Part shown: positions 1 through 64,000 of the stretch, piece after piece
Layout of the letters: the number at the start of each line of letters is the position of its first letter
Position numbering within the stretch: position 1 is the first letter of the stretch
Source of the DNA: Histomonas meleagridis 2922-C6/04-290x
Taxonomy: Eukaryota; Protista; Parabasalia
Direction of reading: 5' to 3'
Length of the DNA: 64,000 nt
Assembly: GCA_020184695.1 (NCBI GenBank)
Contig: JAANOX010000037.1
Location: 62,001 to 126,000, forward strand
The notes under the pieces: model-generated
What the model saw: the letters and a program-made list of their open reading frames with translations, nothing else
What the model was told of the DNA's origin: nothing
Database searches by the model: none
Made by a program: the position numbers and the translations under genes

Positions 1-274
1 CCATCTTGAAAACATGTTTTTTTGTTTTTATTTGCGCTTCAACGTTGTGATCGTTGAAGCCGCATTCAAATTTCTGTACAGTTGTGTCAAAACTCGACTT
101 TTTGTGTTAAAAATTATCGTAGTTCTTCGTTTGGGTTGTAATCGGAATTCCGATTTTTTTTTAGCATATTTTGAATTATAAAAATCAAAAAGAATCATAT
201 TTCCCATAAACCACAAATTATAGTTTAAGTTGATTGAAAAAAGAAAAAAAATTGATGTGTCTGTTTACTAATTA

Positions 275-1351
275 TCATTTTTCTTGATATGGAAGTAGTT
301 GCGAATCATCTATATTTTGGTTATTATCATATGTTACGCCGAACCTTTCGAAGTTCTCCAAGAAATACAAACTCACCATTGCGTTAAAGGTGCATGATGC
401 CAAATAAGTAATGAACGAGATGTACATATTTTGATTATCCAATAAGTATAGAAACAACATGTATACCGGAAAGAATTGTTCTGCAAAATAAATGTAATAG
501 AGGAAAAGTTGGAATTTTTGATATTTAACACCGAACTTAATGTATGTGAACATTAAAACAACAATAATTCCAACAATGAAAATGATCCATCGAACGATGT
601 TATTAGTTAAAAAAATACAGAAAAGGCTAATCGCTAGAGCAATGATAGGAAATATTAAAAGGAAAATAACTTTTTCGATGTTATTAAATAAATTCGGTAT
701 TGCTTTGATGATATTATAATTAAGCGAAACAATAAGAAATAAATAAAATGGTATTGAATATACAAAAAGATATTCAATTTGTGTTTCTTTAATATGTCGT
801 TGATATACAAGGACACTGATTATAAGAAACGTGATAACTTGGAGCAAAACAATAACATATGGAGCGATTTTCAGAAACGTGAATTCCATTCTTTTCCTAT
901 AATAAAAATAAAGAATAATAGCAGAAGAAATAATCATAAAAACACAAATAGAACATGTGTAAATTATCCAATCTTGACGATAATCAGAACTATTTCCTAA
1001 TATTTGAAACTTGACATGAAGTGGAATATTAATTTCTGTTTCGCAATAATAGTAATTAACATAATGGTATTTCTCTTTTTCAGAAAATAAGATTAAAAAT
1101 GTTGAATGAGTTTTGTTGACTGAAAAACTGTAAGAAGCAAGAGAGCATAAAGGATCCTGATAAGGAATCAAATCAACATCTGCACCAATGTCAACAGATA
1201 TATCAGAAATATTTGGATCTTCAAATGTAAAAGTTGAGGCTAATATAGCATTTTTGCGAAATCCATAATCGCCAAACGTAACTACAGATTTCGCTGCAGA
1301 AAGTTCTTGATCATATTTTAGTATAAGCAAAAATGTGATAGGATTTAGCAT
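275..1351 (-). CDS. Hypothetical multi-pass membrane protein (signal-like N-terminus, about 7 hydrophobic segments in the C-terminal half)
   Basis: ORF track 275..1402; likely start MLNPITFLLIL at 1351; repeated F/I/L/Y-rich segments. No family recognised. Confidence 0.65.
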   Translation of the reverse strand: MLNPITFLLILKYDQELSAAKSVVTFGDYGFRKNAILASTFTFEDPNISDISVDIGADVDLIPYQDPLCSLASYSFSVNKTHSTFLILFSEKEKYHYVNYYYCETEINIPLHVKFQILGNSSDYRQDWIIYTCSICVFMIISSAIILYFYYRKRMEFTFLKIAPYVIVLLQVITFLIISVLVYQRHIKETQIEYLFVYSIPFYLFLIVSLNYNIIKAIPNLFNNIEKVIFLLIFPIIALAISLFCIFLTNNIVRWIIFIVGIIVVLMFTYIKFGVKYQKFQLFLYYIYFAEQFFPVYMLFLYLLDNQNMYISFITYLASCTFNAMVSLYFLENFERFGVTYDNNQNIDDSQLLPYQEK

Positions 1352-1633
1352 ATATAATTTTGGAAAAAACAAGCATCCAAATGGACGGTTGAACCGATTC
1401 AAAAAAAAAATTCAATGGTATAAAATCTCCTTTTCGATAGAAAATTATATCGTTGTGTTAAAAATTTCAATGTTCATTACATATAGTACCGTCTCTTTGG
1501 TGTGAAAACGTCGCTTTTGTCGCGAAAACACGTCATAGCAACGTTTATTCAAATTTATGTTCAAAAATAGGTGAGCAAACTTATTTCAAATATCTCAATA
1601 AATAATACAGATTTGATTCACTAACCAAATTTA

Positions 1634-3336
1634 AAGGTACTAACACCTTTTGCACTTTTTCAGAAATTTACATAAAAAAAATTAAAATCTTTTGATAGAC
1701 TAAATATAAGAAAAAATGTTTAATAAATATATATAATATATGCAATTCAATTATTATGAATAAATTTTAAGTCTGAGAATTTGATCAGGTGAGATGTTAT
1801 GCGCACTTTTTCAGATTTTAATTTTTTTCATTGAATTTTAGCTATTTTATAAATTTTTGATGTTTACTCAAAGATACTCTCTGGGAAGTATCCTTTGTTA
1901 ATAAAACCCCAGTTCGTGTTTAATCTTTACTGTGATAGATTGGATTTATCAAAATTAATATTCCAGATCTCAGAAAACTCGAATGAATTTCCAATATTTT
2001 CCTCATCAAAAATTATTCTCCTTATATTTTCATTAAGGTCAGTAGATATACCAGCTCTTTCAAAGCTAGAACGAACGTTAATACTGGTCGTAACTTGTTC
2101 ATATGCCCTAAAAACCTTTTCAGCTAATGCTGCAACATCATTCAAGGTTTGTTTTGATGTGAGACCTCTTTTAACATTTTTAAGTGCACCAAATATAATC
2201 AAATCAAGCATATGAAAAAGGTTAGATGTATGCGGATAAAATGTTATAACAATTATTCGATTTTCGGCAAGAATTTGCAAAATTTCAGGATTTCAATGTG
2301 AAGAATGATTGTCCATGAATAAAACAGCAAACTCATCTGAAAACCCTTCAATACTTCGCTGATTATCAACAATGGGAATAAATACATTTGCAATATAATC
2401 ATAAAATATTTCTTTTTTCACGTATGAAAAATTTTATAACGAAATTTTCAGGTCAATTCCATTTCTTATACCTGTACGAAAGATATCATAAACTTGTAGG
2501 TCAGAAGCAATTGTCATTGGAGTTATGGCATCACCTGCTGCGTATATACAAGAAATTAATGTTTGATGCCTAATTGAACGTTTTACAGGTACCATAACAA
2601 GTGTATGACACATATTTCTTGGTGCTATAACCGATTTTATCTTTCTCTCTTCCCATTCGCTTGTACCCATTTCATCTATGTTAAAAACCAGTTCGGCTGC
2701 TTTCCCAACAACATATTTCTTTATATTTTCAATATGCTTATCTAGAAATTCTCTAGGCACATTCAATCTTGTGTTCTCTTGAGGAATAGCTTTGGTGAAT
2801 CCAATTTGATCTTTGTAATTCTCAAAAAATCCAGCGAGCCATCCTTTTGTAACTTTATTGCCAAATTTTGTCTTTGTGTGCAATAATTCTTGTTTCGTTA
2901 GGAATTCGTTTTTTTCTGCCATTTCGATTATATACTCAATTATTTGATTTTCTTCTTCATCATTTAAAATTCTGGGGCGCCCTAATTCATTTTTCGTATT
3001 TTTTGCTTATTTTCTAATATTTGCTATAACCCCATGACTTACATCGAATATTTCTTCAAGTTTTTTGTTGTCAAGCAAAATATGACACACATTTTCACAA
3101 TATTCACGGAGAAAAAGTACTTGGTCATTTCGAAATTGTCATGATTGAAATTCCGGATTTCTTAATAATGCCCTTATATCTACATCCTTAAAATAGTTCC
3201 CTTCAGTCGTTCTTTAAATTCATCAATTGGAATTGCAGGTGTCTTGAACGCATCGCTTGATTTCATCATTTTTCAAAATAAAAAGTGACAAAAAAGTGCA
3301 AAAGGGGTTAGTACCAATAAATTCGGTGAGTACCTT
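1634..3336. mobile_element. pogo/Tc5-like (DDE_1) DNA transposon, defective, with TIRs and a TTA target-site duplication
   Basis: GGTACTAACACCTTTTGCACTTTTT (1636-1660) matches the reverse complement of 3291-3315 at 24/25. Outer termini AAGGTACT (1634) and AGTACCTT (3329-3336) are both flanked by TTA (1631-1633, 3337-3339). Transposase remnants lie inside. Confidence 0.8.
1927..3269 (-). pseudogene. DDE_1 (pogo/Tc5-type) transposase pseudogene, DD35D
   Basis: Fragments: HTH-like LGRPRILNDEEE, then VFNIDEMG, LFMDNHSSH* and YPHTSNLFHMLD..FGALK, with 35 residues between the 2nd and 3rd Asp. Several stops and frameshifts (ORFs 2434..2922, 1927..2280). Confidence 0.85.
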
Positions 3337-3781
3337 TTAATTCAAATCTGTAAGTTTTGGAAAGTTAAACCTTGTCACTAATCTAAAGTATATATATACA
3401 TAAATATTTTTGAATATCAGACTACATTAAAATTTTGAAATTTCATTTTTGTTTTAAGAATATTTCCACTTTTTTTTGTTGTCCAGAAGATTTGAATGTT
3501 GATATTTAACCAAGAGATGAAATTCTATAAGTAATATATTCTATAATCTTTAAAAAATAACTACATAAAAAGATACACATTACCACATATTGTTCATTTT
3601 GCACAAAGTCCATGAGGCACCTTCTTGCACATACTAACAATAAAAAAATAAAGTTCCACATTTTGTTTTACATGTAATATATAAATTAAGTAATTTTGTC
3701 TTACAAATTTTACAAAATATGTATTTTTTTCTGAACTCAAATTGTAAATCATATCTGTAAAAATTCACTACATGACGATCG

Positions 3782-5694
3782 TTGTTTGAAAAGTTTGCCT
3801 GTCATTTTCCGATTGAAAAATTGGAAGTTGCTCGTAAAGCATTACAAAAGAAGAAACAGGAAAAGGAAATACGCAAAATTAAAAGCCTGTTAGTTTCATA
3901 TCAAGAAAGAATAAAAATTTTAGAAAGTGTTGTAAAAAGGATATCACCAAATTCAATGCCACCTAAAGGCAATTCGCAACAAAGGGAATGGTTTTCGGCG
4001 TTTGAGAACATCAATGATGAAAAATTGAGTGATCAGATTGAAATTTCTTTCGGTGAGAAAATTTTATCAGAAATATTCAAGGTTTAATGAGAATGGACGT
4101 AGGTACAGTGATGTTATGCTCAAGCTTTCTTTCATTATTAGATGTCTCGGTCCAAAGTCATATGATTACCTCAGAAATATTTTGGCATTACCTTCAAGGC
4201 AAACATTAGAAAATCACTCTGGTAGTTTTACTAAGGGATGGAGAGATGTGCTGATGGATGTTGAATCAATTAAGATTTTGGTAAATTTATTTCGTAATAT
4301 GAATAACATTCCTAAAAGTCAATTGATTGATTCTGTGATAGGAATAGATGCCATGTCAATTGAGCCTATATTCGATTGTAATGCTGGAACTAATATTGAA
4401 AACAAAAAGCAATCAAACAATGTTTTAATGATGAATTTAATGCCTCTTGATCCACAGTACAAACAATTGCCCATTCATATAATGACAAAAGATAATGGAT
4501 CTGCAGATCTTAATATTAAAAAGAGAATAAACAAAGTCATTGAGAAGCTCAAAGAAGTAGGAGTAAATGTGCTTTATAAAGCAACTGATGGTGACAAAGG
4601 TTATATGGAATGGCATTGGGACTTTCTTAGCAAGTGGTGGCAATTGTATCAAACGGAAGGAATTAATGCAGCAGTTGAATACGTGAGTTCATTATCAGAA
4701 ATTCCAATAGCTGATCCTTTGCATCTTGGAAAAAATATGCGCAGCAGAATTTTAAATAGCTCTGTTTCATTAAGAATAGATGGGAAAAATGCTTTTTCGG
4801 CACCTGACATGGCGCAAATTTTGAATTTTGGAGATGCTCTTACTGACAAATCTTCAATGGGGAAAATGAAGGATTTATATGTTTTCGAGATTTTTGATTT
4901 TCAAATTTTTTTTGAATTGATGAAACAAAGACAATTTAGTATGGCTTTGTATATATTGCCATTTGCAGCTTGGTTTGAAGCGTTAAGAAATCCGAGTTTA
5001 ACTTTTCAAGCAAGAATTAGAGTTTTTAGAGTTTATTTTCCACATTTTTGCTCTGCATCGTAAATGGGTTGAAAATCTTGCACCAGGTGTTACACAAAAT
5101 AAAAAAAAGCAAGGGGTTCAATATTATTGCAGTAAGTCATGTTTGACAAGGATCTTAAACATATTGATAGCGATGATAACTGAAAAAATAAAAAAACCAG
5201 AATCCCTTGCTTTAGATTGTATGCGAACACATTCCCTAGAGTGCTTATTTGGACAAGTTCGCTTGCTTTGCAACTACAAACATACCCTAGGCAGAGTGAT
5301 TAAAAGCATATCAAAAGTATTGATTGTGAAGAGCCTAGTAACAGAGTTGAATCTGCCTCTTAAGATAAGAAATAGGATTAATATAAAAGGTGTGAAAATG
5401 ACTGGTTCAGCGCATGAGAACATCTGAATAAAGAGATCAGATGAATATGTACAATATTTTCTTCAAACATTGTACATATTCATCAATGAAGAAGTTTGTC
5501 CATATTTAAATCAGGGAATTCCTGAACAAAGTTTAATTACGTTCAATGAATATATGAATTGGCTTCATGAAACGTATCGCACATGGGAGCTACATGGGCA
5601 AAGTTTGGAGAAGTGCTACAAGGGAAGCCGTGTTTCCAATTTGACGATTATATCTAGATTAATTAATTTTAAGAGAGAAGATGAATTCATATAA
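3782..5694 (+). mobile_element. P-element/THAP9-like transposase, disrupted
   Basis: Motifs GPKSYDYLRNILALPSRQTL, IGIDAMSI, ATDG, DPLHLGKNMRSR and HSLECLFGQVR. Frameshifts near 4080 and 5045, in-frame TGA at 5425-5427. No TIRs found. Confidence 0.75.
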
Positions 5695-6117
5695 AAAATT
5701 CAAAATTTATTTATTTGTGAATTTAAAAAATATACTTATAGTTTAAGCTATCCACAACAACAAATTTTCTAATTTCATCCAAAAAAAAAGAATCATTCAA
5801 ATAGAGCCTGGCTTTTTCAGTGAAATACGATCACAACCACAGGGGTGGGTTGGAATGTGATTGAATAGTTAACATCGAAATTGAATGATTTTTGTGAATT
5901 TAAAAAATATTAATAAAAACTGAATGCAAAAACAGGTTGAATAGAAAATGAAATGAATGGTTTACCAAAGGGTAGGGAACAAAGTATCGATCATTCAAAA
6001 AATGGAACCCTGCTTCGACTTGGTCAATTTATTGTTAAATCGAATGCATAAAGTCAAGTGCATGCTTAATATAGAAGTCTAACTTAAGGCAGGTTCTAAT
6101 TTATAATTTATAATAAA

Positions 6118-6277
6118 GGAATTGATGTTAATGCAAAAACTATTCATTTTAATAATTTGAAACATGTTTTAATAATTTGAAACAGCACTTCATATAGCAG
6201 TCATAAATAATAATATGGAAATAGTACAATTACTTTTAGATAAAGAAATTAATATCAAAACAATTTTGTCCACTTAA
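6118..6277 (+). pseudogene. Orphan 3' end of a split-ankyrin array (GIDVNAKT, 40-nt spacer, terminal cassette TALHIAVINNNMEIVQLLLDKEINIKTILST*)
   Basis: Manual translation. Spacer 6142-6181. Same subfamily as the 28.9-30.5 kb array. Confidence 0.8.
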
Positions 6278-6559
6278 GGATGATGTTATAAATTAATTTA
6301 TCTGAAAGACGTAATTTTGTTATAAAGTAATAGATTGTATCTTCTACTGCTTCTCGAACTTCAGATGTTATAAGCGCTGGACTTTGTTCATTTGGTGTAT
6401 TAAGTACTAGCCAAAAGATTAATTTATGACTGCATCAGTTTTAAGTTCTTGTTTCTTTTTAAAAACACATGTCCCTCTAAAATTAATAAAAAAATCCGAT
6501 CTTCCTAAATCTTTAGTCTGAACAGGATGCTCCAGTAGAATTGAACTAATTCATTTTGT

Positions 6560-7150
6560 TCTTTTTGCATTGCTTTGTCAAGTAAATCACTAAATAATTG
6601 GATTGATCTAAAAATATTATTTGGAAACATAAATTCATGAAACTAAATATGAATATTATAAATAAGAATTCCTTCTTTGTCAAGTAATAATTTAATTATT
6701 TTTGAATGGCCTTTTTGAGCTCTCATGAGTGCCGTAAAAAATATTCTAAACAAATTCCAAATCTTATATTAAAATATCAAATTATTAAAATAAATTCTGA
6801 ACAAAACAAATAAATATCTTTAGCATTATTCCTTCTTGTTCTAGAAGTAAAAGAAATGTTTCTGTTTTACTTTTTTTTGATGCAAGTATACATACTGTTT
6901 AAAATGATTGAAATAATTTCAAAATGTTTTTTGAAATATGAAACGATTAAGATGAATATAACATAAAATATAAAAAGATTTTTACAATTGACATTAATTT
7001 CTTTGTGCTCACGAATTAATTTAAAGACTTTTGTTTTGCTATATTTAGATGCACTTAGGAATACTGTATTAAATATTTCACAATTATTATATTGAAATAT
7101 AAAATTATTGAAGCAAATTTTATCAATAATTTTTTCTTGAATTCGATATC
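6560..7150 (-). pseudogene. Degenerate split-ankyrin cassette array
   Basis: Minus-strand cassettes start at 7067 (TVFLSASKYSKTKVFKLIREHKEINVNCKN), 6898 (TVCILASKKSKTETFLLLLEQEGI, 7-nt deletion) and 6735 (TALMRAQKGHSKIIKLLLDKEGI). Spacers of 79 and 80 nt match the consensus. Confidence 0.7.
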
Positions 7151-7377
7151 TGCAGGATTCATACCTATGTTTTTTTGTTCAAAAAAAATAATTTTACATA
7201 TGTAGATAGATAATTTTTTTTTGACATTATCATATTTAATACTTAAAACATTTTACATTTTAAAGATACTATCATAATTAAATTTCGATATGGAAATTCA
7301 CATCCTAGAAATTTTCTAATGTCACTTTTGTTATTACACATAAAGGTGCAAAAAGATAAAAATATAACAAATCAAAA

Positions 7378-8562
7378 ATGAATGAAACACTTCAAAATAT
7401 CAAACAAATAATATTTAGTTTAGACAAAGAAAATATTATTCGCTCAATAAACTTAATAATTAACAAATTTGATCATACTCATCCATATTCATTTAATTTA
7501 ATCATTATTCATATGTTATACATTTCATTTATTTTGGAAGTAAAAGATTATGGAATATATATAAAATTCATAATGGAAATTCAAAAATTCGAAGAAAATA
7601 AAAAAATCAAACCAGCATTTAATAAAATTTTGAAGAATTATCTATTATGCAGACAATATGAGCATGAATCTTTTTATCTTCTTGATAAATTGATTGAATG
7701 TAGTTTTATTGAACCATACATTTTCAAAGATATAGCATATTTTATACATCGTTTTCCAAAAAAAGGCTATCAAATCGTAATTTCAGATAAATTTCATAGA
7801 AAAATCGCGGAAAATTATGAAGAATTATCAAAGAATGATTGGGAGCTTCATAAGAAATTAATTGAAGAAGGAGTGAATCCAAATGAAATTGCTAAAATGA
7901 TTCGAAATAATGAAATAGAAAAACTTCAAGAAATATCATCACAACCAAATTTTGATTTTAATCAAACAATAGAACCATCACTTTATGAAAGATGTTCTTT
8001 TATTAGCCAAAGTAATGTTACATTAATTGATTATGCAGCATTTTTTTCTTCTGTTAAATGCTTTAAATATTTACTTATGAATGGTGCAAATGTATATAAT
8101 GCAGGTAAATATGCAGTTGCAGGTGGAAATCTTGAAATTATTCATTTATGTCAACAAAATCATGTATCATTTAAAGATGCATATGAAACTGCAATTCAGT
8201 TTCATAAAAATAATATTTTTAAATATCTTTATGAAAATAAAATTTTAATAGTCAATAGTTCCGAAAAATTAGGTGCTAAATGTATCAAATATTATAACTA
8301 TGAACTTTTTACATTTTTAGAAAAAGAAGGAATGGATGTCACCAATTATATTATTAATAAAACAGCAAAAATTGGGAATTTGTATCTTGTAAAATATTTT
8401 CTTCATAATCATCAAATTCCAAATGATATCATAGTTTCTTCAATAAAATCACAAAATATTGAACTTATAAAATTTCTTTTGATGCAAAAAGGGTTTGATA
8501 TTAATGCTAAAAATATATATTTATTTTATTTATTATTTATTTCAATTTTTTTATATTTCTAA
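7378..8562 (+). CDS. DUF3447-type ankyrin-repeat protein, first coding block of split locus C
   Basis: LIDYAAFFSSVKCFKYL, AVAGGNLEIIHLCQQ and AIQFHKNNIFKYL are typical of the trichomonad DUF3447/ankyrin family. The ORF ends inside the first spacer. Confidence 0.85.
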   Translation: MNETLQNIKQIIFSLDKENIIRSINLIINKFDHTHPYSFNLIIIHMLYISFILEVKDYGIYIKFIMEIQKFEENKKIKPAFNKILKNYLLCRQYEHESFYLLDKLIECSFIEPYIFKDIAYFIHRFPKKGYQIVISDKFHRKIAENYEELSKNDWELHKKLIEEGVNPNEIAKMIRNNEIEKLQEISSQPNFDFNQTIEPSLYERCSFISQSNVTLIDYAAFFSSVKCFKYLLMNGANVYNAGKYAVAGGNLEIIHLCQQNHVSFKDAYETAIQFHKNNIFKYLYENKILIVNSSEKLGAKCIKYYNYELFTFLEKEGMDVTNYIINKTAKIGNLYLVKYFLHNHQIPNDIIVSSIKSQNIELIKFLLMQKGFDINAKNIYLFYLLFISIFLYF

Positions 8563-9500
8563 ATAATATTTGGAAAATATTTAATTTATTTGAAACAGCA
8601 CTTATTTATGCATCTAAAAAAGGTTATACAAAAATAGTTAAATTACTTCTTGAGCAAGAAGGAATTGATATTAATGCAAAAAATATTTATTTGTTTCATA
8701 TATTATTTATTTTAATAATTTGATATTTTAAAATAATATATGGATATTATTTATATAATTTAGAACAGCACTTATAATTGCAACTTTTTATCATCGCATA
8801 AAAATAATTGAAATGCTTCTTAATCAAAAAGAAATCGATTTAAATGTTAAAGATATTTCTTTACTTTATTGATTAAATAATTTGATTATTTGATGTTTAA
8901 AAATAATATTTCAAAATTATTTATATAATATAGGACTGCATTTATGTCTGCAATTCTAGAAGGTGATTGTGAATGTGTGCAATTATTTATCGAAAAAGAA
9001 GGAATTGATATTAATACCTTTGATAATTATTTTACTTATGTGAAATTTAATAAAATAATTTTATGATTTAAAATAATATTTGGAAATTGTTTATATTATT
9101 TAGAACACCACTTATGTTAGCATCTGAAAAAGGTAAAACTGAAATAATAAAATTACTTCTTAAACAAAATGTTATTAACATCAATTCTAAAAATATTTTT
9201 TTGTTTCATGTAATGTGTAATCAAATTGTTTGATGGTTCAAAATAATATATGGAAATTTTTTCAATTATTTAAAACAGCACTTATTATAGCGTCTGAAAA
9301 AGGCTTCCCTGAAATTGTTAAATTACTTCTGTTTCAAAAAGGAATTAATATAAATGTTATAGATATTTATTCATTTAATTCAATATATATTTTAATAATT
9401 TAATATTTCATTCTAATTTTTGGAAATTAATCAAATTATTTAAAACAGCTTATGCATATGCAACTCAAAAACGCAACATTAAAATTTGTTGCATACTATT
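8515..9500 (+). repeat. Split-ankyrin array C: six 80-nt spacers alternating with 90-nt ankyrin cassettes, exact 170-nt period
   Basis: Cassette Thr codons at 8595, 8765, 8935, 9105, 9275 and 9445. The five internal cassettes are stop-free. Confidence 0.95.
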
Positions 9501-9525
9501 TTTCTGTTTGCCAAAAGTTTTATAT

Positions 9526-9810
9526 CTAATGTTTTCTTGTATTTCTCTTTTTGTTGTTATTTTTTTGAGCTTTAGGTGGGTTTTTCTTGGCTTTTTTAGC
9601 TTGTGGAAGTTGTATACTAACACTCATGTTAGTGTCAATTCCACTTTGTTGAAGAAGTAAATTTATTATTTCAGTATTGCCTTTTTCAGTTGTTAAAATG
9701 AATGATGTTTTAAATGTTCCAAACAATTTCCGAATATTATTTTAGAATTTTTGATATTTTCAAATTGAATATTCTTTTTTGTTTTAAAAGTAATTTGAAA
9801 ATTTCAATTT
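9526..9810 (-). pseudogene. Orphan ankyrin cassette remnant, convergent with array C
   Basis: Minus strand: EIFKLLLKQK, a partial spacer ending TAATATTCGGAAATTGTTTGGAACATTTAA, then TSFILTTEKGNTEIINLLLQQSGIDTN (cassette 9619-9708). Confidence 0.65.
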
Positions 9811-10185
9811 TATTACTTCTAATTGCGAGAATAATAAATTCATGAAATATAATTTTGGATCGATTTTTTGAAAAATTTAATTTTTTTCAGTCATTCATAA
9901 TTAATTACATATATTTTATATTATATTGATCTGAAACATAGTAAAAAAGAAAATTAATTCAATTTTTTTTTTCTTCAATTTGTGTAAAAAAATATTATGA
10001 AGAGAAAAAAAGATTTTATTATTGACTTTTCGTTTGATTTCAAACAAAAATAACAAGGCATTTCGAAGTAATAGTAAAGTCGATTATTACCATATGAAGT
10101 CATTAAGAATAATATTAACAATGCTTAAAAAAATCCGAAAAATTAGAAAAAAATTTCATTCTCTAACACGATAAACAAAATTTAT

Positions 10186-11487
10186 TCAAAAAAAATGCCA
10201 ACTAACGAACTTATCCCACATTGCTCCTATCAAATTTGCATGCTCTGTATCTAATTCCATTGCCTCATTTCTTGACAAATTTCCATTTCTTAAAGCCGCC
10301 TCCCTCATAATCAAATCCTTCATAGCCTGATATAAATTGTTATCCAAATTATTTGCATAACAAAAATCTATTTCTTCTTTTAACATTAACTGTTTCATGA
10401 AAGCGCCATCATCTTTACCGTTAATAGCACTACAATATTCTTTAATTCTTTCATTCCATTCATCGACAAGTTCTTTGTCATTTTTATGTGGCCGATTTAT
10501 AATCTTGTTTAAATCATCAAGTAAAAATCCTTCTTCATTTGTTAATACACCACCTGAAATCCACCTTCGGTGTTGTATAATGTAATTATAATACTTGTGT
10601 AAATCATTAACTTCATTATTCATTTCTTGGATTTGTGAACGATCGTAATAAGGAGCTAACGATAGGAAAATTGGATTGATGTCTTTGGTGGTTTCATTCA
10701 ATTTGCTTGAATTCTTCATATGGATCTCCCAATCAATGACAACTTTACGGCGGGAACTACGCTCGGCAAGTTGGGTGTCATAACATAGGAGAACATTAAG
10801 TTTCTTTTCAAGTGTTTCTTCTGTGTCCGTATCATCAAACTGAATCCCATTGATCATCATCTCAGCTTTGTTGTTAAATTCGGTATCAAACTCACCACGC
10901 ATGGGCATGTAGCCACAGTATTCTGCGCCGTTGGTCTTTTTGTCTTTCTGATTAAGTTTGTTGTGAAGATTCTTATCATCTCCCATCGACGGAAGTGATT
11001 CTTGAATGGGATAAATGTCTTGAGATGGAAGATCAAATTCATGTTTGAGTTTCATGTCGGGATGTGGTGAATTTGGAACATCAATGTAGGCGCCATAATA
11101 ATGTGACTCACATTCTTCTTTTGTTTTGGTTTTGCCCATACGTTCCGAAATGTCAACCCAATTTCCAATACCGCAAACTTCAATAGAATCTAATAATTTT
11201 AGCTCTTCTTCTAAACACCAATCTTCTGTAAAAAAATTTTGTGTATAAGGCTCCATAACAATTATTGGATGTTCTTTAAGATGGGTGCCTTTTTCAATTC
11301 CTAATGCAAAACATTCCATACATTGAGTAAATCCTTTGCATCTCGTACATTGAATATGACATTCATTTTCAAGTTTCCTAAAGCAAGTTTCACAATTGCG
11401 TGTTACTTTTATCCTTATTTTACGACTTTTTGGTGGTGATTTCTCATTTGGATCACCGATATTTTTCTTTTTTGATTCGCTCTTCAT
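10186..11487 (-). CDS. ADA2: Transcriptional adaptor ADA2 (SAGA complex)
   Basis: ZZ finger (CETC..CTRC..CMECF..H), SANT domain (WCLEEELKLLDSIEVCGIGNWVDIS) and GYMPMRGEFDTEFNNKAE motif. Confidence 0.9.
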   Translation of the reverse strand: MKSESKKKNIGDPNEKSPPKSRKIRIKVTRNCETCFRKLENECHIQCTRCKGFTQCMECFALGIEKGTHLKEHPIIVMEPYTQNFFTEDWCLEEELKLLDSIEVCGIGNWVDISERMGKTKTKEECESHYYGAYIDVPNSPHPDMKLKHEFDLPSQDIYPIQESLPSMGDDKNLHNKLNQKDKKTNGAEYCGYMPMRGEFDTEFNNKAEMMINGIQFDDTDTEETLEKKLNVLLCYDTQLAERSSRRKVVIDWEIHMKNSSKLNETTKDINPIFLSLAPYYDRSQIQEMNNEVNDLHKYYNYIIQHRRWISGGVLTNEEGFLLDDLNKIINRPHKNDKELVDEWNERIKEYCSAINGKDDGAFMKQLMLKEEIDFCYANNLDNNLYQAMKDLIMREAALRNGNLSRNEAMELDTEHANLIGAMWDKFVSWHFF

Positions 11488-11561
11488 TTGGGTTGGCGGT
11501 TTGTGTGTCCAAATAAACGGTTTTATAAAAAAAGCCGTTAAATCTTAAATCAGGCCAAATA

Positions 11562-12191
11562 ATGTTTGAAAGAATTAAGAATTCTCCAATTACTTTATGT
11601 ATCGCAGTTTTGTCAATTGGGGTATCAGTTCTTTTGAGCCTTAGGATTATAGAACCAGAGCAATTATATTTCAACAAAAATTATATATTTGATGATAAAC
11701 AATATTGGAGATTTTTTACTTCAATTTTCTGTTTCGGAGCACTAAATTTGAAAACATGTTTTAACCTTCATCTTCTTATATCAGATTCATTAGCAATAGA
11801 AAACTCATTTTATAATGGAAAACCTGCTGACTTTCTTTTGTTTATTCTAATTGGTTGGGTTTTCATGTGGGTCTATGCCTCTCGTTCTTCAGTTTTGTTT
11901 CTCGGTAAATCATTTTCAGCATATGTATTTTATTATTGGATAAAGCACAACCCAGATATCCGTTTGATGCTATTTCCAATTCCAATTGGAATCCCTGCGA
12001 CATGGTATTTGTTGGTAATGATTTTAGTCAATAGTCGCGGATTTACAGCAAACATTGTCGGATTTATTGCAGCACATTTTTACTTCTTTGTAAAGGATGT
12101 AATAGGTCTCAGATATAATTTAAATATATTTAGCTTCCCAAGCTATGTTAATAATGCCATAATGTCTTTATTTAAACATTTGTTCTTTTAA
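11562..12191 (+). CDS. DER1: Derlin (Der1-like ERAD membrane protein)
   Basis: LYFN....QYWRFFTS, ENSFYNGKPADFLLF, GFIAAHFYFF; multi-pass membrane protein. Confidence 0.85.
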   Translation: MFERIKNSPITLCIAVLSIGVSVLLSLRIIEPEQLYFNKNYIFDDKQYWRFFTSIFCFGALNLKTCFNLHLLISDSLAIENSFYNGKPADFLLFILIGWVFMWVYASRSSVLFLGKSFSAYVFYYWIKHNPDIRLMLFPIPIGIPATWYLLVMILVNSRGFTANIVGFIAAHFYFFVKDVIGLRYNLNIFSFPSYVNNAIMSLFKHLFF

Positions 12192-12458
12192 TTTTTTATC
12201 TAATGAAAGCAAATAATATTGTTGATAAACTCTTAAAAATAATTAAAATAACTTTTTTTCATATGATTTTGTTAATTGTTTGTTAAAAACTCATATGTTT
12301 AAGCCTTTATTTCCAAATTCTTTTTCTTTATCTCTTATAAAGGTTTGTTGATACATAAAGACTCAAATCTAATGAAAATCAATGGCTTTCTAACAAGAAT
12401 TATTTTTTTAAATTGGAAGGAATTACGACCGTTTATATGCACTTTTATTTACAAAAAC

Positions 12459-13121
12459 ATGCAATCAGCCACTCCATGTGCAATGGATTTAAGCAATTGC
12501 ATTATCCAAAAGAAAGATACCGTAACAATTCCTCCTTTGAATGATCCACAACTTCAAAATGTTGCAATGTCATTAATTGAAGCTGTTAAATCACAACTTT
12601 CCGAATTAAAACTTGCTGATCTCTATTCACAACAACTAGAAGGAGACCGACGTTCTCAATTCATCTCTGAATTTTTATATCATTGGTCAGGCGTTGATTC
12701 AAAACCACCAGAGCCATTGATTGAGTCATCCAAGAATTCATTACACACAATCATTAACGAATTCGCTGAGAAACAAAAGGTTGATCCTTTAACTCTTTCA
12801 CAAATCATTGGTCCATTATTACCTTATCTCACATCAGTTTCTGAAGTGGAAAATTTCAACAATTTTCTAGCTAGGCATATGGGAACTGATCCAACTGTCC
12901 CAGAAGAAGAAGCAAACATGATAGACTTGGCAACACTCGGATCAATAATTTCTGAAATTTCAGTCAATCCATCAGAAACAAACAAAGAAATCCAACAGCT
13001 TCAGGGAGAGAAACTCAAAGAGATCCAAAAAGCATTTGATGAATGTCTTGGACCATATCCAGAAGAAAATTATCTTTCAGCTAAAGAAGAATTTGAAACT
13101 GAAGCATTACTTAATAGATAA
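12459..13121 (+). CDS. Hypothetical helical protein
   Basis: Long ORF with coding-like composition; ATG at 12459 (or the next Met). No family recognised. Confidence 0.65.
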   Translation: MQSATPCAMDLSNCIIQKKDTVTIPPLNDPQLQNVAMSLIEAVKSQLSELKLADLYSQQLEGDRRSQFISEFLYHWSGVDSKPPEPLIESSKNSLHTIINEFAEKQKVDPLTLSQIIGPLLPYLTSVSEVENFNNFLARHMGTDPTVPEEEANMIDLATLGSIISEISVNPSETNKEIQQLQGEKLKEIQKAFDECLGPYPEENYLSAKEEFETEALLNR

Positions 13122-13745
13122 GCAAATTTAATTGTGCTTTAAATGGAGAAATGTTTTTAATAAAAAGGAATTTATGAATATTTAATTTTTTTTGAATTTA
13201 CCTTAGTTTGCATATCCTAAAAATCATTTTACTTCCATTTAGAGTAAAAAGTCTTTCTGATTTTTCATCAGTAATTAAATAAAATTAAAATCCTTAAATA
13301 GTTTTATGACAATAAATTGGAGAAACTATCCATCCTTGTGAAATATAAAATTTGATATATTTAATAAGGGATAGAATTTTATATTTACATGAAATTCAAA
13401 TTATTAAAGAATCATCAAAGATTGGAAATTTCTTAACAATTTGAAAAATAACCAAAAAATTATGTTTTTTATCTTATTCTGCAAACAACTAACTTGTTTA
13501 TGCATTCGAACAAAAGGGAATCTATCGATATAAGTTAAAAATATTAATATGTTTTACTTAAAATTGATAATAGAAGAAATGTATCACCTCAGCCTGGAAT
13601 CGAACACTATGCAAATTTCCACATGAAGCAGCAGTAAAAACATCAGTAACATAAACAAATTACCAAAATGATACCAAAAATTTTGTCAAGTGTTTAACAA
13701 CGAATTATATAAACAAATGAATGAAAATTCCTAATATAAAAACAT

Positions 13746-14858
13746 TTAGAAACACTTGCGATGAACAATTCCCGGTCCGAATTCATCGTATTCTTCACGC
13801 GTTGTAACCATCTGTGGGAATGTAGAGAGTGACGCAAGTTTACGTCCGCCAATCCACGCAGAATATTTGCGTTCTGGTGGTGAAACAACTTTGATCCTCA
13901 TCGTAGTTGGTGCAAGATTAAGCATTTCGTTCTCGATACGTTCTGCAAGTCCTTCAAACATCGTGTTGCCGCCTGATAGAAGAATGTTCCCAAAGAGATC
14001 CTTGCGGACATCAGCGCCGCATTCCATAATTGATGCAAAAAGACATTGATCAATGCCGTCGAAGTCAAATCCTCCAAAATGTGGCTGAAAAAGAAGTTCT
14101 GTACATCTGAAGCGCTCATTGCCAATGCTGATGACGTCACCATTCGGAAGTGTGTATGAGATATCACATTCTGATGTTGTGTCTGCTTTTGCAAGTTCTT
14201 CATCATAATCAAGTGCAACGTATGCAATGATTTCTTTGATATCACGAACAACTTTCCTTTCGTTGAATGTGGTAAGGTAGCCACGTTGGTTAAGGATCTT
14301 TTGGAGATACAACGTAATGTCAAATCCTGCAATATTGAAACGCTTAGTGGCGTGCGGGAAAGAGTAACCTTCGTAAATTGGAACTGAATAAGAAGCACCA
14401 TCACCTGACTCTAGAACAACACCAGTGACACAATCTGTTGAATAAAGGGAAAGAACAGGTTGCGTACAAATGCAGCATGCTGGAACATTGAATGTTTCAA
14501 TTTGGAGTTGGAGCATCTTTTCACGATTGGCTTTTGGATTCTTTGGAGCCTCTGTAAGAAGAACTGCGTGCTCTGCTGGGTCAACACGTAATTCTTTGTA
14601 AAAGATATATTGCCAAATCCGTTCCATATCGTCCCAGTTTGTAACAATACCATGACTAACCGGGAACTTAGTTAAAAGGAGACTTGGGTGAGAACATGTT
14701 TCATCACCAACATACGTGAGCTCAAAATTTGAAATATACTTTGGTCGACGTAAAGCAGTTTGTAAAACTGAGCGTGGTGCTTCATCACAGGCAAAACCTG
14801 ATTTGCACGTATCAGAACCATTGTCTATTACAATTGTTCGAAATTCTTCACCATTCAT
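13746..14858 (-). CDS. Divergent actin / actin-like protein
   Basis: IVIDNGS, LLTEAPKNPKANREKM, VPIYEGY, LLSGGNTMF, PPERKYSAWIGG, IVHRKCF. Confidence 0.92.
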   Translation of the reverse strand: MNGEEFRTIVIDNGSDTCKSGFACDEAPRSVLQTALRRPKYISNFELTYVGDETCSHPSLLLTKFPVSHGIVTNWDDMERIWQYIFYKELRVDPAEHAVLLTEAPKNPKANREKMLQLQIETFNVPACCICTQPVLSLYSTDCVTGVVLESGDGASYSVPIYEGYSFPHATKRFNIAGFDITLYLQKILNQRGYLTTFNERKVVRDIKEIIAYVALDYDEELAKADTTSECDISYTLPNGDVISIGNERFRCTELLFQPHFGGFDFDGIDQCLFASIMECGADVRKDLFGNILLSGGNTMFEGLAERIENEMLNLAPTTMRIKVVSPPERKYSAWIGGRKLASLSTFPQMVTTREEYDEFGPGIVHRKCF

Positions 14859-15153
14859 TCAAACAAATTTTTGAATTAATTAATCAATGAATTCATTGAA
14901 AATTTTGACATTTCATTGGGTGGCTTCATTCTTCTATTCATGTATCATAGGATATGATAATCACGAAATTTTGAATATATCAAATTATTATTATTCCATT
15001 TAGAAAATTCTCGAAAGACAGTGATCAATTTTTGATGGAAATACAAATTTGTACATACAACTTGCTGAAGATTTATTTGGAATTAAATTCAATCAAAACC
15101 GATCAAAAGTGCCTGAGAAAAATCCTATCACCTTGCGATAGAAAAGAGAAAGG

Positions 15154-16989
15154 ATGAATTGGAATACCATTTGCACAGAATCTGTTTTCCCTTTTCTTTC
15201 GACAGTTATTTTCCAGGGCTTATCTTCAATTGGGATGCTTTTATTTGAAAATGGTTCCTCTATATGGTACAAATTATTTTTCGGATTTTTAGGATCTTTT
15301 TTTGCATCTTTACTATTGGTCAAATTTGTACCTCATCTAAGGTCTAGTGCTAAGGATGAACTTACACCAACAAATTTTCGATATACCATAATACCTACAG
15401 AAATCAATTATTTTATTTATTTACTATTGGTTGCATTATTCAAACTTCTAAGTGCTTCTTCATTTTTATATGCAAGAGGTACAAGTCCAATTGGTAATTC
15501 CACATCCTTTATAATTATTCGTCTACTTTTTCTTATGTTTTCTAAAGAAATTCGTATGACAGAAATTGGCAAGCTTATATCCATGTCTTTTATTTTGCTA
15601 TCCATTCTTATAATATCAGTAACAACACGTATGAAATTATTTTTTATTATTTTATCAATTATTTTTCATTGGCTTAGCTTACTCTATACCAAAATGGCCA
15701 CTCCAGGACTTCATAGTGAGCAATCAGTTTCATTATCATCCACATTAATCAGTTCGTTGATGTCATTATTCTGCTCTCTTTTTATTGAGAAGTTTACATT
15801 TGATTTTTCAATGGTTGAAACTATCGTTGGCGGGATTTTTCTATTCACTCCACCGATCATCCACCAACGTGTAAAGTATCGCATTCTTCAAAAGCGAGTA
15901 ATTTGTGCATATACCTTCATCCCATATCTCTATGGAGTCATCCATCATCTTATAACGAACAAGAACAAATCTATTCCTCCGTCCATTTTTTTTTCTGAAG
16001 TCATTGCATTTCTTTCATGTAATTTTATCAATATTAAATCAAACGCCGAGGTAATAATTCGACCATTTCTCACCACTAAAAGCACAATTCATTTTATTAC
16101 ATCCATAATATCGATCATAATTTCAATTTATCAATATACGAATGGAAATATTTATCATCAAATTTGGCGTATTAATGATTCATTATATTATATTGCTTTA
16201 TTACATTGGACACTTATTGATATCATTAGTTCAATACAACGAAACTCATCAAATAATTTCACATATGGAATTGGACGAATACTTCAAATTATTCAATTTT
16301 CGATTTGTATTTTTTGTATATTTTCACAATTAATGATATATAAAAACATATTATTAACATCGAACGTAAAACTTCAAAAAGTTTCATTCACTAAATCAAT
16401 TCCAACAATAATTTGTCATGTTTTAATGATATTTTTCTTTGTATCTTTTCCACGTAAGAAAGAAAAAACAAAAGAATCAATGATAAACGCAATTAACTTC
16501 AACAAAAAATCAAAAAATAATAATAATAACAATTATAATACGATACTTTTTAATGATATTTTTTCTTTGGTTTTGTCTTTTGTGGCTTCTTTTTGTAATA
16601 ATATTATTTTGGATAAAGTATTCGTGATTTTGTTCTCGTTCATTGTGTTTAATTTGGCGCTTCCTGCATTGGCCGATTCCGTGTCGTTACTAATGCAATG
16701 TACACCAAATAATTTGGCTTCGAAATTGGCCGATATTAGAAATGAGTTAAGTAGATGTAAATGTGTGTTAGAAATTGTATACTTTAACGTATGGCAAAAC
16801 GACGAAAATTTAATTGTCGGAACTTTGTGCATCAGAATAGACCCGAACTTGTGCCAGAAGACACAGGAGTTTCTGATGTACATTATATCCATTTGTCAAA
16901 AAGTAGGAATACTCGACGTGACGGTGGAAATAATCGACAGAAGTTCGGATGTTGTGGCGTCAAAGCAATTGTCTTATAAACGAATGTAA
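15154..16989 (+). CDS. Cation diffusion facilitator (ZnT5/7/Msc2-like) family membrane protein, divergent
   Basis: Many TM segments; C-terminal LLMQCTP...FNVWQ....VGTLCIRI..DVTVEI matches the CDF cytosolic domain pattern. Confidence 0.6.
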   Translation: MNWNTICTESVFPFLSTVIFQGLSSIGMLLFENGSSIWYKLFFGFLGSFFASLLLVKFVPHLRSSAKDELTPTNFRYTIIPTEINYFIYLLLVALFKLLSASSFLYARGTSPIGNSTSFIIIRLLFLMFSKEIRMTEIGKLISMSFILLSILIISVTTRMKLFFIILSIIFHWLSLLYTKMATPGLHSEQSVSLSSTLISSLMSLFCSLFIEKFTFDFSMVETIVGGIFLFTPPIIHQRVKYRILQKRVICAYTFIPYLYGVIHHLITNKNKSIPPSIFFSEVIAFLSCNFINIKSNAEVIIRPFLTTKSTIHFITSIISIIISIYQYTNGNIYHQIWRINDSLYYIALLHWTLIDIISSIQRNSSNNFTYGIGRILQIIQFSICIFCIFSQLMIYKNILLTSNVKLQKVSFTKSIPTIICHVLMIFFFVSFPRKKEKTKESMINAINFNKKSKNNNNNNYNTILFNDIFSLVLSFVASFCNNIILDKVFVILFSFIVFNLALPALADSVSLLMQCTPNNLASKLADIRNELSRCKCVLEIVYFNVWQNDENLIVGTLCIRIDPNLCQKTQEFLMYIISICQKVGILDVTVEIIDRSSDVVASKQLSYKRM

Positions 16990-17191
16990 TGTAATAAATA
17001 ATATTTGCAGATGTAAATTATTTTTAATCATTCATAATATTTGCATGTGTATCGTAGAGGTTATCAATTGAAAATATATCGGTTTTAATTCAAATCTCGG
17101 CTATCGTTCTATCGTTATATAACAGCACAAATTTATTAAATTCGATATAATATATAATATAGAGTTTATTCAGTTATAAAATGAATTTTCT

Positions 17192-20100
17192 TCATTTGTT
17201 TAGCTGAAGAGGAACTAAGTGAAGAAGACCTTTGCGAGTAAACACAAATAGGCAGTTCCATTCGTTCGAGTACGCAATGTACTCAACGTTTGAGCAAGAA
17301 GAGAAACTGATGTTTGACATTTCGAGGTAAAATGCCTCACAAATAAAAAGATTTGATTGATCATCGACAATTGCAATGTAATCAAATCCGTTGAAGCTTC
17401 TCCATGTACACCAATAAGAGATGTCAAAGGTAATTTGCTTTGATTTTATGATTTTTCCAGATGGACTAATAACAATTAATTTTGATCGAGTGTGAACAAC
17501 AGTGAAACCCCATGACTCTGTAATGAGTATCTTAATGGGCGTTTCTGAGATGTTGAGAATGAAGTGAAGATTCGATTTAAAATCAAATGATTGAATATAT
17601 CCTTCAACTGTACCACATGAAACAGTTTGAAAACGCTGACTTATTGCAAATGATGATACAGTATCATTAGTTATTAGAACTTTTCCTTTAAGTTTACTCG
17701 AACAAAAATCGAAAATTGAAATGTTTCCAATTTCATTTAAAATGCCAACCAATCGTCCCGAAAATTGAATGTTTTTAATTGTACCAAATTTGAATGACAA
17801 CTCCTTTGAAATCCTATCGGTTATTATTATCAAATTCTTATCGTCAAACAGCCCAAAACCGTTTTGTATAGTTCTCAAATTTGTGTTGTTCAATACGGTT
17901 TTTACGGTTATTTGATTTTTTTGTAAATTTTGTTTTTTATTCGAAACATCAATTTTTAAATCACAAAATGCATAATTTGATTTCATTGCAAGGAAAGTTA
18001 CTGTAGAATTTTCTAAGGTAATGTATGCTAAGCTAATAATCTCTTTATCGATATTTATAATTTGATTTGAATTAATTATTAAATTTTTGTTTTTGCTCTT
18101 TTTCGGATGTTTCGAAGTAAATATTTGCGTTGGCATTTGTCCGCATTTTTGGAGATTCTTTTTTATAGTTTCATTTGATATATCGAAATCATTCCAAACT
18201 GAATCGAACAAATTTTTGGAATATTTACTTTTAATGTTATTAACTCCGAACATTAAATCGATCCAATGATTTAAATTATCGGATATTTCATCAGATTCCA
18301 AAACTTTTCTGTTGAAATATACAAATTCATCCGAAGTCATTCTTCGATTTTTAATGTTTGGCAATTGCACATTATCGAAGAAATCCGAAGCGAAGAAGAA
18401 TTCCGGCGTTAGTTCATATGAATTATTATCTTTTATAGATTCTTTAAATGCATCTTCAATTGATTCCATTTTATTTCTATAGCCAAGTAAATCATAAGGA
18501 TAAATATGTGACAAATAATATGATATTATATATGGATTTGAAGGTCCATTTCTAAATTCACAATTAAAATTTAAATTAATAGGTTTCGTTAAATCACGTA
18601 TTGTATTATTCTCATAATCAGTTATCACCCATGGAAATATTGGATATAATGAACAATCATGAAATGTTCTTCCAGCAAATTGATTTAAAAACATAATGTA
18701 TTCAAAATTTGATAAACGGCCGCTTTGCCACTTTTGCGTAATTCCTGTTGATTCAATGTAACTTGAAAAAGTTTCTGTTTGAATTGGAATAGTCGTAAAC
18801 TTTTGAATTGCATGTACAACTTTGTTAATTTCTTTTTGATCAAAATCAATTAAAAAAGAATTACCTGTCGTCAGACAAAATTCAAAAGAATTAAATAAAT
18901 GAAATCGGTTTTTCTTGTAAACATTTGTAACTTCATTAAAATCGATAATTTTATGAAAATCAGAAGAAATTAAATGAATTGATTTATTATCAATCGAAAA
19001 TATAATATTCTTTGTGTTAGAAATTCGAACTTTTTTACATTTTATCGAAAACAAATGTTTATCATAATCGATCTTCATATTCAGATTCGAATTTTGTGGT
19101 ACACGAGAAGACATTTTATAAAATGGCTGAACAAAACCTGAACAATATTTAAATATTTTATGTTTTCTCTGTAAATTATTGTTATATTTCCACGGAGTTG
19201 TTTCATTCATTTGCTTTTGTATTAAATGATGAAACTTTCGATAATTTTGTAAATTGTTTTGAACATTTTCAATTTCTTCAAATTTAACATTTGTTTCATC
19301 GAAGAATATATTATTATTAAATCTTTTGATCAGTAAATCCCTAAAGTCTAATAATCGATAAGATAAATATTCGATATTATTTAAATATTTTGGAATTGCA
19401 TTTAATAAAAATTCATTAATTTCAATTGTCTTATTTTTAGTTGTTAAATATATTAAAATTTTTTGTAATTTTTCTATTTGTTTATCGTTAATTTCGCTAT
19501 TTAATAACATATTTATATAATTCGTGTCAATTAATTCTCCTTTTTGATTAGTTAATAATGAAAATGAATAACTTTGTATCATTTCATTATCTTTTATTAT
19601 ATTATATAAATCAGAAAAAAGTTTTATTTTAATTTTCGAATTATTTTTTATAATATTCGTTTTAAAAGGTGATTTTTCTATTAAAAATTTTAGTGATTTA
19701 GAAATATTTTCATTTATTAAATGTAATACTATAAATTTAAAACATCTCTTAAACATATTAATGTCATTTTTTTCTTCATAATATAAAAACAAAATTTTTT
19801 TGCCAATTTTTTCTACATTTGGAAAACCTAATGACGTTAACAGATCAACGATAGATATAAACTTATCAATTACAGTATAATTGAATGCTTTATCCATAAC
19901 GTTTTTTATAAATTTAATTACTAAATCGAAATAATCCTTTTTAAGATTAGTAATTAATATCAAAGGCCAAATTGACCAAATTTGATTTGTAACGCTTAAA
20001 TTTTTAGGTATATTTAATTCACTTAAAATTTTTGCGATTTCAATTTCTTTATTTAAATTTAATGCAATTAATATACACAAAGGATATATCAATTGATAAT

Positions 20101-23100
20101 TATAAACAATTTTAATACATTTATTCCATAATTTTATTGTAAAAAAATCTTCATTTAATAACGTTAATATTTTTTCCAAATGTAAATAAAAGTTTTTAAT
20201 ATCAATTTGATGAATTATTTTTAATGTAATTATAAAACGTTTTTCTTGTTTCGATTTAATTTGTTGATATAATAACTTACATAACATTGATTTATTATAT
20301 TTTATATTGTTAATAATTTCAAGTAGAAAACTTAGAAATGAATTAACACCTTTAATATCATTACAAGTTGTACATAATGACATTAAATAAATTAAATTTT
20401 CTTTGGTAAAACTTTGATTAATCAAAGCTTTTAATATATTATATAAATATTTTCTACAATTTTTTATATTTATATTTTTAGTACGTAATCTATTTGATGT
20501 ATTAAATCCTTTAATTATATCAACTTCGATAGGATCAAACCAAAGATATATTCGAATTAATGAAATAATTTCATTAAATTTCGGTAAATAACTTAAATAT
20601 AAAATATATAAATTAGTTCCCCAATCTTTGATAATTGATTCGAATGAATTCGATGTATACCATAAATCGAAGTTAAATAATATGTTATTAATTAAAGACT
20701 TACAAAACATTTCATTATTACTTGATGATAAAATCGAATAAAACTTTAAATATATTTGATATGTTAAGTTTTGTATATTATTTTCTATTAATATATATGA
20801 AATTAATGAAAAATATTTATAAATGTATTGATAAGAATTAGAAAAACATATTATGTAATATAAAAAGTCTAAAAATGTTTCATGAAAATTTTTCGGATAT
20901 TTATCAAAGTATATAAAAAATGGGATTAATAATTTCATTATCTTTTTCATGGAGAATATATCAAAGATATTTGAACGTAATGGATAACATTTGATTTGTT
21001 CCATTGTAATTTTTCCATTATTATTATTATGAACATCATATAATATTTCATCATTATTATATATCTTTAAGTAATTAACTTCGGAATAAAAATTACTTTG
21101 ATTATGTAAAGAGCCAAAAATTATTAATAAATTTTCGTTTTCTTTTTCATATGGATAAAAATCTATTGGAAATGTCGATGGATCTCCTTCATCATGACTT
21201 GTTTCAATTTTTATATATATTTCATTATTCATATTTTTTTTAATAGAAAATTTTAATGTTACGACATCAGAAGGGAAATTTTCATATAAAAATGTTTGTA
21301 ATATTTTTTGTACGAATTTAGTTTCTAATACAATTGATTTACCTTGTGAACATAAGTAAAAACCATTACATTTATTATTATATATTCCGAATATTATCGA
21401 TTTTGTATTAGTTATTTCTGAATGAATTTTTATATCGAATTTAAATGTTATACCTTTTTCTAATTGTAATATATTTATATTCTTTAAAGTTATTTCTTTA
21501 TTCCCTAATAATATAATTTTATAATATAATTTGGAGAAATTTATCAAAAAATTATTTAATATTTCAAACCAAAAATTTATTTCTTTTGTTGATATGACTT
21601 TAATTATATTTGAAATTATTTGTGGATCTGTTAAATATTGAGAAATCAAAACAATGTTTGGAATTACAATGTTTTTTATTACATTTTCATCAATTTTTAA
21701 ACTAAATTCATATCCATGAAATTTAAATGTATTATTATTATAATTTAATATAAGTTTTAATAAAAATAAGTCATATTCACCTTGATGACATTGAATACAA
21801 TTAAAAATCGAATAATTACATGATTTGTAAAACATTTTCAAATATTTTTTAGTGTTATTTTTATCGTTAATTATACTAAAAAATAATAATATTAAATTCG
21901 GTATCTTAATTAAAAACATTTGTTTCAAATATATTCGATTACGAGAAATAATATATAACAAATTATTAATTGTTTGTTCATTTGTATCAATGTTTTTAAT
22001 TGTTAAATATAAATTTAATGTTTGTGTTTTAGTTATATTAAAATTTTGATTATTTATTGATAAATTTTTAAAGAAATTTAAAGTTTTATCAAAAAATTCT
22101 TTAGAATTATATTTATTATTGGTTTGAATAATTGAAGGAATTAATTTTATACATTTTTCAGATAATTTCGGATTATAACATAATGAAATATTAATACATT
22201 TTAATAATTTTAATGGTAATTTATGATATTTCATATTAATTATTTTATGAATAAAATTAATTAACTTTTTTACCTTTGTTTCAGATTTATTTTGTAAATA
22301 TTTCTGTATATATGATATGATTTTATCTTCTAACGAAGGTTCAAATATTCTCAATAAAAAACATTTTAAAAATTCAAATGAACAAAAACATTCTTCAATT
22401 AATGTTTGATCTTCTAATAAAGTAAATAAATATATTAATATTATACTTTTAGCATTTTGAATTATTTGTTGTGAATTTTGAGTTTTTTTATAAAATAAAT
22501 CAAGAATAGTTAAAACATAATTTATGGAATTTAATGTCTTATCATTAATTAAAACATTTTTACCAAAGAAATTAAGTTTAATGGTGATATAACCAATGAT
22601 TTCAGAAAACAAAAATGGATTCTGTTTGTACTTTTGTAATAATCTATTCAAAAAGTTCGAGTTTTCAGTAATTATTATATCAATCGAATTTATCCGTAAA
22701 AAACGAATTATTTCGAAGTTTTCACATTTATTATATAATGTAATCTTATAGTTAAATATATTTTCAGATATTAAAATCTTAAAAATCGATTTATTATTAA
22801 TTTTATAGTTTAATTTCATTAAAAAATATTGGAAAATTAGATATAAAAATATGTTTTTTTCATTATTTTCATCTATAAAAACATTTAAGAAACCATCAAA
22901 AAATGAATTTATATATTCAGATAACGATTTCATTAATAAATTGGAAATGTTTTCAATTGATCCAATTTCATCCTCAATGAATTCAAATGTTAAATTCGTG
23001 TCAAACTCCGAATCGTTTAAAGGATTTAAACCATTTGGAAGTGTATCTTCTTCTTCAATTTTAAATATTATTTCAAATGATTCTTCTATCAAATTATTTT

Positions 23101-23902
23101 CTGAAATTTCAGAATTAACATTATTTGGATTAAATGAATATTTATTAATCAGTTTATCATTAAAACAAATACGTGATGATAATATTAATGGAATATTCGT
23201 ATAGAATATTGATAAAGATTGATCATATTTAATGGCGGACAATTCGGAAATCAATTGTATTGCATTGGTTTCAAATTTACAGCCTTTATTCGATATAACA
23301 TTGAAGATTTTAAGAAAATCGTATTGTTTATTTATATTTGATTGTTGAAAGATGAGTATAAAAAATTTAATGGTTATGTTATACGCTTTTGTTTGATCGT
23401 GAATGATCGAATTTTGAAGAATTTCAACCATATCATCAAATATTTTTGGAATTAAATCAGTTGGAAAACTTGAACTAAAAGAAAGATATTGAAGAGTAAG
23501 CTCCCTGATAAGAAATATGTATATAATATGAGGAATATTAGACTTAAATTTTAATATTGAATTTATTAGTAATGGATAATATTCTAAAATTGAAGTGACA
23601 TCTTTTGTGGATATCCATGCAATAGAATTCATGTAAGTTAAGAGTACTTCATCTTTAGTTGTTAAACCATATTGGTATAATGAAGAATTTAATTTAAATT
23701 TATTTGATATAGGCTGAAGCACTTGAGCAACCGATGCATTTCTTTCGATTTCAGTGTTTAATTTTTCAAAAAAACTTTCATTAACATCCGGAAATTTAAA
23801 ATATGATGAAACAGTATCAGATTTTTTGTGCTTAATTTGGATTTCTTGGCCCTTGAACTGAGAAAGGATAACCAAAAGAGGATCTTTTTTATCTTTCCTC
23901 AT
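17192..23902 (-). CDS. Beige/BEACH domain protein with PH-like and WD40-like C-terminus
   Basis: KWQSGRLSNFEYIMFLNQFAGRTF...YPIFPWV, ELTPEFF, HWIDLMFG, GQMPTQIF..HP; 2236 aa. Confidence 0.9.
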   Translation of the reverse strand: MRKDKKDPLLVILSQFKGQEIQIKHKKSDTVSSYFKFPDVNESFFEKLNTEIERNASVAQVLQPISNKFKLNSSLYQYGLTTKDEVLLTYMNSIAWISTKDVTSILEYYPLLINSILKFKSNIPHIIYIFLIRELTLQYLSFSSSFPTDLIPKIFDDMVEILQNSIIHDQTKAYNITIKFFILIFQQSNINKQYDFLKIFNVISNKGCKFETNAIQLISELSAIKYDQSLSIFYTNIPLILSSRICFNDKLINKYSFNPNNVNSEISENNLIEESFEIIFKIEEEDTLPNGLNPLNDSEFDTNLTFEFIEDEIGSIENISNLLMKSLSEYINSFFDGFLNVFIDENNEKNIFLYLIFQYFLMKLNYKINNKSIFKILISENIFNYKITLYNKCENFEIIRFLRINSIDIIITENSNFLNRLLQKYKQNPFLFSEIIGYITIKLNFFGKNVLINDKTLNSINYVLTILDLFYKKTQNSQQIIQNAKSIILIYLFTLLEDQTLIEECFCSFEFLKCFLLRIFEPSLEDKIISYIQKYLQNKSETKVKKLINFIHKIINMKYHKLPLKLLKCINISLCYNPKLSEKCIKLIPSIIQTNNKYNSKEFFDKTLNFFKNLSINNQNFNITKTQTLNLYLTIKNIDTNEQTINNLLYIISRNRIYLKQMFLIKIPNLILLFFSIINDKNNTKKYLKMFYKSCNYSIFNCIQCHQGEYDLFLLKLILNYNNNTFKFHGYEFSLKIDENVIKNIVIPNIVLISQYLTDPQIISNIIKVISTKEINFWFEILNNFLINFSKLYYKIILLGNKEITLKNINILQLEKGITFKFDIKIHSEITNTKSIIFGIYNNKCNGFYLCSQGKSIVLETKFVQKILQTFLYENFPSDVVTLKFSIKKNMNNEIYIKIETSHDEGDPSTFPIDFYPYEKENENLLIIFGSLHNQSNFYSEVNYLKIYNNDEILYDVHNNNNGKITMEQIKCYPLRSNIFDIFSMKKIMKLLIPFFIYFDKYPKNFHETFLDFLYYIICFSNSYQYIYKYFSLISYILIENNIQNLTYQIYLKFYSILSSSNNEMFCKSLINNILFNFDLWYTSNSFESIIKDWGTNLYILYLSYLPKFNEIISLIRIYLWFDPIEVDIIKGFNTSNRLRTKNINIKNCRKYLYNILKALINQSFTKENLIYLMSLCTTCNDIKGVNSFLSFLLEIINNIKYNKSMLCKLLYQQIKSKQEKRFIITLKIIHQIDIKNFYLHLEKILTLLNEDFFTIKLWNKCIKIVYNYQLIYPLCILIALNLNKEIEIAKILSELNIPKNLSVTNQIWSIWPLILITNLKKDYFDLVIKFIKNVMDKAFNYTVIDKFISIVDLLTSLGFPNVEKIGKKILFLYYEEKNDINMFKRCFKFIVLHLINENISKSLKFLIEKSPFKTNIIKNNSKIKIKLFSDLYNIIKDNEMIQSYSFSLLTNQKGELIDTNYINMLLNSEINDKQIEKLQKILIYLTTKNKTIEINEFLLNAIPKYLNNIEYLSYRLLDFRDLLIKRFNNNIFFDETNVKFEEIENVQNNLQNYRKFHHLIQKQMNETTPWKYNNNLQRKHKIFKYCSGFVQPFYKMSSRVPQNSNLNMKIDYDKHLFSIKCKKVRISNTKNIIFSIDNKSIHLISSDFHKIIDFNEVTNVYKKNRFHLFNSFEFCLTTGNSFLIDFDQKEINKVVHAIQKFTTIPIQTETFSSYIESTGITQKWQSGRLSNFEYIMFLNQFAGRTFHDCSLYPIFPWVITDYENNTIRDLTKPINLNFNCEFRNGPSNPYIISYYLSHIYPYDLLGYRNKMESIEDAFKESIKDNNSYELTPEFFFASDFFDNVQLPNIKNRRMTSDEFVYFNRKVLESDEISDNLNHWIDLMFGVNNIKSKYSKNLFDSVWNDFDISNETIKKNLQKCGQMPTQIFTSKHPKKSKNKNLIINSNQIINIDKEIISLAYITLENSTVTFLAMKSNYAFCDLKIDVSNKKQNLQKNQITVKTVLNNTNLRTIQNGFGLFDDKNLIIITDRISKELSFKFGTIKNIQFSGRLVGILNEIGNISIFDFCSSKLKGKVLITNDTVSSFAISQRFQTVSCGTVEGYIQSFDFKSNLHFILNISETPIKILITESWGFTVVHTRSKLIVISPSGKIIKSKQITFDISYWCTWRSFNGFDYIAIVDDQSNLFICEAFYLEMSNISFSSCSNVEYIAYSNEWNCLFVFTRKGLLHLVPLQLNK

Positions 23903-24197
23903 TTGGCACGTGAAATGTTATTCAGATTTCAACTTTTGAAATTGAAATTTCAGACAATTCAATTTCGGGTGTAAATTATTGAATTAAAATCTTTGAAAAT
24001 TTTCCGATGGGCAGAAGTTATTTAACGTTTTATTGCAAGTTAATCAGATTTTGACTTCATAAAGATATAACAACATAAGATAAACATATTATACTCATTT
24101 AAAATATCTTTCTTTTGCTTTTTAAAAAATAGAATAAAAAGATCATTAGTTTTTGTGTTTTTTTTTAAAAATAAATTGTTCATACATTTGCATCTCA

Positions 24198-26630
24198 TTA
24201 AATATCTCGCAATCCTTCAGGGCGCCTACGTGTGGTTCTTGCTCTTCTTTTTCTGGTGTCAGGAATACCTTGGTATGTCGAAGGGATAATTGGTTTATCA
24301 GCGTTAGCGGTGGCATTGGAGGTAGTGGAGGTAGTCGGAGGTGGCCTGATTTGGTTAGGTTCGATTTTTTGGCTGAACCTGTTTTCTAAGAATGCTCGAT
24401 AATTTTCATTAATTTTAATTCTTCCAATTGGTTTTTCTATGTTGTTATTTTTGATTTCTTTCTTTGGTATTACTTCTTCTTTCTTTGGTATTACTTCTTC
24501 TTTCTTTGGTATGATTACTTCTTTCTTTGGTATGATTACTTCTTTCTTTGGTATTACTTCTTCTTTCTTTGGTATGATTACTTCTTTCTTTGGTATTACT
24601 TCTTCTTTCTTTGTTATGATTACTTCTTCTTTCTTTGGTATTACTTCTTTCTTTGTTATGATTACTTCTTCTTTCTTTGGTATGATTACTTCTTTCTTTG
24701 GTATGATTACTTCTTCTTTCTTTGGTATTACTTCTTCTTTCTTTGTTTGGATATCACCTGATGTGCTTTGTCTTGCTTTTTCCACCAAATCACCAATTTC
24801 CTCTTTAACTTCATTAAACATATTCTCTATTTGATATGAATACGTTTTGAATAAGTTTGGATCAGTGAGATATTTTTCAGCCTCGAACAGTACATCTGAT
24901 ACTTTTTCTTCTTCTTCAGACGAAATTGTACCATTAGCCTTACCCTTTTCCATAGCTTTTCTTGAATAATTACAATAATTTTGGAATGTTTCTTTTGCAC
25001 TAATCTTCCTATTAAATTCTCTATTATTATTAAACATATCTTCTTCTTTTTTATCCTTCTTTTGTTCATTTAATGAACTATTTAATGAAATAGTAATACC
25101 TTTAACATTACCCGAAGTTAAATCTTGAGCTGAAACATGCATAATACCATCTTCATCCACATCAAAATAAATTTTGATCTTTTGATTTACTCTCGGTGCT
25201 GGAGGTATGTTATTTAAATAAAATACACCAAGTAATTTGTTGTTAAATACTTTTTCACTTTCACCTTCATAAACTTTGATTGAAGCTTCTTTTTGATAAT
25301 CTTTTGAGGTAGAGAAATATCTAAATGCCGTTGTTGGTAAAACTGTATTCTTGGGTATAAATACAATCATTTTCCGACCTGTTGCTTCCACCCCTAATGG
25401 ATAAGGATTAACGTCTTCAAGTGTAAAGTTTTGAATTGATGGCGATGGATCTTTTTTAAGAACAGCAGCAATAAGTGAAGCACCAAATGCTATTGCTTCT
25501 TCTGGATCGATATCACAACAAATTTTCATGGATCCAAAATAGTCATTAAGCATTTCTTTGATATATGGAATTCTAGATGAGCCTCCAACAAGAACAACAT
25601 TATCTATCTTTGATTTTTTCAAATGTGCATCCTTTAAAACCTTTTTGACTGTCAATAATGTTGAGTCGAAAAGGTTTTTGTTGAGTTCATTAAATTTATC
25701 TCGATCAATAGGTTCGGTTATATAATTATTATTATTATCCAGACAATTAACAGTGGTACGGAACATTTGCGAAAGATTTATTTTTGCTTTTTCACATGCA
25801 TCTTTTAAAAAATGAAGTAAACGTTGTGATTTTCGTGGATCGAAATTATATTTCTTTTGAAAAATAGATGTTATGTAATTAATTAAATTATTATCAAAGT
25901 CTTGTCCACCAAGATGTGAATTTCCTGCTGTTGCAAGAACTCGAAAATGTGATCCATTAACAAGCAAAATTGATGCATCAAATGTTCCGCCACCAAGGTC
26001 AAAAACGAGAATATGTTTCTCGCCTTGGGGTTGAGTTTTATACGCATATGCTAGTGCCGCTGCTGTTGGTTCATTGATTATTCGGAGGACGTTTAAGCCT
26101 GCACATTTCGCAGCTTCTTTGGTTGCTTGTCTTTGGCTGTTATCAAAGTAAGCGGGAACTGTAATAACGGCGTCCGTAACAGTAGCCATAAGATTTTCTT
26201 CTGCAACCGATTTCATTTTCTCTAAAATAATCCCTGAAATTTCTTCTGGCAAATATAGCTTGGGTTGATTACCAAGTTGAATCTCTATCAGTGGCTGATT
26301 GTTGGTACCTTCAACAACTTTAAAAGGCCATGTTTTCTTATCGTTTTGAATTATTTCATCATTATATTTACGTCCTATCATACGTTTGGTATCATAAATA
26401 ACATTCCTAGGATTTTCTGCTAAACCAAATTTCGCTTCTTCACCAACAATTATTTCATCTTCTGTAAATGCCACCAGAGATGGTGTTGCCTTATTATCAA
26501 TTTGATTTTTCATAATTGTGCATTGATCATTATAAAAGACACCAACACAAGATCGTGTTGTTCCTAAATCAATCCCAATTGCACCTGTGAATTTGGGTTG
26601 ACGCTTCATAACAATGTTTAAAAATGCCAA
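24198..26630 (-). CDS. Hsp70/DnaK family protein with a repetitive C-terminal extension
   Basis: [56 protein letters not shown]. Confidence 0.93.
24460..24740 (-). repeat. Coding tandem repeat KKE(E)VI(I)P/T in the Hsp70 tail
   Basis: About 13 units of 18-24 nt (plus strand TTCTTTCTTTGGTATGATTAC and variants). Confidence 0.9.
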
Positions 26631-27035
26631 AAAAAGGTTACATCTTTTTTTTTTTTCCTTTTATTCCCCATTCTGATGGAGATAATAAGGGATAATCACA
26701 GATAAAAGCAGTACTGTACAAAGTAAACATATTATACTTGTTTAAAATTTATAATATCTTTCTTTTCCTTTTCGAAAAAATAATGAAGAACATTCGTTTT
26801 TTGTGGGAGAAAAAAAAAGTATCAAATCAAAAAGTGGATCAATCGCACTGTCATAATCTTTGTCAAAATACTTACCCTTCCTATTATTGACACTTTTCGT
26901 TGCCAGTCAACGACCGTTAAAATTTTGATATCCATGGATGAACGATCGTTCCCGGTTTTCCTGTGAAATTTTTTTGAATGTGTTCCTGTCACTTTTTTGT
27001 TATTGGGGTGTACGTTTAAATTCTCGTTAGATCAA

Positions 27036-28418
27036 ATGACTGAAGAACAAAAGAAACAATTCGCAAAAAAACAACCTGCTAAATGCAGAACAACAGATTT
27101 CTTTTGGCGTGGAGGAGATCCCCTTCGAGAACAAGAGTATTTGATCGAAGAATACAAAAAAGCTCTTGCTGAATTTCGACAAAGTGAAGCACAATTAAAA
27201 GCAGCTAAAAAAGATGTAAATGATGCGCAAGATGTGCTTAATGAACGAGAAGGTTATGCCATTGCCTTAGCTTCATATTTAGAACAAGACACCACATATT
27301 CCAGAAAAGAGAGAGAACTAAGAGCTGAACTATCAGATCTCGAATCTGAAATTGAAAAGAAAGATCGAGAACTTAGGGTTATCAAATCTATTCATAATCC
27401 AGCAACGTCAAGTGCACTTGTGAAAGAAAATGCAACATATATGATTGAAATTCAACGAGGCAATCAGACAATCGAAAATTACAGATCACAGCAAGATGAG
27501 TACAAAAGACAAATGGCAGCATGTACAGTTAATAATAGATATCGCCATGCTCTTGAACTCGAATATGAAAGAGATCGAACACAAAACAAGAAAATACATC
27601 TCCACAAAATTGTAAACAGCACAAAAAATGAGTTTGAAGAACAAAAAATAATTAAAATACTTCAAGATCCCGACTCAAGAATTGAAAGAAATGCACTTCA
27701 AAGACTTGTCCCTCTTGAAGTCGAGATAGCTCTTTTGGAAGAAAAGCTGAATCTTCATCCTACAAAACATGATAATTATTTATCATTATTAATCGATCAA
27801 ATTGAAGAACTTAACAGTAGAATGGAAGAGATTGGGTTAGGTGATGAAGTTGTTGCCACTGGGAAGATAAAAGAGAAAGTTTTTGGAGGGACCACAGATA
27901 GTGATGAATCATCTGAATATGCAAAATCAGACACAGAAAACAAAACAAATTCGTCTGGTGAAGAAAGGAAAGACAGCTCTAAATCAGATAAATCTCATTC
28001 AGACAGTGATAAAAGTAAATCACAAAATGAATCACATTCTGAAAACAATAAAACTGAATCGCATTCAGATAACAACAAAAGCTATTCTCAAACTGATAAA
28101 CGTCGAAATGAATCACATTCTGAATTTAGTAAAAATAAATCAAATTCAGATAATGATACACATTCGAACTATAGTAATAATAAATCGCACTCAGACAGTG
28201 CTAAAAGTGAATCTTTGAATGATAAACATCAAACTGAATCACATTCTGAATTTAGTAAAAATAAATCTGATTCAAGTAGCGAAAAAAGTGAATCGTCAAA
28301 TGATAAACATCAAAAGGATTCACATTCGGATTATAGTAATAATAAATCACATTCGGACAAAAGTGATTTCCAAAATGGAAAACAGAAAGAAAATTTTTCA
28401 GATGATTTTGATGAATAA
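27036..28418 (+). CDS. Hypothetical coiled-coil protein with a Ser/His/Lys/Asp-rich repetitive tail
   Basis: First ATG at 27036; heptad-like N-terminal two thirds; repeated ESHSEFSKNKS and SHSD motifs. Confidence 0.75.
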   Translation: MTEEQKKQFAKKQPAKCRTTDFFWRGGDPLREQEYLIEEYKKALAEFRQSEAQLKAAKKDVNDAQDVLNEREGYAIALASYLEQDTTYSRKERELRAELSDLESEIEKKDRELRVIKSIHNPATSSALVKENATYMIEIQRGNQTIENYRSQQDEYKRQMAACTVNNRYRHALELEYERDRTQNKKIHLHKIVNSTKNEFEEQKIIKILQDPDSRIERNALQRLVPLEVEIALLEEKLNLHPTKHDNYLSLLIDQIEELNSRMEEIGLGDEVVATGKIKEKVFGGTTDSDESSEYAKSDTENKTNSSGEERKDSSKSDKSHSDSDKSKSQNESHSENNKTESHSDNNKSYSQTDKRRNESHSEFSKNKSNSDNDTHSNYSNNKSHSDSAKSESLNDKHQTESHSEFSKNKSDSSSEKSESSNDKHQKDSHSDYSNNKSHSDKSDFQNGKQKENFSDDFDE

Positions 28419-28639
28419 AATTTCTTTAATTTGTGATAATTTATATATATATTTTCAAATTATTACATATTCATATTGAATTTATCAAAAGAATATTTTC
28501 ACGTCTTTACTATGTTTTTTAGTTCATGGATAAATTTTCTTATAATCTTTGAACCATTAAAATGTTAAATATTTATAGTATTGTTCATTAATTACTTAAA
28601 ATTTTGATAGTAATTTTATTTGTTTTTATTCTAATCATT

Positions 28640-28950
28640 AAGTATTTATAAATTGCATTTGGAATTTCTTCAAATGAGAAGTTTTGTCACTATTATGGGC
28701 ATCTTCAAATGGTCATACAGAAATAGTTAAATTACTTCTTGAACAAGAAAGAATCGATATTAATGCTAAAGATATTTAACTATTTTATTTTGTATTTATT
28801 TAAATAATTTGAATTTCCAATTTTTTTCCGAAAATTATTTATTTGATTTCAAACAGCACTTATGAATGTAACTTGGATCAACAATATATAAATAATAAAC
28901 TACTTTCGACTCGTAAAGATTTCAAAGATGATAATTTTATTGTTCATTTA
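28640..28950 (+). pseudogene. Orphan split-ankyrin remnant, convergent with array F
   Basis: Cassette 28684-28773 (LSLLWASSNGHTEIVKLLLEQERIDINAKD), 79-nt spacer, then a degenerate TALMNVTW cassette. Confidence 0.75.
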
Positions 28951-30473
28951 AGTAAATAACTTGTTTTAATATTAATTTCTTTATCAAAAAGTAATTTTAC
29001 TATTTCTATATTATTATTTTTAACTGCTATATGAAGTGCTGTTTCAAATTATTAATACATATTCCAAATTATTAAAACATATTCTAAATTATTAAAACAT
29101 ACATCAAATTATTAAAACATATTCTAAATTATTAAAACATATTACAAATTATTAAAACATACATCAAATTATTAAAACATATTCTAAATTATTCAAATGA
29201 ATAGTTTTTGCATTAACATCAATTCCTTCTTTCTCTAAAAGTAATTTTTACTATTTCTATATTATTATTTCTAACTGCTATATGAAGTGCTGTTTCAAAT
29301 TATTAAAACATATTAAAAATTATTAAAACATATTCTAAATTATTAAAACATATCCAAAATTATTAAAACATATTTCAAATTATTAAAACATATTCTAAAT
29401 TATTAAAACATATTTCAAATTATTAAAACATATTTCAAATTATTCAAATGAATAGTTTTTGCATTAACATCAATTCCTTCTTTCTCTAAAAGTAATTTTA
29501 CTATTTCTATATTATTATTTCTAACTGCTATATGAAGTGCTGTTTCAAATTATTAAAACATATTAAAAATTATTAAAACATATTCTAAATTATTAAAACA
29601 TATTACAAATTATTAAAACATACATCAAATTATTAAAACATATTCTAAATTATTAAAACATATTAAAAATTATTAAAACATATTTCAAATTATTAAAACA
29701 TATTTCAAATTATTAAAACATACATCAAATTATTAAAACATATTCTAAATTATTCAAATTAATAGTTTTTGCATTAACATCAATTCCTTCTTTCTCTAAA
29801 AGTAATTTTACTATTTCTATATTATTATTTCTAACTGCTATATGAAGTGCTGTTTCAAATTATTAAAACATATTAAAAATTATTAAAACATATTCTAAAT
29901 TATTAAAACATATTACAAATTATTAAAACATACATCAAATTATTAAAACATATTCTAAATTATTAAAACATATTTCAAATTATTAAAACATACATCAAAT
30001 TATTAAAACATATTCTAAATTATTAAAACATATTACAAATTATTAAAACATACATCAAATTATTAAAACATATTCTAAATTATTCAAATGAATAGTTTTT
30101 GCATTAACATCAATTCCTTCTTTCTCTAAAAGTAATTTTACTATTTCTATATTATTATTTCTAACTGCTATATGAAGTGCTGTTTCAAATTATTAAAACA
30201 TATTAAAAATTATTAAAACATATTCTAAATTATTAAAACATATCCAAAATTATTAAAACATATTTCAAATTATTAAAACATATTCTAAATTATTAAAACA
30301 TATTACAAATTATTAAAATGAATATATTTTGCATTAACATCAATTCCTTCTTTCTCTAAAAGTAATTTTACTATTTTTATATTATTATTTTTAACTGCTA
30401 TATGAAGTGCTGTTTCAAATTATTAATACATATTCCAAATTATTAAAACATATTCTAAATTATTCAAATGAAT
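28944..30473 (-). repeat. Split-ankyrin array F: near-identical cassettes separated by expanded 20-nt minisatellite spacers
   Basis: Spacers of 60, 140, 240, 220, 160 and 160 nt built from AATAATTT(AGA/GGA/GTA/GAT/GAA/TTA)..ATGTTTT 20-mers. Cassettes read TALHIAV(K/R)NNNIEIVKLLLEKEGIDVNAKT; the last ends with TGA at 28944-28946. Confidence 0.95.
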
Positions 30474-31583
30474 AGTTTTTGCGTTAATATCAATTCCTTT
30501 ATCTAAAAGTAATTTTACTATTTCAATATTTCCTGATTCAACCGAGCGCAATAAAATTGTATTTGGAATTTGTTGATTTTCTATGATACTATCCATTAGA
30601 AATGTATTTCCATTTCTTGCAATTTCCTCTATAATATCTTCAGTTATTTCCTTTGTTTCTTGTTCTAAAAATGAAAAAATTATATAATTATTATAATTCA
30701 GACATATTTTTTTAAAATATGCAATGTCTTTTTCAGATTTACCATGATTTATATTAGGTGATTGTTTATTGGATTTTGTTATAACTTCTCCTTTTTTCTT
30801 TTCATAAAGATATTTAAAGATATCATTTTTATGAAATTCAATTGCTGTTTCATATGCATCTTCAAATGATGAATGATTCTGTTCACATAAATGAATTATC
30901 TCTAAACTTCCACCTGCAACTGCATATTTACCTGCGTTATCTATTTTAGAACCATTCATAAGTAAATATTTAAAACATTTAACAGAAGAAAAAAATGCTG
31001 CATAATCAATTAATTTAACATTTTCTTGATTAATAAATGAACATCTTTCATAAATTGATGGCTCAATGATTTGATTAAAGTCAAAATTTGGTTGTGATGA
31101 TATTTCTTGAAGTTTTTCTATTTCATCATTTCGAATTATTTTTGCTATTTCATTCGGATTATGCCCTTCTTCATTAAAATTCTTCAGGTTAGCAAAATCA
31201 TTATTTAGAACCAATTCACAATTTTTCTTATTGTATTTTGCAGGATCTGTTTCGAATAATCCTTGTTCGTCCATCTTTCGAAGAAGGAAAAATGATTCTT
31301 GTGTTGTTGTTTGCAGTAAGTATAGATTAAATATATGAACTAGGTTTGTTGTATTTTTATTAGTTTTTTCTTCTTCTAAATTTAACATCAATAAGTATTT
31401 AAAAATTGGGAATTTGACGTTTAATTGAGAAGCAAATGCTGTATATATGAACCCAGAAATAAGAAGATTGAATGTGTATTGTCTATTGTAAGTAAATAAT
31501 TCTATTGTTGATTGAACTGATGATTCGATATTTTCTTCGTTGAGATTAAAGATGATTGACTGCAACGATTTAGAGAGCTCCAT
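30423..31583 (-). CDS. DUF3447-type ankyrin-repeat protein, first coding block of split locus F
   Basis: Same family motifs as 7378..8562; ends at TAA TAA inside the first 60-nt spacer. Confidence 0.85.
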   Translation of the reverse strand: MELSKSLQSIIFNLNEENIESSVQSTIELFTYNRQYTFNLLISGFIYTAFASQLNVKFPIFKYLLMLNLEEEKTNKNTTNLVHIFNLYLLQTTTQESFFLLRKMDEQGLFETDPAKYNKKNCELVLNNDFANLKNFNEEGHNPNEIAKIIRNDEIEKLQEISSQPNFDFNQIIEPSIYERCSFINQENVKLIDYAAFFSSVKCFKYLLMNGSKIDNAGKYAVAGGSLEIIHLCEQNHSSFEDAYETAIEFHKNDIFKYLYEKKKGEVITKSNKQSPNINHGKSEKDIAYFKKICLNYNNYIIFSFLEQETKEITEDIIEEIARNGNTFLMDSIIENQQIPNTILLRSVESGNIEIVKLLLDKGIDINAKTIHLNNLEYVLIIWNMY

Positions 31584-31964
31584 GAATAATACCCAAGTTT
31601 GACAAATATTGAATAGGAAAATGTCAGTTGCTTTCCTTCTTAGAAATTTTTTTTAGTGTGAAAATATATTTTAAATTAATTGTTAATTTTATGATTTAAT
31701 TTTCGAATTAAACGAATATACCAGAAATACAACAGTGCTTAAATTTGTTTTGAAGGATTTAAAGATGAAGCAAAATGAAGACAAGAATTTTTTCATTAAA
31801 ATTTTTTATGAAAGATATTTTTTTTGAATGAGTTTGAATGATTATATTATTATAATATTATTTTTGTATATCATATTGTATTCAAAGATAATTTAAGGAC
31901 TTAATGATATGAGAAACATTTTATTTATAACTCATGATTAGGCATTTTAATGTATTTTCGTGAA

Positions 31965-32037
31965 GCTTCTGTAGCCCAGTGGTTAGAGCGTTCGCCTAGT
32001 AAGCGGAAGATCGCGAGTTCGACTCTCGCCAGAAGCA
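31965..32037 (+). tRNA. tRNA-Thr (anticodon AGT), intronless
   Basis: Acceptor stem GCTTCTG/CAGAAGC, D arm with TGG, anticodon arm TTCGC-CTAGTAA-GCGGA, T arm GCGAG-TTCGACT-CTCGC; followed by a T-run (Pol III terminator). Confidence 0.96.
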
Positions 32038-32406
32038 TTTTTTTAATTTTTCCATATTTTTTGAGAAAATCTATCTGAAATGACTTAACGTCTTTATCTT
32101 AAAAACGAATTTATCTGAATATAAATTTGGTTGAGGAAATCTTTACTTTTTGTTCTTCGAAACATTAAATTGTTTCCAAATTTCATTGGGGTTTTCAATA
32201 TAAGTGTAGAAAAAAATTAAAATGAATATCTTTAAAATGTCTTCCAAAATTCTTTTCATAGCAATAAAAAAGATGATTTTTTTCATCAGTTAATTATAAA
32301 TTTTAAGTATAAAGGAAATCGTAGAGAGAATGACTCTGAATATTTTTGATGAAAAATTCAAATTTCCTTATCCAGATTTTAATTATATTAATAATTCGCA
32401 CACACT

Positions 32407-34146
32407 TTATTCAAAGTCGTCTTCTTCTTCCCAATCCACTTCATCCCAACCGTTTATTCTTTCTATTTCGATGTTATGGGCATCATTTCTTTTATGTTGC
32501 CTATGTATGACATTCTTTTTCACATCTTTTCTTTCCTCTTCTTCCTCATCATCATCATTGCTTGAAATGTTATCCCAACCATCATTTACGTCATTAACCA
32601 CAACGTTTTTCATTTGAACGTTTTCCTTTTTCTGTTCCTTCACTTCAACGTTTAAGTTAACTCCATCACATAACTCATCGACGTATTGTTTAAATAGTTT
32701 TAATGCCAAAATTTTCACATCATCACAACTATCAACACACAAATGAGATATTGACGGAATGATAACTTTAGCGACGTCATTCTTATCGAAATATTTATTC
32801 GTAGTTTTCCAAGCGGCTATTGCTGCTTTCCGCGCAGGTGGAAATTGATCCAACGCTGCTTTCGTAAAGCATTGCGATAATGTTTGATTACGAAACTCAG
32901 GCTCAATATATTCAGCTATCTTTGCAAGACAAACAATAGAATTACAACGAATCGATGGCTCATTATCAGAATGCAATTTTTTAAGCTCGCGAATTAAGTT
33001 ACGGATATTGGTGACATTTAAATATGGGGCTAAATGTACCATCGAAATAATTGTAGACGCTTTAAGCGTATTGGATGAATCACTAAGTCCTAAAACTACA
33101 TTAGGAAATATTCGATCATTAATCGTTTTGTTGTTTAAATGTGGTAATATGTTGGTAATTTGCGTTAATAAACTGACACGAATACTTCGATCTTTGTTCT
33201 CAAATAATGGTAAAATGTTAGGAATGATGATTTCATCAAAAGTTTCGGTTTTCAAACTTTTTGATAGAGAAAAAATTAACGGAATTATTGATGGCTCTTG
33301 TGCATATGAAAGTGAGGATAGAAGCTTAGGTAATAAAAGATATTCACACATAGACGGTGAAAAGTTTGGGATATAATCAATAAGTTTCTTAAAAAATGTT
33401 TCGCGTTCAAAAGAATCTTTCATGGGAAGATCACGTAAAAATAATAAATGTTGAACAAAGTTGTCTGACTTCCATTCAGGAAGTGAGAGAAAGTCTTTTG
33501 GATCAGGTAAATTACCATTGTTGTTTTTCCATTTTTGAATATATTTATTCGTTTTGCGTGGTAATGACTTTTGCCATGAGGAAAGAATAGTCCCCGAAAA
33601 GAAAAGATCAGCTGTGGTAGGATCTAAATTTGTGACTGAAATGGATTTAAGCCAATCTTTATGATATGTATTAATTGGCCCATCATTGTTAATGGTAAGC
33701 CACTGAAGCCCACCAACTTTAAGTTCATGACCATTGGTTAGAAAGAGAGAGTCAGTTTTGAGATTTCCATGAATTCCATTGGCATCATGCATAAAACTTA
33801 CAAAGTCAATAAGAGTATAAGCAGCATATGATATTTCTTTTGGTGATATTTTGGATTCATCAAATGCTAATAATTTCTCAGTAACAACATATGAAGCTCC
33901 TTCATGATCATATGATTCAATAAAATTTGGAATAGATGGGTGTCTAATTGTTCTCCATGATTTTATTGCATTTTGTGTTAAAGCTTGCTCCAAAGGATTT
34001 GATTTTGGTCGAAATTCAAAAATTGAAAATTCTTTTTGGTCGGAATTTCGAATTCCATGAAACATTTTTATACTTAGAGGATTCTCTGAAAAGGATATTT
34101 GATCACCAAGTGTATAAGGCGGCCCTTTTTTTCTAAAAAACCACAT
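32407..34146 (-). CDS. SCY1-like pseudokinase (SCYL1/Cex1) with HEAT repeats
   Basis: Kinase-like N-lobe, WRTIRHP, IHGNL, LKVGGL; HEAT region DRSIRVSLL, EPSIRCNSIVCLAKIA, DQFPPARKAAI; acidic tail. Confidence 0.85.
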   Translation of the reverse strand: MWFFRKKGPPYTLGDQISFSENPLSIKMFHGIRNSDQKEFSIFEFRPKSNPLEQALTQNAIKSWRTIRHPSIPNFIESYDHEGASYVVTEKLLAFDESKISPKEISYAAYTLIDFVSFMHDANGIHGNLKTDSLFLTNGHELKVGGLQWLTINNDGPINTYHKDWLKSISVTNLDPTTADLFFSGTILSSWQKSLPRKTNKYIQKWKNNNGNLPDPKDFLSLPEWKSDNFVQHLLFLRDLPMKDSFERETFFKKLIDYIPNFSPSMCEYLLLPKLLSSLSYAQEPSIIPLIFSLSKSLKTETFDEIIIPNILPLFENKDRSIRVSLLTQITNILPHLNNKTINDRIFPNVVLGLSDSSNTLKASTIISMVHLAPYLNVTNIRNLIRELKKLHSDNEPSIRCNSIVCLAKIAEYIEPEFRNQTLSQCFTKAALDQFPPARKAAIAAWKTTNKYFDKNDVAKVIIPSISHLCVDSCDDVKILALKLFKQYVDELCDGVNLNVEVKEQKKENVQMKNVVVNDVNDGWDNISSNDDDEEEEERKDVKKNVIHRQHKRNDAHNIEIERINGWDEVDWEEEDDFE

Positions 34147-34483
34147 TTGGTTTTAACTGTGGGGAATCCGACCAAATAACAAAGTAAAACCAAACATAAA
34201 TTTCTTTTCCAATCCTTAATAATAATGAACAAAAACAAGTGCTTTTCATTAAATCATAATATAATTAATATATTTTGTCTTCATTAATATCATTCAAATA
34301 AATTTCAATGAATTAGATATCAATCAAAAAAGAAAAAAGAACGTTAGAGCTTGATAAATCTGATGAGTTGTTTAGAGTTACTATTTTAAATTAATGCTAT
34401 CCAGTATCTTGAGTAAATCATAAACAGAATTGTGTTGTTTTGTCAACGCATGTCAACAAAAAACGTTTATTTTCCTGGTTTTT

Positions 34484-34511
34484 TCGGTTTTGAGCGACCA
34501 AGTCCCCCTTT
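34484..34511 (+). promoter_or_regulatory. Candidate trichomonad M3-like (CGGTTT) and M5 (CCTTT) core promoter elements of RPL19
   Basis: TCGGTTT at 34484 and CCTTT at 34507-34511, 8 nt before the ATG; the same arrangement precedes RPL3. Confidence 0.55.
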
Positions 34512-34518
34512 TGGAAAA

Positions 34519-35055
34519 ATGTCAAGCCTTAAACTTCAAAAGCGTTTAGCAGCATCAGTTCTTAACTGTGGCGTTGGCCGCGTATGGATGGATGAGACCG
34601 AAATTTCCACTATTGCAATGGCAAACTCACGTCAACAGATCAGAAAGCTTGTTGGTGATGGTATCATTGTCCGTCGTCCAGTCGCCATGCACTCAAGCGC
34701 ACGCCATACAAAGCGTGTTCTTGCTAAGCGCCTTGGTCGTCATAGGGGTTATGGTAAGCGTCGTGGTACACGCAATGCCCGTCTTAACTCAAAGTGGCAA
34801 TGGATCCGCCGTATTCGCGTTCTCCGTCGCACACTTAGAGACTTCAAACAGAAGAAGGAAATCGATTCCCATTTATATCGCAAATTATATCTTAAGGCTA
34901 AGGGTAACGAATTCCGTAACAAGCGTGTTTTAATGGAACATATTCACACACTCAAGGTCGAAAACGAGCGTGAAAAGAATCTTCAACAACAAATTGCAGC
35001 TCGTCGTGCTCGTAGCCGCAGAATGAGGGAAAAGAAGGCCGCCGCAGCTAAGTAA
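34519..35055 (+). CDS. RPL19: 60S ribosomal protein L19 (eL19)
   Basis: [25 protein letters not shown]...[10 protein letters not shown]; true start 34519. Confidence 0.97.
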
Positions 35056-35315
35056 ACCATACTTACTGAATAATAAGCTGATTATAAATAACTGAAAAAA
35101 CATGATCAACTTTTTCATATATTAATAATAATTTCAAATTATGTTTTAATCGGAGAAAATTATTTTATGTTTCTACTAACTTGATCACACCAATTCCAAA
35201 AATAAAATTTAATTGTAATTACTATTCATCATTTTATACGAATCATAAAAGAGGTGTAAACAAAGTTAATTAGCATACATATCCTATTTGCAAACATTTG
35301 GTTTAGTTATTTTGA

Positions 35316-35854
35316 TTAGATTTCGCCACAGTCAGAAATTATTATGTTTTGTTTTGGTACGCCATTGCTTGAACCTGCAGCTTGTATCATTTCGACAACA
35401 TTCATGCCTTCTATTACCTTGCCAAATGCAACGTGATGATTATCAAGCCATTGTGCTTTGACTAAAGTGATGAAGAATTGTCCACCATTTGTATTACGAC
35501 CACTATTTGCCATGGAAACAATTCCAGGTTGATCATGTTTAACGACGAAATTTTCGTCATCAAATCGTTGACCATAAATACTTTCGTTTTGACTTCCATC
35601 ATTTGCGATAAAGTCCCCCGATTGAATAATAAAATGTGGTATGATTCTATGGAATTTGCAACCTTTGTAGTGTAATTTTTCTCCAGATCTTCCAACACCT
35701 TTTTCTCCTGTACATAACATTCTGAAATTTTCTGCTGTTTTTGGAACTCGGTCAGCAAAAAGCTCTATTATGATTTTTCCTGCTTGCATCCCATCTATAG
35801 TTCTAGAATTAGAAATAAATCATACATATCAAGCCAAACTCTTGGGTTTGCCAT
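35316..35854 (-). CDS. Cyclophilin (PPIase), two exons: 35854-35826 and 35802-35316, 171 aa
   Basis: Removing a 23-nt intron yields the canonical N-terminus [25 protein letters not shown]; also [24 protein letters not shown] and HVAFG. Confidence 0.93.
35803..35825 (-). other. 23-nt spliceosomal intron (GTATGATTTATTTCTAATTCTAG)
   Basis: GT-AG ends, branch-like TTCTAA close to the 3' AG; removal restores frame and homology. Confidence 0.88.
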
Positions 35855-35951
35855 TTGTTTCCAAATAGTTTTCTATGGTTTACACAAACAGACTGGTTCA
35901 AAAAATAAACGTTCGAGATGGGGCACTCCAAAATGCTTATCAAATGATGTT

Positions 35952-36464
35952 TTACTTAGGAATTGAAGCGAATTGTGGTGGTTGTGGTGGTTGCCAGCCT
36001 TTCACCCATGGGCCTGGTGGAATATGCTTGTTTTCAGGGTCAACATAAGCTAATATCTTGTAGTAAGCCATTCTTAATTCTTTTCTTTGTTTAATCTTCT
36101 TAGCTTTATCTTCCTCACCTTCTACACGAACAATAGTGTTAAATGTAGAGGCATTTTCTTCAAAGAATGGGCGGATAAATCGTTTGAATAAAACAATAGA
36201 TCCATTGAAAATTGGTAATTGAAGCCATACATAGAATAATACGCGAACGATCATAAAGAATGGAACCCATGAAACGAATGGAATGAGATAAGCTTCGATG
36301 AATGATTCAACTGCAACAACAACCCAATAAATAAGCCATGTTGTATCGTCGTCCTTGTTTTCACTAATAGTAGCCTTGTAGGAAGCATATGCAGGGTATA
36401 CTACCTTCAGTGCTGTTGCCAAAAGATTTGATGCATATAGACCGAAATCGGCTAGGTACTGCAT
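35952..36464 (-). CDS. TB2/DP1/HVA22 (REEP/Yop1) family protein
   Basis: VYPAYASYKA, DDTTWLIYWVV, PFFMIVRVLFYVWLQLP..NGSIVLF; start 36464 or 36491. Confidence 0.88.
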   Translation of the reverse strand: MQYLADFGLYASNLLATALKVVYPAYASYKATISENKDDDTTWLIYWVVVAVESFIEAYLIPFVSWVPFFMIVRVLFYVWLQLPIFNGSIVLFKRFIRPFFEENASTFNTIVRVEGEEDKAKKIKQRKELRMAYYKILAYVDPENKHIPPGPWVKGWQPPQPPQFASIPK

Positions 36465-37052
36465 TTTGAATGTTGTCAAATTTCTCGTCACTTTTGATAA
36501 ATTCTATAAACGGTCGTTTGATAAGATTAATTTATAAAATAATCAACAATGATTTTATTTTCAACTGAAGTATTTACTGAGTATGCATAATATCAAAACA
36601 TTAGGCCTAACACCATTTTATTCTAAAAAGGGACTGTAAAAGATAATACTTTTTACCAATTTTTGAATATCAAAAAAAAATGTATGAAATTTGTATTTTA
36701 AGGATTTATGATTCTTATATTTATTTCATATGATACATACTAGCCCCCGAATTTTTATAATTTTGATTGCATGGAAAATTTTAGAAATGGAAAAATTTAT
36801 TCATAAAGTTTCATTTTTAATTTGTTTTTATTGATATAAACAGAAAAAAGTATCTAATCTTCACACCCTTTAAATTTAACTTCCAAAATGTTCTTGAAAT
36901 GAGAGGAATACTTGTTTGTGTCAACTACATTGAGAAGTTTATCAGACGTGAGAAACTTGTAAAAAGTTAAATAAAATTTATTTATTTTTTACAACGCAAA
37001 ATTTTCTGAAAATGTAATTCTAACAAAAAGTTTAAAGTACGTACAATTGAAG

Positions 37053-39290
37053 ATGAAGGGGAAATCAATGGAGCAATCTTTTGACTTAGCCTCAATCCAT
37101 CCTGTATTTAAATTACAATCAACGCAAGCTCTGTGGATGGGTAAGGTTAAGAAGTTAAATACTCATGGAAATTTTCAAAGTCGTTTTTTAGTGGTGACAA
37201 ATTTTGGATTATTTTTACTTGAACAAAAGGCATTTCCAAGATCACTTTTAGTGTCTCGTTTTTTGCCATATCTAAATATTACACTAATAGAGCTAAAATC
37301 ATCACAAGTAACATTTCATTGTAATGGATCCACCGCTTTAACATTAAAATCAAATGAATATATTATTTTCACAAACGTCATATATACTATTTTAAAGTTT
37401 TTGATGAAAGAACAATTGGAAGTCAAATTACAAATAACAGATGTTTTAAATGAATTTGAAGGATGTAACTTTAATTACAAAACAGAATCGATAAGAGTAG
37501 ATCGTTTTATGCTTCATGTTCTCTCAAATCATCAACTTTCTCATCTTCAAAATTTGGAGAATATAATTGAAATTACTGAAAAACTCCAAAATCCAATAAA
37601 TGAATTCACATTTACTAGTGAAACTGCTTCGTCCAATTTTATTTCCTCCATTATCTTTTGTCTTGTAAATGATCCAAATATCAATCACATTATTCTCAAA
37701 AACCTCAATCTTTGTTCTTTCTCAGAAAAAGTATTTGGCCTTGCCCAGAACAACCCAGCCATCAACAAGATAAGCTTTGAAAACATAAAATTTTCAGCAA
37801 ATCAAGAAGCCTTACAAAAAATAATTAATTCAGGTTTTGGGTCAAATGTTACCGATTTTTGTTTGAAGGAATGCGAACTTATTAATCCTGAATTTCTTGT
37901 TTTCCTTCAATCATTAAATTCTCAAAATCTTCATATATTCTCTTTATCTTTTACTAAGTGTCGCTTTTCACCGATAAACATCAAAGGGATTCTAAATGCA
38001 CTCAACGAATACTCAACATTTCAATCATTGAAGCGACTTTATTTTTATTCTGCTTCATGCTCCGAACCGCTCGATGACATTTTCACAAATTTCATAAAAA
38101 CCGCCGCATCAAACTCCATCACCAAACTTTTTCTGATCAATTGCGGCATCAATCTTTCATCGTTTTTACCAAGTGTTATGTCATCAGAGCCGTCGTACAC
38201 CAAACTTAATTTATCACGGAATGATTTTTCGAAACCACTTACACAACCAATATCTTCATTTTATGTATTAGAAAATTTAATTTTATCTTTATGTGAATTT
38301 ACAGCGGAATCATTTTCATCACTTATAAAATCTCTTTCATTAGCACAATTTTCCCCAAGTCGTATATCTTTAGATTGTATTCGATTTGATGTTAACAATA
38401 CATCAGCAATTTATGATTGCTTATCGAATTCGAGACTTTCGACTGTGTGTAACCTTTCATGGGCAAATAACCAGATGAAACCGACAGAAGTTCAGAAATT
38501 TTGTCGGTTTCTTGCAAATAATCCAAACATAGCCGATATAGACATTTCAAACTCGATTTCAATGGTTAACGTTGACGAATCAATGAAAATTTTGGCAAAT
38601 TACATCAAATCAAGTTCTATCGGCTCTTTGATTATTAGGGGTACCTCGCCGACCGTTTACGGTAGACACCTTTATCCAGTTCTTGATGAATTATCCAATG
38701 TTTCGACATTGAAACACTTGGACGTCACTGGACAAAACATACTCGACCGTGGCCTTGGGTATTTGTATAACTTAATAATTCATGGATTAGAAGAATTATA
38801 TTTCGATGGATCAGGATCATCTTTTGAATCATTAAATCAATTCATTACCGAAATGATGCAAACAGATATTACTCAAACTCAGTGGCCTGAGTCTGATGTC
38901 AAAAATATTATTTCTAATTCAAATCCATCCCAAATTAAAGAGATAGAAAACGATCTTAACAAGCTAAAAACGTCATTTTCAAAGCAATATTCAAGTACTA
39001 CAACAGATAGTTTTGGTTCACAAGCATCAAATAATACTCCAAGTACAGCTATGCCACGAAGAAGGCATAGATTGACGTACAAAAGAAGAAGAAAAGGTAC
39101 GCTCAAGAAATCCATGCCTTTACTTCCGGTCACTCGAAGAAGTATTTTGGTCAAGATGCAATGTGAGGCTGACTTCGCATATAGAGAAGAGCCTATTGCA
39201 TCATATTTCTATGAATGCTTGGGTGTGGACGCGGTAACTGAAATGAGAACTGACGTTTTACTGAATACATTTTATAAGATATATGGATGA
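37053..39290 (+). CDS. Leucine-rich repeat protein with a PH-like N-terminus (CARMIL-like)
   Basis: RFLVVTNFGLFLL PH-like segment; LRR motifs LNLSRNDF, LSWANNQM, IDISNS, LDVTGQNI. Confidence 0.7.
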   Translation: MKGKSMEQSFDLASIHPVFKLQSTQALWMGKVKKLNTHGNFQSRFLVVTNFGLFLLEQKAFPRSLLVSRFLPYLNITLIELKSSQVTFHCNGSTALTLKSNEYIIFTNVIYTILKFLMKEQLEVKLQITDVLNEFEGCNFNYKTESIRVDRFMLHVLSNHQLSHLQNLENIIEITEKLQNPINEFTFTSETASSNFISSIIFCLVNDPNINHIILKNLNLCSFSEKVFGLAQNNPAINKISFENIKFSANQEALQKIINSGFGSNVTDFCLKECELINPEFLVFLQSLNSQNLHIFSLSFTKCRFSPINIKGILNALNEYSTFQSLKRLYFYSASCSEPLDDIFTNFIKTAASNSITKLFLINCGINLSSFLPSVMSSEPSYTKLNLSRNDFSKPLTQPISSFYVLENLILSLCEFTAESFSSLIKSLSLAQFSPSRISLDCIRFDVNNTSAIYDCLSNSRLSTVCNLSWANNQMKPTEVQKFCRFLANNPNIADIDISNSISMVNVDESMKILANYIKSSSIGSLIIRGTSPTVYGRHLYPVLDELSNVSTLKHLDVTGQNILDRGLGYLYNLIIHGLEELYFDGSGSSFESLNQFITEMMQTDITQTQWPESDVKNIISNSNPSQIKEIENDLNKLKTSFSKQYSSTTTDSFGSQASNNTPSTAMPRRRHRLTYKRRRKGTLKKSMPLLPVTRRSILVKMQCEADFAYREEPIASYFYECLGVDAVTEMRTDVLLNTFYKIYG

Positions 39291-39783
39291 GAATATATAT
39301 ATATTCACCTTCAAATAGTAAATAAATTACCTTGTTTAACTTGTTATGAATGTTTTCGATTTATGGTATTAATCAGATTAATATCTGATAAGCAAAATTT
39401 TGTGTTCATTTACCAATTATTCGTTATAACTATCTCGTTTACCTTATTCATTTCATTGTGATTTTTTTATATTTACATTTTTTAACGATATATTGTATGC
39501 TCTTTAAAGAGTTAAAAAAAATGAACAAAGTGACCACTGCTTCAAGAATAGGACAGACTAACAACTTACATATGATTTGCCTTAATTCATATTAAATATT
39601 GAAAAACAGACATGATCATAAAATTTATAAACAAATTTTTAGAGTTGTTGCTTCTCTTAAATAGCTTGGGAGCTTATAAAATATACAATTAGAACAAAAA
39701 ATTTTTGTTAATAAGCTTGGAAATATTAATAGTTATGTGTAATACGTTAAAAATGGGGCACTCCGAATTATATCCCGCGGATT

Positions 39784-40617
39784 TTGAGGAGAATAAGCGA
39801 AGAAACAATAATCAAAAAAAGGAAATTAGCACAAGCTTGGCGAGATGACAATATAAATGATTACCCCGAAATTGATTTACGTTACACAGTACGGAAAAAA
39901 ACATTTTCATTTGATAAAAATAATTACATTCGAAAAGAAGAAATCTGGGATGAATATGGAAGAATTACCAAAACTGGGAATAGAGTAAATAGTTTCTCTT
40001 CAAATAGGCTTGACGATAAACCAATTTCTTATGATTCAAATGAGCAAAATATTAAACAAAAAGAAATGCGAAAAATTAGCACAAAACAGTTTATGAAAGA
40101 AAATCCAGAATTACTACCAAAAACACATACACAAGAAAAAAAGCCAAATAATCGTGCGCAAAGTCTCAAATCCAGAGATTTTGAAGGATTTTGCGAAAGG
40201 CAAGCTGCTTCTTTTAGACACAGAAATGAAGAAACCACACGAGCTTCACTTCAACCAAGATCACATTCACATATGACGCCTGCCTCGAAAAAAATCATTG
40301 AAAACATGAAACAAAAACGTAAAAACGCAGTACAACAAAATATAAGCGAAGATGAAGAACAGGTTCAGATAATTCAGATTTCGAATAAATCGACTCGGTT
40401 ACAAAAAATGGACCCTCAAAAGGAAATTTTGCGAAAGAAAGAAGTTATTTCGAAAATTTCAAGCGAAATTGAGAAAGAGCAAGAAGCGAAATCACCAATC
40501 CTTGCGCCATCAAAATATGTTCCACATCAAACACAATACTTCGTACGAAATGAAAGAGAAAGAATCAACAATAAAGCGCGTAACTTGAAGATTCTCATGG
40601 AGAGCGATGAGTTGTGA
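39784..40617 (+). CDS. Hypothetical basic/charged protein, start uncertain
   Basis: 277-codon open frame with no early ATG; an upstream ATG at 39753 is out of frame by one G in a GGGG run. Confidence 0.55.
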   Translation: MRRISEETIIKKRKLAQAWRDDNINDYPEIDLRYTVRKKTFSFDKNNYIRKEEIWDEYGRITKTGNRVNSFSSNRLDDKPISYDSNEQNIKQKEMRKISTKQFMKENPELLPKTHTQEKKPNNRAQSLKSRDFEGFCERQAASFRHRNEETTRASLQPRSHSHMTPASKKIIENMKQKRKNAVQQNISEDEEQVQIIQISNKSTRLQKMDPQKEILRKKEVISKISSEIEKEQEAKSPILAPSKYVPHQTQYFVRNERERINNKARNLKILMESDEL

Positions 40618-41079
40618 AAATGTTAACATTATTAAAATAAATATGTTTTTTATCTTATAACGTATGAACCTATTTAATTGTAATTAATCAGTTTTTAAAA
40701 AATGATCATCATATAATGGAAAATATCAAAGAAATTCAATCTTCTTTCACTACTTAAGCTAGCAACTTCAAATCGAAGGAAATGAGTTTTTAAAGGGAGA
40801 ACTTTATAGTTGGGGATTCCATTCATTTAATTGCTCAATCTTCTTGATTTTTCTTTGCTTCTGGAACATGTGCCACATCAAGGGCAATTAACTCAGGGGC
40901 TATAGTGGTTAAGTGTTTAGATCCAACACCTTCAATATTAGAAATGCAGGATTAATATATTCAAATTTTACATGTATTTATATTGAATAAATTTTAATTA
41001 TTTTAAATATTACTCATTAACTTCATATTGAATATTTTGCATATTTTAAATTAGAAATAAAACAAAACAATTGTAAACA

Positions 41080-41500
41080 CAAATGGATCATTTTCCTATT
41101 ATTCTTTAACTATGATGGACTTTCAAGGAATGATTAGGAACTCCAATTAAGTAAAGAAGGAGTTAATGCAAATGAAATACAAAAAAGTTAAGAAATAGCA
41201 TTACAAAATAATTATGATTTCCGTCAAACAATTTAAAAATCTTTATGAAAATTTGTAATTTGTAAAGCAATTCCTTCAAATGAAATAGTTATCATATTCT
41301 AGAATAAATCAAAATATATCAAGCTTGTTAAATGTACTCTTTCACATGAAAATGTTATTAATATCGAAGATCTTAATTCATTTTGTTTAATGTTTTTATT
41401 AATAAATATTTTAATATTTTAAAGTAATATACCGAAATTATTAAAAATAATTTATATAAAATAGCACTTATCATCACAATTCGAAACCTTATCGGACTTT
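41080..41500 (+). pseudogene. Highly decayed DUF3447/split-ankyrin remnant
   Basis: LSKEGVNANEI, LVKCTLSHENVINIED, an 89-nt spacer-like tract, then IALII. Confidence 0.5.
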
Positions 41501-42113
41501 ATAAAAGTGGTGTAAATTACTCAATGATCACATTGTGATGAAGCTAATGATTCCAAGCAATGGAATAACAATACTAATTCATAAAGTTTTTTAATGATCA
41601 CCAATATATATATGAAGTTATAATATAAACATATAAAAAGATATAGATGTTCAAATATTCAAATAGCTTTCCAATTATCGTTCACAACTATCCGATAATT
41701 TTTAAGATCTTTCAAGGCTCTAATAGATATAAATAAGTATTTAACACACTTTATGAAAAAGGTGTTTTAATTTATCACAACTTAGTTCAGAAAATATAAT
41801 AAAGATTAATAAATAAATGAGAAAAAGGTTACAACGTTATTGTTTTGCGCCATCTAAGTAAACTTTTTGATACAATTTTCACACCACGTTTGTATTAATA
41901 CTCGGTCACATAACATGCAGAAAATGAAGCATAAGTACTTAAAAACTTAGAAATTCGCATAAATTATCGAACATAAAACTTGCTTATTATTTAGACTATT
42001 GAGTGTTTTAAATAAAAACAGTTTAAAATTATTAGACTTACTCTTCAACAACCCAGAAAGAAAATTGTTGGGCCGTTTATGATTATATTGAAAGAATGGG
42101 CCAAAAGTGACAA

Positions 42114-43346
42114 ATGAATAAAGGTTCAAAAGTAAGGCCATATGAAAGGATTAATCAGCCTGACAGCTTAAATCAAGATTATGGTAAATCACAACATGTT
42201 GAAAATAAAAATGTTCAGCCGATTCGGCAAAAAGCAGAATTGAGAAGAGAAAATCTTGATATTTCACCAATTCATACTGTTTTCCTTCGTAACCTAGACT
42301 CAAAGTTAAGTACACAAAAACTCAAAGAGATAGCTTCTGAATTTGGAGAAGTATTTTTAACTTTTAGCCGTGTTAATCAAAAAGGAATAGCTTTTATTAC
42401 TTTTTATGATTCTCGTGATGCTAAAAAAGCTGTTGATGGACTTGAGGGTCGCAATATTCAAAACCGAGAAATCCACACTTCATTTGCATATTCATCACCT
42501 GATGCAAATTTCGACCCTACTCAAACATGTTCTACGATAACTGTTAAGATTTCACCCGGAGAACAAACTGTTACCAAAGATGAGGTCCAAGAGGCATTTT
42601 CGAAATTTGGTGAAATTAGCGATTTTATTGAAAAAAGCGAAAATGAGTTTGTTGTCAAGTATTATGATCTTCGAGCGGCCAAGAAAGCTGTTGAAGAATC
42701 TGGTACTGTTGAGATTCATGATATCAAAACTGAAGTTGTATTTAATCTTGAAGATGATGACGACCAAAAGAGTCGTCCTACAGAAACTGAACGTGAACGC
42801 GACGAACGTCGAAGAGCCGAACGTTCTCGTAACAACAGACGAAAAGAAGATCGATATCGAAATGATAATTCTAAAGGAAGAAGAGATGACAACTACGAAC
42901 AAAACTATCAAAACTACCAAGGCCCATATCCGGGGCAACCATATCCATACCCATATCCATATTCATATATGAATCCAGGATTTATATATATGGGTTATCC
43001 TCCACAACCATATGGTATGGCGTACCCTTATCCACCACAACAGTACCCCCCTGTGAATCAAGAGTACTACCAACAGCAGTATATGCAACAACAACCGCCT
43101 CAACAACAGTACCAACAACCGCCGCCACAACCTCCACAACCGCAACCGCCGCAACAACAACCGCAACCGCTTCAACCGCAACAGAACGATCAGACTCAAC
43201 AACAACAAACTATAACAAAGCCTGAAGCAACAGAAAAGAAATCACCATTTAACCCTCCAGATACACAACAAGGTAATGCAGATGGCGATAGTGCAGAAAA
43301 GCCAGACATCAGAGGATTACTCCAAAAAATGTTTGGTAGTGAGTGA
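42114..43346 (+). CDS. RNA-binding protein with two RRMs and a P/Q/Y-rich low-complexity tail
   Basis: TVFLRNL, KGIAFITFYDSRDAKKA, FVVKYYDLRAAKKA. Confidence 0.88.
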   Translation: MNKGSKVRPYERINQPDSLNQDYGKSQHVENKNVQPIRQKAELRRENLDISPIHTVFLRNLDSKLSTQKLKEIASEFGEVFLTFSRVNQKGIAFITFYDSRDAKKAVDGLEGRNIQNREIHTSFAYSSPDANFDPTQTCSTITVKISPGEQTVTKDEVQEAFSKFGEISDFIEKSENEFVVKYYDLRAAKKAVEESGTVEIHDIKTEVVFNLEDDDDQKSRPTETERERDERRRAERSRNNRRKEDRYRNDNSKGRRDDNYEQNYQNYQGPYPGQPYPYPYPYSYMNPGFIYMGYPPQPYGMAYPYPPQQYPPVNQEYYQQQYMQQQPPQQQYQQPPPQPPQPQPPQQQPQPLQPQQNDQTQQQQTITKPEATEKKSPFNPPDTQQGNADGDSAEKPDIRGLLQKMFGSE

Positions 43347-43894
43347 CTTTCGCTTTTATTTGAGATTAGAATAAAGAATTTTACATGTTGTGTGTGGTTG
43401 ATTAACAAATGCATATAAGATAAATTCGAAATGAGCGATTCATATGAATAAAAATACCATTGTGAGCTTATAGAATAGTAATTTAATCTTAAAACAATAT
43501 CTTCTCTAATAGATTAGGTCATAGTAAGTATATTTTTGGAGATTATGAAATTTATAATTGAACCAAACATTTGTTTGTTTGGTTCAGTTGCTATTTTTGA
43601 TATAAACATCTTAAGTAAAAAATAGTTGTACTACTTAAATAATAAGAAAAAAGAAGATTCAAACATATTTAATCATTTTTTTAAGATATGTCTTTGATCT
43701 AAGTGAATTTTTACACTAAACACTCACAATTCAAGTACTTTAAATATATTAGAATAAAAGTTACACAATTCATAGATATTTAGTTTTTGTTGGGGGCATT
43801 TTTTGACGATAAATTTTGAATAATTTACATGATTTTGAATGAATGAAGCCGATTTTTGAATTCAAATTGAATTTAAATCACATCACTTTCTTAA

Positions 43895-44749
43895 ATGAAA
43901 ACAACAACATTAAATAATGGAGTTGAAATTCCAATGTTAGGTTTTGGTGTCTACCAAATTCGTGATCCAAAGCAATGTAAAGAAATTGTTATTGAAGCCA
44001 TAAAAGCAGGATATCGATTAATTGATACAGCAGCATCTTATGGTAATGAAGAGGCTGTTGGAGAAGCCATTAAAGAATGTGGTGTTCCACGAGAAGAACT
44101 TTTTATCACCACAAAATTATTTGCACCCCAAAATGCTGGTTATGAAAAAACAAAAATAGCATTTGAAAAATCATTGAAAAGACTTGGGCTTGATTACATT
44201 GATCTATATTTAATCCATCTTCCATACGGAGATTATTATGGTTCATGGCGTGCAATGACAGAATTGTATGAATCTGGTAAAATCAGAGCAATTGGCGTTT
44301 CGAACTTTTATCCAGACCGCCTTTTGGATTTGGTTCTAAATAACAAAGTTGCCCCCGCAGTTAATCAAGTTGAATGTCATCCATTATATCAAAAAGAATA
44401 TGCACGTGTACATATGGAAGAATTGGGCGTTAAGTGTGAGGCATGGTCACCACTTGCTCAAGCCAAAAGAGGTGTCTTTGAAAATCCAATATTAATGGAA
44501 ATTGCAAAGAATCATAATAAAACAGTTGCACAAGTAATGCTTCGATGGAATATCCAAAGAGGTATAATTGTAATTCCAAAAACTGTTCATAAGGATCGTT
44601 TGCTTGAAAATTTGGATGTTTGGGATTTCGAAATCACAAAAGAAGAAATGGAGAAAATCGCAACTTTAGATACTGGTAAGAGCGAGCTAATCGACCATTA
44701 TGACCTTGAGCAAATAAAGGCAATTAGAGCCCGAAAATTTGATGATTAA
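43895..44749 (+). CDS. Aldo/keto reductase (2,5-diketo-D-gluconate reductase-like), bacterial type
   Basis: TLNNGVEIPMLGFGVYQI, IDTAASYGNEEAVGEAI, LFITTKL, LYLIH, IGVSNF, QVECHP; catalytic D/Y/K/H present. Confidence 0.93.
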   Translation: MKTTTLNNGVEIPMLGFGVYQIRDPKQCKEIVIEAIKAGYRLIDTAASYGNEEAVGEAIKECGVPREELFITTKLFAPQNAGYEKTKIAFEKSLKRLGLDYIDLYLIHLPYGDYYGSWRAMTELYESGKIRAIGVSNFYPDRLLDLVLNNKVAPAVNQVECHPLYQKEYARVHMEELGVKCEAWSPLAQAKRGVFENPILMEIAKNHNKTVAQVMLRWNIQRGIIVIPKTVHKDRLLENLDVWDFEITKEEMEKIATLDTGKSELIDHYDLEQIKAIRARKFDD

Positions 44750-45168
44750 ACAAAAACACGTATTGATTTTACTTAAATATGTAATCAAATCATTAAATAA
44801 AAGTAAATGAAATGTTTTGTTACATATGTAAAGCAATAGTGACACAATAAAAATGGAAATTAATTTAATTTCAAACAACAATTTATATTCGGAGAATGTC
44901 CAATACAAACTAACACAAAATTGGCTATAGCAATATCACCCAAAACAATTTTTTTTTTTATTTTTAATTTTTGGTTTTTGTATTTTTTAAAAAATGATCT
45001 CCAATATAGCCACTTGTAATATCAACTAACCAGTTTGTTAGTTGGTATACTAGCACACTTATATTTGTATCTAAAGTGAAAATAATATTTTGCTAGCAGC
45101 TTTATAAAGCTTTGTTTTGGATTTTTTCTTTGGAGGTGCAAACAAAGTTTCTCAATTCCTCTGCCAAA

Positions 45169-45534
45169 ATGGAACAAGAAGCATTTGCAATTTCTGAAAA
45201 CGTTGCCAATGTTTTCTTTTCTAAGCTGTCTTCCAATAAAAAAGAAGCAATGGATTATTATAGTCAAAATTCTCAGTTATGCTTTAATGGACATTCAATT
45301 GTGGGAAAAACAAATATATCTTCTTTTTGGGAAAATGAAAAATCACAATCATTTAAGACAAAAGGGTTTGAAACGCAGATTATACCTGGTTCAAATTTAT
45401 GGACAATGACTTCAATTATTGGAACTGTTATGGTAAACAACAAAATCAAAACGTTCCACTCTTCTGTACACATTTATGCCGACACTTCAAAGCAAAAGGC
45501 ATTTATTGTGAATCAAACAATTTCAATTTATTAA
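45169..45534 (+). CDS. NTF2-like domain protein
   Basis: YYSQNSQLCFNGHSIVGKTNI..., IIGTVMV, AFIVNQTISI; NTF2 size and pattern. Confidence 0.75.
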   Translation: MEQEAFAISENVANVFFSKLSSNKKEAMDYYSQNSQLCFNGHSIVGKTNISSFWENEKSQSFKTKGFETQIIPGSNLWTMTSIIGTVMVNNKIKTFHSSVHIYADTSKQKAFIVNQTISIY

Positions 45535-48439
45535 ATCATGATTTAAAAATAATTTCACCTCTATATTTAACATTAATTTGAAACTTGAAGTACACAACAT
45601 TTAAACATAAATACTGAAATTATTTATCTAAATTTGATTTTCTCTTTTGCATCATCAAAAAATCGAGTTGAAGAAATAACTTAATAAAAATTGCTTTTTT
45701 CTTTATTTATGGAAAATTTTTTAAAAAAATTTAAAATGTTTTCCAAAACTCAAGTTGGAACAGCTTCTCAACTTCTGATTTTTATTCTTTTTTTCATTCA
45801 AATTTAAATATGAGCCGCTTAAGTATTATAGCAAAGGCAAAAATCAAATCCCAATTTAAAAATATTATTCATTTGGTTTTTTTCTGTGTCAATTCCCCTA
45901 TCTAATCTTATCATTAATTTTGATAAAATTTAACAATCATCATTTTGGTAAAGAAAATATTATTAAAATGTTAATTATATGTTCCTCATACTAGGGGTAC
46001 CTTAAATAACGGTACCGTTGCCACTTTTAAATCAGAGCGGTTATTATCGTAATCACAAAATATCTTCTAATATAGGAGTGACTTTTTTCTATTTTTCTCT
46101 TAAAACATAATATAATTAATGTATCGCTCGTATTCTGAAGAACTTTTATGCCGCCATGTGACTAGAAATATTATTTTTATTAATTAAAATTTGTAATGTA
46201 ATTTAGTACAGTGAAAAATACCTTTGAACAAGAAAAAACTCCAATTTTTCAAAAGGGGTTAAATTTAACAAAAAGTGATTAAGAAAATGCATCGTCATAT
46301 ATTGTCAATATTTTCTATGAGTTTATTCAATTTTTGATATTGTTTCATAAAAAAAATTTTAAAAAGTAGGTTTCATCATATGTGGTATATTTCAGCACAT
46401 GTAATTCAGGCGCATTTTTCTCAAAACTGGACGCCTGAAATATTTTAAAAATCTGTATAATATTAATGCAGTTTGCAGAGCTAGATATATCCTTAAATAA
46501 AAAATCTTACAGAGGGAAATCTTATAATGCATTGTTTAATGAAAAATTAATTAAAAAAAAAGTTATTTTAACTCAGCCTATATAATTATTTTTCAATATT
46601 TGCATTTAATATAATATTGGCAATACATTTATACATAATGTATCTCAAAATAATTTCATAAAATTAATGAGAAAAAATTTTTTATTGAGTATTCGGTTTT
46701 TCATAAGGGATCATTTTTTCTAAGCGCTATTTTGTTTCTTTATTATAATACATTTTGTGAGCATATATTCTAAATATAAACTCTATTAACACATTTTGGA
46801 TAAAGATAAATTCATTTAAAATTGAAGACGTTAAATCAGTTCACATTGAAAATTTCCATTATCTTCATTAAATATCCTGTTCGTATCTTTTTCCTTGTAT
46901 GGATATCTTTATAATCATCAGCACTGTAAGGTATATGAGGAGCTATCGTATCAGCACAACTTGGTATTGCTTTTAATCTTCCAAGTTCAATATCTTTCCC
47001 ATGTTTTGCAAAATATTGGATAGTTTTTATTGATATTGAAGGATTCGGATTGCTAATATAATCTAATAAGGCTGATCTGATTTGCTTCTTTATTTCATCA
47101 CTGAGAGGATTGCTTTCATTGGCTATTCAAGACGAACCAATTCCTGGTTAAGTTGCAGTGAAAAGAGAAAAAAATTTGAATTATAACGTTCTCCTCAGTG
47201 AAGTGATCGAAAGATAGGATTATTGCGAATATTTCAAATTTAAATACAATGAAACTATGTAAAATATATATTATTAAATATACTATATATGAATAATGCT
47301 ACAGTATTTGCTTAACTTATTTTATAATTTCTGTCTATAGAATGTTTCATGCAAGCCCACATTTTAAACGGTTTCCTAGACGGTTGTTCTGAATTTTTTT
47401 GGTCTTAAACAATTTGAAATCTTTGTAAAATTTCATTATAAGTATGTTTTTGATAATGAAAGTAAAATGCTTGAAAGCCTAATTAGGATGTAGGAAATTA
47501 ATTTTTGATGGGGTAGACTTCAAATCGAATTTTTTTCATTAAGGAAAAATAAATTATGTTTGTAGGCAACTCGCACTTTATTTATTAAAGAATAACATGT
47601 TATTTTTTCCAATAAAAATTATTTTAGTCATTAGTAATGTAACTTATATATTTGAAGAAATGATATTGTTCAAAGATTCCTTCCCCTTTTGCAACAAGTT
47701 AATCAACTTCATTTAAGATATAAATATTTTTTTCAAGGTTTTGTAATATCTGGATGTTTTCTTTGTATTTGATAGTCTGGCTATGAGATAATTCCATCAA
47801 CAAAAATTTTTTGGGCTTTTTTCTACGAACTTTTTGTATACAAAATCATCTTAAATGGCAACAACTTTTTGAATATCCGAAATGATAGTTCAGGAAAAAG
47901 ACTAAAGTCACTTTTGGAATAAACTGAAAATCAAAATACGAATAACGATAAAGCTTTTTGTAAGGCAATGTTCAACGTTGAATTTGAGGTTAATTGGAGA
48001 CCAAATAATAACAGAAAAAATCGAGAATAATATGAAAATATTTATAAACTGATTTATAAGAGTTTGCATATTTGTGTTCTTTTTAACATATTAATATGAT
48101 TTTAGGTATTAGCAAAATCGAAATTCTAACACAACTTCTGTCTAAAAAAAGTCAATTAATTAAAATATATTAAGAAATAAAAAAATGCATGTTCATTTTC
48201 ACCTAAGTAACTGAAAGTATGATTCCAAGTTTAACTCTGACTAAAATTTATTACATTTCTTATGGAACAATGCCATCATATAATTTACGTAAATTATAAT
48301 CAAATGCTTGTCATATGGAATTCATTTCTTTTCTTTACTGAACATAACGTGCAAATGTTTAACATAATTCCAATTCGATTATATTCACACTGCATAAATA
48401 CATTTACTTAAGGAAATACTTTTTATTAGTATAATTAAG

Positions 48440-49145
48440 TTCTGATTCCAATTATATAATCGTCAATGAAAACTTCCTCGAACATTTCTTCTGGCTTTGT
48501 AGCACTGAAGACGGCGATTCTTCCATCGATGGGTTGATGACCGGTTATTTGCTACGTTTGGATTACTTTTATCTCCAAAGAAGAGAATGTCTCCGCACTT
48601 AACGAGTAATTCTTGAGTTACCTCTTTACCACGTGTTAACCAATAAGAAGTTGGGTAAATGAACATGTCTTCATTTTCCAATTTCCCTTATAAGTAACCT
48701 TTTCCCCATTTGTAGATGGCAGCAATTAAATTATCATCAGTGTACTTATCTAGTCCATAAGCGCCTTTAGCATATGTAACACCCTTTAAAGTAACTGTAT
48801 ATTTGGCAAGTGTGTTTTGTCCATAATGAGAATAATCTTGTTCCTTACCGATGTAATGATTTGAGACATAACCAACTTTTGGTTGATCATAAGAGTTATA
48901 CCCACAGCTTAAGCTAATCGATCACTGCTTATTTTGTATTCATCTTCAACAAATACTGCTACATAATCACTCCATGTGTAACTACATCTTGAAGAGAGGC
49001 TGGTATTGACTTCATTGACTGTGTAATGGGCTGCAACTTCAGTAAGAGTATCATCTAATGAAATATATCCGCCGGTATGGTCATAAATAATCTGTGCAAA
49101 ATCTCCTGATTTGATGATTTGCTGAAGTATTTTAATTTGCTTCCA
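48440..49145 (-). pseudogene. Decayed coding fragment of unknown family
   Basis: Higher-GC tract with long stop-poor stretches in shifting frames (YDHTGGYISLDD..., GYVSNHYIGKEQDYSHYGQ..., IYPTSYWLTRG..GDILFFGD). Confidence 0.5.
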
Positions 49146-49451
49146 TTATTGTAGAATTTAAATAAAAACAAAGCGTTAAATAAATTTTTATTAAATTTTG
49201 TTATCAGGGAGATACCTAAAACTAATAAAGTGATAATGCATTTAGAAGATTGTGAGATTTGTTCGGAATTGTTCTGGCAAACTCGAATTTAAATCATAAT
49301 TGAATAAATTTATACGATGTATACACATGAAGTGTATTTCTACCAAATTTATCTTTTCTTATTCCTAATGATGTGTGAAATGACCATTTATGTATTCAAA
49401 ACCATAAACGTGCGCCTTTTATTTGGAAGAAAAAAAATTCTATCGAACCAC

Positions 49452-50717
49452 ATGAATACACTTACCACACTCCAAAATTTAATATTCGATTTAACCGAGG
49501 AAAGTCTTGAGTCTTCCACTCAACAAATAATAAAATTATTTGACGTAAATTACCCCTATTCATTTAATTTTGTTTTAAGCAGGTTAATTTATAGTGCATT
49601 TTGTTCACACGTAAAAAAATGTGATGATAATGTATATATAAATTTTATTGAATTAATGCAACAAAAGGAAAAAGAAATTATTAAAAATAATTTTCAAATA
49701 ATTGAAATTTGTTGTAATGTTTTAATCAAATTTAATTCTCAAGAATCATATTATTTTATAGAAAAAATTATTGAGAAGAATTTAGTTGATACCAGCATTA
49801 CAAGAAATATTAATAGTTTATATTTTTCACATTATAAAACAGATAAAGAAAACCAAAAAATTATTCATAAAATTACTCAAAAATATAATAGTTTTAATTT
49901 GGTTCAAAAATACTTTTTGGATAATTATGAAAAATTATCAAAGAATGATTTTAAACTTCATAAGCAATTAATTAAAGAAGGAGTTAATCCAAATGAAATT
50001 GCTAAGATAATTCGAAATGATGAAATAGAAAAACTTCAAGAAATATCATCACAAACAAATTTTGATTTTAATCAAACAATTGAACCATCACTTTATGAAA
50101 GATGTTCATTTATTAATGAAGAAAATGTTACATTAATTGATTATGCAGCATTTTTTTCTTCTGTTAAATGTTTTAAATATTTACTTATGAATAATACAAA
50201 TGTAGTTAATACAGGCAAATATGCAATTGCAGGTGGAAATGAAGAAATTATTCATTTATGTGAACAAAATCATTCAACATTTAAAGATGCATATGAAGCA
50301 GCAATAGAATTTCATCGAAATGATATCTTTAAATATCTTTATGAAAACAATATAGAAGAAATTGATAATAAAAAAATCAATTACCTAAGGATAATATGCA
50401 TAGAATATAACAATTATGAACTCTTAACATTTTTAGACAAATGGGATACATGTATTTCTAATTATGTTATCAACAATGCTGCAAAGACAGGTAATTTAAT
50501 GCTTGTTAATTTTTATCTTCAAAATAATCAAATTCTCAATGATATTTTGGTAATCTCCTCGAAATCTGGAAATAGAGAACTTGTTAAGTATTTTCTCGAA
50601 CAAGGAATTGATGTTAATAGTAAAGATTTTTATTTGTTTTATTTGATATTTCTTTTAATAATTTTTAATTTCAAAATAACATTTGGAAATCATTTTGAAT
50701 ATTTTATACATCACTAA
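49452..50717 (+). CDS. DUF3447-type ankyrin-repeat protein, first coding block of split locus H
   Basis: Family motifs as above; likely start MNTLTTLQN at 49452 (ORF track starts 49317); runs through the first spacer and stops out of frame in cassette 1. Confidence 0.85.
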   Translation: MNTLTTLQNLIFDLTEESLESSTQQIIKLFDVNYPYSFNFVLSRLIYSAFCSHVKKCDDNVYINFIELMQQKEKEIIKNNFQIIEICCNVLIKFNSQESYYFIEKIIEKNLVDTSITRNINSLYFSHYKTDKENQKIIHKITQKYNSFNLVQKYFLDNYEKLSKNDFKLHKQLIKEGVNPNEIAKIIRNDEIEKLQEISSQTNFDFNQTIEPSLYERCSFINEENVTLIDYAAFFSSVKCFKYLLMNNTNVVNTGKYAIAGGNEEIIHLCEQNHSTFKDAYEAAIEFHRNDIFKYLYENNIEEIDNKKINYLRIICIEYNNYELLTFLDKWDTCISNYVINNAAKTGNLMLVNFYLQNNQILNDILVISSKSGNRELVKYFLEQGIDVNSKDFYLFYLIFLLIIFNFKITFGNHFEYFIHH

Positions 50718-52304
50718 ATTTAGCATCTAAAGAAGATGATTCAGACATAGTTAAATTACTTCTTGAACAAAAAGGAATTGATATTAATGCTAAAGATATT
50801 TGTTTGTTTAATTTGATATTTATTTTAATATTTTGATATTTCAAAATGATACTTGGAAATTATTTAAATTATTTGAAACAGCACTTATGATTGCATCTAT
50901 CGAAGGTGATAAAGAAATAGTTAAATTACTCCTGAAACATAAAGGAATTGATGTCAATGCCAAAGATATTTATTTATTTTATTAGCTATTTTCTTAAATA
51001 ATTTTTTATTTTAAATTAATATTTGGAAATTCTTTAAATTGTTCTTAACAGCTCTTAGTATTGCAACCACAAGAGGATACACAGAAATAGTTAAATTGCT
51101 TCTTGAGCTAGATGGAATTGATGTTAATACTAAAGATATTTAATTATTTTATTTGATATTTATTTTTATAATTTGATTTTTCATAATATAACATGGAATA
51201 TATTTAAATTATTTGATACAGCACTCTTTTTTGCATATATACATAAAAATATAATAATATTCAAAATGCTTCTTAAACAAAAAGGGATTGATATTAATGT
51301 TATATATATTTGTTTCGATAATTTTCACTCTCAAAATTGTATTTCGTAATTATTTAAACTATTTTTCACAATACTTATGGATGCATCAGAAAAAGGTAAC
51401 ATAGAAATTGTTAAATTACTTCTTAAACAAGAAGGGATTGATATCAATTTTAAAAATGTTTATTTGTTTTATTCGATATTTATTTTAATAATTTTTTATT
51501 TGAAAATAAAATAAGGAAATTATTTAAATTCTTTGATTCAGCACTTATTTTGGCAACTCAAAATAGTCATGTAAAAATAGTTAAATTGCTTCTTGAGAAA
51601 GAAGGAATTAATATAAATATCAAAGATTTCTATCTGTCTAATATATAAATTATTGTAATAATTTAATATTATAATATAATATTTGGAAACTATTTCAAAC
51701 ATTTGAAACAGCACTTATTATTGCATCTTTCGATGGGAATACTGAAATAGTTAAATTACTTCTTGAAAAAGAAGGAATAGATGTTAATTTTAAAACTATT
51801 TATTTGTTTTGTTTGATGTTTGTTGGATGAATATAATATTCCAAAATCATATTTGGAAATTATTCAAAATATTTTGTACACCACTTAATATTGTATCAGC
51901 AAATGGAATTATAGAAGTCGTTAAATTGCTTATTGAACATGAAGAAATTAATGTTAATGCTACAGATATTTATTTATATTATTTGATATTTATTTTAATA
52001 ATTTGATATTTCAAAATAATATTTGGAAATTATTTGAGATATTTAGAACAGCACTTATTTTAGCATCTTTAAATGGTCATATAGAAATAGTTAAATTACT
52101 TCTTGAACATGAAGGAATTGATATTACTGCTAAAGATATTAATGCGTTTTAATTAAAATTTATTTACAAAATTTGATATTACAAAATAATATTTGGTAAC
52201 AGCATAATACATTTAATACAGCACTTATTTATGCAACACAAAAAGGTTTCACAGAAATTATTAAATTAATTCATTTAAAAAAAAAAAAAATTAATGAATG
52301 CTAA
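50628..52304 (+). repeat. Split-ankyrin array H: ten spacers (nine of 80 nt, one of 60 nt) and ten cassettes
   Basis: Cassette first codons at 50708, 50878, 51048, 51218, 51368, 51538, 51708, 51878, 52048 and 52218. A further decayed unit lies near 52400. Confidence 0.95.
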
Positions 52305-52739
52305 TTATATTAATGTGTTTTATTTAAAATTTATTTCAATTATTTAGTTTTGTGATAATTCAAAAAATTACTTGGGAATTGATTAAAATATTGGAAAGGA
52401 AACTTATTATTGCATCTAAAAGTGAATATACTAGTCTTTTTTTAACTTGCTGGTAAATGTGATATCAAAAAATATATATGTTTAATATATAATATATGGT
52501 CAAGTCAACTTTTAATAATAATTTTGTTCGAAGGAAATTTTCATATTTTACCAGCAATTATAAAACGTGTGCGCACGATTCTCCCACATAAATAGCGCTT
52601 TATTTGAAAAAGTTCAACATAATTTACCTAGATACATATATATATATATAAAGATAAATATAAAACTAATAAAATAACACATTTACCTTATATCAAAATA
52701 AATATAATCAAAATCAAATTCAAAATTTATTATATTGAA

Positions 52740-53390
52740 GGGAGTTCAACTTTTCGAATGGCTTCTAGCCATACTTCTTTAGCTTTACATTTTTTTATAA
52801 TTGCGCCCAGTTTGATTATATATTTGACAATGCTTTGACCCAAAACTTGAACTACCTTCTGGAATAAATTTAAGTATTTTTATGAAATTTCCCTCTACAA
52901 GATTTAATTCCTATTTCATCAGTGGCAATGTGTTCAAATGAATCATTACTCTTTTTCAAGAGGATCGAATGAAGCCATAACTTTTTTGAATTTATCCTGA
53001 CTTCTGCTTTCCAATTCATATAATGGTGTTCTTTTTGCCCTAAGTAAAACAAATCTTTCATGAGAAATTAAATGTGTAATTTCTTATGAAGAATTTATAC
53101 CTTCATGTTGATAAATAAAGTTTTGTTGATTTAGTACCCATTCATTTGCGATTTTAATATTATCTATTTATAAATTATTCATTTCTAGAACGTCTATTAT
53201 ATGTGAACATGGGATACCAACATGCAGTTGTTTATTGCAATTACAGGTTAAATCATGAACCTTAAAGATCTCAGAATATTTATCGCCATTTTTGAATGTA
53301 TATTCTTCACTATTTACATAATCATCACAAAGAAGCATTCCTTGAAAAGGGTGCTTGTTTCTGGCATACCTCGGTGCTGTAAGCAATTTC
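52740..53390 (-). mobile_element. MULE/Mutator-like transposase remnant (SWIM zinc finger)
   Basis: TCNCNKQLHVGIPCSHII fits the CxC..CxH SWIM motif, preceded by EYTFKNGDKYSEIFKVH; fragmented frames. Confidence 0.55.
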
Positions 53391-53637
53391 TCAATGTAAA
53401 AATTTTCTTATTTTTTAAAATATTTTAAGTTCCAACTCAAATGTATCTTTATTAGGATTAACAAATGTATTATTTGAAGAAGTTATTTTAAGACATGACT
53501 TAAATGAAAGATTGATAGGTTTAAACATACGGCAATATAATCAGGTTCAGATTAATTAAAAATATAAACTCTTTACACAAAAATGGAAAAACTTTTAATT
53601 ACAACGATAAGCAGCCGTTTATTTTTTGGCAGATTTA

Positions 53638-54516
53638 ATGTCTTCTGTTCTCGAAGCTGTTGAGGCTTTTTTCTATTCACCAATGTGGGTCGATACAATA
53701 AAAGACTTTGTTCTTGCCAATTGTTTTATTTTTACTGGGGAAGAAGAGTTTTCACTTGAACATTTAAAATGCCACAAGAAATTCTGTGAAATTATCGAAA
53801 ATACTCTCAAAATATATCTATTAGATATCATTGGAGTTTCTTTTGAAGATTTTCAAAAAGCATGTTTTGAATCATATGGAAAAAAAGATTCAATTGCATC
53901 AATTGTAATTGGTGTCCTTAAACAAGCCACTGACTTTCAATACTTTGCGGCCAAGATGTATGCTTATAATCTTGCACTTGACAGTGAAGCCGCAGCTTCA
54001 TTCCTAATTAGAGGTGATGATGAAAATGCTTTCTTTGTCACAGAAAGCACTGCTGTTGAAGAAGCACGGCTAGCAGATCAAGAGGCACAGCTCGCTACCT
54101 CCAGGCTCAACAAGTTCGAAAACGACCTCGGAATTCCAGAGTCGAAAATTTCGGATGAACTAACGGTCGATTCGAATGGGGGCGAACAAACGCAAAACCA
54201 AGTTAATCCAGCACAAGAGCCTCCAAAGACACCAAAAATATCCGATGAAGAAAGAGCAGTAATGAAGAAGAGAATACAAGCGGAAAGAGAAAAGATTAAT
54301 AAAAGTATCGATCCAAAGGAAGCCGAAAAAAGGAAAGAAGCATTCCAAAAGAGAAAACAAGAACTCGCAGAGCAGAAGAGAGCAAAGTGTAGAGAACAGA
54401 TTGATTTGAACTTGAAAAAACATGAAAAACCAGTTGTTCAACCAGAAGAAGATCCAATTGAAGCAATTAAGCGAGCACTTGCTGGCCGCATAAAAACAAT
54501 AATTGAAGAGGATTAA
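53638..54516 (+). CDS. CFAP36: CFAP36/CCDC104-like protein (BART domain plus coiled coil)
   Basis: SPMWVDTIKDFVLANC..F..EEEFSLEHLKCHKKF..IIENTL..YL..IG...FQKAC...DFQYFAAKM. Confidence 0.75.
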   Translation: MSSVLEAVEAFFYSPMWVDTIKDFVLANCFIFTGEEEFSLEHLKCHKKFCEIIENTLKIYLLDIIGVSFEDFQKACFESYGKKDSIASIVIGVLKQATDFQYFAAKMYAYNLALDSEAAASFLIRGDDENAFFVTESTAVEEARLADQEAQLATSRLNKFENDLGIPESKISDELTVDSNGGEQTQNQVNPAQEPPKTPKISDEERAVMKKRIQAEREKINKSIDPKEAEKRKEAFQKRKQELAEQKRAKCREQIDLNLKKHEKPVVQPEEDPIEAIKRALAGRIKTIIEED

Positions 54517-54806
54517 ATAAATGAATGAATTAAATCCTTTTGTTTGATGGCACTGTTCTTTATTTGATTTATGTTCCCTTTACTACTTGTTTTTTAAAGA
54601 TAAACTTTTAGGTAATAACAACAAAACTGAAGTTGGGGAAAAAACATTAAATCAACATGTTGTATAATGTACGATAGAAGGAAATAACTTTTTCATATTG
54701 ATTTGATCGTTTTTGCAACAGAAAACTTCTTAATCAAATTTCTTGTTTTCTTTTTGCAAATTAAAAATGAAGGATAAAAATCAAATTCATGCAAAATTTT
54801 AACTGT

Positions 54807-55217
54807 TTACTGGTTGAGCGTGTACTTAATTGCTGCTTGTGTAACTTGAGCTTTGGCATTATGTTTGATCTTTTCAGCCTGCTGAGAGTAAGAGGCAATG
54901 AACTTATCTAAAGCTGGTTCATAGTGCTTGATTGCAGGACCTAAGAATTTGTTGTAAATTTCAGCAGCTAATTTTGCAGTATCATACTGTAATGCAAGTA
55001 AGAAAATGCACTTGAGTTCATAGTAAAAAGGTATTGTATTAAGGAGAAAAGATGCAGCAGCTTCAATCAATAAGAGGAAAGCGCAAACTAACCAATAGCA
55101 AAGCCATCTGAAATCATCATCTGAACCTTCACTAACAACAGCAATGAATGAACGATAACCTGGAAAAAGGAATGTTAAAGGAAATGAAATAAAACGGAAT
55201 ATAGGCCAACCTATCAT
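54807..55217 (-). CDS. TB2/DP1/HVA22 (REEP) family protein
   Basis: FPGYRSF, DDDFRWLCYWLV, IPFYYELKCIFLLALQ, AAEIYNKFLGP. Confidence 0.88.
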   Translation of the reverse strand: MIGWPIFRFISFPLTFLFPGYRSFIAVVSEGSDDDFRWLCYWLVCAFLLLIEAAASFLLNTIPFYYELKCIFLLALQYDTAKLAAEIYNKFLGPAIKHYEPALDKFIASYSQQAEKIKHNAKAQVTQAAIKYTLNQ

Positions 55218-55359
55218 CTTTTGGAAAAATAATATAAATCAAATTGACATTGTTTGTTTGAATTTGAATGCACTTACTTTTGACAAAGAGAACGTTAACT
55301 CCACATATAGCATAAAGGCGCCCTGAAAACGTTTAAAACAAAGACGTTTAAAAATTAAA

Positions 55360-56583
55360 ATGTGTGCTTTTACATTCCAGGAACTTGATATTGTAGAAAT
55401 TCTCAGATGTCTTTCAGATGCTGGTATAAATGCAACGGAAAAAATGATCACACAACCAAAACCATCAACTGTTTATCGAATACTTAAAGAATTTTTTTTA
55501 GTAATAACAAACTTTGAAAAAGCAGAACTATCTCACCCTCACTACATGCTTGATCAAGATCCAGATCCAGAACTTGCAGAAGGCTTTGTATTTCTAAATT
55601 TTTATAGAGGAATGAAAGATTTAATGAAATTTGCAGCTGTTGACAACTTTTGTTTTGCTGACTTATATAAACCTGATGAACAACGTTTTAAATATCTTCT
55701 TAGTGGAATTATTAATTTTGCCAAATTTCGTGAAGATCGAGTACGAAAATTTACAGAGCATAATCAACAAGCCACTGAACTACAAAAGGAAAATGATTCT
55801 CTCGAAAATGAGATTAAGCTTTTAGAGGAAGCTATCCAAGCACAAAAAACTGAACATGAAAAACAGATGCATGAAATTGATGAACTTCGAAGTCAAAAAA
55901 TAAGTTACGAAAACAAACTCAGTGAATTCCAAAATGCTCGTGAGTACCTCACAGAGAGCATAAACAAGTTCAAAGGGATGATTTCCGAATGTCAATCAAG
56001 AATCACTAAAATCAACGCACAAACAAAAGAACAACTTTCAAAGGCAAAGGAACTTAAGGATCTTCTATCCCAAAGTCCAGACGAAGTCAATTCCAAAGTT
56101 ATGAAATCGAAAGATGATCTTGAAAAAGAAATAAGAGAAGTCGAAGAACTCGAAAAAACGTCTCTCAGCGCAAAAAAAAGACAAAAGTTACTTGGAAGCG
56201 TTCGAGAAAATATAATTTTGGCAAGTGATGCACTGATACCACTTGTTCAGGATCAGAAAAAATATTTGAAAATCCAAGAAGAGAAAAAGGTTTTGGAAAA
56301 GGAAAGGAAAAATTACGAAAATAAGATGAAAGAGATCCAAGAATTGAGAGAGATGAAAATCAAAATGGAGAAAGAACAGAAACAGGAAGCTGCGGAAAGA
56401 AGAGATGTGATGAATAAGATAAAAGAGCATAAGAAAACATTGAGGAGACTTGGAGAAGAAAAAAAGAATAGGATTGATTATGATATAGGTGATCAAGTTG
56501 AAGCACTGTCTCGAAAAATAAAAGAATACAATGACAACCTGAATCAAGCGATGAATGAATGTGATCAAGCAATCCAAGAATAA
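55360..56583 (+). CDS. NUF2: Kinetochore protein Nuf2
   Basis: FQELDIVEILRCL, ITQPKP, NFCFADLYKPDEQRFKYLLSGIINFAKFRE, then a long coiled coil. Confidence 0.9.
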   Translation: MCAFTFQELDIVEILRCLSDAGINATEKMITQPKPSTVYRILKEFFLVITNFEKAELSHPHYMLDQDPDPELAEGFVFLNFYRGMKDLMKFAAVDNFCFADLYKPDEQRFKYLLSGIINFAKFREDRVRKFTEHNQQATELQKENDSLENEIKLLEEAIQAQKTEHEKQMHEIDELRSQKISYENKLSEFQNAREYLTESINKFKGMISECQSRITKINAQTKEQLSKAKELKDLLSQSPDEVNSKVMKSKDDLEKEIREVEELEKTSLSAKKRQKLLGSVRENIILASDALIPLVQDQKKYLKIQEEKKVLEKERKNYENKMKEIQELREMKIKMEKEQKQEAAERRDVMNKIKEHKKTLRRLGEEKKNRIDYDIGDQVEALSRKIKEYNDNLNQAMNECDQAIQE

Positions 56584-56750
56584 ATGTTATTAATAATTAA
56601 TTTTTGGAGATTATTAATATTTTAAATCGCTTAACGATAGTTTAGTAAGAATGAAATCTCTAAAATGACTTGATAAAAAGGTTAAATTCTGTTTGATCTC
56701 TTTAGCGATTGAGAAGCTCTGCTTGAAAATGAAAATACGTTAGTAATTGG

Positions 56751-59066
56751 ATGAGCAGCAAAGAACTCCACACAACACTTCTAGAAGCAATTGAACGGCT
56801 CACCGATATTATTGAAATCGAGAAAGGATTCAACGCAGAAGAAAGTGGTATAAACGAATTAAGTCGTCTTTTTGGCGAGTATCTAAAATTATATTCAATG
56901 CTTGAATTATGTTATGATCAAACAATTCAAACACAACGTAGACTTGCTATACGTACTCTTTTTATTAAATTGGTGAACAGATTTTTAGAGTTATTTTTAC
57001 CTATAACAACTGATAGTATACAATTTTCAACACTTTGCCAAACTGTTATGTCACAATCACAGAAATGCGAACTTGAAATCCCAATACCTCGTATTGTTAA
57101 AGATGATCAAGGGCCATCTTTTTCAATCAGAGAAGATTTGGTGAAAAAATTCCAAAAACAATTTGATGAAGCCAGAATTGCTTTAGAAATGACAAAGCCA
57201 CCAGAAATGCCACTTGAAGAAGCTGTTCTTATTGTGCAACGTGCTGAAAGAGCACGAAATGCTCGACATCAAACTCTCTTAAAAAAGAGTATTCAACAAC
57301 AAAAGACAAACATGCGAAAACAAGCGAATCTTTCAGATAAAGAAGAAGCAGCAAATATCATTAAAAGATTTATGAAGAAATACACAGCAAGAAAAAAGTT
57401 CAAACTCCGTCGCGAAGAAGAGAAGGAGCTCATTGGGATGAAGTTAGTTCCAAAATCGCACGAAACAGAAGAAAAAGTTTTAAGAACAATCCAACGTCGA
57501 AAAGAAGAACAAAGAAAAAGAAAACAAGAACTCGAAGCTGCAGAATCTGTATCAAAATCTTGGTTAGAAGACAATAAAGCTGTTGATCTTCGACGTGAAC
57601 TTGATCGACTTTGTGCTGAATATTATAATGAAACTAAGCTTCAAACAGGAAAGGCACCAACTATCAAAGCTAAAATGCAAGTCGTTCGGATGCTTCTTGA
57701 AAGGAAAGATTGGGCGCCCGAACCAGAACTTCAGAATTATTATAATGCACTTGATGAAAAAAAGAACAAAAACAAGAAAACCGAAGAACAACCGTCGTCA
57801 AAACCGCCATCCAGGTCCCCCTCGAGACCGTTAACGATGAGCGGTTTGCGAAATACCCAAAAACAAGTCGAAATTGTTCTTGATCCAAAAGTTACTGAAC
57901 TTAAAGATGCTTTGGAAAAATTTATGGAACAATGGACAACAAATCGAAAAGATGAAGAAGTAACTGATGATTTTGATATTGAACTGGTTCGCAAAGAAAT
58001 GTGGACATCAATGCTACCAGATATTGCTGCTTCATGCGAACAAAAACTTAAACGTGAACTCCGCAATTTAAAAGTCCTTGAAATGAGAAGATGTCGTCGT
58101 GCACGTGTTCCTCGGAGAAGGGCAACACGTCGTAGGAGAAGGAAAACACGTAATACATTAAACATGACAGACGAAGAGGTACTTTCACAATTAGTTGGAC
58201 TTGGAATTATTCAAAATACTCCAAATACTACATTTAATGATTTTATTGGAAATTATGATATTACTTCACCGGTCGATTATTCCGATCCATGGCCCGATTC
58301 TGGTGTTTCTTATGCCACAGTACGTTCTCAAGTGATATTTACATCAGTATTACCATTTGCATGCAATCGAGATTCTCTTGGTACACTCTGTCCACGAGGT
58401 ATTCTAATTGCTGGGAACAAAGGCACTGGCAAAACCACACTTGCGCATGCAGTAATCAATGCACTTGGTGCCACATATCTTGATTTTTCACCATCAGTCT
58501 TAATAGGTAAAACAACACCAACACCACGTCAGTTGGTTCTTATGCTTATACGTGCAGCCAAAACTCTTGCGCCAAGTGTAATACTTGTTGAAGATATTGA
58601 TAAAATGTTTGGTACACGAAAACACTCTAATCAATCGAAAAAGTTCAAGCGCCAATTTAGGAGGTATGTACGAAGATTAAAACCACGCGATCGAGTGCTT
58701 CTAATTGGAACAACATCATTTTCGTCGCTGTCAAAAATTTGCATGTCACTTTTCAACTATATGATTGTTGTTCCAAAACCGAATTTCCCAACGAGAGTAT
58801 TGCTGTGGAATTTTTGGCTTAGTAAAATGGGTATTTTGAGTTCGAAGAATTCTGTGAATGCATTAGCTTTTGCATCACAGAATTATACTGCAGGTGCAAT
58901 TGCAAGAGCTTGTAAAAAGGCAAACAGAGTAAAGAACTCAAGAACTGAACCGAATGAACCAATTACAGACGAAGAGCTGTTAAGGTTTTTGGCTGATGCA
59001 CCTGAACAAGAGTCAAGGCCACAGATACAATTTAACTTTAAAATAGGGTCCCAAGAAAAGAAATAA
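56751..59066 (+). CDS. IQCA1: IQ and AAA domain-containing protein (IQCA1/DRC11-like)
   Basis: LELCYDQTIQTQRR, IQ-like AANIIKRFMKKYTAR, Walker A GNKGTGKT, VILVEDIDKMF. Confidence 0.85.
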   Translation: MSSKELHTTLLEAIERLTDIIEIEKGFNAEESGINELSRLFGEYLKLYSMLELCYDQTIQTQRRLAIRTLFIKLVNRFLELFLPITTDSIQFSTLCQTVMSQSQKCELEIPIPRIVKDDQGPSFSIREDLVKKFQKQFDEARIALEMTKPPEMPLEEAVLIVQRAERARNARHQTLLKKSIQQQKTNMRKQANLSDKEEAANIIKRFMKKYTARKKFKLRREEEKELIGMKLVPKSHETEEKVLRTIQRRKEEQRKRKQELEAAESVSKSWLEDNKAVDLRRELDRLCAEYYNETKLQTGKAPTIKAKMQVVRMLLERKDWAPEPELQNYYNALDEKKNKNKKTEEQPSSKPPSRSPSRPLTMSGLRNTQKQVEIVLDPKVTELKDALEKFMEQWTTNRKDEEVTDDFDIELVRKEMWTSMLPDIAASCEQKLKRELRNLKVLEMRRCRRARVPRRRATRRRRRKTRNTLNMTDEEVLSQLVGLGIIQNTPNTTFNDFIGNYDITSPVDYSDPWPDSGVSYATVRSQVIFTSVLPFACNRDSLGTLCPRGILIAGNKGTGKTTLAHAVINALGATYLDFSPSVLIGKTTPTPRQLVLMLIRAAKTLAPSVILVEDIDKMFGTRKHSNQSKKFKRQFRRYVRRLKPRDRVLLIGTTSFSSLSKICMSLFNYMIVVPKPNFPTRVLLWNFWLSKMGILSSKNSVNALAFASQNYTAGAIARACKKANRVKNSRTEPNEPITDEELLRFLADAPEQESRPQIQFNFKIGSQEKK

Positions 59067-59382
59067 AATTTTGTGTAAAAGACTTATTGAGTTTTAGTTA
59101 TTAAATTTTTAAAATTCAAAAAATTAATTTGATTATAAATTTTATTTATTTTCCCTTTCTTCCTCATGACGTTCCTCCACATCCTTTAAAATAAACTTAA
59201 ATATCTTCTTTATGAATTAAAAAAAGAAAGTGAATAAAAAAAAAATGAAAAATAAAAATTGCCAACGAAATGTATCGGCGTGTAACAAAAGTGATTTGAA
59301 CATTTTTTCAATACGAACTGAATTCAGTTTTGACAAGATTTTATTTCACATAACATTTCAAAGTGGTCGGCCACTTTTTCGA

Positions 59383-59829
59383 ATGAGCACCTGGAATTCA
59401 GGCAACTGGTTTTGGGAAGAACACAATGCTAACAAATGGGCAAAGGAAAGGTTAACAGAACTCGTCAATGGAATTTCAGTAGAAGGTTGGACTTTTTCTG
59501 ACTTCGATTTCAAATCAATCCAAGCTGCGAAATCTATCAGAAAGAACCGTGAAATCCGTTCTTTTGAAATCGTCCTCGAATTCAAGTGGAAGTATGGCGA
59601 TATGGAAGGCAAAATTAATTTCCCTGACGTATCAAATGATTGTGTTGATTCACCAGATGAATGGGAATATGAACTTACATTTACAGGTGATAGCAACAAG
59701 AAAACTGCTGCAGAAAAGAAAGCAATACGTGTACCTGCTGATGCTAATGTCATTCCATTATTCCGTAAAGCTTTCGCTCAATGGGCTGATGAATTCAAGA
59801 ACCTCCCAGCAACACCAAGGGCAGAGTAA
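59383..59829 (+). CDS. Stand-alone Aha1 N-terminal domain protein (Hsp90 co-chaperone, Hch1-like)
   Basis: NWFWEEHNANKWAKERL, ASIRKNR..SFEI.LEFKW, EGKINFPDVSND; true start 59383. Confidence 0.8.
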   Translation: MSTWNSGNWFWEEHNANKWAKERLTELVNGISVEGWTFSDFDFKSIQAAKSIRKNREIRSFEIVLEFKWKYGDMEGKINFPDVSNDCVDSPDEWEYELTFTGDSNKKTAAEKKAIRVPADANVIPLFRKAFAQWADEFKNLPATPRAE

Positions 59830-60464
59830 AATGTAAATGCCATTTTTCAAATATTATTCATTTATTTACCTGTGTTGTTATATATCAAAGATTTCGATAA
59901 TTTTTCATCCAGATAATGTGGCTGATTGATTTGTGAAATACTGTAATCAAAATATAAAATCATTAGATGTTATTTTCGAAAATTTGGAAGAATTTTTATA
60001 ATTTTGAATGATATATCATTTCTTAGTGAATTTTCACATGCGTTTCATCTAAATATATTTATAAGATTTTGATTTTTTTTAATCAAAACGAAAATTTCTA
60101 GTTTGATTTTTATAGAAATTTTTATGTGAAATGTTAATGAAGAATAAATTTCCAAACTTGTAATCACCTTTATAAACATTTTAACATTACTTCTTTTGAA
60201 CAATTTATTTGACACCTGTCAGAAATAACAGATGCAAGCATAGGTTGGATCAAAAATTTCAAAAATTTTAATCAACATCGTTTTTAAAAGGAAATTGAGA
60301 AAATTTGAGAATTGTGATTTTGCACACAAAAAAATAAAATCATGAATAGTTTATTTTCACCGATATATTCAAAATTTCTATATTCCGGTGTTTTTTTGTT
60401 GTTATTTGAAAGAAAACCGTTGGAACAGTTTGTGTTGATTTTCACTTCATTATCTTTTAAATCA

Positions 60465-61076
60465 ATGGCATATCTTTTTGGTAAGAAGAAAAAAACCACA
60501 GCTCCAACACCACAAGATACATTAGATAACATTAATAAAACCATAGAGGATCTCCACAAAAAAGAAGAATATTATGATAAACAAATCCTTGGAGAAGAAA
60601 AGAAAGCGAGAGAATTTATGAAAAAAAATAACAAGAAAAGGGCTTTGGAATGTATGAGGCGTAAGAAGCTTATTGAAAAAAGTCGTGATAATGTTTCAGC
60701 AATGTCTTTTAATCTTGAACAACAAAAGATTAAAGTACAGGAAATGCAAACGACTTCAAATGTTTTTAAGACTTATATGCAAACCTCGGAAACAATGAAA
60801 AGGCAATTTGGAGAAGTAGATATTGATAAAATTGAAGACATAATGGATGATATTCAAGATATGAACGATAATTTGGATGAAGTCAATAGCTTGCTTACAA
60901 AGCCAGTCGGCGATATGGATGAGGATGAGCTCGATGCAGAGCTTGAAGCATTAATGGGCGAAGAAGAAACAACTCAACCAACGGCTACAACTACAACAGT
61001 TCACGAAACACCACAAACAGTACAAGCTGATGATGATGAAGAACAACTTGAACAATTAATGGGTAATTTTGTTTAA
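60465..61076 (+). CDS. SNF7: ESCRT-III Snf7/Vps32 (CHMP4-like)
   Basis: MAYLFGKKK, ALECMRRKKL, DIDKIEDIMDDIQD, DEDELDAELEAL. Confidence 0.85.
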   Translation: MAYLFGKKKKTTAPTPQDTLDNINKTIEDLHKKEEYYDKQILGEEKKAREFMKKNNKKRALECMRRKKLIEKSRDNVSAMSFNLEQQKIKVQEMQTTSNVFKTYMQTSETMKRQFGEVDIDKIEDIMDDIQDMNDNLDEVNSLLTKPVGDMDEDELDAELEALMGEEETTQPTATTTTVHETPQTVQADDDEEQLEQLMGNFV

Positions 61077-61283
61077 TCAACATGCTTATCGATATTTTAA
61101 AAGATTATGAATATTTTCTTTTTTGTTATAAATTATTAAAAATTGTGAAATGTTCCAAAAGTTGAATTTTTTAATCAGAGATATTTCGTCACAAAGCATG
61201 TTTAAATGCTTTTACACTGAAATAAAAAATTAATCAAATCATTGGATAAAACACGAAGAAATCGAAAAAAAAATTTAGTGATA

Positions 61284-61321
61284 AACGGTTTCGGCGGTTT
61301 GACGGTTTTGGTCCTGCCTTT
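61284..61321 (+). promoter_or_regulatory. Triple M3-like (RCGGTTT) elements plus M5 (CCTTT) upstream of RPL3
   Basis: AACGGTTT 61284, GGCGGTTT 61293, GACGGTTT 61301, CCTTT 61317; ATG 61329. Confidence 0.65.
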
Positions 61322-61328
61322 TTGGGCA

Positions 61329-62516
61329 ATGTCACATCGTAAGTACAGTGCTCCACGTCGTGGTTCTCTTGGTTTCCTCCCTCGCGGTCGCGCCTCTCAT
61401 GTTCGCGGAAGAATAAGGTCATGGCCAAAGGATGATCAATCCAAGCCACCACAACTTCAAGCATTCCTTGGTTACAAAGCTGGTATGACACACGTTGTTC
61501 GTGAAGTTGTTCGTGCAGGATCCCGTCTTAACAAGAAAGAAGCTGTTGAACCAGTTACACTCATCGAAACACCACCAATGGTTGTTGTTGGTCTTATCGG
61601 TTACAAGGAAACAGTTCATGGTCTCAAACCAGTTACAACTGCCTGGGCCAGCTTTGTTGGTGAAGAAATGAAGCGTTGCTATTATAAGAATTGGGCTCAA
61701 TCCAAGCAAAAGAAGGCCTTCGGAAAACTCGACAAGAAGGCTGATGACATGAAGAAGCGTATCCAAGACATTAAGGAACAATCCTCAGTTGTTCGTGTTA
61801 TCGCTCATACCCAACCAAAACTTGTCAAACTTGGTTCCCGCAAAGCCGAACTCATCGAAATCCAAATCAACGGTGGCGATGTTGCTGCAAAAGTTGACTA
61901 TGCCGTCAAACTTCTCGAAAAGACAATCAATGTCGGAAATGTTTTCGCCGAAGGTGAACAAATCGATCTCATCTCCGTTGGCAAAGGCCGTGGATGGGAA
62001 GGTGTTATCCATCGTTTTGGTGGCAAGCGTCTTCAGAAGAAGACACATCGTGGTCGTAGGAAGGTCGCCTGTATTGGCCCATGGCATCCAATGAGAGTCC
62101 TTTGGACCATTGCACGCGCTGGTAACAATGGTTTCCACCACAGAACCGAAATGAACAAGAGAATCTACAAGCTCCAACTCGTCGAAGGCGGAAAACTTGA
62201 TGAAAGTGGTTCAACTGAATACGATATCTCCAAGAAGTCAATCAACCCAATGGGTGGTTTCGCTCATTATGGTAATATCACAAATGATTTCGTTATGATC
62301 AAAGGATCTGTTTGCGGTGCTGTAAAGAGAACTATCACACTCAGAAAGACCATCAACGCTAACACAAAGAGAATCGCTACTGAAGATATCAACCTCAAAT
62401 GGATCGATACTGCATCCAAGTTCGGTCATGGAAGATTCCAAACCAAGGAAGAACGTAACAAGTTCCTCGGAAAGCTTAAGCTCTCAAAGGTCGCTGCTGA
62501 ACAAAAGAAAGAGTAA
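61329..62516 (+). CDS. RPL3: 60S ribosomal protein L3 (uL3)
   Basis: MSHRKYSAPRRGSLGFLP, GYKAGMTH, ACIGPWHP, KFGHGRFQT. Confidence 0.97.
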   Translation: MSHRKYSAPRRGSLGFLPRGRASHVRGRIRSWPKDDQSKPPQLQAFLGYKAGMTHVVREVVRAGSRLNKKEAVEPVTLIETPPMVVVGLIGYKETVHGLKPVTTAWASFVGEEMKRCYYKNWAQSKQKKAFGKLDKKADDMKKRIQDIKEQSSVVRVIAHTQPKLVKLGSRKAELIEIQINGGDVAAKVDYAVKLLEKTINVGNVFAEGEQIDLISVGKGRGWEGVIHRFGGKRLQKKTHRGRRKVACIGPWHPMRVLWTIARAGNNGFHHRTEMNKRIYKLQLVEGGKLDESGSTEYDISKKSINPMGGFAHYGNITNDFVMIKGSVCGAVKRTITLRKTINANTKRIATEDINLKWIDTASKFGHGRFQTKEERNKFLGKLKLSKVAAEQKKE

Positions 62517-62700
62517 AGTGCTCAAATTATTAATTTCGATTTTTTTATTTCGCAATTGTATTTGCTCCATACAAAGAAATGTATTTCAACGCAAATTTAG
62601 CTGAAAGAATTCGATTTTATTTGCTTTAAAGGAGAAAACTTTTGTTGTAAATGAAATGTAAATATTGAATGATTTACGTCGGTATTCAATTTATTTCTTC

Positions 62701-63985
62701 ATGCAAAATATTAATTCTGTGTCACCTAAAAGTGATTTTGCATGTGAAGAACATTATAATGATATAGAAATACTTACATCGCTTCAGAAAATTATATTTA
62801 ATTTAACTCAAGAAAATTTGAATTTATCTGTAGATCAAACAATGAAATTATTTGATTCATATATTTCATATTCGTTTAATTTTGTCCTAAGTAATTTAAT
62901 TTATTTTGCTTTTGTGTCACGAATCAATCCAAGTGACATATATAAGTTATTTAGAATTAATTCAAACCAAAGAAGAAGAAAACAATCAAAATAATCCTAA
63001 AATTATTGAATATTTTGTTAAATATATATTAAATATTGGATCACAAGAATCATATTATTTAATAGAAAAAATGATTGAACAGAATTTAATTGATAAAAGA
63101 ATTACTAAAACGATTTATCCAGAATCAGTTTATTCGAAATATTTTGCGCATTATCAAACAGAAAAGCATAATAAAATATATTGTAATGATATAAGAGCAA
63201 AAGGATTTTTAGAAAATTATGAAGAACTATCAAAGAATGATTTTGAACTTCATAAGCAATTAATTAAAGAAGGACATAATCCAAATGATATTGCAAAAAT
63301 AATTCGAAATGATGAAGTTGAAAAACTTCAAGAAATAACATCACAAACAAACTTTGATTTTGAGCAAAAAATTGTTCCATCACTTTATGAAAGATGTTCA
63401 TATGTAAATAATTATGTTTCATTGATTAGTTATGCAGCGTTTTTTGGTTCAACGAAATGTTTTAAATATTTGATGCTAAATGATTTTAGATTTTTCGACA
63501 TTTGTAGATATGCAATTGCAGGTGGAAATCTTGAAATCATTCATTTATGTGAACAAAATCATTTGTCATTTTATGAATCATATGAAACTGCAATTAAATT
63601 TCATCGAAATGATATCTTTAAATATCTTTATGAAAATAAATTAGTAAAATCCGAAATTATCGATTATGATAAATTGGAATATGTATGTATTAATAGTGGA
63701 AATTATGAAATTCTTTTATATTTAGAAGAACAAGGAATAGAAATTACCAAGAAAATAATTAATAAAACTGCAAAATTTGGTAACTTATATCTCGTTAAAT
63801 ATTTTCTTCGAAAATATCAAAGACCCAATGATATCTTATTAAAATCAATCAAGTCAAGGAATTCTGATTTAGTAAAATATATTCTTGAACAAAAGAACAT
63901 TAATATTAATTTTTATAATATTAATTTTTATTGTTTCATATTTATTTTAATAATTCCATGTTTTTTATTCGTTTTCAAAGTTTAA
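62701..63985 (+). CDS. DUF3447-type ankyrin-repeat protein (split locus I), with a 1-nt frameshift near 62940
   Basis: The N-terminal block in ORF 62665..62994 overlaps ORF 62906..63985. It ends in a spacer at 63920-63999 (80 nt to the expected Thr codon); the array is presumably cut by the window end. Confidence 0.75.
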
Positions 63986-64000
63986 GCAAATTATTAGAAA

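Follow-up and report, generated by a model that had tools for sequence, protein, structure and literature searches.

In the 64,000-nt stretch of Histomonas meleagridis DNA that we analysed (the window), we found that a coding block of a DUF3447/ankyrin gene of this poultry parasite is followed by an array of ankyrin cassettes separated by conserved spacers, and that the array cannot be translated as it stands. An exact actin match assigns the window to assembly GCA_020186115.1, which is that of H. meleagridis (PMC13735942, Table 2). The spacers are probably intron-like but non-canonical intervening sequences, and the cassettes that they separate tandemly duplicated ankyrin exons. The 170-nt period of the array would then be the repeat unit of a region at the 3' end of the gene in which exons that encode a single ankyrin repeat were duplicated in tandem, and each 80-nt spacer would be a conserved non-coding intervening sequence of four 20-nt modules. 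Because a ribosome cannot read the spacers and the downstream cassettes are kept coding, we infer that the spacers are removed from the transcript.

The 170-nt array and its sister arrays

The unit of the array (locus W1) is a 90-nt ankyrin cassette preceded by an 80-nt spacer, with spacers starting at 8515 + 170k. The features of W1 are as follows.

7378 to 8514, forward strand: 5' coding block, with N-terminal region, DUF3447 and ankyrin repeats (ORF list, Pfam DUF3447/Ank matches, translation)
8515 to 8594, forward strand: spacer 1, 80 nt, four 20-nt modules, 94% A+T, zero GT
8595 to 8684, forward strand: cassette 1, TALIYASKKGYTKIVKLLLEQEGIDINAKN (Pfam Ank positions 4-32, 32.9 bits)
8685 to 8764, forward strand: spacer 2, 80 nt, with stops at position 36 in the upstream frame and position 71 in the downstream frame
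8765 to 8854, forward strand: cassette 2, TALIIATFYHRIKIIEMLLNQKEIDLNVKD (translation, Pfam Ank)
8855 to 8934, forward strand: spacer 3, 80 nt
8935 to 9024, forward strand: cassette 3, TAFMSAILEGDCECVQLFIEKEGIDINTFD (translation, Pfam Ank)
9025 to 9104, forward strand: spacer 4, 80 nt
9105 to 9194, forward strand: cassette 4, TPLMLASEKGKTEIIKLLLKQNVININSKN (translation, Pfam Ank)
9195 to 9274, forward strand: spacer 5, 80 nt
9275 to 9364, forward strand: cassette 5, TALIIASEKGFPEIVKLLLFQKGININVID (translation, Pfam Ank)
9365 to 9444, forward strand: spacer 6, 80 nt
9445 to 9486, forward strand: last cassette, truncated, TAYAYATQKRNIKI...

The original prediction described six units at exactly 170-nt spacing, and we found the threonine codons at 8595, 8765, 8935, 9105, 9275 and 9445, as it said; however, only five units hold a 90-nt cassette, and the sixth (9445) breaks off after about 14 codons. 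TRF reports a period of 170 at 8470-9472, with 5.9 copies, 67% matches and 1% indels. The cassette peptides given earlier were correct when we re-checked the translation, the A/T content of about 90% ascribed to the spacers agrees with an A+T fraction of 0.82-0.94 in the W1 80-nt spacers, and the reported absence of net indels was confirmed, with the spacers ungapped at 80 nt each. In pairwise comparisons, the W1 spacers are 66-78% identical (mean 72%, ungapped), whereas the W1 cassettes are only 59% identical. At W1, conservation of the spacers thus extends from length to sequence and exceeds that of the cassettes. The 5' block ends in ...GFDINAKN, and the mechanical ORF continues to a TAA at 8560-8562 within spacer 1. 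Downstream of the last cassette, the frame passes antisense through an inverted orphan fragment.

The cassette-spacer layout is found in three genes of the window, W1 and the sister genes W2 and W3, and the window also contains orphan pieces.

49317 to 50627, forward strand: 5' coding block of W2, DUF3447 and ankyrin (ORF list, Pfam)
50628 to 52304, forward strand: W2 array, ten spacers and ten cassettes
30474 to 31583, reverse strand: 5' coding block of W3, DUF3447 and ankyrin (ORF list, Pfam)
28944 to 30473, reverse strand: W3 array, near-identical cassettes with spacers of 60, 140, 240, 220, 160 and 160 nt
6117 to 6290, forward strand: orphan fragment without 5' coding block; cassette end, 40-nt spacer (two modules) and terminal cassette
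6640 to 7160, reverse strand: orphan array without 5' coding block; three decayed cassettes, one 79-nt spacer and one 7-nt cassette deletion
9530 to 9900, reverse strand: orphan fragment; degenerate cassette, shortened spacer of about 46 nt, and terminal cassette that ends in a Lys-rich tail followed by a stop
28640 to 28890, forward strand: orphan fragment; one cassette, 79-nt spacer (28774-28852), and short terminal piece TALMNVTWINNI with stop

Nine of the W2 spacers are 80 nt long and one is 60 nt long (51308-51367); the terminal W2 cassette at 52218 ends in ...KLIHLKKKKINEC, followed by a stop. The W3 spacers are composed of the 20-mer ATATGTTTTAATAATTTRRA, the terminal W3 cassette ends in ...INIKTSYLLK, followed by a stop, and the cassette at 29203-29293 has one additional A. 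Four more H. meleagridis arrays (two on L004, called L004a and L004b, and those of L006 and L007) have the same layout, as do the metagenome relatives L002, L003 and L008 (about 50% protein identity). When we scanned the JGI metagenomes, protein profiles found no further relatives and a DNA pattern gave 20 chance matches, none with cassettes. Periods in the sister arrays range from 150 to 370 nt, and we therefore reject nucleosome phasing as the cause of the 170 bp.

Spacer modules and spacer length

The 80-nt spacer consists of four 20-nt modules with the consensus ATTTRTTTTAATAATTT followed by NNN. The module register is strict: across 218 modules in 44 spacers, positions 15-17 are TTT in 89-98%, and positions 18-20 are variable. 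A MAFFT alignment of 21 80-nt spacers from W1 and other loci, including 12-nt flanks, contains zero gaps. Identity is 0.67 at zero shift as compared to 0.37-0.43 at shifts of 1-10 nt, indicating that the register is not a low-complexity artefact, and it is 0.53 when spacers are shifted by 20 or 40 nt. Between species, spacer identity is 0.58 as compared to 0.35 in the control, and the four modules retain their position-specific identities.

Spacer length is quantised in modules and is not fixed at 80 nt. Of the 52 spacers in intact arrays, 45 measure an exact multiple of 20 nt (range 20 to 280 nt), and lengths other than 80 nt in the sister arrays are 20, 60, 100, 140, 160, 180, 220, 240 and 280 nt. 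Five of the 52 are off by one or more complete codons, and two, of 81 and 82 nt, are off by 1-2 nt. As these two sit in apparently intact genes, the rule admits exceptions. Homopolymer errors are possible in this assembly of Nanopore and Illumina data. The decayed orphan copies in the window, on which constraint would be relaxed, do have 79-nt spacers and a 7-nt cassette deletion that shifts the frame.

Selection on spacer length itself had been proposed, with the added argument that ordinary introns show no such thing. The proposal stands in so far as small indels are strongly under-represented, with only two spacers off by 1-2 nt, and the length distribution across the 52 spacers of intact arrays is discrete and not continuous. 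It fails for 80 nt or 170 nt as such; the unit is the 20-nt module in strict register. The contrast with introns was misleading: tight length constraint is known from tiny introns of other protists, and the evidence favours the spacers as intron-like, though very unusual.

Coding constraint on the cassettes

We found coding constraint on the cassettes. In-frame stops occur in only 2 of 27 non-redundant cassettes, both of them terminal, while the other two frames contain stops in 27 of 27; in a neutral simulation (1000 runs), a mean of 17.1 of 27 cassettes had a stop and the minimum was 9. Differences between cassettes number 231, 133 and 223 at the first, second and third codon positions, a deficit at the second. 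A non-coding satellite or pseudogene array was rejected because neither stops nor codon-position rates indicate neutral decay of the intact arrays; only the orphan fragments fit that description.

The cassettes are ankyrin repeats by the Ank profile and by the 33-residue helix-turn-helix-loop consensus. They match positions 4-32 of the 33-residue repeat of Pfam Ank (PF00023), several above the gathering score. Four of five tested W1 cassettes have E values of 7e-8 to 2e-3, three exceed the 21.1-bit cut-off, and cassette 3 reaches only 5.3e-3. The 5' blocks match DUF3447, Ank and Ank_2 in Pfam. The arrays W2, W3, L004a, L006, L007 and L008 terminate in a divergent cap cassette followed by a stop; in L004b, the fourth cassette runs on into a 505-aa ORF. 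The protein length including the cassettes agrees with that of uninterrupted homologues (550-620 aa), and T. foetus homologues have the same repeats contiguous within a single ORF.

In light of these data, it is unlikely that the arrays are dead 3' relics, in which the protein ends at the first-spacer stop, the downstream units are non-expressed duplicates of the last repeat and its 3' flank, and likeness and register are upheld by unequal crossing-over or gene conversion. The deposited gene models P0014 and P0019 do terminate inside the first spacer, four homologues end exactly in ...KDI followed by a stop, and the spacers lack GT-AG; moreover, the orphan fragments prove that units get copied and decay, and the near-identical W3 cassettes point to recent homogenisation. 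However, stop-free cassettes are far more frequent than neutrally expected, second-position changes are deficient, and the conservation of the cassettes is ankyrin-specific. Cap cassettes have stops of their own, the 505-aa ORF is continuous with a cassette, and the module-specific identities that persist across species would be erased by homogenisation among modules.

Silent cassette stores of the vls or msp2 type are known, in which case segmental gene conversion from unexpressed donors would overwrite the last repeat that is expressed, and the spacers would serve as recombination homology. An expressed 5' block followed by diverse cassettes between conserved repeats would suit such a store, as would the concentration of cassette diversity at ankyrin surface positions. 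We nevertheless consider it very unlikely here: neither a signal peptide nor surface-protein features were seen, the terminal cap cassettes and the 505-aa continuation suit exons and not donors, and T. foetus holds the same repeats contiguously.

Translation, splice signals and proposed removal of the spacers

Every spacer except one contains a stop in the upstream frame; even where the length preserves the frame, at 60, 180 and 240 nt, the spacers contain stops. One frameshift could bridge 11 of the 21 80-nt spacers, as compared to 5.6 expected from shuffles; bridging by a single shift is impossible in the other 10 and in all long spacers. Ribosomes can cross gaps by translational bypassing, as in phage T4 gene 60 and mitochondrial byps of Magnusiomyces, and the excess of bridgeable spacers would suit programmed -1 frameshifting or such hopping, as would a length of 80 nt (2 mod 3), a downstream frame that is open across the entire spacer in some units, and the intolerance of 1-2-nt indels. 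Recoding is highly improbable, however, given the unbridgeable spacers and the in-frame spacers with stops; no conserved slippery site, matching take-off/landing codons or RNA structure was found in the spacers, and as many as 10 events per mRNA would be required.

Of 33 spacers, 27 begin with AT and 2 with GT, and 31 end in TT. When all boundary offsets were tabulated, there was no consistent in-frame GT...AG pair. The spacers lack the parabasalid 12-nt motif, in which the 3' splice site is fused with an ACTAA/TCTAA branch site, and have only a TTAAT-like core whose distance to the module end is constant. Scans of the window and the loci for the Trichomonas-type 3' motif and the whole-intron pattern gave nothing convincing. 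Ordinary spliceosomal GT-AG introns of odd appearance, or an assembly artefact, are scarcely credible: GT-starting spacers include W2_6, L4a_2 and L008_1, and more distant relatives have T-rich inserts bounded by GT...AG, but spacer 1 is without any GT, a GT start is rare, excision of the GT...AG span would shift the frame by one in L005, L030 and L031, and the identical 80-nt spacer layout is present in independent Illumina metagenome contigs. Tritrichomonas foetus has an insert of 25 nt in MLAK01000672.1 and inserts of 44 and 63 nt in MLAK01000594.1.

We also rejected a U12-type AT-AC intron, which has a 5' site /ATATCCTT, a branch site TCCTTAAC and a 3' end AC/ in frame. An AT start is common and AC directly follows the spacer; this AC belongs to the Thr codon, and the AT...AC span is out of frame. 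RNAalifold on 21 spacer sequences gave 0 pairs, single-sequence fold z-scores of spacers were –0.8 to +0.9, and an Rfam scan of the window found one tRNA and nothing else, so a structured RNA, snoRNA, ribozyme or euglenid-type intron was rejected as well. There is no spliced version in the protein collection (the P0014, P0019 and P0028 clusters have a single genomic member each), and the window ORFs W1, W2 and W3 are not in it. In Trichomonas, U12 introns are reported to be absent and introns to be universally GT/AG, with one or at most two per gene (PMC12316389), and the H. meleagridis genome paper gives a maximum of one intron per gene (PMC8529796). We found elements of this kind described nowhere in the literature that we searched on Histomonas, Dientamoeba and parabasalid introns, including the genome papers.

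We propose that the spacers act as introns without GT-AG and without the parabasalid branch-site/3' motif. The anatomy of the arrays, their conservation, the constraint on the cassettes and the untranslatability of the spacers are shown here, whereas excision at the RNA level, its machinery and the exact cut sites are inferred. At most 3 nt (5' side) and at most 6 nt (3' side) would be left as linker codons, because the spacers contain in-frame stops. Nucleotide conservation favours cuts at the module edges with only the variable NNN retained, and the 33-residue ankyrin period favours retention of 3 + 6 nt. Most likely, the family would have arisen from a tiny intron of the trichomonad type (about 23-25 nt) that multiplied in 20-nt steps, after which the exon-plus-spacer unit would have been tandemly duplicated. 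The constant period would reflect a four-module spacer that is itself conserved for its function; its length varies nearly always in steps of a complete module or codon. The one-module spacer of L007 would mean an intron of at most 20 nt, which to our knowledge is at the limit of anything known.

It is conceivable, though unlikely, that removal of the spacers proceeds by counting in 20-nt steps, which would make them a novel type of intervening sequence for nuclear genes. Each module might be excised as a self-contained mini-intron without GT-AG, in recursive excisions that abut one another, or length might be measured by a machinery that is non-spliceosomal or highly derived; in either case, the leftover would have to be a multiple of three. 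Counting would explain lengths of 20n or 20n plus or minus 3k, the near-absence of 1-2-nt indels and the tolerance of one to fourteen modules. If true, this class would be common to Histomonas and its relatives, perhaps including Tritrichomonas.

Parabasalid genomes are regarded as nearly intron-free, with introns strictly GT/AG and one per gene. If the spacers are excised as intron-like sequences, each gene of an entire family, in H. meleagridis as in its relatives, would be interrupted 4 to 10 times by sequences that obey another boundary grammar. Present annotation would then be truncated (for example, 'caskin' proteins whose models stop within spacer 1), split in two (L004) or missing, as for the three genes of the window, which are not in the protein collection. 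The 20-nt quantisation would be a natural experiment on the length determinants of very small introns, and caution would be called for in ORF-based annotation of trichomonad genomes, including those of the pathogens T. foetus and possibly T. vaginalis.

The arrays share features with several known systems. Animal ANK genes have 99-bp ankyrin-repeat exons from tandem exon duplication, and here too every repeat has a coding block to itself, the interruption always falls in the hairpin loop, and the array would have grown by duplication of exon plus intron; in contrast to the spacers, the animal introns are long, variable in length, unconserved and GT-AG. The spacers are a family of sequence-related intervening sequences like the introners of Micromonas and fungi and lack GT-AG like the non-conventional introns of euglenids. 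Introners, however, transpose to unrelated genes and keep GT-AG, whereas the spacers are confined to one gene family and one repeat position, and euglenid introns need end-to-end base pairing, whereas no structure was found in the spacers. Paramecium internal eliminated sequences likewise are A/T-rich elements of discrete periodic lengths within coding sequence, but they are TA-bounded, have a 10-bp period and are removed at the DNA level in the somatic nucleus; we know of nothing like them in parabasalids. Tiny fixed-length introns of Stentor (~15-16 nt), Paramecium (~25 nt) and the Bigelowiella nucleomorph (18-21 nt) are similarly A/T-rich, strongly constrained in length and poor in internal signals, but they are GT-AG single units without tandem multiples, and their sequence is unconserved between sites.

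In layout, the module resembles the 'type B' tiny spliceosomal introns of Trichomonas vaginalis and T. stableri, which are 23-28 nt long (PMC12316389), belong to the same lineage (Parabasalia) and are short, U-rich and tightly length-constrained. Like them, the module has a 5' xTWYNNNTT, a U-run and a YTAAY-like core a few fixed bases from the 3' end; it resembles an A/T-only version of such an intron, with 5' RTWTRT, U-run, UUAAU branch-like core and fixed short tail. In contrast to the trichomonad introns, which are GT/AG with a fused ACTAA/TCTAA branch site, and number one or rarely two per gene, the Histomonas spacers are AT...TT with a TTAAT core, form 20-nt multimers of 1 to 14 modules with up to 10 spacers per gene, and are putatively spliced. 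The trichomonad tiny introns likewise occur in ankyrin and other repeat-protein genes (PMC12316389).

Spacer lengths and the 20-nt module

In the W1 gene (a DUF3447/ankyrin gene running from 7378 on the forward strand), we found that six ankyrin-repeat coding cassettes lie at exactly 170-nt spacing, in agreement with the original prediction.

W1 cassette starts
8595, 8765, 8935, 9105, 9275, 9445; +; cassettes of 90 nt each, with an 80-nt spacer before each

TRF returned a period of 170 nt with 67% matches and 1% indels. Also borne out were the strong divergence of the cassettes and the substitution of A/T-rich spacers without net indel: the A+T content of the spacers is 82-94%, and mean gap-free identity is 72% among spacers as compared to only 59% among cassettes. 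The spacer register is real, as identity is 0.67 at zero shift and 0.37-0.43 at shifts of 1-10 nt; it is 0.53 at 20 and 40 nt. MAFFT opened zero gaps over 21 spacers and their flanks from several loci.

When laid out in rows of 20 nt, all spacers resolve into modules in strict register, with the consensus ATTTATTTTAATAATTTGAA (218 modules, 44 spacers). Module positions 15-17 are TTT in 89-98%, whereas agreement at the last three positions is only 40-55%. The common 80-nt form consists of four differentiated modules, the third with a conserved AATATTTGGAA, and these module identities are kept across species (identity 0.58 as compared to 0.35 in a shifted control). A second form consists of near-identical modules (ATATGTTTTAATAATTTRRA) in variable number.

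We tabulated spacer lengths in arrays with a 5' coding block, setting cassette boundaries with a position matrix and by eye. The 52 spacers come from eight arrays of H. meleagridis and from four contigs of relatives, a sample rather than the whole genome.

Spacer lengths (nt)
W1 (window): 80 x 6
W2 (window): 80 x 9, 60
W3 (window): 60, 140, 240, 220, 160, 160
L004a (H. meleagridis): 280, 180, 140, 100, 63
L004b (H. meleagridis): 80 x 4
L006 (H. meleagridis): 57, 82, 46, 80
L007 (H. meleagridis): 17 or 23, 80 x 7, 81, 60
L002 (metagenome relative): 80
L003 (metagenome relative): 80
L008 (metagenome relative): 83, 80 x 3
L030 (more distant metagenome relative): 20

Exact multiples of 20 account for 45/52 spacers; five are off by a multiple of three, and two are off by 1-2 nt, both in T-runs where they could be assembly errors. 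Because the boundaries follow the codon alignment, the plus or minus 3 cases may reflect nothing more than codon indels at cassette edges. In the sampled arrays the length distribution is thus discrete rather than continuous, and the 170-nt period is therefore the modal four-module case of a family quantised in 20-nt steps, not a fixed 80-nt ruler.

Cassettes, array ends and gene models

The W1 array continues an ORF that begins at 7378 and terminates at a TAA 46 nt inside the first spacer; the product of this ORF comprises an N-terminal region, DUF3447 and ankyrin repeats. A like build is found in two more window genes (W2, 49317 onward, +; W3, 31583 downward, -), in four further H. meleagridis arrays (two on L004, with L006 and L007) found via paralogues annotated 'caskin', and on metagenome contigs L002, L003 and L008 of related organisms, where the N-terminal regions are only about 45-50% identical. 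An exact look-up of ORFs 7378-8562, 49317-50717 and 30423-31583 in the protein collection gave no match, and a similarity search with the first gave none above 59% identity; the deposited genome thus seems to lack models of the three window genes or to model them differently. Neither alternative versions of the array genes in the protein collection nor relatives in the JGI metagenomes were found. The published genome (43 Mb, 28% GC) was assembled from Nanopore and Illumina reads, with 'at maximum one intron' per annotated gene (PMC8529796).

Among 27 non-redundant cassettes, in-frame stops are present only in two terminal ones, and both other frames hold stops in 27/27. When the consensus was randomly mutated to the observed divergence of each cassette (neutral simulation, 1000 runs), a mean of 17.1/27 cassettes had a stop, and never fewer than nine. 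Changes by codon position are 231/133/223, the second position changing least. Taken singly, cassettes align with positions 4-32 of the 33 in Pfam Ank, and several score higher than the curated cut-off; variation falls mostly at the usual surface positions, T-A/P-L, G, EIVKLLL and GIDIN are kept, and the 90-nt length is constant. Judged by their sequence, the cassettes are coding, or have been so until very recently. One W3 cassette (29203-29293, -) is 91 nt long, with an extra A in an A-run (GTAAAAATTAC as compared to GTAAAATTAC in sister cassettes), which reflects a genuine frameshift or else a homopolymer error of the Nanopore reads.

Arrays end abruptly with a divergent, more polar cap cassette that has its own stop, after which there are no more modules. 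The cap cassettes end in ...KLIHLKKKKINEC, ...INIKTSYLLK, ...SKLKVSKNV, ...AEIIKKKRK, ...VELLESKK and ...GIKPYFHQPNY. On L004, the fourth cassette past the 'caskin' model (506 aa, C-terminus ...DINAQNI) continues directly into a Ser/Thr/Pro-rich ORF that is a separate gene in the gene table (505 aa, starting M-F-K-TALMWAS...).

L004:6001-9614 (WSYJ01000186.1); 'caskin' and next called gene; the gap is three cassettes and four 80-nt spacers

These are probably one gene annotated as two. Once the cassettes are counted in, the proteins reach 550-620 aa and roughly 8-9 repeats, as do homologues without interruptions in T. foetus and other parabasalids. It is unlikely that the arrays are dead 3' relics, a reading that the deposited annotation and the missing splice signals fit but that the coding constraint, the cap cassettes and the 505-aa continuation do not.

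The window is eukaryotic, with ORFs for AAA ATPases, Hsp70, an ADA2-type adaptor and actin. The actin has an exact match on contig WSYJ01000081.1 of assembly GCA_020186115.1, listed in a comparative table as Histomonas meleagridis 2922-C6/04-10x (PMC13735942). We observed three other features.

24456-24745; -; 21-nt repeat (13.5 copies, 84% matches) in the Hsp70-family ORF 24198-26630, encoding a seven-residue repeat near the C-terminus
17192-23902; -; 2236-aa ORF where the window is richest in A/T (17-23% GC)
31965-32037; +; tRNA-Thr (AGT), directly upstream of the region where the W3 gene starts and the only Rfam/ARAGORN match of the window

Spacer boundaries and likeness to tiny introns

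The upstream frame hits a stop inside every spacer but one, and in the downstream frame a stop often lies three or four codons ahead of the cassette. Of 21 80-nt spacers a single frameshift could bridge only 11, and of the longer spacers essentially none; in-frame stops are also found in spacers of multiple-of-three length. The spacers are not translatable, and recoding across them, which fails on the stop positions, is very improbable. We give just as little credence to a silent-cassette store for gene conversion, which is compatible with the sequence; nothing points to a variable surface protein.

Given the stops in the spacers, exonic sequence could take up no more than 3 nt of a spacer at its 5' side (three spacers have TAA as spacer codon 2) and no more than 6 nt at its 3' side. 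Against Pfam, a cassette misses three to four repeat residues (profile positions 33 and 1-3), and retention of 3 + 6 nt would fit this, yielding I followed by F-x and a period of 33 residues. In the homologous protein P0004 the junction is uninterrupted (NSKN-VMFE-SAL), and its 12 nt look like the first six and last six bases of a spacer.

There is no GT anywhere in spacer 1. Across 33 spacers, the best-kept boundary dinucleotides are AT at the first position (27/33) and TT three bases before the cassette (31/33). GT...AG and AT...AC boundaries were rejected, with no in-frame pair among the 33. Pattern scans of the window and loci did not find the trichomonad 12-nt branch/3' motif, and the spacers have no conserved RNA structure (RNAalifold 0 pairs, z-scores -0.8 to +0.9, Rfam negative). 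Least probable of all are ordinary GT-AG introns or an assembly artefact; the sequence itself contradicts these readings, as do independent Illumina metagenome contigs.

The 'type B' tiny introns of T. vaginalis and T. stableri are 23-28 nt long, with 5' GT-W-Y-NNN-TT, a poly-T run and TCTAA at a fixed few bases from the AG (PMC12316389). The module layout is alike, with every G or C replaced: ATTTRTTT, TTAAT and five more bases. More distant relatives carry single, short T-rich inserts at the spacer position, in the same loop of the repeat.

L030:5145-5165 (metagenome contig k141_436249); single T-rich insert, 20 nt
L005:4760-4790 (T. foetus); T-rich insert, 25 nt
L031:4120-4170, 4360-4425 (T. 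foetus); T-rich inserts, 44 nt and 63 nt

Removing exactly 20 nt from L030 restores a canonical ...K-G-N-T-P-L... (...IKGNTPLIEAV...), after which the ankyrin repeats run without a break; the GT...AG span there is 21 nt, and in all three loci it is out of frame by one base. The T. foetus inserts sit just ahead of T-A/P-L in late ankyrin repeats and contain the points at which the annotated proteins stop; one insert begins GTTTTAATTTTTAATTTTTGAA, resembling the Histomonas module. Based on the type-B-like module layout and these out-of-frame GT...AG inserts, we interpret the spacers as non-canonical intron-like elements that form a lineage-specific family, and we infer that they are removed; we found no description of them in the literature. 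They may have originated from a tiny intron multiplied in 20-nt steps, and tandem duplication of an exon-plus-spacer unit could have spread them along the gene.

Maintenance of spacer length

The 80-nt form is kept across species in sequence and length, and the diverged modules of L004a (62-85% alike) are still in register. Fragments without a 5' coding block are found in intergenic gaps.

Orphan fragments
6117-6290; +
6640-7160; -
9530-9900; -
28640-28890; +

These fragments have decayed: two spacers are 79 nt long (the only ones of that length), another is shortened to about 46 nt, and one cassette has lost 7 nt. They thus serve as relaxed-constraint controls. Taken together, these data argue for selection rather than youth in keeping spacer length. 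Concerted evolution could play a part in young W3-type arrays; it leaves unexplained why the modules of the 80-nt form are position-specific. The prediction that spacer length itself is selected stands for the near-absence of 1-2-nt indels but not for a fixed 80 nt, as lengths run from 20 to 280 nt in modules. In an ordinary intron, where only the ends carry signals, internal indels of 1-2 nt would be tolerated, and their near-absence suggests that the whole spacer is a recognition unit or that excision is measured per module, the latter taken singly being doubtful. At the junction of the truncated last W1 cassette and an inverted orphan fragment, 9473-9492 is hairpin-forming (GCAACA, 8 nt, TGTTGC).

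Follow-up and report, generated by a model that had tools for sequence, protein, structure and literature searches.

The spacers that interrupt the ankyrin repeats of a Histomonas meleagridis gene family are understood here as chains of a 17-nt T-rich element and one sense codon, in which the codons appear to spell a linker and the elements are, as we think fairly probable from the sequence, excised from the RNA as ultrashort intron-like pieces. With a 17-base insert and a real codon in every 20-base step, dozens of such tiny, non-standard pieces would thus probably be removed. The 20-nt phase, which the initial annotation had recognized in the spacer lengths of the 64,000-nt stretch of contig JAANOX010000037.1 analysed here (the window), matters because 20 = 17 + 3; a 20-nt step is therefore equivalent to one amino acid gained or lost, provided that each 17-mer is removed.

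Cassettes, spacers and the 20-nt quantum in the window

The focal locus is the 3′ end, on the minus strand, of a DUF3447/ankyrin gene of H. meleagridis, a parabasalid parasite of poultry. Its upstream exon (30474..31583), placed by the list of open reading frames, Pfam and homologues, encodes an N-terminal DUF3447-type domain together with the first ankyrin repeat and ends in ...DINAKT; the mechanical reading frame (30423-31583) continues into the first spacer and terminates there. The six spacers comprise 60 nt (30414..30473), 140 nt (30184..30323), 240 nt (29854..30093), 220 nt (29544..29763), 160 nt (29294..29453) and 160 nt (29043..29202), that is, 3, 7, 12, 11, 8 and 8 head-to-tail units in the manner of a minisatellite, and their codons read R-G-E (AGA GGA GAA), V-R-E-W-R-L-E, RDVRDERDVRLE, RDEELRDVRLE, EEREWRLE and RDVRDRGE, respectively. 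Four 90-nt ankyrin cassettes with nhmmer matches (30324-30413, 30094-30183, 29764-29853 and 29454-29543), alternating with spacers 2-4, each encode TALHIAV(K/R)NNNI(K/E)IVKLLLEKEGIDVNAK(Y/T). The fifth cassette (29203..29293) has 91 nt and a broken frame because an A-run is longer by a single A (GTAAAAATTAC vs GTAAAATTAC), which represents either a true frameshift or a homopolymer assembly error. The last cassette, a unique tail and the stop (TALHIAVKNNNIEIVKLLFDKEINIKTSYLLK*) occupy 28944..29042.

Four further loci lie on the plus strand, one of them a truncated duplicate of the focal gene’s 3′ end. Locus C (8425..9660), the 3′ part of gene 7378-8562, has seven cassettes, of which the last ends with tail and stop at 9660; its 80-nt spacers at 8515-8594, 8685-8764, 8855-8934, 9025-9104, 9195-9274 and 9365-9444 decode as IYGE, IDGR, IDQR, EYGR, NDGK and NNGK. 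Locus H (50538..52304), the 3′ part of gene 49317-50717, has eleven cassettes and ends in ...TALIYATQKGFTEIIKLIHLKKKKINEC*; its 80-nt spacers decode as DLGY, DDGE, AFGL, DDGD, DFGD, INGE, DNGC, DDGR and KDGN, and its 60-nt spacer (51308-51367) as SRF. The duplicate, locus A (6108..6260), retains a spacer of two units, GAA GAA, and locus I (63827..64000), where gene 62906-63985 ends, meets the edge of the window after a first spacer of four units, CAT CAT AAA GAA. Pfam Ank and DUF3447 matches occur in all four window genes, the cassette translations agree with the ankyrin framework T-x-L-H...G...V-K-L-L-L...G-x-D-x-N, and homologues of the focal protein are present in H. meleagridis and Tritrichomonas.

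With length counted from the final base of the D-position codon up to the Thr codon, all 24 spacers outside the decayed arrays are multiples of 20, far beyond chance, as had been claimed. The six focal lengths, the 40 nt at 6142-6181, the six 80-nt spacers of locus C (8515-9444), the nine 80-nt spacers and one 60-nt spacer of locus H (50628-52217) and, provided that the A at 64000 opens a Thr codon, the 80 nt at 63920-63999 were all recovered on re-measurement, and the proposed 9 + 20n + 11 split is exact for every focal spacer. At the focal locus the quantisation is trivial, because the spacers repeat a single 20-mer in tandem almost perfectly (TRF: period 20, 61.7 copies): one identical 17-mer makes up 34 of the 49 elements, and the variable bases of the 20-mer are confined to the codon, found as AGA, GAA, GAT, GTA, TTA, GGA or TGG and never as a stop. 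It is not trivial in loci C and H, where the fifteen 80-nt spacers differ pairwise by ~29%, yet without any indel. The suggestion that copy number is free to vary as long as the 20-nt phase is preserved is supported.

The decayed arrays break the rule, having lost both cassette frame and element length. One, on the minus strand (6480..7260), contains cassettes with stops and indels at periods of 170, 162 and 152 nt, and is the picture of such arrays in the absence of constraint. The other is a plus-strand remnant that converges with the focal gene’s end (28684..28906), composed of one cassette, a 79-nt spacer (28774-28852) and a broken cassette; the spacer has one 16-nt element, and its slot 3 is GAA.

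Coding signature of the slot codons and selection on the cassettes

After re-phasing of the 20-mer as 17 + 3, every window spacer resolves into k units of [17-nt T-rich element (A/G)TTT...ATTT + one codon]. In the fifteen 80-nt spacers of the window, the triplets at positions 18-20, 38-40, 58-60 and 78-80 follow the pattern xxGx, and none of the 60 is a stop. Together with the spacers of the same class from L002, L003, L006 (three) and L008 (S4), 21 diverged 80-nt spacers are available, and these hold four isolated codons x-x-G-x with no stop and with Gly (GGA or GGT) in 20 of 21. The fixed slot 3 and the variable slots 1, 2 and 4 match the ankyrin consensus. Scored with a position-specific matrix derived from homologues (29 ankyrin linkers of 4 aa without interruption), the 17+3 phase gives +3.33, whereas the 19 other phases are all negative (best, -0.37); among the 20 possible phases, 17+3 alone is linker-like. 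Judged by their sequence, the slot codons thus read as the β-hairpin linker that is missing between the 30-aa ankyrin cassettes (T-A-L...N-A-K-D). At L003, one junction devoid of elements holds exactly four codons (VMFE) instead. Several slots do not fit: TAA is found in L004 S6, CAA replaces the Gly codon at 8912-8914, and the Gly codon is missing from 4 of the 6 focal spacers and from locus I.

The internal 20-mers had been read as decoys or as alternative sites of landing; each comprises one 17-nt element and one sense codon in full, which speaks against that reading. A micro-exon of 12 nt (ATATTTGGAAAT, I-F-G-N) with an invariable 17 nt behind it was tried and rejected, because it left stops in two of the 15 copies from the window and in two of the nine from L004. 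The 17+3 phasing clears all of these stops and so took its place. The rejected model did account for an invariant GG at -23/-22 from the Thr codon. Programmed ribosomal frameshifting through the spacer could draw on the T-rich, slippery-looking sequence and on a consensus 80-nt spacer whose final 60 nt contain no stop in the downstream frame. The sequence contradicts it, and we regard it as very improbable, given that 8 of the 21 80-nt spacers lack an open path with a single shift, that the 60-nt spacer of locus H contains an in-frame stop, and that the spacer lengths represent all three frame classes. The earlier argument against a fixed +1 or -1 shift is thus upheld.

The cassettes are under selection to remain open. 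Random substitutions simulated at the observed divergence give a stop with a chance of 0.59 per cassette, and all 14 cassettes stayed open in 0 of 5000 runs. Additionally, in each of the arrays C, H, L004, L006 and L008 the final cassette is followed by a unique tail and a stop. These results bear on the reading of the arrays as a pure minisatellite in dead DNA, with the protein ending at the first stop in spacer 1, the downstream arrays reduced to untranslated relics or 3′ UTR, and the multiples of 20 produced by unit slippage. Such a reading would suit the near-perfect 20-mers and the one frameshifted cassette of the focal locus as well as the decayed arrays in the window. It would also suit the many paralogue spacers that start ATT TAA, their reading frames terminating as ...AKDI* at the spacer’s second codon, and the published annotation, for which AUGUSTUS was trained on a transcriptome and which terminates these genes in the first spacer (PMC8529796). 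Set against it are the open state of the 14 diverged cassettes, the spelling of an ankyrin hairpin in a single phase, the Gly codon kept across paralogues at ~32% protein identity and in Tritrichomonas foetus, the unique tails with stops, and the fifteen 80-nt spacers with 29% divergence and zero indels; we consider the dead-DNA reading unlikely.

Relatives, boundary signals and the proposed removal of elements

The stronger claim of the initial annotation, that quantisation is a general requirement of spacer processing, does not hold. Intact loci of the same genome, which the initial annotation had named as its refuting case, have spacers that are no multiples of 20: 46, 67, 47, 64, 49, 63, 65, 66 and 66 nt in the H. 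meleagridis paralogue L004, and 69, 82, 46 and 80 nt in L008; a related metagenomic gene has a spacer of 86 nt. In the non-quantised loci the elements measure 17-19 nt, and the first of them is preceded by ordinary codons amounting to 3-9 nt. Paralogue spacers of H. meleagridis decode as NR[17]G[17]W, FA[18]G[17]R, G[17]K[18]G[17]W, DED[17]G[17]T, FS[17]D[17]G[17]R and NM[17]G[17]S. These paralogues also give a linker SLGV when the slot codons are read with the elements omitted, and the Gly codon of paralogues is GGA, GGT or GGC. In T. foetus the Gly codon again stands alone, with GT-starting elements of 21 and ~108 nt on its two sides, which points to intron-like elements rather than to a fixed-length skip. 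DNA-pattern and protein-profile searches of JGI metagenomes found no further relatives. Other genes of the window, scanned for isolated 16-20-nt elements joining long reading frames, gave no 17-nt case; a match near 62940 reflects a slip of 2 nt within an (AT) run and is no element.

Translational bypassing, in which the mRNA retains the elements and the ribosome hops each 17-19-nt gap, would be consistent with the narrow element length in H. meleagridis, the 3′ ends without AG and the placement of elements in phase 0 between codons. It would involve 20 to 50 hops per protein. The codons flanking an element differ (e.g., GAT...GGA...GAA), so there is no take-off/landing pair, and hopping between matching codons was rejected with none found; no stop follows the take-off codon, the elements starting ATT or GTT, and no conserved stem-loop is present. 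The ~108-nt counterpart of one element in T. foetus and the 24-230 nt of relatives in L011 fall in a range typical of introns. Bypassing appears quite improbable on this evidence.

At their 3′ ends the elements do not follow canonical rules. Among the 87 elements of the 80-nt class, the first dinucleotide is GT in 10, AT in 42 and AA in 18, and the last is TT in 60 and AG in none; in the paralogues L004 and L008, GT is the majority start. ACAG and the GT dinucleotides, which had hinted at splice boundaries, yield no in-frame GT-AG introns; GT...AG pairs, where present, leave a frameshift (e.g., 7 nt left by the pair in L004 S3). A U12-type AT-AC intron has 5′ ATATCCTT, 3′ AC and the branch site TCCTTAAC, and is not matched by the element consensus ATTT(A/T)TTT...ATTT. 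RNAalifold on the 21 aligned spacers with their flanks detected no conserved structure (0 pairs, 0 kcal/mol), and introns of the euglenid or BHB type were discarded for the absence of end-to-end conserved pairing from this consensus structure.

The same signals weigh on the possibility, near the idea of the initial annotation, that each spacer is one intron removed whole or nearly whole in one step, the periodicity being one of repeated splice signals or decoy acceptors. The sharing of (A/G)TTT...ATTT by first and later 17-mers, the resemblance of the last focal unit plus ACAG to a short GT...AACAG intron, and the element-free VMFE junction of L003, which looks like joined spacer ends, could be taken in its favour. 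GT-AG pairs with an in-frame product are lacking, though, and GT is wholly missing from many spacers; fixed boundaries of 9+3, 6+6 and 1+11 nt, like those of 4+8 nt, meet a stop (TAA) in several copies. An invariant Gly codon would be discarded, and neither the wobble at its third base nor the pattern of the slots would be explained. We hold little expectation for a single intron per spacer.

To yield the full protein, every 17-19-nt element would have to be left out of the message, and the likeliest route would be excision at the RNA level, as ultrashort phase-0 intron-like elements whose 5′ border is (G/A)TTT and whose 3′ border is (A)TTT instead of GT-AG, with single-codon micro-exons between successive elements. 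For locus C, the predicted junction would connect the cassette end ...GATATTAATGCAAAAAAT through ATT GAT GGA AGA to ACAGCACTTATA..., and DINAKDDDGETALMIASIEGDK and ...INAKN-IYGE-TALIYASK would be the junction peptides. Protein searches returned no spliced products of the focal gene or of P0019, with uncertain database coverage of H. meleagridis RNA. Arrays would grow or shrink as whole [element + codon] units are duplicated in tandem or lost, giving one loop residue more or fewer with all elements left intact, and other length changes would break an element or the frame and hence be purged by selection; tolerance of whole-unit changes with selection against others would thus produce the 20-nt quantum. 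At the focal locus, a single unit would recently have undergone runaway expansion. In its wider form, the proposal is that Histomonas, and probably other Tritrichomonadida, precisely excise 17-19-nt non-GT-AG elements from nuclear mRNA, that such elements can follow one another with single-codon exons in between, that loop length changes by one residue per 20-nt unit, and that a strongly derived spliceosome or a non-spliceosomal pathway performs the excision. We advance this generalization tentatively, as a real possibility that falls somewhat short of an expectation.

Comparison with known systems

If true, the proposed processing would involve 20 to 50 elements per gene, AG-less and among the shortest introns known, with one-codon exons between them. 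It would bear directly on the minimal needs of splice-site recognition, provide a simple route to loop-length variation in a repeat protein, and mean that a whole gene family of a veterinary pathogen has been mis-annotated as truncated proteins. Literature searches for this architecture found no description, and we know of no precedent for 3-nt exons chained between 17-nt introns.

Parabasalids are intron-poor eukaryotes, and one to two introns per gene are reported as the maximum for trichomonads. Ultrashort spliceosomal introns exist elsewhere, with 15-16 nt in Stentor coeruleus and 18-21 nt in the Bigelowiella natans nucleomorph. The elements described here share with them a short and narrow length range, a defined phase in coding sequence and T-richness, but they are without a 3′ AG or a CTAAC-type branch motif, most of those in the window begin AT or AA, and they are chained with one codon between. 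Micro-exons of 3-27 nt are known in animals and plants, isolated between long canonical introns; an exon as small as one codon, as proposed here, has its analogy there, whereas up to 12 consecutive single-codon exons at 20-nt spacing do not. Translational bypass elements (T4 gene 60; byps in Magnusiomyces capitatus mitochondria) likewise are short non-coding gaps in a reading frame, many per gene and free of a splice consensus, yet the present genes are nuclear and exhibit no matching take-off and landing codons, no post-take-off stop and no hairpin.

The introns of Trichomonas vaginalis, 63 of them validated, are all GT-AG with a rigid motif and a shortest length of 23 nt, and those of type B have 23-25 nt, trichomonad short (type B) introns being characterized by 23-28 nt, a 5′ GTWYWD and a fused branch/3′ motif TCTAAC-H(1-2)-AACAG (PMC12316389); for H. 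meleagridis, the annotation allows at most one intron per gene (PMC8529796). The 5′ GTTT(W)TT of many H. meleagridis elements fits GTWYWD. The correspondence to type B ends with this 5′ motif, seen in GT-type elements alone, the elements having 17-19 nt; the trichomonad branch/3′ motif is absent from the arrays, and the window contains a single CTAACNNNYAG, as many as chance would give. Euglenid non-conventional introns have borders other than GT-AG, are removed by a mechanism that is derived or not known, and pair their ends in a stable stem (PMC3935182, PMC12501133). The elements resemble them in their borders, would do so in their mode of removal, and differ in showing no conserved pairing and in their near-constant length, which euglenid introns do not have. 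Lastly, the focal 20-nt tandem array of 3 to 12 units, with neighbouring spacers differing, resembles a coding minisatellite, except that its 20-nt unit is not a multiple of 3, and coding is possible only with 17 of every 20 bases removed.

Gene family and genomic setting

The parabasalid Histomonas meleagridis belongs to the order Tritrichomonadida. Single ORFs in the window (GC ~28%) hold typical eukaryotic genes (actin, HSP70, RPL3, Nuf2, ADA2, AAA ATPase), and the Nuf2 protein is 100% identical on contig WSYJ01000081.1 of H. meleagridis assembly GCA_020186115.1. The published genome has 28.7% GC, with at most one intron per gene predicted by AUGUSTUS (PMC8529796). Side features of the window include an uninterrupted ORF of 2236 aa in its most AT-rich part (17192-23902 (-); 17-23% GC); a 21-nt unit in 13.5 tandem copies (24456-24745, inside ORF 24198-26630 (-)) that forms an in-frame 7-aa repeat in the C-terminal region of an HSP70-family protein of 810 aa; tandem repeats with periods of 27, 45 and 81 nt at 28022-28359 (+) in ORF 26997-28418 (no Pfam match); a CAACAACCGCCG repeat at 43088-43170 (+) in the RRM protein 42114-43346; an ORF at 4029-5063 (+) weakly matching the P-element transposase HTH domain (THAP-like), slightly under the Pfam cut-off; and, as the sole Rfam match, a single tRNA-Thr(AGT) gene at 31965-32037 (+) between the focal gene and a HEAT/kinase gene.

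The focal gene (mechanical ORF 31583..30423 (-); DUF3447-type N-terminal domain, then ankyrin repeats) has three further family members in the window (ORFs 7378-8562, 49317-50717 and 62906-63985). The ORF of each stops a few codons past an ankyrin repeat ending ...(I/V)(D/N)xNxK(D/N/T), and 3' of it lie 90-nt cassettes (30 aa, T-A-L-...-N-A-K-D) with T-rich spacers between them. The N-terminal part of gene 62906-63985 is found upstream in a different frame (62600-62960 (+); ...NLIYFAFVSRINPSDIY / ...TYISYLELIQTKEEE), the frame changing in an ATATATA run near 62941-62950 in a manner resembling a 2-nt slip; this break is either a pseudogene feature or an assembly error, not one of the 17-nt elements discussed below. 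Mobile sequences occur beside relatives outside the window: a mariner/Tc1-like transposase ORF (L009:4767-5900; H. meleagridis WSYJ01000186.1) sits inside the ankyrin tail of the P0014 gene, with cassettes starting again 3' of it, and on parabasalid-like ENA metagenome contigs from two samples the ankyrin gene is followed, ~2.3 kb downstream, by a DDE_Tnp_IS1595-type transposase gene (L006:4380-5279, L007:4622-5521).

Cassettes as coding sequence

The 14 diverged cassettes of loci C (8425-9660 (+)) and H (50538-52304 (+)) depart from consensus by 6-27 bases, and all are open. Random substitution at the observed divergence carries a stop probability of 0.59 per cassette, and all 14 stayed open in 0 of 5000 simulations; the variation clusters at residues that usually lie on the surface of the ankyrin fold. 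Judged by this pattern, the cassettes are coding. Loci C and H and the focal locus (28944-30473 (-)) each finish with a terminal cassette, then a unique tail and a stop codon, an ending shared by L004 (gene of P0019, from the other H. meleagridis assembly), by L008 (gene of P0018) and by L006, a relative from a metagenome. It follows that the spacers, which contain stops in every frame, must be absent from the protein. A truncated copy of the focal gene 3' end at 6050-6330 (+) comprises a cassette end, a 40-nt two-unit spacer, the last cassette and a similar tail; as it has no upstream gene body, it is apparently a segmental duplicate fragment.

Spacer lengths and slot codons

The 20-nt quantisation described in the initial annotation holds for 24 of 24 spacers outside the decayed arrays: 60, 140, 240, 220, 160 and 160 nt at the focal locus (n=6), 80 nt six times in locus C, 80 nt nine times and 60 nt once in locus H, 40 nt at 6142-6181 and 80 nt at the window edge. 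At the focal locus it arises because the spacers are near-perfect tandem 20-mers; in loci C and H the spacers show 29% pairwise difference yet zero indels, and the rule there is non-trivial. Decayed arrays within the window have lost the 20-nt period. As a rule of the processing machinery, the quantum is refuted by intact loci of the same genome, the counter-observation that the initial annotation had itself named: spacers of L004 and L008 measure 46, 67, 47, 64, 49, 63, 65, 66, 66, 69, 82, 46 and 80 nt. One 86-nt spacer of L006 equals two extra codons plus 80 nt. The quantum is therefore limited to arrays in which all elements are 17 nt and extra codons are absent.

Comparison with L004 reveals that GG is fixed in every spacer at exactly 23 and 22 nt upstream of the Thr codon, the third base being free to vary (GGA, GGT or GGC). 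Re-phasing the repeat as 17 nt + 3 nt, a T-rich element and an isolated "slot" codon, resolves the whole spacer structure. Slot triplets at positions 18-20, 38-40, 58-60 and 78-80 of the 80-nt spacers decode in the window (n=15) as IYGE, IDGR, IDQR, EYGR, NDGK, NNGK, DLGY, DDGE, AFGL, DDGD, DFGD, INGE, DNGC, DDGR and KDGN, and in L002, L003, L006 and L008 (n=6) as RAGY, HDGS, HFGN, HEGR, YDGK and SLGV. Gly thus occupies slot 3 in 20 of the 21, with zero stops among their slot codons. An x-x-G-x β-hairpin usually connects ...N-A-K-D to T-A-L-H... in ankyrin repeats, and the slot codons would supply exactly the hairpin missing from the 30-aa cassettes. A PSSM built from 29 uninterrupted 4-aa linkers of homologous proteins scores +3.33 at the 17+3 phase and is negative at all 19 others; spacer conservation is lowest at slots 1, 2 and 4 and highest at slot 3. 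The pattern is broken by TAA in the final slot of L004 S6 and by CAA in place of the Gly codon at 8912-8914; Gly is also missing from locus I (63827-64000 (+)) and from four focal linkers.

The element consensus is (A/G)TTT(A)TTT...ATTT; among 87 elements, starts are AT (42), AA (18), GT (10) and TT (9), and ends are TT in 60 and AG in none. In L004 and L008, most elements start with GTTT and are 17 nt long (18 nt in five, 19 nt in two), and 3-9 nt of ordinary purine-rich codons, always a multiple of 3, precede the first element; the decodes are NR-G-W, FA-G-R, G-K-G-W, DED-G-T, K-N-G-W, FS-D-G-R, EE-E-D-S, NM-G-S, D-L-G-E and S-L-G-V. No other gene of the window yielded an isolated element, no description of this architecture was found in the literature, and JGI metagenomes gave no relative. 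The interpretation in the initial annotation is partly right, in that phase matters; its view of the 20-mers as decoy landing sites gives way to a different cause, each 20-mer being a removable 17-mer with one hairpin codon. The recurring ATTTG core is explained as the element's 3' ATTT plus the first base of the following codon, and the final AATAATTTGAA-ACA boundary is no more than the last unit before the Thr codon.

At the focal locus, each spacer opens with the 17-mer ATTCATTTGAATAATTT, and every later unit consists of ATATGTTTTAATAATTT (34 copies) or GTATGTTTTAATAATTT (7 copies) and then a triplet. Only the triplet varies (AGA, GAA, GAT, GTA, TTA, GGA or TGG; zero stops), and the six linkers would read RGE, VREWRLE, RDVRDERDVRLE, RDEELRDVRLE, EEREWRLE and RDVRDRGE. 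Near identity of cassettes and elements indicates recent expansion. Cassette 29203-29293 carries a frameshifting 1-nt insertion within an A-run, which alternatively may be a homopolymer assembly error; together with the Gly loss in four linkers, it suggests that the focal gene may be degenerating.

Proposed removal of the elements

Were each element taken out of the message, one 20-nt unit would be worth exactly one amino acid; tandem gain or loss of [element + codon] would change a surface loop in frame, and other indels would destroy element or frame. Array growth through unit duplication fits the recurrence of GAT (cassette ...GAT, slot 1 GAT, slot 2 GAT). The array anatomy, the slot-codon coding signature, the selection on cassettes and the length exceptions are shown directly, whereas removal of the elements is inferred; its most likely route is excision from the RNA, the elements acting as ultrashort introns. 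Such excision is favoured because a 5' GTTT(W)TT resembling the trichomonad 5' motif is seen in many elements, because element lengths are narrow and not fixed (17-19 nt), and because one junction of L003 consists of four plain codons without elements, as after intron loss. It is favoured further because the Gly codon is also isolated in Tritrichomonas foetus (L005:4510-4650, MLAK01000993.1: ACT [21-nt GT element] GGA [~108-nt GT element] GAG) and a Logan-assembly relative has 24-230-nt spacers at that same position. T. foetus TRFO_08250 and the adjacent 400-aa ankyrin ORF, annotated as two genes, look like one.

Conventional readings of the spacers fail in several ways. GT is absent from most, and no AG end preserves the frame; the trichomonad branch/3' motif (PMC12316389) is absent; a fixed number of bases kept from the spacer ends is incompatible with the many copies that begin ATT TAA or end TAA TTT NNN; and no conserved RNA structure was found. 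Frameshifting, already doubted in the initial annotation, has no single-shift solution in 8 of 21 80-nt spacers. Translational hopping, in which ribosomes would pass over the elements, is a weaker rival: matching codons, a stall codon and a hairpin are all absent, and dozens of hops would be needed per protein. Protein searches with two family proteins did not find a spliced product.

In the longer T. foetus and Logan cases the intron looks like G-TTTT...A-G with a single shared G, its ends readable as GT...NA or TT...AG and never as a full GT...AG. If removal is confirmed, the elements would constitute a new intron variant, among the shortest known and without GT-AG ends, and would form chains with one-codon exons between them, all in a lineage believed almost intron-free.

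Follow-up and report, generated by a model that had tools for sequence, protein, structure and literature searches.

Ankyrin-repeat genes of Histomonas meleagridis are split by serial 17-nucleotide AT-rich inserts

A family of ankyrin-repeat genes in the turkey parasite Histomonas meleagridis is interrupted dozens of times by 17-nt AT-rich inserts that are separated from one another by single codons. To yield a repeat protein these inserts would have to be removed from the message by a process that does not follow the usual intron rules, and such removal is inferred here from sequence alone. The genes were found in a window of 64,000 nt (GCA_020186115.1, contig WSYJ01000081.1), the whole stretch of DNA that was analysed. 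A giant virus or ciliate origin was dropped once the window proteins were traced to H. meleagridis. A first-pass annotation of this DNA had described ten ankyrin cassettes downstream of a DUF3447 ORF, each preceded by an AT-rich spacer, and this observation was confirmed. Its interpretation, that the cassettes are joined by an unrecognised process or serve as a silent store, was only partly supported, as detailed below.

Tandem Repeats Finder revealed a 170-nt period over positions 50602-52336. A profile built from the cassettes placed them at 50708, 50878, 51048, 51218, 51368, 51538, 51708, 51878, 52048 and 52218, with a spacing of 170 nt except for one step of 150 nt. The nine internal cassettes are exactly 30 codons long and stop-free, whereas the tenth ends with a stop at 52304. 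Nine of the ten cassettes each hit Pfam Ank (PF00023) at model positions 4-32 of 33, with E values from 9e-9 to 4e-3, and the terminal one gave no hit. The upstream ORF, 49317-50717, carries DUF3447 (PF11929, E 1.4e-9) together with Ank_2, Ank and Ank_4 hits, as do the three other ORFs of this kind in the window, and relatives were found in Histomonas, Tritrichomonas foetus and T. musculus. The spacer consensus proposed in the first-pass annotation matched ours, nine of ten spacers contain a stop in the upstream frame, and no GT/AG pair is conserved, all as it had stated. Its prediction that gene callers would cut these genes at the first spacer also held in that they truncate or skip them, and none of the four ORFs is present in the deposited annotation.

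The spacer, however, is not one unit at one fixed position, as had been claimed. Each 80-nt spacer splits exactly into four repeats of 17 nt plus a codon, and the four isolated codons spell the missing ankyrin beta-hairpin, x-[D/N]-G-x. Removing 68 nt per unit does give a normal 34-residue repeat, as had been noted, but the predicted junction becomes ...NAKD-DDGE-TAL... rather than ...KDIxFETAL. In the main gene on the plus strand, exon 1 (49317-50627) comprises 437 codons from ATG to ...EQGIDVNSKD and covers the N-terminal region, DUF3447 and degenerate ankyrin repeats; read straight through, the ORF continues into the first insert and stops at 50717. Interruption 1 (50628-50707) contains four 17-nt elements alternating with the codons GAT TTA GGA TAT (DLGY) at 50645, 50665, 50685 and 50705, and is followed by cassette 1 (50708-50797; 30 codons, TSLNLAS...INAKD). 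The following interruptions likewise contain four 17-nt elements plus codons: interruption 2 (50798-50877; GAT GAT GGA GAA, DDGE) before cassette 2 (50878-50967), interruption 3 (50968-51047; GCT TTT GGA TTA, AFGL) before cassette 3 (51048-51137), and interruption 4 (51138-51217; GAT GAT GGA GAT, DDGD) before cassette 4 (51218-51307), which is the most diverged but still open. Interruption 5 (51308-51367) is a short form with three 17-nt elements plus TCA CGT TTC (SRF) and precedes cassette 5 (51368-51457). The four-element form resumes with interruption 6 (51458-51537; GAT TTT GGA GAT, DFGD) and cassette 6 (51538-51627), interruption 7 (51628-51707; ATA AAT GGA GAA, INGE) and cassette 7 (51708-51797), interruption 8 (51798-51877; GAT AAT GGA TGT, DNGC) and cassette 8 (51878-51967), interruption 9 (51968-52047; GAT GAT GGA AGA, DDGR) and cassette 9 (52048-52137), and interruption 10 (52138-52217; AAA GAT GGT AAT, KDGN, in which Gly and Asn use synonymous codons). 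The last exon is the cap-like terminal cassette with its own stop codon (52218-52304; TALIYATQKGFTEIIKLIHLKKKKINEC*).

The same layout was confirmed at two of the three other places where it had been reported. The second gene (7378-9660, plus strand) has an exon 1 that runs to 8514, cassettes starting at 8595, 8765, 8935, 9105 and 9275, and a terminal exon at 9445-9660. All six of its spacers are 80 nt, that is 4 x (17+3), and read IYGE, IDGR, IDQR, EYGR, NDGK and NNGK. No positional orthology was found between the two plus-strand arrays. In the third gene (31583-28944, minus strand), exon 1 is 31583-30474 and the cassettes start at 30413, 30183, 29853, 29543, 29293 (this one frameshifted) and 29042 (terminal, stop at 28944). 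Its spacers of 60, 140, 240, 220, 160 and 160 nt all equal 17 + n x (3+17) + 3, the 17-mers are ATATGTTTTAATAATTT or GTATGTTTTAATAATTT, and the triplets between them are purine-rich sense codons. At 62.7-64 kb the fourth DUF3447/ankyrin ORF (62906-63985, plus strand) was confirmed, but the window ends about 80 nt after its last repeat, before its array, if it has one.

The pattern is neither chance nor an assembly artefact. Independent Illumina-assembled gut-metagenome contigs of a relative (L001, L002 and L007) show identical 80-nt spacers with the same 4 x (17+3) structure, including elements that begin with GT or GC. These contigs, together with stops in the downstream frame, exclude an ONT assembly error of 170 versus 171 nt. 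A protein pattern scan of JGI metagenomes found nothing, a spacer motif scan gave 76 chance hits, none with cassettes, and a GTDB genome scan found only two mis-binned contigs without arrays. The interruptions of a further locus, L005, could not be decomposed consistently into fixed elements. Literature searches found no description of this structure.

We next asked whether the cassettes, spacers and triplets behave as coding sequence. In the cassette frame, 0 stops were observed against 8.3 expected under neutral drift from the consensus (P=0.0006), despite 20-30% divergence. In contrast, stops in the spacers matched the neutral expectation in all three continuous frames (16 vs 15.8, 20 vs 24.2 and 57 vs 63.5), showing that the spacers are not coding in any continuous frame. 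The pN/pS among paralogous cassettes was uninformative, because the value of 0.80 does not differ from the control frames (0.60-1.12). The isolated triplets have 31% G against 4% in the 17-mers, and are more variable than the 17-mers except at the Gly codon. The third triplet is GGN in 24 of 26 spacers, with GGA, GGT and GGG all used, and there are 0 stops in 104 triplets against 3.8 expected (P=0.019). In 150 uninterrupted ankyrin proteins, consecutive matches to the same cassette profile are 4 residues apart in 113 of 146 cases, with Gly third in 76%. The 27 tetrapeptides read from the triplets score +4.45 bits against that hairpin profile, whereas random sense triplets of the same composition score -3.23 +/- 0.72 and the same residues in shuffled order score -1.15 +/- 0.74. 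Only when the isolated triplets are read do successive repeats have the 4-residue hairpin; in the DNA, the repeats are not contiguous in one frame but are separated by 60-240 nt with stops in all frames.

Orthologues from three other parabasalids (L087, L090 and L091) carry a single 23-29-nt T-rich element after the hairpin Gly codon. The exon following it is under strong purifying selection, with pN/pS of 0.17-0.25 in its own frame and at least 1.1 in the control frames, and insert lengths of 26, 29 and 28 nt change the frame relation between species.

Trichomonad spliceosomal introns of types A and B have a 5' GT with the extended motif GYAYGY or GTWYWD; among 156 elements, 28 start with GT, 91 with AT and 21 with AA. 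The 17-mers of the minus-strand array begin GTATGT or ATATGT, which is the trichomonad and yeast 5' splice-site hexamer (PMC6260720, PMC12316389), those of the array L003 from the same genome begin GTTTGT or GTTTCT, and the inserts in relatives begin GTTCTT or GTTTTA. The last two bases are TT in 128 of 156 elements, only 6 of 156 contain AG anywhere, and there is no AG in the inserts of L087, L090 or L091. The consensus of the 3' halves is ..A.ATTT, and an A occupies position 14 in 137 of 156. Matches to the fused branch-site and 3' splice-site motif of trichomonads (RCTAACACAYAG or TCTAAC..AACAG) were at chance level in the window, and none lies in a spacer. U12-type signals (5' RTATCCTT, branch TCCTTAAC, 3' AC or AG) do not fit either, as the element consensus is ATTTATTT...ATTT with neither motif present. 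A single GT-AG, AT-AC or shifted-boundary intron per spacer was also ruled out, because no conserved pair gives an in-frame junction and the ACAG at the cassette start is a Thr codon that varies synonymously (ACA, ACG, ACC) in relatives. No conserved RNA structure was found in the spacers, with fold z-scores ranging from -0.7 to +1.5.

Considering these results, we favor, with moderate confidence, the view that the locus is one gene for a protein of about 774 residues, consisting of a DUF3447/ankyrin N-terminal exon, nine internal 34-residue ankyrin repeats and a terminal cap repeat. In this view, the four codons of every beta-hairpin are each preceded by a 17-nt intervening element, making 39 elements, or 663 nt, in this gene. 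What our analysis establishes is that the cassettes and isolated codons are under coding selection, that the 17-nt elements are not coding, and that the structure is shared by paralogues and by related species. Everything concerning the fate and origin of the elements is inference, including their absence from mature mRNA, which rests on selection on the downstream exons: they would be removed from the pre-mRNA one by one, most likely as ultra-short spliceosomal-type introns that start with a purine followed by T (AT, GT or AA), have a near-fixed A at position 14, end in TTT and are fixed at 17 nt. They probably descend from the short (23-26 nt) introns of trichomonads and have drifted to A+T, losing the 3' AG. 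They would have multiplied at two scales, with duplication of a 20-nt codon-plus-intron unit setting the hairpin length and duplication of the whole 170-nt repeat setting the repeat number. Against this view stand the missing 3' AG and CTAAC-type branch motif, the scarcity of GT starts, the lack of conserved RNA structure, a pN/pS among the paralogous cassettes that does not differ from the control frames, the clearly decaying arrays in the same genome (L003 and the fragments at 6.7 and 9.7 kb), and the fact that runs of 3-nt exons between 17-nt introns have no precedent that we know of. Furthermore, no spliced product was found among 5.8 billion proteins or among the best 150 of 1.84 billion representatives; a family search, its cluster members, a C-terminal region search and a profile search returned only truncated ORFs or generic ankyrin proteins. 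This absence is weak evidence, since these collections appear to hold no Histomonas RNA-derived assemblies. Of the processes listed in the first-pass annotation, non-canonical removal at the RNA level, although only inferred, remains the best reading.

A more radical possibility, which we regard as unlikely, is that the elements are a previously unknown class of fixed-length intervening sequence, cut out of the RNA by a rule that does not use GT-AG. Recognition would rest on length, a 5' purine and a 3' ATTT, either by a strongly modified spliceosome or by other machinery, and would leave single-codon exons. The elements would then spread as 20-nt codon-plus-element units, letting the cell lengthen or shorten protein loops by minisatellite dynamics.

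Of the alternatives, the one that survives best, although it remains unlikely, is that the arrays are dead remnants. The functional product would be only the exon-1 ORF, which ends a few codons into the first spacer with a hydrophobic tail, and the downstream cassettes would be untranslated relics invaded by a 20-nt minisatellite. The lack of canonical splice signals, the unannotated loci, the absence of a spliced homologue, the expanding behavior of the 20-nt unit in the minus-strand array, the decayed arrays and orphan fragments, and the similar hydrophobic run that ends exon-1 ORFs in several species are consistent with this. However, neutral decay, with stops and indels spread evenly over cassettes and spacers, was found only for the L003 array and the orphan fragments at 6.7 and 9.7 kb, and not for the main and 8.5-kb arrays. 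The cassettes are stop-free and all exactly 90 nt long, the triplets keep a canonical hairpin with a conserved Gly codon and synonymous changes, the fixed 4 x (17+3) structure is kept in another species, the terminal cassettes have their own stops, and in relatives the exon after the insert is under strong purifying selection.

It is more doubtful that each spacer is one long non-canonical intron, spliced from the 5' site right after the cassette to the 3' site before the codon preceding Thr, which would give 31-residue repeats (...NAKD-x-TAL...). This would avoid 3-nt exons, every spacer length of 17 + 20n + 3 would make the removal in frame, and the 5' end after the cassette and the 3' end ...AAATTATTT are the best conserved boundaries. 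The internal triplets would then be free to drift, but instead they are G-rich, stop-free, keep Gly at the third place with synonymous codons and score as a canonical hairpin in the right order, and uninterrupted proteins with this cassette have a 4-residue hairpin, not a 1-residue one.

A silent store of donors for gene conversion or unequal crossing-over, into the expressed last repeat or other ankyrin genes, has no support, as is also true of DNA rearrangement, and appears very unlikely. Arrays do change repeat number and spacer length by recombination, and many paralogous arrays lie within the 64 kb. However, second-order selection on silent donors is unlikely to keep 14 diverged cassettes and their hairpin triplets intact, conversion would copy the 17-nt elements as well, and neither the terminal cap exons with stops nor the selected last exon in relatives is explained.

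Ribosomal frameshifting or bypassing, which the first-pass annotation had also listed, is contradicted and close to refuted. An 80-nt spacer does shift the frame by the same amount each time, its length is conserved, and the consensus spacer is open in the downstream frame. Nevertheless, a stop-free path from the upstream to the downstream frame exists in only 8 of 14 Histomonas spacers against 6.8 expected by chance, and three spacers of the main array have none. Stops in the downstream frame occur at the neutral rate, spacers of 60, 140, 160, 220 and 240 nt give other frame relations, the orthologous inserts of 26, 29 and 28 nt would need opposite shifts, and the take-off codons (GAT, GGA) do not match the element ends (TTT), so that the matched-codon rule of T4 gene 60-type hopping is not satisfied. 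Programmed DNA elimination, as with ciliate internal eliminated sequences, is equally improbable: it is suggested only by elements that are short, AT-rich, of fixed length and without splice consensus, whereas the elements are present in the long-read, short-read and metagenome assemblies of growing cells and are not bounded by TA repeats, and nuclear dualism is not known in parabasalids.

Parabasalids are textbook intron-poor organisms with rigid splice motifs, and current intron censuses discard junctions that lack those motifs (PMC12316389). A gene family with dozens of 17-nt non-GT-AG intervening elements per gene would overturn that picture for the Histomonas/Dientamoeba lineage, and the elements would be among the shortest intervening sequences known and would include serial 3-nt exons. 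In practice, a whole gene family is missing or truncated in the annotation of H. meleagridis, a veterinary pathogen, and of its relatives, and because standard RNA-seq aligners would report 17-nt gaps as deletions, the phenomenon would stay hidden. The data also suggest a new route of protein evolution, in which loop length is tuned by duplicating a codon-plus-intron unit.

Several known systems resemble these elements in part. Non-conventional introns of euglenids are nuclear introns without GT-AG borders, but they rely on pairing between the intron ends, whereas no conserved pairing or stable fold was found here, and they are much longer. Translational bypass elements (phage T4 gene 60; 'byps' in Magnusiomyces mitochondria) are short non-coding inserts within an ORF that are absent from the protein and lack splice signals, but bypassing needs matched take-off and landing codons and one hop per insert, whereas here the codons do not match and four hops per repeat would be needed. 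Micro-exons and recursive splicing in animals and plants show that exons of 3 nt exist and that closely spaced splice sites can be used sequentially; the known cases are isolated, use GT-AG sites and lie between long introns, and four consecutive 3-nt exons per protein repeat are not known to have been described. The tiny introns of the ciliate Stentor coeruleus (15-16 nt; PMC9505925) share a fixed ultra-short length, about 75% A+U and an adenosine at a fixed position near the 3' end (position 10 of 15 in Stentor, position 14 of 17 here), and show that a spliceosome can handle introns of this size. They are, however, GU-AG and spread across ordinary exons genome-wide, whereas here the ends are R-T...T-T and the elements are confined, as far as seen, to one gene family and clustered 3 nt apart. 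Finally, the short type B spliceosomal introns of Trichomonas vaginalis and T. stableri (23-28 nt; GTWYWD N7 TCTAAC H1-2 AACAG; PMC6260720, PMC12316389) come from the same phylum and are likewise very short, AT-rich and found in repeat-protein genes (ankyrin, armadillo). They differ in having a 3' AG and a CTAAC branch motif, a first base that here is mostly A rather than G, and a minimum reported length of 23 nt, and Trichomonas genes rarely have more than one, against up to 39 per gene here, separated by single codons. Their 5' hexamer is nevertheless similar to those of the minus-strand array and of the relatives, the single inserts of L087, L090 and L091 fall in the same size class, and a 17-mer has the length of the three type B motif blocks (6+6+5 nt) without their spacers.

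The window is AT-rich (18-35% G+C) and corresponds to contig WSYJ01000081.1, reverse strand, of the Histomonas meleagridis genome GCA_020186115.1, which has 28.7% G+C. It carries long uninterrupted eukaryotic genes, including those for an Hsp70 family protein, ADA2, a Vps15-like kinase, a BEACH protein, actin, and ribosomal proteins L3 and L19e. A single tRNA-Thr gene (anticodon AGT; 31965-32037) was the only RNA gene found in the window. The deposited annotation is ab initio AUGUSTUS, trained with public H. meleagridis RNA-seq and with at most one predicted intron per gene (PMC8529796), and none of the four DUF3447/ankyrin ORFs of the window is annotated there. No gene at all is annotated across the 10-kb stretch 186-10185, although it holds ORFs of 375 and 344 aa, the second with a weak P-element transposase HTH hit at 4029-5063, and a complete DUF3447/ankyrin gene. 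Other tandem repeats were observed within ORFs. A 21-nt repeat of 13.5 copies at 24456-24745 lies inside the Hsp70-family ORF 24198-26630 (-) and would encode a 7-residue repeat near the C-terminus, and nested 27-, 45- and 81-nt repeats at 28022-28359 lie inside ORF 26997-28418 (+), which has no Pfam hit.

The split-ankyrin array described in the first-pass annotation was confirmed. Tandem Repeats Finder revealed a 170-nt period over 50602-52336, and a profile of the cassettes placed them at 50708, 50878, 51048, 51218, 51368, 51538, 51708, 51878, 52048 and 52218. The nine internal cassettes are 30 codons long and open, and the tenth ends with a stop at 52304. Nine of the ten cassettes each match Pfam Ank at model positions 4-32 of 33, so about four hairpin residues per repeat are missing. 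The same layout recurs at 7378-9660 (+) and 31583-28944 (-), whereas the ORF at 62906-63985 is cut off by the end of the window.

The units differ from one another by 20-30% in a roughly star-like way. To determine whether the cassettes behave as exons, we drifted the consensus neutrally by the observed number of changes and with the observed substitution spectrum. The cassette frame should then hold 8.3 stops in 13 cassettes, but it holds none (P=0.0006). The two other cassette frames match expectation, as do all three continuous frames of the spacers (16 vs 15.8, 20 vs 24.2, 57 vs 63.5). The cassettes are exon-like, and the spacers are non-coding in these frames. Because the units share ancestry, the permutation statistics overstate independence. 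The pN/pS among the paralogous cassettes was not informative. Cassettes never change length, whereas spacers do.

Every 80-nt spacer splits exactly into 17 nt + 3 nt, four times over, and the 60-nt spacer has three such units. The main array holds 39 such 17-nt elements, 663 nt in all, the first four at 50628-50644, 50648-50664, 50668-50684 and 50688-50704. The four 17-mers have distinct, conserved sequences, namely ATTTATTTGTTTTATTT, ATTTATTTTAATAATTT, ATTTCAAAATAATATTT and AATTATTTAAATTATTT. They are 4% G, while the triplets between them are 31% G and are more variable than the 17-mers, except for the third triplet. Read in order, the triplets give DLGY, DDGE, AFGL, DDGD, DFGD, INGE, DNGC, DDGR and KDGN in the main array and IYGE, IDGR, IDQR, EYGR, NDGK and NNGK in the 8.5-kb array. 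The third triplet is a Gly codon in 24 of 26 spacers from several arrays and species, using GGA, GGT and GGG, and no triplet out of 104 is a stop, against 3.8 expected (P=0.019). The terminal exon of the 8.5-kb array (9445-9660) ends in a hydrophobic tail of about 45 residues, a possible membrane anchor, whereas the main array ends in a lysine-rich tail.

The triplets match the hairpin of normal ankyrin proteins. In the 150 best-scoring uninterrupted ankyrin proteins from 1.84 billion representatives, successive matches to the same 30-residue profile are 4 residues apart in 113 of 146 cases, and those four positions read K/N/D, D/N/Y, G (76%), then a variable residue. The triplet-encoded tetrapeptides score +4.45 bits against this profile, compared with -3.23 +/- 0.72 for random sense triplets of the same base composition and -1.15 +/- 0.74 for the same residues in shuffled order, although the hairpin reading was found after inspecting the data. 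Removing 4 x 17 = 68 nt per unit therefore restores a canonical 34-residue repeat. The interpretation in the first-pass annotation, which treated each spacer as one interruption and held that removing 68 nt per unit would give a normal 34-aa repeat, is supported only in part: its arithmetic was right, but the 68 nt are four separate pieces.

In the minus-strand gene, the spacers are 60, 140, 240, 220, 160 and 160 nt, all equal to 17 + n x (3+17) + 3. The 17-mers are almost invariant, being ATATGTTTTAATAATTT or GTATGTTTTAATAATTT, and only the triplets vary (AGA, GAT, GTA, GAA, TTA, TGG, GGA). The triplets contain no stops and read as charged loops of 3-12 residues. This is the 20-nt minisatellite that Tandem Repeats Finder reports at 29045-30318. 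Long hydrophilic in-frame hairpin insertions occur in Tritrichomonas musculus relatives, so variable loop length is tolerated in this family. The terminal cassettes have their own stops and are similar between paralogues (29042 on the minus strand and 6182 on the plus strand).

Some family members are clearly pseudogenes, and their decay looks different. In L003 (H. meleagridis WSYJ01000186.1), the array lies behind a gene disrupted by a transposase insertion: a Tc1/mariner-like transposase reading frame at 5300-6600 sits between the N-terminal ORF of a DUF3447/ankyrin gene, annotated as 'caskin', and that gene's decayed cassette array. This array has stops and frameshifts in its cassettes and periods of 116-191 nt. 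Even so, its better units still read NDGL, NNGK and NSGN, and many of their elements begin with GT. In the window, orphan, partly decayed cassette fragments of the same family lie next to the intact genes at 6115-6256 (+), 6667-7067 (-), 9628-9841 (-) and 28684-28773 (+), and some still show the 17+3 register (RDGF, YKGK, CSGV).

The same 80-nt = 4 x (17+3) spacers were found in gut-metagenome contigs assembled from Illumina reads (L001, L002 and L007), which come from a relative that is possibly Dientamoeba, as inferred from the source and from similarity. These spacers read SSGY, YGGE, RAGY, DNGL, INGH, EGGV and NNGH, their elements begin AT, GT, GC or GA, and the Thr codon after the spacer varies synonymously. 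Another parabasalid of 25% G+C (L005, Logan SRR19599918, 2380-3300) has interruptions of 24 to about 190 nt at the same hairpin site, beginning GT, AT or GC. One of these is in frame and open, and they could not be resolved into fixed-length elements. In addition, two contigs filed in bacterial MAGs, L094 (CALUSQ010000040.1, 'Gastranaerophilales') and L095 (CALXQM010000021.1, 'Alphaproteobacteria'), encode relatives of the DUF3447 protein (50% and 30% identity) at 27-29% G+C and are probably parabasalid DNA mis-binned into bacterial genomes.

In three orthologous genes of other parabasalids (L087, L090 and L091), the ORF ends at ...DNKG and is followed by a T-rich insert of 26, 29 or 28 nt, beginning GT, GT and AT, respectively, and containing no AG. 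Then comes a 46-codon last ankyrin exon with its stop in the same place. That exon has pN/pS 0.17-0.25 in its own frame and at least 1.1 in the shifted frames, while the upstream ORF gives 0.25-0.34. This selection implies that the exon is translated and that the insert must be removed. Because insert length modulo 3 differs between the orthologues, a fixed ribosomal shift cannot do it.

We next considered which process might remove the elements. Of the features of canonical trichomonad introns, the fused branch/3' motif and the AG are absent. For structure-guided splicing, no conserved pairing was found in the spacers. Among all the 17-nt elements (the window arrays, L001, L002, L003 and L007), the first and last bases are A..T (63), G..T (23), G..C (5) or A..C (4) in 107 cases, and in most elements these two bases could pair, which may be a hint about how the ends are recognised. 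For frameshifting, a stop-free path from the upstream to the downstream frame exists in only 8 of 14 spacers, against 6.8 expected, and three spacers of the main array have none. For bypassing, the take-off codons (GAT, GGA) do not match the element ends (TTT).

In the model that best fits these data, a short intron sat after the hairpin Gly codon, as it still does in L087, L090 and L091. In the Histomonas lineage, a 20-nt unit made of one codon plus this intron would have been duplicated in tandem, giving several single-codon exons, each followed by a 17-nt intron, and the codons would then have diverged into x-[D/N]-G-x. The whole 170-nt repeat would then have been amplified. The anatomy of the arrays, the selection and the conservation across species are demonstrated by our analysis, whereas removal at the RNA level, the order of removal and the machinery are inferred from sequence alone. 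Serial 3-nt exons are not known to have a precedent, and searches for spliced products found none, although the collections searched seem to lack Histomonas RNA assemblies. Literature searches found no description of this structure in Histomonas, Dientamoeba or other parabasalids. Recent Trichomonas intron censuses filter out junctions without the canonical motifs (PMC12316389), and such elements would therefore be missed by design. By default, the aligner STAR treats gaps under 21 nt as deletions.

The elements share several features. Of 156 elements, 149 start with a purine (AT 91, GT 28, AA 21), T occupies positions 2-4, A sits at position 14 in 137, 128 end in TT, and all are exactly 17 nt. 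The minus-strand 17-mer, read as the blocks GTATGT, TTTAAT and AATTT, is laid out like the three motif blocks of the Trichomonas type B intron (GTWYWD, TCTAAC and AACAG; PMC6260720), without the spacers and with C/G replaced by T/A, which is a resemblance rather than a test. With regard to size, Stentor shows that introns of 15-16 nt can be spliced (PMC9505925).

Follow-up and report, generated by a model that had tools for sequence, protein, structure and literature searches.

Intact ankyrin-repeat cassettes separated by frame-breaking spacers in a DUF3447-ankyrin gene family of the parabasalid Histomonas meleagridis

The stretch of DNA analyzed here (64,000 nucleotides; hereafter the window) contains, at locus H, a 466-aa open reading frame (ORF) with DUF3447 and ankyrin repeats and, directly 3' of it, a 170-nt tandem array (50708-52137). 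Tandem Repeats Finder places the array at 50602-52336, and an nhmmer profile delineates 11 units between 50552 and 52393. Each unit consists of a 90-nt cassette and an 80-nt spacer that is itself composed of four diverged 20-nt units; every cassette is shifted to the -1 frame relative to the preceding one and the repeats are not contiguous in any one reading frame. The ORF, which is 54% and 46% identical to its two paralogues in the window, enters the first spacer and terminates there. No gene is called at the ORF or the array in the public annotation. For comparison, 35 metagenome loci from uncultured relatives were included. The features of locus H are the following:

49317-50717, plus strand: 466-aa ORF that probably starts at the Met at 49452 and comprises an N-terminal domain, DUF3447 and two ankyrin-like repeats (Pfam PF11929 and Ank families)
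50541-50627, plus strand: last repeat within the ORF, DILVISSKSGNRELVKYFLEQGIDVNSKD, of an N-cap-like type unlike the downstream cassettes; same type and place in paralogues and relatives
50628-50707, plus strand: spacer 0, 80 nt, through which the ORF reads as a hydrophobic tail, with the stop at 50715-50717
50708-50797, plus strand: cassette 1, TSLNLASKEDDSDIVKLLLEQKGIDINAKD; most similar to the first cassette of array C (82%)
50798-50877, plus strand: spacer 1, 80 nt, four diverged 20-nt units
50878-50967, plus strand: cassette 2, TALMIASIEGDKEIVKLLLKHKGIDVNAKD
50968-51047, plus strand: spacer 2, 80 nt, no stop-free path from the upstream to the downstream frame
51048-51137, plus strand: cassette 3
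51138-51217, plus strand: spacer 3, 80 nt
51218-51307, plus strand: cassette 4, more diverged than all others and without the loop Gly, still open
51308-51367, plus strand: spacer 4, 60 nt, short by one 20-nt unit, in frame but with a stop
51368-51457, plus strand: cassette 5
51458-51537, plus strand: spacer 5, 80 nt, begins with GTTTAT
51538-51627, plus strand: cassette 6
51628-51707, plus strand: spacer 6, 80 nt
51708-51797, plus strand: cassette 7
51798-51877, plus strand: spacer 7, 80 nt
51878-51967, plus strand: cassette 8
51968-52047, plus strand: spacer 8, 80 nt, nearest to the consensus
52048-52137, plus strand: cassette 9, the last that is fully intact
52138-52456, plus strand: spacer 9 and two degenerate terminal units, the array end

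The terminal unit at 52218-52301 carries an A13 run and a stop and has no Pfam match; the last ankyrin-like piece of the locus sits inside the ORF at 52352-52456. Two paralogous loci and a decayed orphan array, which serves as a control, are also found in the window:

7378-9534, plus strand: locus C, a 394-aa DUF3447-ankyrin ORF (7378-8562), five 170-nt units with cassettes starting at 8595, 8765, 8935, 9105 and 9275, and a terminal piece from 9445
28966-31583, minus strand: locus E, a 386-aa ORF (30423-31583) followed by six near-identical cassettes, with 60-240-nt spacers built from a tandemly repeated 20-nt unit; the terminal cassette closes with ...DKEINIKTSYLLK and then a stop
6602-7185, minus strand: orphan array B, 3-4 units with frame-breaking indels and no upstream ORF

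PF11929 is detected in all three ORFs of the window (34.7-38.2 bits), in each case followed by ankyrin repeats, and DUF3447-ankyrin homologues are present in Tritrichomonas. The cassettes match positions 4-32 of the 33 in the Pfam PF00023 Ank model, and nine of them score 27-36 bits (curated cut-off, 21.1 bits). The arrays are ordered into N-cap, internal and C-cap units: the last repeat within the ORF keeps its own sequence type in the three paralogues and about 14 relatives, and at the other end the arrays close with a cap-like cassette that has its own stop. A basic tail at the array end is shared by the L010 gene, a minus-strand piece at 9500-9708 and the relative L007. As far as their sequences tell, the cassettes are the internal units of an ankyrin domain that belongs to the gene whose ORF terminates within spacer 0. 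The preliminary description of this locus called them out-of-frame cassettes; the frame offset is real but is a mere by-product of the 170-nt period (90 + 80), and the cassettes do not constitute a free-standing store. A role of the hydrophobic ORF tail as a membrane anchor was considered and rejected, given that the tail running into the spacer varies from 1 to 30 residues among the relatives.

The spacers of arrays H and C are 80 nt long in 15 of 16 cases and 60 nt in one, with a 20-nt internal periodicity. The earlier statement that spacers gather stops freely holds but is to be supplemented by their exact length in these two arrays. This exactness is weakened as a sign of selection because the older arrays L004 and L010 have spacers of 46-91 nt. 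Overall, spacer lengths of 46, 60, 63, 64, 75, 80-83, 91 and 140-240 nt are observed, with 3-12 copies of the 20-nt unit. These lengths fall into all classes modulo 3 and the spacers carry stops in every frame; therefore only removal could join the cassettes. The spacers follow a common, intron-like plan: RTTTRT is conserved at the 5' end, the middle varies in length, and the 3' block (ATATTTGG plus 17-18 nt) is again conserved; at the edges, the first codon is ATT or GTT and the last two are TTT and a variable codon that is never a stop. Otherwise, spacer sequence evolves at about the neutral rate, and therefore any signal within it must be short or positional. TAAA-like strings, reminiscent of the 3'-end signals of T. 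vaginalis, are numerous in the AT-rich spacers and could end the mRNA early. Two in-frame junctions have no insert, with 12 nt (L005) and 9 nt (L004) between the repeats; a recent paralogue of the latter junction has 9+17 nt.

The cassettes are under protein-level purifying selection, and the spacers are not read in any frame. All 14 internal cassettes (nine in array H and five in array C) are exactly 90 nt long and contain no stop in their own frame, versus 33 and 70 stops in the other two frames. When the observed substitutions were permuted, with base types and sharing among units preserved, 6.7 cassettes were expected to contain a stop, compared to 0 of 14 broken (P=0.001). By the same permutation test, the spacers are neutral in every frame (10 of 15 versus 10.9 expected in the frame of the next cassette, P=0.38). 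Coding of the spacer in that frame was entertained, with an open consensus and a weak synonymous excess (P=0.045), but was rejected as stops occur at the neutral rate. Within the cassettes, 32 of 117 events are synonymous, versus 24.7±2.9 expected (P=0.01), and codon position 2 evolves slower than base-matched spacer sites (P=0.0016); the codon-position profile (0.36/0.19/0.33) resembles that of the translated N-terminal ORFs (0.33/0.20/0.35). The state of the cassettes is linked to that of the gene: none of the 22 cassettes behind intact ORFs is broken, versus 7 of 20 where the ORF is cut or absent (P=0.003), the element that cuts the ORF in decayed arrays being of the mariner type. The only length change in a cassette of an intact array is a gain of 3 nt (L002). 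In L004 and L010, length changes affect 12 of 19 spacers, whereas frame-breaking changes affect 3 of 21 cassettes (P=0.003). Some arrays (L004 and B) are plainly decaying.

These results bear out the central proposal of the preliminary description, namely, purifying selection at the protein level on cassettes that are free of stops and indels, and the synonymous codons that it reported at the conserved Leu, Gly, Thr and Ala positions are as described. The dN/dS estimate on aligned cassettes that it suggested as a check is non-discriminating: the Nei-Gojobori pN/pS value is 0.79 in the true frame, and such a simple measure is uninformative here because wrong frames (0.60 and 1.12) and spacers (0.67-1.04) give similar values; the usable signal is that of codon position 2. 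The reported concentration of variation in helix 1 and the following loop is confirmed as well, with peaks at residues 4-5, 7-9 and 11-12 (nt 21-40), that is, at helix-1/loop positions and the residue before Thr, and with pairwise differences of 0.43-0.46 at nt 21-40 versus 0.15-0.17 in the framework. This pattern agrees with the suggested repertoire of diversified binding proteins; nevertheless, the cassettes as a whole have diverged just as much as the spacers and as the synonymous sites of the N-terminal ORFs, which leaves the suggestion with weak support.

The relatives have the same gene layout as Histomonas with a shorter insert. Their units are spaced at 116 nt (99+17) in 119 junctions and at 99 nt in 76, and the insert is 17 nt long in 119 of the 125 junctions that contain one. 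No stops occur in the coding frames through nt 90 or from nt 111 onward, and nt 94-110 contain stops in all frames; protection of the coding frames extends to the borders of the insert. Mean pairwise differences are 0.27 at codon position 2, 0.49 at position 3 and 0.53 in the insert; synonymous sites have reached saturation, and the insert varies freely in sequence but is fixed in length. These comparisons demonstrate, at the level of sequence, that the layout is common to the whole gene family and that, in the relatives, it persists past the saturation of synonymous sites. Variants include the lineage L034, with inserts of 19-20 nt that have clean GT..AG borders, and L011, in which a 63-nt linker is open and in frame and leads to a cassette with a natural stop.

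The maintenance of readable repeats by selection despite frame-breaking inserts points to removal or skipping of the inserts by an unfamiliar route. The explanation that we tentatively prefer, at somewhat less than even probability, is that the array is a coding sequence split at every repeat hairpin by a non-canonical, intron-like insert that would be removed from the RNA. Under this scenario, the array would be the C-terminal ankyrin-repeat domain of the H. meleagridis DUF3447-ankyrin gene, with each 90-nt cassette encoding residues 4-32 of one 33-residue repeat and with an AT-rich non-coding insert breaking the hairpin between repeats. The missing hairpin residues would come from the first codon of the spacer (ATT/GTT) and its last two codons (TTT and the variable one). 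In Histomonas, multiplication of the 20-nt unit would have enlarged the insert until it took up about 71-74 nt of the 80-nt spacer. A splicing-like step, which would rely on neither GT..AG nor the trichomonad intron motifs, could take the inserts out of the transcript, and the cassettes would then join the upstream ORF to yield a single ankyrin protein.

Enumeration of every in-frame, stop-free GT..AG pair around each junction found none in 31 of the 38 Histomonas junctions scanned, and the few candidates fail to rebuild a normal ankyrin hairpin. In the relatives, 17-mers bounded by GT..AG occur at the chance rate (6 of 116 versus 4.8±2). The strict trichomonad intron motifs (5' GYAYGY/GTWYWD; 3' ACTAACACACAG-type) were found neither in the arrays nor in any of the retrieved loci. 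Use of the ACAG in the Thr-Ala codons as a 3' splice site was rejected because the relatives have ACG GCA, ACC GCA and ACA CCA there, that is, synonymous or conservative codon variation. Neither AT..AC borders (82 nt) nor TA-bounded excision between TATTTG direct repeats (69 nt) restores the frame. RNAalifold predicts no pairs in the spacers, that is, neither a conserved RNA structure nor a bulge-helix-bulge. No product joining the cassettes was found in protein collections, and neither the Histomonas genome paper nor a literature search yielded any mention of such arrays.

Among the alternatives, dead tails and ribosomal skipping deserve the most attention. A frame-breaking 20-nt duplication within the hairpin could have truncated the ancestral gene, with the family subsequently expanding along with untranslated, slowly decaying cassettes. 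We consider this scenario unlikely, notwithstanding that the 80-nt spacer can be read as a 60-nt core and a 20-nt tandem copy, that the spacer consensus can be read without stops in the downstream frame, as can the in-frame linker of L011, that splice signals and an annotated gene are both lacking at the locus, that decayed arrays and scattered fragments exist, and that the length of the ORF tails varies so widely. Against it, the spacer clock predicts stops in about half of the cassettes, compared to none found; codon position 2 is constrained; arrays are clean behind intact but not behind broken ORFs; and the cassettes of the relatives are intact after synonymous sites became saturated. Still less probable, in our judgment, is that the spacers stay in the mRNA and a programmed frameshift or translational bypass joins the cassettes. 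The fixed length and saturated sequence of the 17-nt insert do look like a measured step, and both 17 and 80 are 2 modulo 3; however, the 118-nt variant of the relatives is 1 modulo 3 and the Histomonas spacers of 46-240 nt fall into all classes. A single -1 shift gives a stop-free path in 113 of the 116 junctions of the relatives, but 109±2.4 are expected by chance (P=0.09); an apparent selection for such a path was an artefact of shuffling the coding flanks and vanished with this proper null. A -1 frameshift at T_TTA_AAT or at stop codons is blocked in 6 of 15 Histomonas junctions, which have no stop-free path, and is not conserved in the relatives; there is no conserved slippery heptamer in either group. 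Matched take-off and landing codons or direct repeats 17 nt apart are not found in the relatives (triplet matches, 0-6 of 116), where identity between positions 17 nt apart equals the expectation from composition, and matched codons were not seen by eye in the 80-nt spacers. Recoding in a trichomonad would have a context: passages of bioRxiv 10.64898/2026.08.31.748405 refer to 923 'split' genes of T. vaginalis, with novel frameshifting raised in 2007, and the same preprint reports, from long-read RNA, mature mRNAs that run across adjacent predicted genes.

Two further possibilities seem highly improbable, each to a similar degree. The array could be a silent cis store from which recombination or gene conversion alters the expressed ankyrin repeat(s), in the manner of antigenic variation; such a store would account for tandem, promoter-less open cassettes between repeated spacers, for variation on surface positions and for the recent unit turnover in array E. 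Yet the only in-ORF repeat beside the array keeps its conserved type in all paralogues and relatives, a crossover between spacers would still leave a spacer before every cassette, and the arrays have an ordered, capped structure. The earlier suggestion that cassettes are templated into translated genes is not supported, with no sign that downstream units are copied into the in-ORF repeat. Slippage of the 20-mer might instead act as a switch, whereby the loss of one copy (80 to 60 nt) brings the next cassette into frame and protein length varies from cell to cell. Indeed, 20 is not a multiple of 3, the copy number ranges from 3 to 12, and spacers of 60 and 63 nt exist, that of L011 being open and in frame. 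Nevertheless, stops in the frame that would have to be read match the neutral expectation, only 7 of the 15 spacer cores are open, and all 60-nt and 63-nt spacers of Histomonas contain stops.

Generalization of the removal model, which we regard as doubtful, would imply that parabasalids possess an undescribed, length-measured and sequence-independent mechanism by which short, T-rich inserts without GT..AG are removed (or skipped by the ribosome). This mechanism would act at every ankyrin-repeat hairpin in a gene family with hundreds of members, on inserts of 17 nt in the relatives and of 60-240 nt, via a 20-nt minisatellite, in Histomonas, and would explain part of the 'split gene' puzzle in Trichomonas. 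If the inserts are removed or skipped, this deep-branching eukaryote would have an intron-like element or a type of recoding that belongs to a new class, and the annotation of the poultry parasite would be in error for many ankyrin genes of Histomonas, which it would show as short or would miss. If removal does not take place, some other explanation is needed for the strong conservation of the cassettes.

Several known systems resemble these arrays in part. In silent-cassette antigenic variation, exemplified by Borrelia vls, Neisseria pilS and the trypanosome VSG pseudogenes, tandem, unexpressed-looking open cassettes likewise adjoin an expressed gene; here, unlike in those systems, the expressed repeat bears no trace of copied cassette sequence, and the cassettes make up an ordered domain with caps. 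Translational bypassing, as in phage T4 gene 60 and the 'byps' of Magnusiomyces mitochondria, involves gaps that are kept in the mRNA. The resemblance lies in non-coding gaps of tens of bases within an ORF, whereas the Histomonas family is nuclear, has hundreds of gaps and shows neither matched take-off and landing codons nor a conserved hairpin. The ultra-short introns of Stentor have a fixed length of 15-16 nt and keep GT..AG and the branch A; the inserts described here share the very narrow length distribution and the free interior sequence but have neither GT..AG nor a branch A. With trichomonad spliceosomal introns, the inserts have in common that they are short, T-rich, non-coding and located inside parabasalid coding sequence, with a conserved 5' end, a variable middle and a conserved block whose distance from the 3' edge is constant. 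Those introns come as type A (50-196 nt) and type B (23-28 nt, 23 nt being the shortest reported), with 5' motifs GYAYGY/GTWYWD and a 3' motif that incorporates the branch site, RCTAACACAYAG or TCTAACH(1-2)AACAG (PMC12316389). The arrays, in contrast, lack GT..AG, GYAYGY and the ACTAAC...AG motif; inserts interrupt every repeat, 9-15 per gene, compared to one and rarely two introns in trichomonad genes; and those of the relatives, at 17 nt, are shorter than the minimum of 23 nt.

A further parallel is with the 'split' and 'readthrough (RT) genes' of T. vaginalis, ORF pieces parted by frameshifts or stops that include ankyrin families (bioRxiv 10.64898/2026.08.31.748405); trichomonad genomes contain many genes that appear split by frameshifts, and whether these are dead or recoded has been in question since 2007, as recounted in passages of the same preprint. 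In both cases, adjacent ORF pieces of one protein are parted by frameshifts or stops. Unlike in the split genes, the breaks described here are regular, with the same repeat position and a fixed length, and conserved across species, and there is comparative evidence of selection on each out-of-frame piece. The arrays offer a clean comparative handle on the split-gene question, with dozens to hundreds of independent junctions of fixed geometry, at each of which the flanking coding pieces are demonstrably under selection, unlike the piece that separates them.

The window has a GC content of ~28% and contains a eukaryote-type tRNA-Thr(AGT), long ORFs without introns and genes for actin, Hsp70, ADA2 and a BEACH protein; Histomonas meleagridis is a parabasalid and a parasite of poultry. 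Three DUF3447-ankyrin ORFs are followed by ankyrin arrays, here denoted H, C and E, and related pieces are scattered nearby:

49317-50717, plus strand: ORF of 466 aa with DUF3447 and ankyrin matches; a 170-nt tandem array (H) begins inside the 3' end of the ORF
7378-8562, array (C) to ~9534, plus strand: paralogous ORF and array, same layout as at 49317-50717
30423-31583, array (E) down to 28966, minus strand: paralogous ORF and array, same layout as at 49317-50717
6602-7185, minus strand: orphan array B, found with a profile of the repeat unit
9500-9708, minus strand: orphan terminal cassette, convergent with array C; its 63-codon open frame ends in a basic tail (...KKRNTRKH)
6113-6258, plus strand: short convergent remnant akin to the 9500-9708 piece, opposite array B
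28684-28900, plus strand: short convergent remnant akin to the 9500-9708 piece, opposite array E

The two paralogues in the window are 54% and 46% identical to the 466-aa ORF, and the repeat-unit profile additionally detects 5 single fragments. The public annotation of the assembly contains no gene model at either plus-strand locus (7378-8562 and 49317-50717), and neither the Histomonas genome paper nor other literature that could be searched was found to describe these arrays. Coding tandem repeats of other kinds also occur in the window: a 21-nt repeat (13.5 copies, in frame, 24456-24745) in an 810-aa Hsp70-family ORF (24198-26630, minus strand), 27/45/81-nt units (28022-28359) in the ORF at 26997-28418, and a CAACAACCGCCG-like 12-nt unit (43088-43170) in the ORF at 42114-43346.

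Each array unit consists of a 90-nt cassette (T-A-L ... N-A-K-D) and a spacer. The cassettes match positions 4-32 of the 33 in the Pfam Ank model, above the curated cut-off, so that each repeat is short of three or four hairpin residues. The spacers of arrays H and C are exactly 80 nt long at 15 of the 16 junctions (60 nt at the remaining one) and comprise four diverged copies of a GATATTTATTTTAATAATTT-like 20-nt unit, the first of which begins at the Asp codon. Spacers of array E carry 3-12 nearly identical copies of this 20-mer, unit length ranges from 147 to 330 nt, and the frame relation between cassettes is not constant; the near identity of both 20-nt units and cassettes indicates a recently active minisatellite. 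Almost identical cassettes are separated there (28966-30560, minus strand) by AATATGTTTTAATAATTTRG-like 20-nt runs, and the cassette at 29293 carries an extra A in a homopolymer, which could reflect either a true frameshift or an error in the long-read assembly. The final in-ORF repeat of each ORF belongs to a separate conserved type (DIL..S.KS.N.ELVKY.LEQ), and the arrays end with a different cassette that carries its own stop, as seen in array E (ending ...DKEINIKTSYLLK), in L010, a second Histomonas gene (NALFYANNLGKDGQEVAEIIKKKRK), and in the piece at 9500-9708.

The preliminary description held that the out-of-frame cassettes are under purifying selection at the protein level, and the absence of stops and indels on which it drew was borne out in 14/14 internal cassettes of H and C. 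The observed substitutions were permuted within the cassette, each change keeping its base type and the set of units that share it. Under this null, 6.7 of the 14 cassettes are predicted to contain a stop (0 observed; P(0)=0.001), and 32 synonymous events were observed against 24.7+-2.9 predicted (P=0.01). Spacers, as claimed, accumulate stops freely: under the same permutation, none of the three frames departs from the neutral stop count (for example, 10/15 vs 10.9, P=0.38), which validates the test. Differences from the consensus at codon position 2 amount to 0.115 per site in cassettes vs 0.175 in spacers (base-stratified P=0.0016), and the same test shows no difference between cassettes and spacers at codon positions 1 and 3. 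The codon-position profile of the cassettes (0.36/0.19/0.33) is the same as that between the paralogues' translated N-terminal ORFs (0.33/0.20/0.35). Overall, the cassettes (0.289) have diverged as much as the spacers (0.294) and as four-fold sites in the paralogous ORFs (0.25-0.35), so the spacers can serve as a neutral clock. The Nei-Gojobori pN/pS of the cassettes is 0.79, a statistic that carries no weight here because control frames and spacers give 0.60-1.12. The intactness of the cassettes in H and C exceeds chance.

Additional Histomonas loci differ in the state of the adjacent gene. In L004 (contig WSYJ01000186.1), the family gene is interrupted by ~1.25 kb (5266-6500) containing a Mos1/mariner-type transposase remnant (249-aa ORF; match to PDB 4u7b, E=7e-10), and only the upstream part is annotated, as 'cask-interacting protein'. 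The 17-unit array behind this cut gene is older (0.39 pairwise) and includes 5 broken cassettes and spacers of 9-91 nt. The annotated L010 gene, the third Histomonas locus, has 4 cassettes, all intact, with spacers of 82, 46 and 81 nt. Across these two loci, length changes affect 12/19 spacers vs frame-breaking changes in 3/21 cassettes (P=0.003). Broken cassettes number 0/22 behind intact ORFs vs 7/20 in disrupted or orphan arrays (Fisher P=0.003); in this larger sample, the neutral breakage that had been named as evidence against selection is absent from intact genes and partly evident in dead ones.

A profile of the N-terminal domain, run against JGI metagenome contigs, yielded 35 loci from uncultured organisms, 20-37% identical, with GC of 0.29-0.35, on contigs of up to 215 kb:

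L012-L046, contigs Ga0074193_*, Ga0209639_* and JGI24731J21663_*: relatives' loci, for example L036:6687-7960, L046:6412-7570 and L025:6705-7750

In an uncultured protist, the family numbers at least 270 genes. The gene layout is that of Histomonas, with an ORF of 230-330 aa followed by 10-15 ankyrin units in frames rotating 2,1,0. Successive units lie 116 nt (99+17) apart in 119 cases and 99 nt apart in 76; other spacings are rare. Among 116 distinct junctions of 116 nt, stops are absent from the upstream frame as far as nt 90 and from the downstream frame from nt 111 onwards, and nt 94-110 contain stops in every frame, roughly as often as composition predicts, so that exactly 17 nt are non-coding. 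This insert is T-rich, starts with GT (37), AT (33) or another pair (46), and often ends in TT (47) or AT (36); GT..AG 17-mers show no excess over the chance rate at these junctions, and the insert has neither a flanking repeat nor a matching codon. What looked like an excess of stop-free frame paths disappeared under a proper null. Within these arrays, mean pairwise differences at codon positions 1/2/3 are 0.40/0.27/0.49, compared with 0.53 in the insert, and many arrays are saturated; these values indicate that the arrays are old, that purifying selection clearly acts on the cassettes and that the length of the insert is maintained but its sequence is not. The Histomonas spacer's first 20-mer can be aligned by eye with the insert region of the relatives, which suggests that the spacer may be the relatives' insert element multiplied about four times. 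L007, a more distant gene, has a single 23-nt insert ahead of a cap repeat with a basic tail.

In the Histomonas arrays, spacers open with an ATT or GTT codon; before the Thr codon of the next cassette, the second codon is TTT or TTC, the third is TAA in two C units and all E units, and the one immediately adjacent is highly variable (GAA, AGA, AAA, CAA, GAT, AAT, TTA and others), although no stop occurs there. These codons bound the coding edges, and joining K-D-(I/V) to F-x-T-A-L would restore the canonical 33 residues. Insert-free, in-frame junctions exist in the relative L005 (KN-VMFE-SAL) and in L004 (9 nt, against 9+17 nt in its recent paralogue). A 5' end (RTTTRT) and a 3' block (ATATTTGG, then 17-18 nt) are retained across the loci with a variable middle between them, an intron-like layout. 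A TGG/GG within ATATTTGGAAAT at spacer positions 57-59 (for example, 50854-50856 and 52024-52026) is kept in 20-22 of 23 spacers across all arrays, unlike other G sites, which decay fast; read in the upstream frame, it would supply the Gly of the canonical x-G-x-T hairpin, and read in the downstream frame, a Trp. In L011 (1915-2056), a relative from an ENA metagenome, a 63-nt linker is open and in frame and is followed by just one more cassette, which has a natural stop; the linker differs from the Histomonas consensus linker at 13 sites, only one of them at codon position 2 (P=0.04).

Every mechanism that could be tested here fails for the spacers. A GT..AG pair that is in frame and rebuilds a normal ankyrin hairpin is missing at nearly all junctions, a search of spacers and arrays yielded no trichomonad intron motifs, and the spacers have no conserved fold. 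Stops occur in both relevant spacer frames at the neutral rate. For a single frameshift, a stop-free path is missing at 6/15 junctions. The most likely mechanism, put forward tentatively from sequence comparison, would be RNA-level removal of a putative non-canonical, intron-derived insert. Plain decay of the arrays is compatible with the broken cassettes of disrupted genes and sits poorly with the intact ones, and appears unlikely. Next in probability, and itself doubtful, is skipping of the spacers by ribosomes, which ties in with the discussion of 'split genes' and 'readthrough genes' in Trichomonas and has to accommodate spacer lengths that span all classes mod 3. A switch based on 20-mer slippage, for which array E offers variable copy numbers, is highly improbable. 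There is just as slight a chance that the arrays are a recombination reservoir.

Of the earlier proposal that the cassettes are translated or templated into translated genes, translation at some stage is the best-supported reading, and the template store is abandoned: the array is the ankyrin domain, in split form, that belongs to the neighbouring gene. Inserts of 19-20 nt with perfect GT..AG ends and in-frame ankyrin hairpins are present in the lineage of L034 (590-1200) and L024; if spliced, these would be shorter than the reported trichomonad minimum intron of 23 nt (PMC12316389). The order of the array, with an N-cap, internal repeats and a C-cap, is that of an ordinary ankyrin domain.
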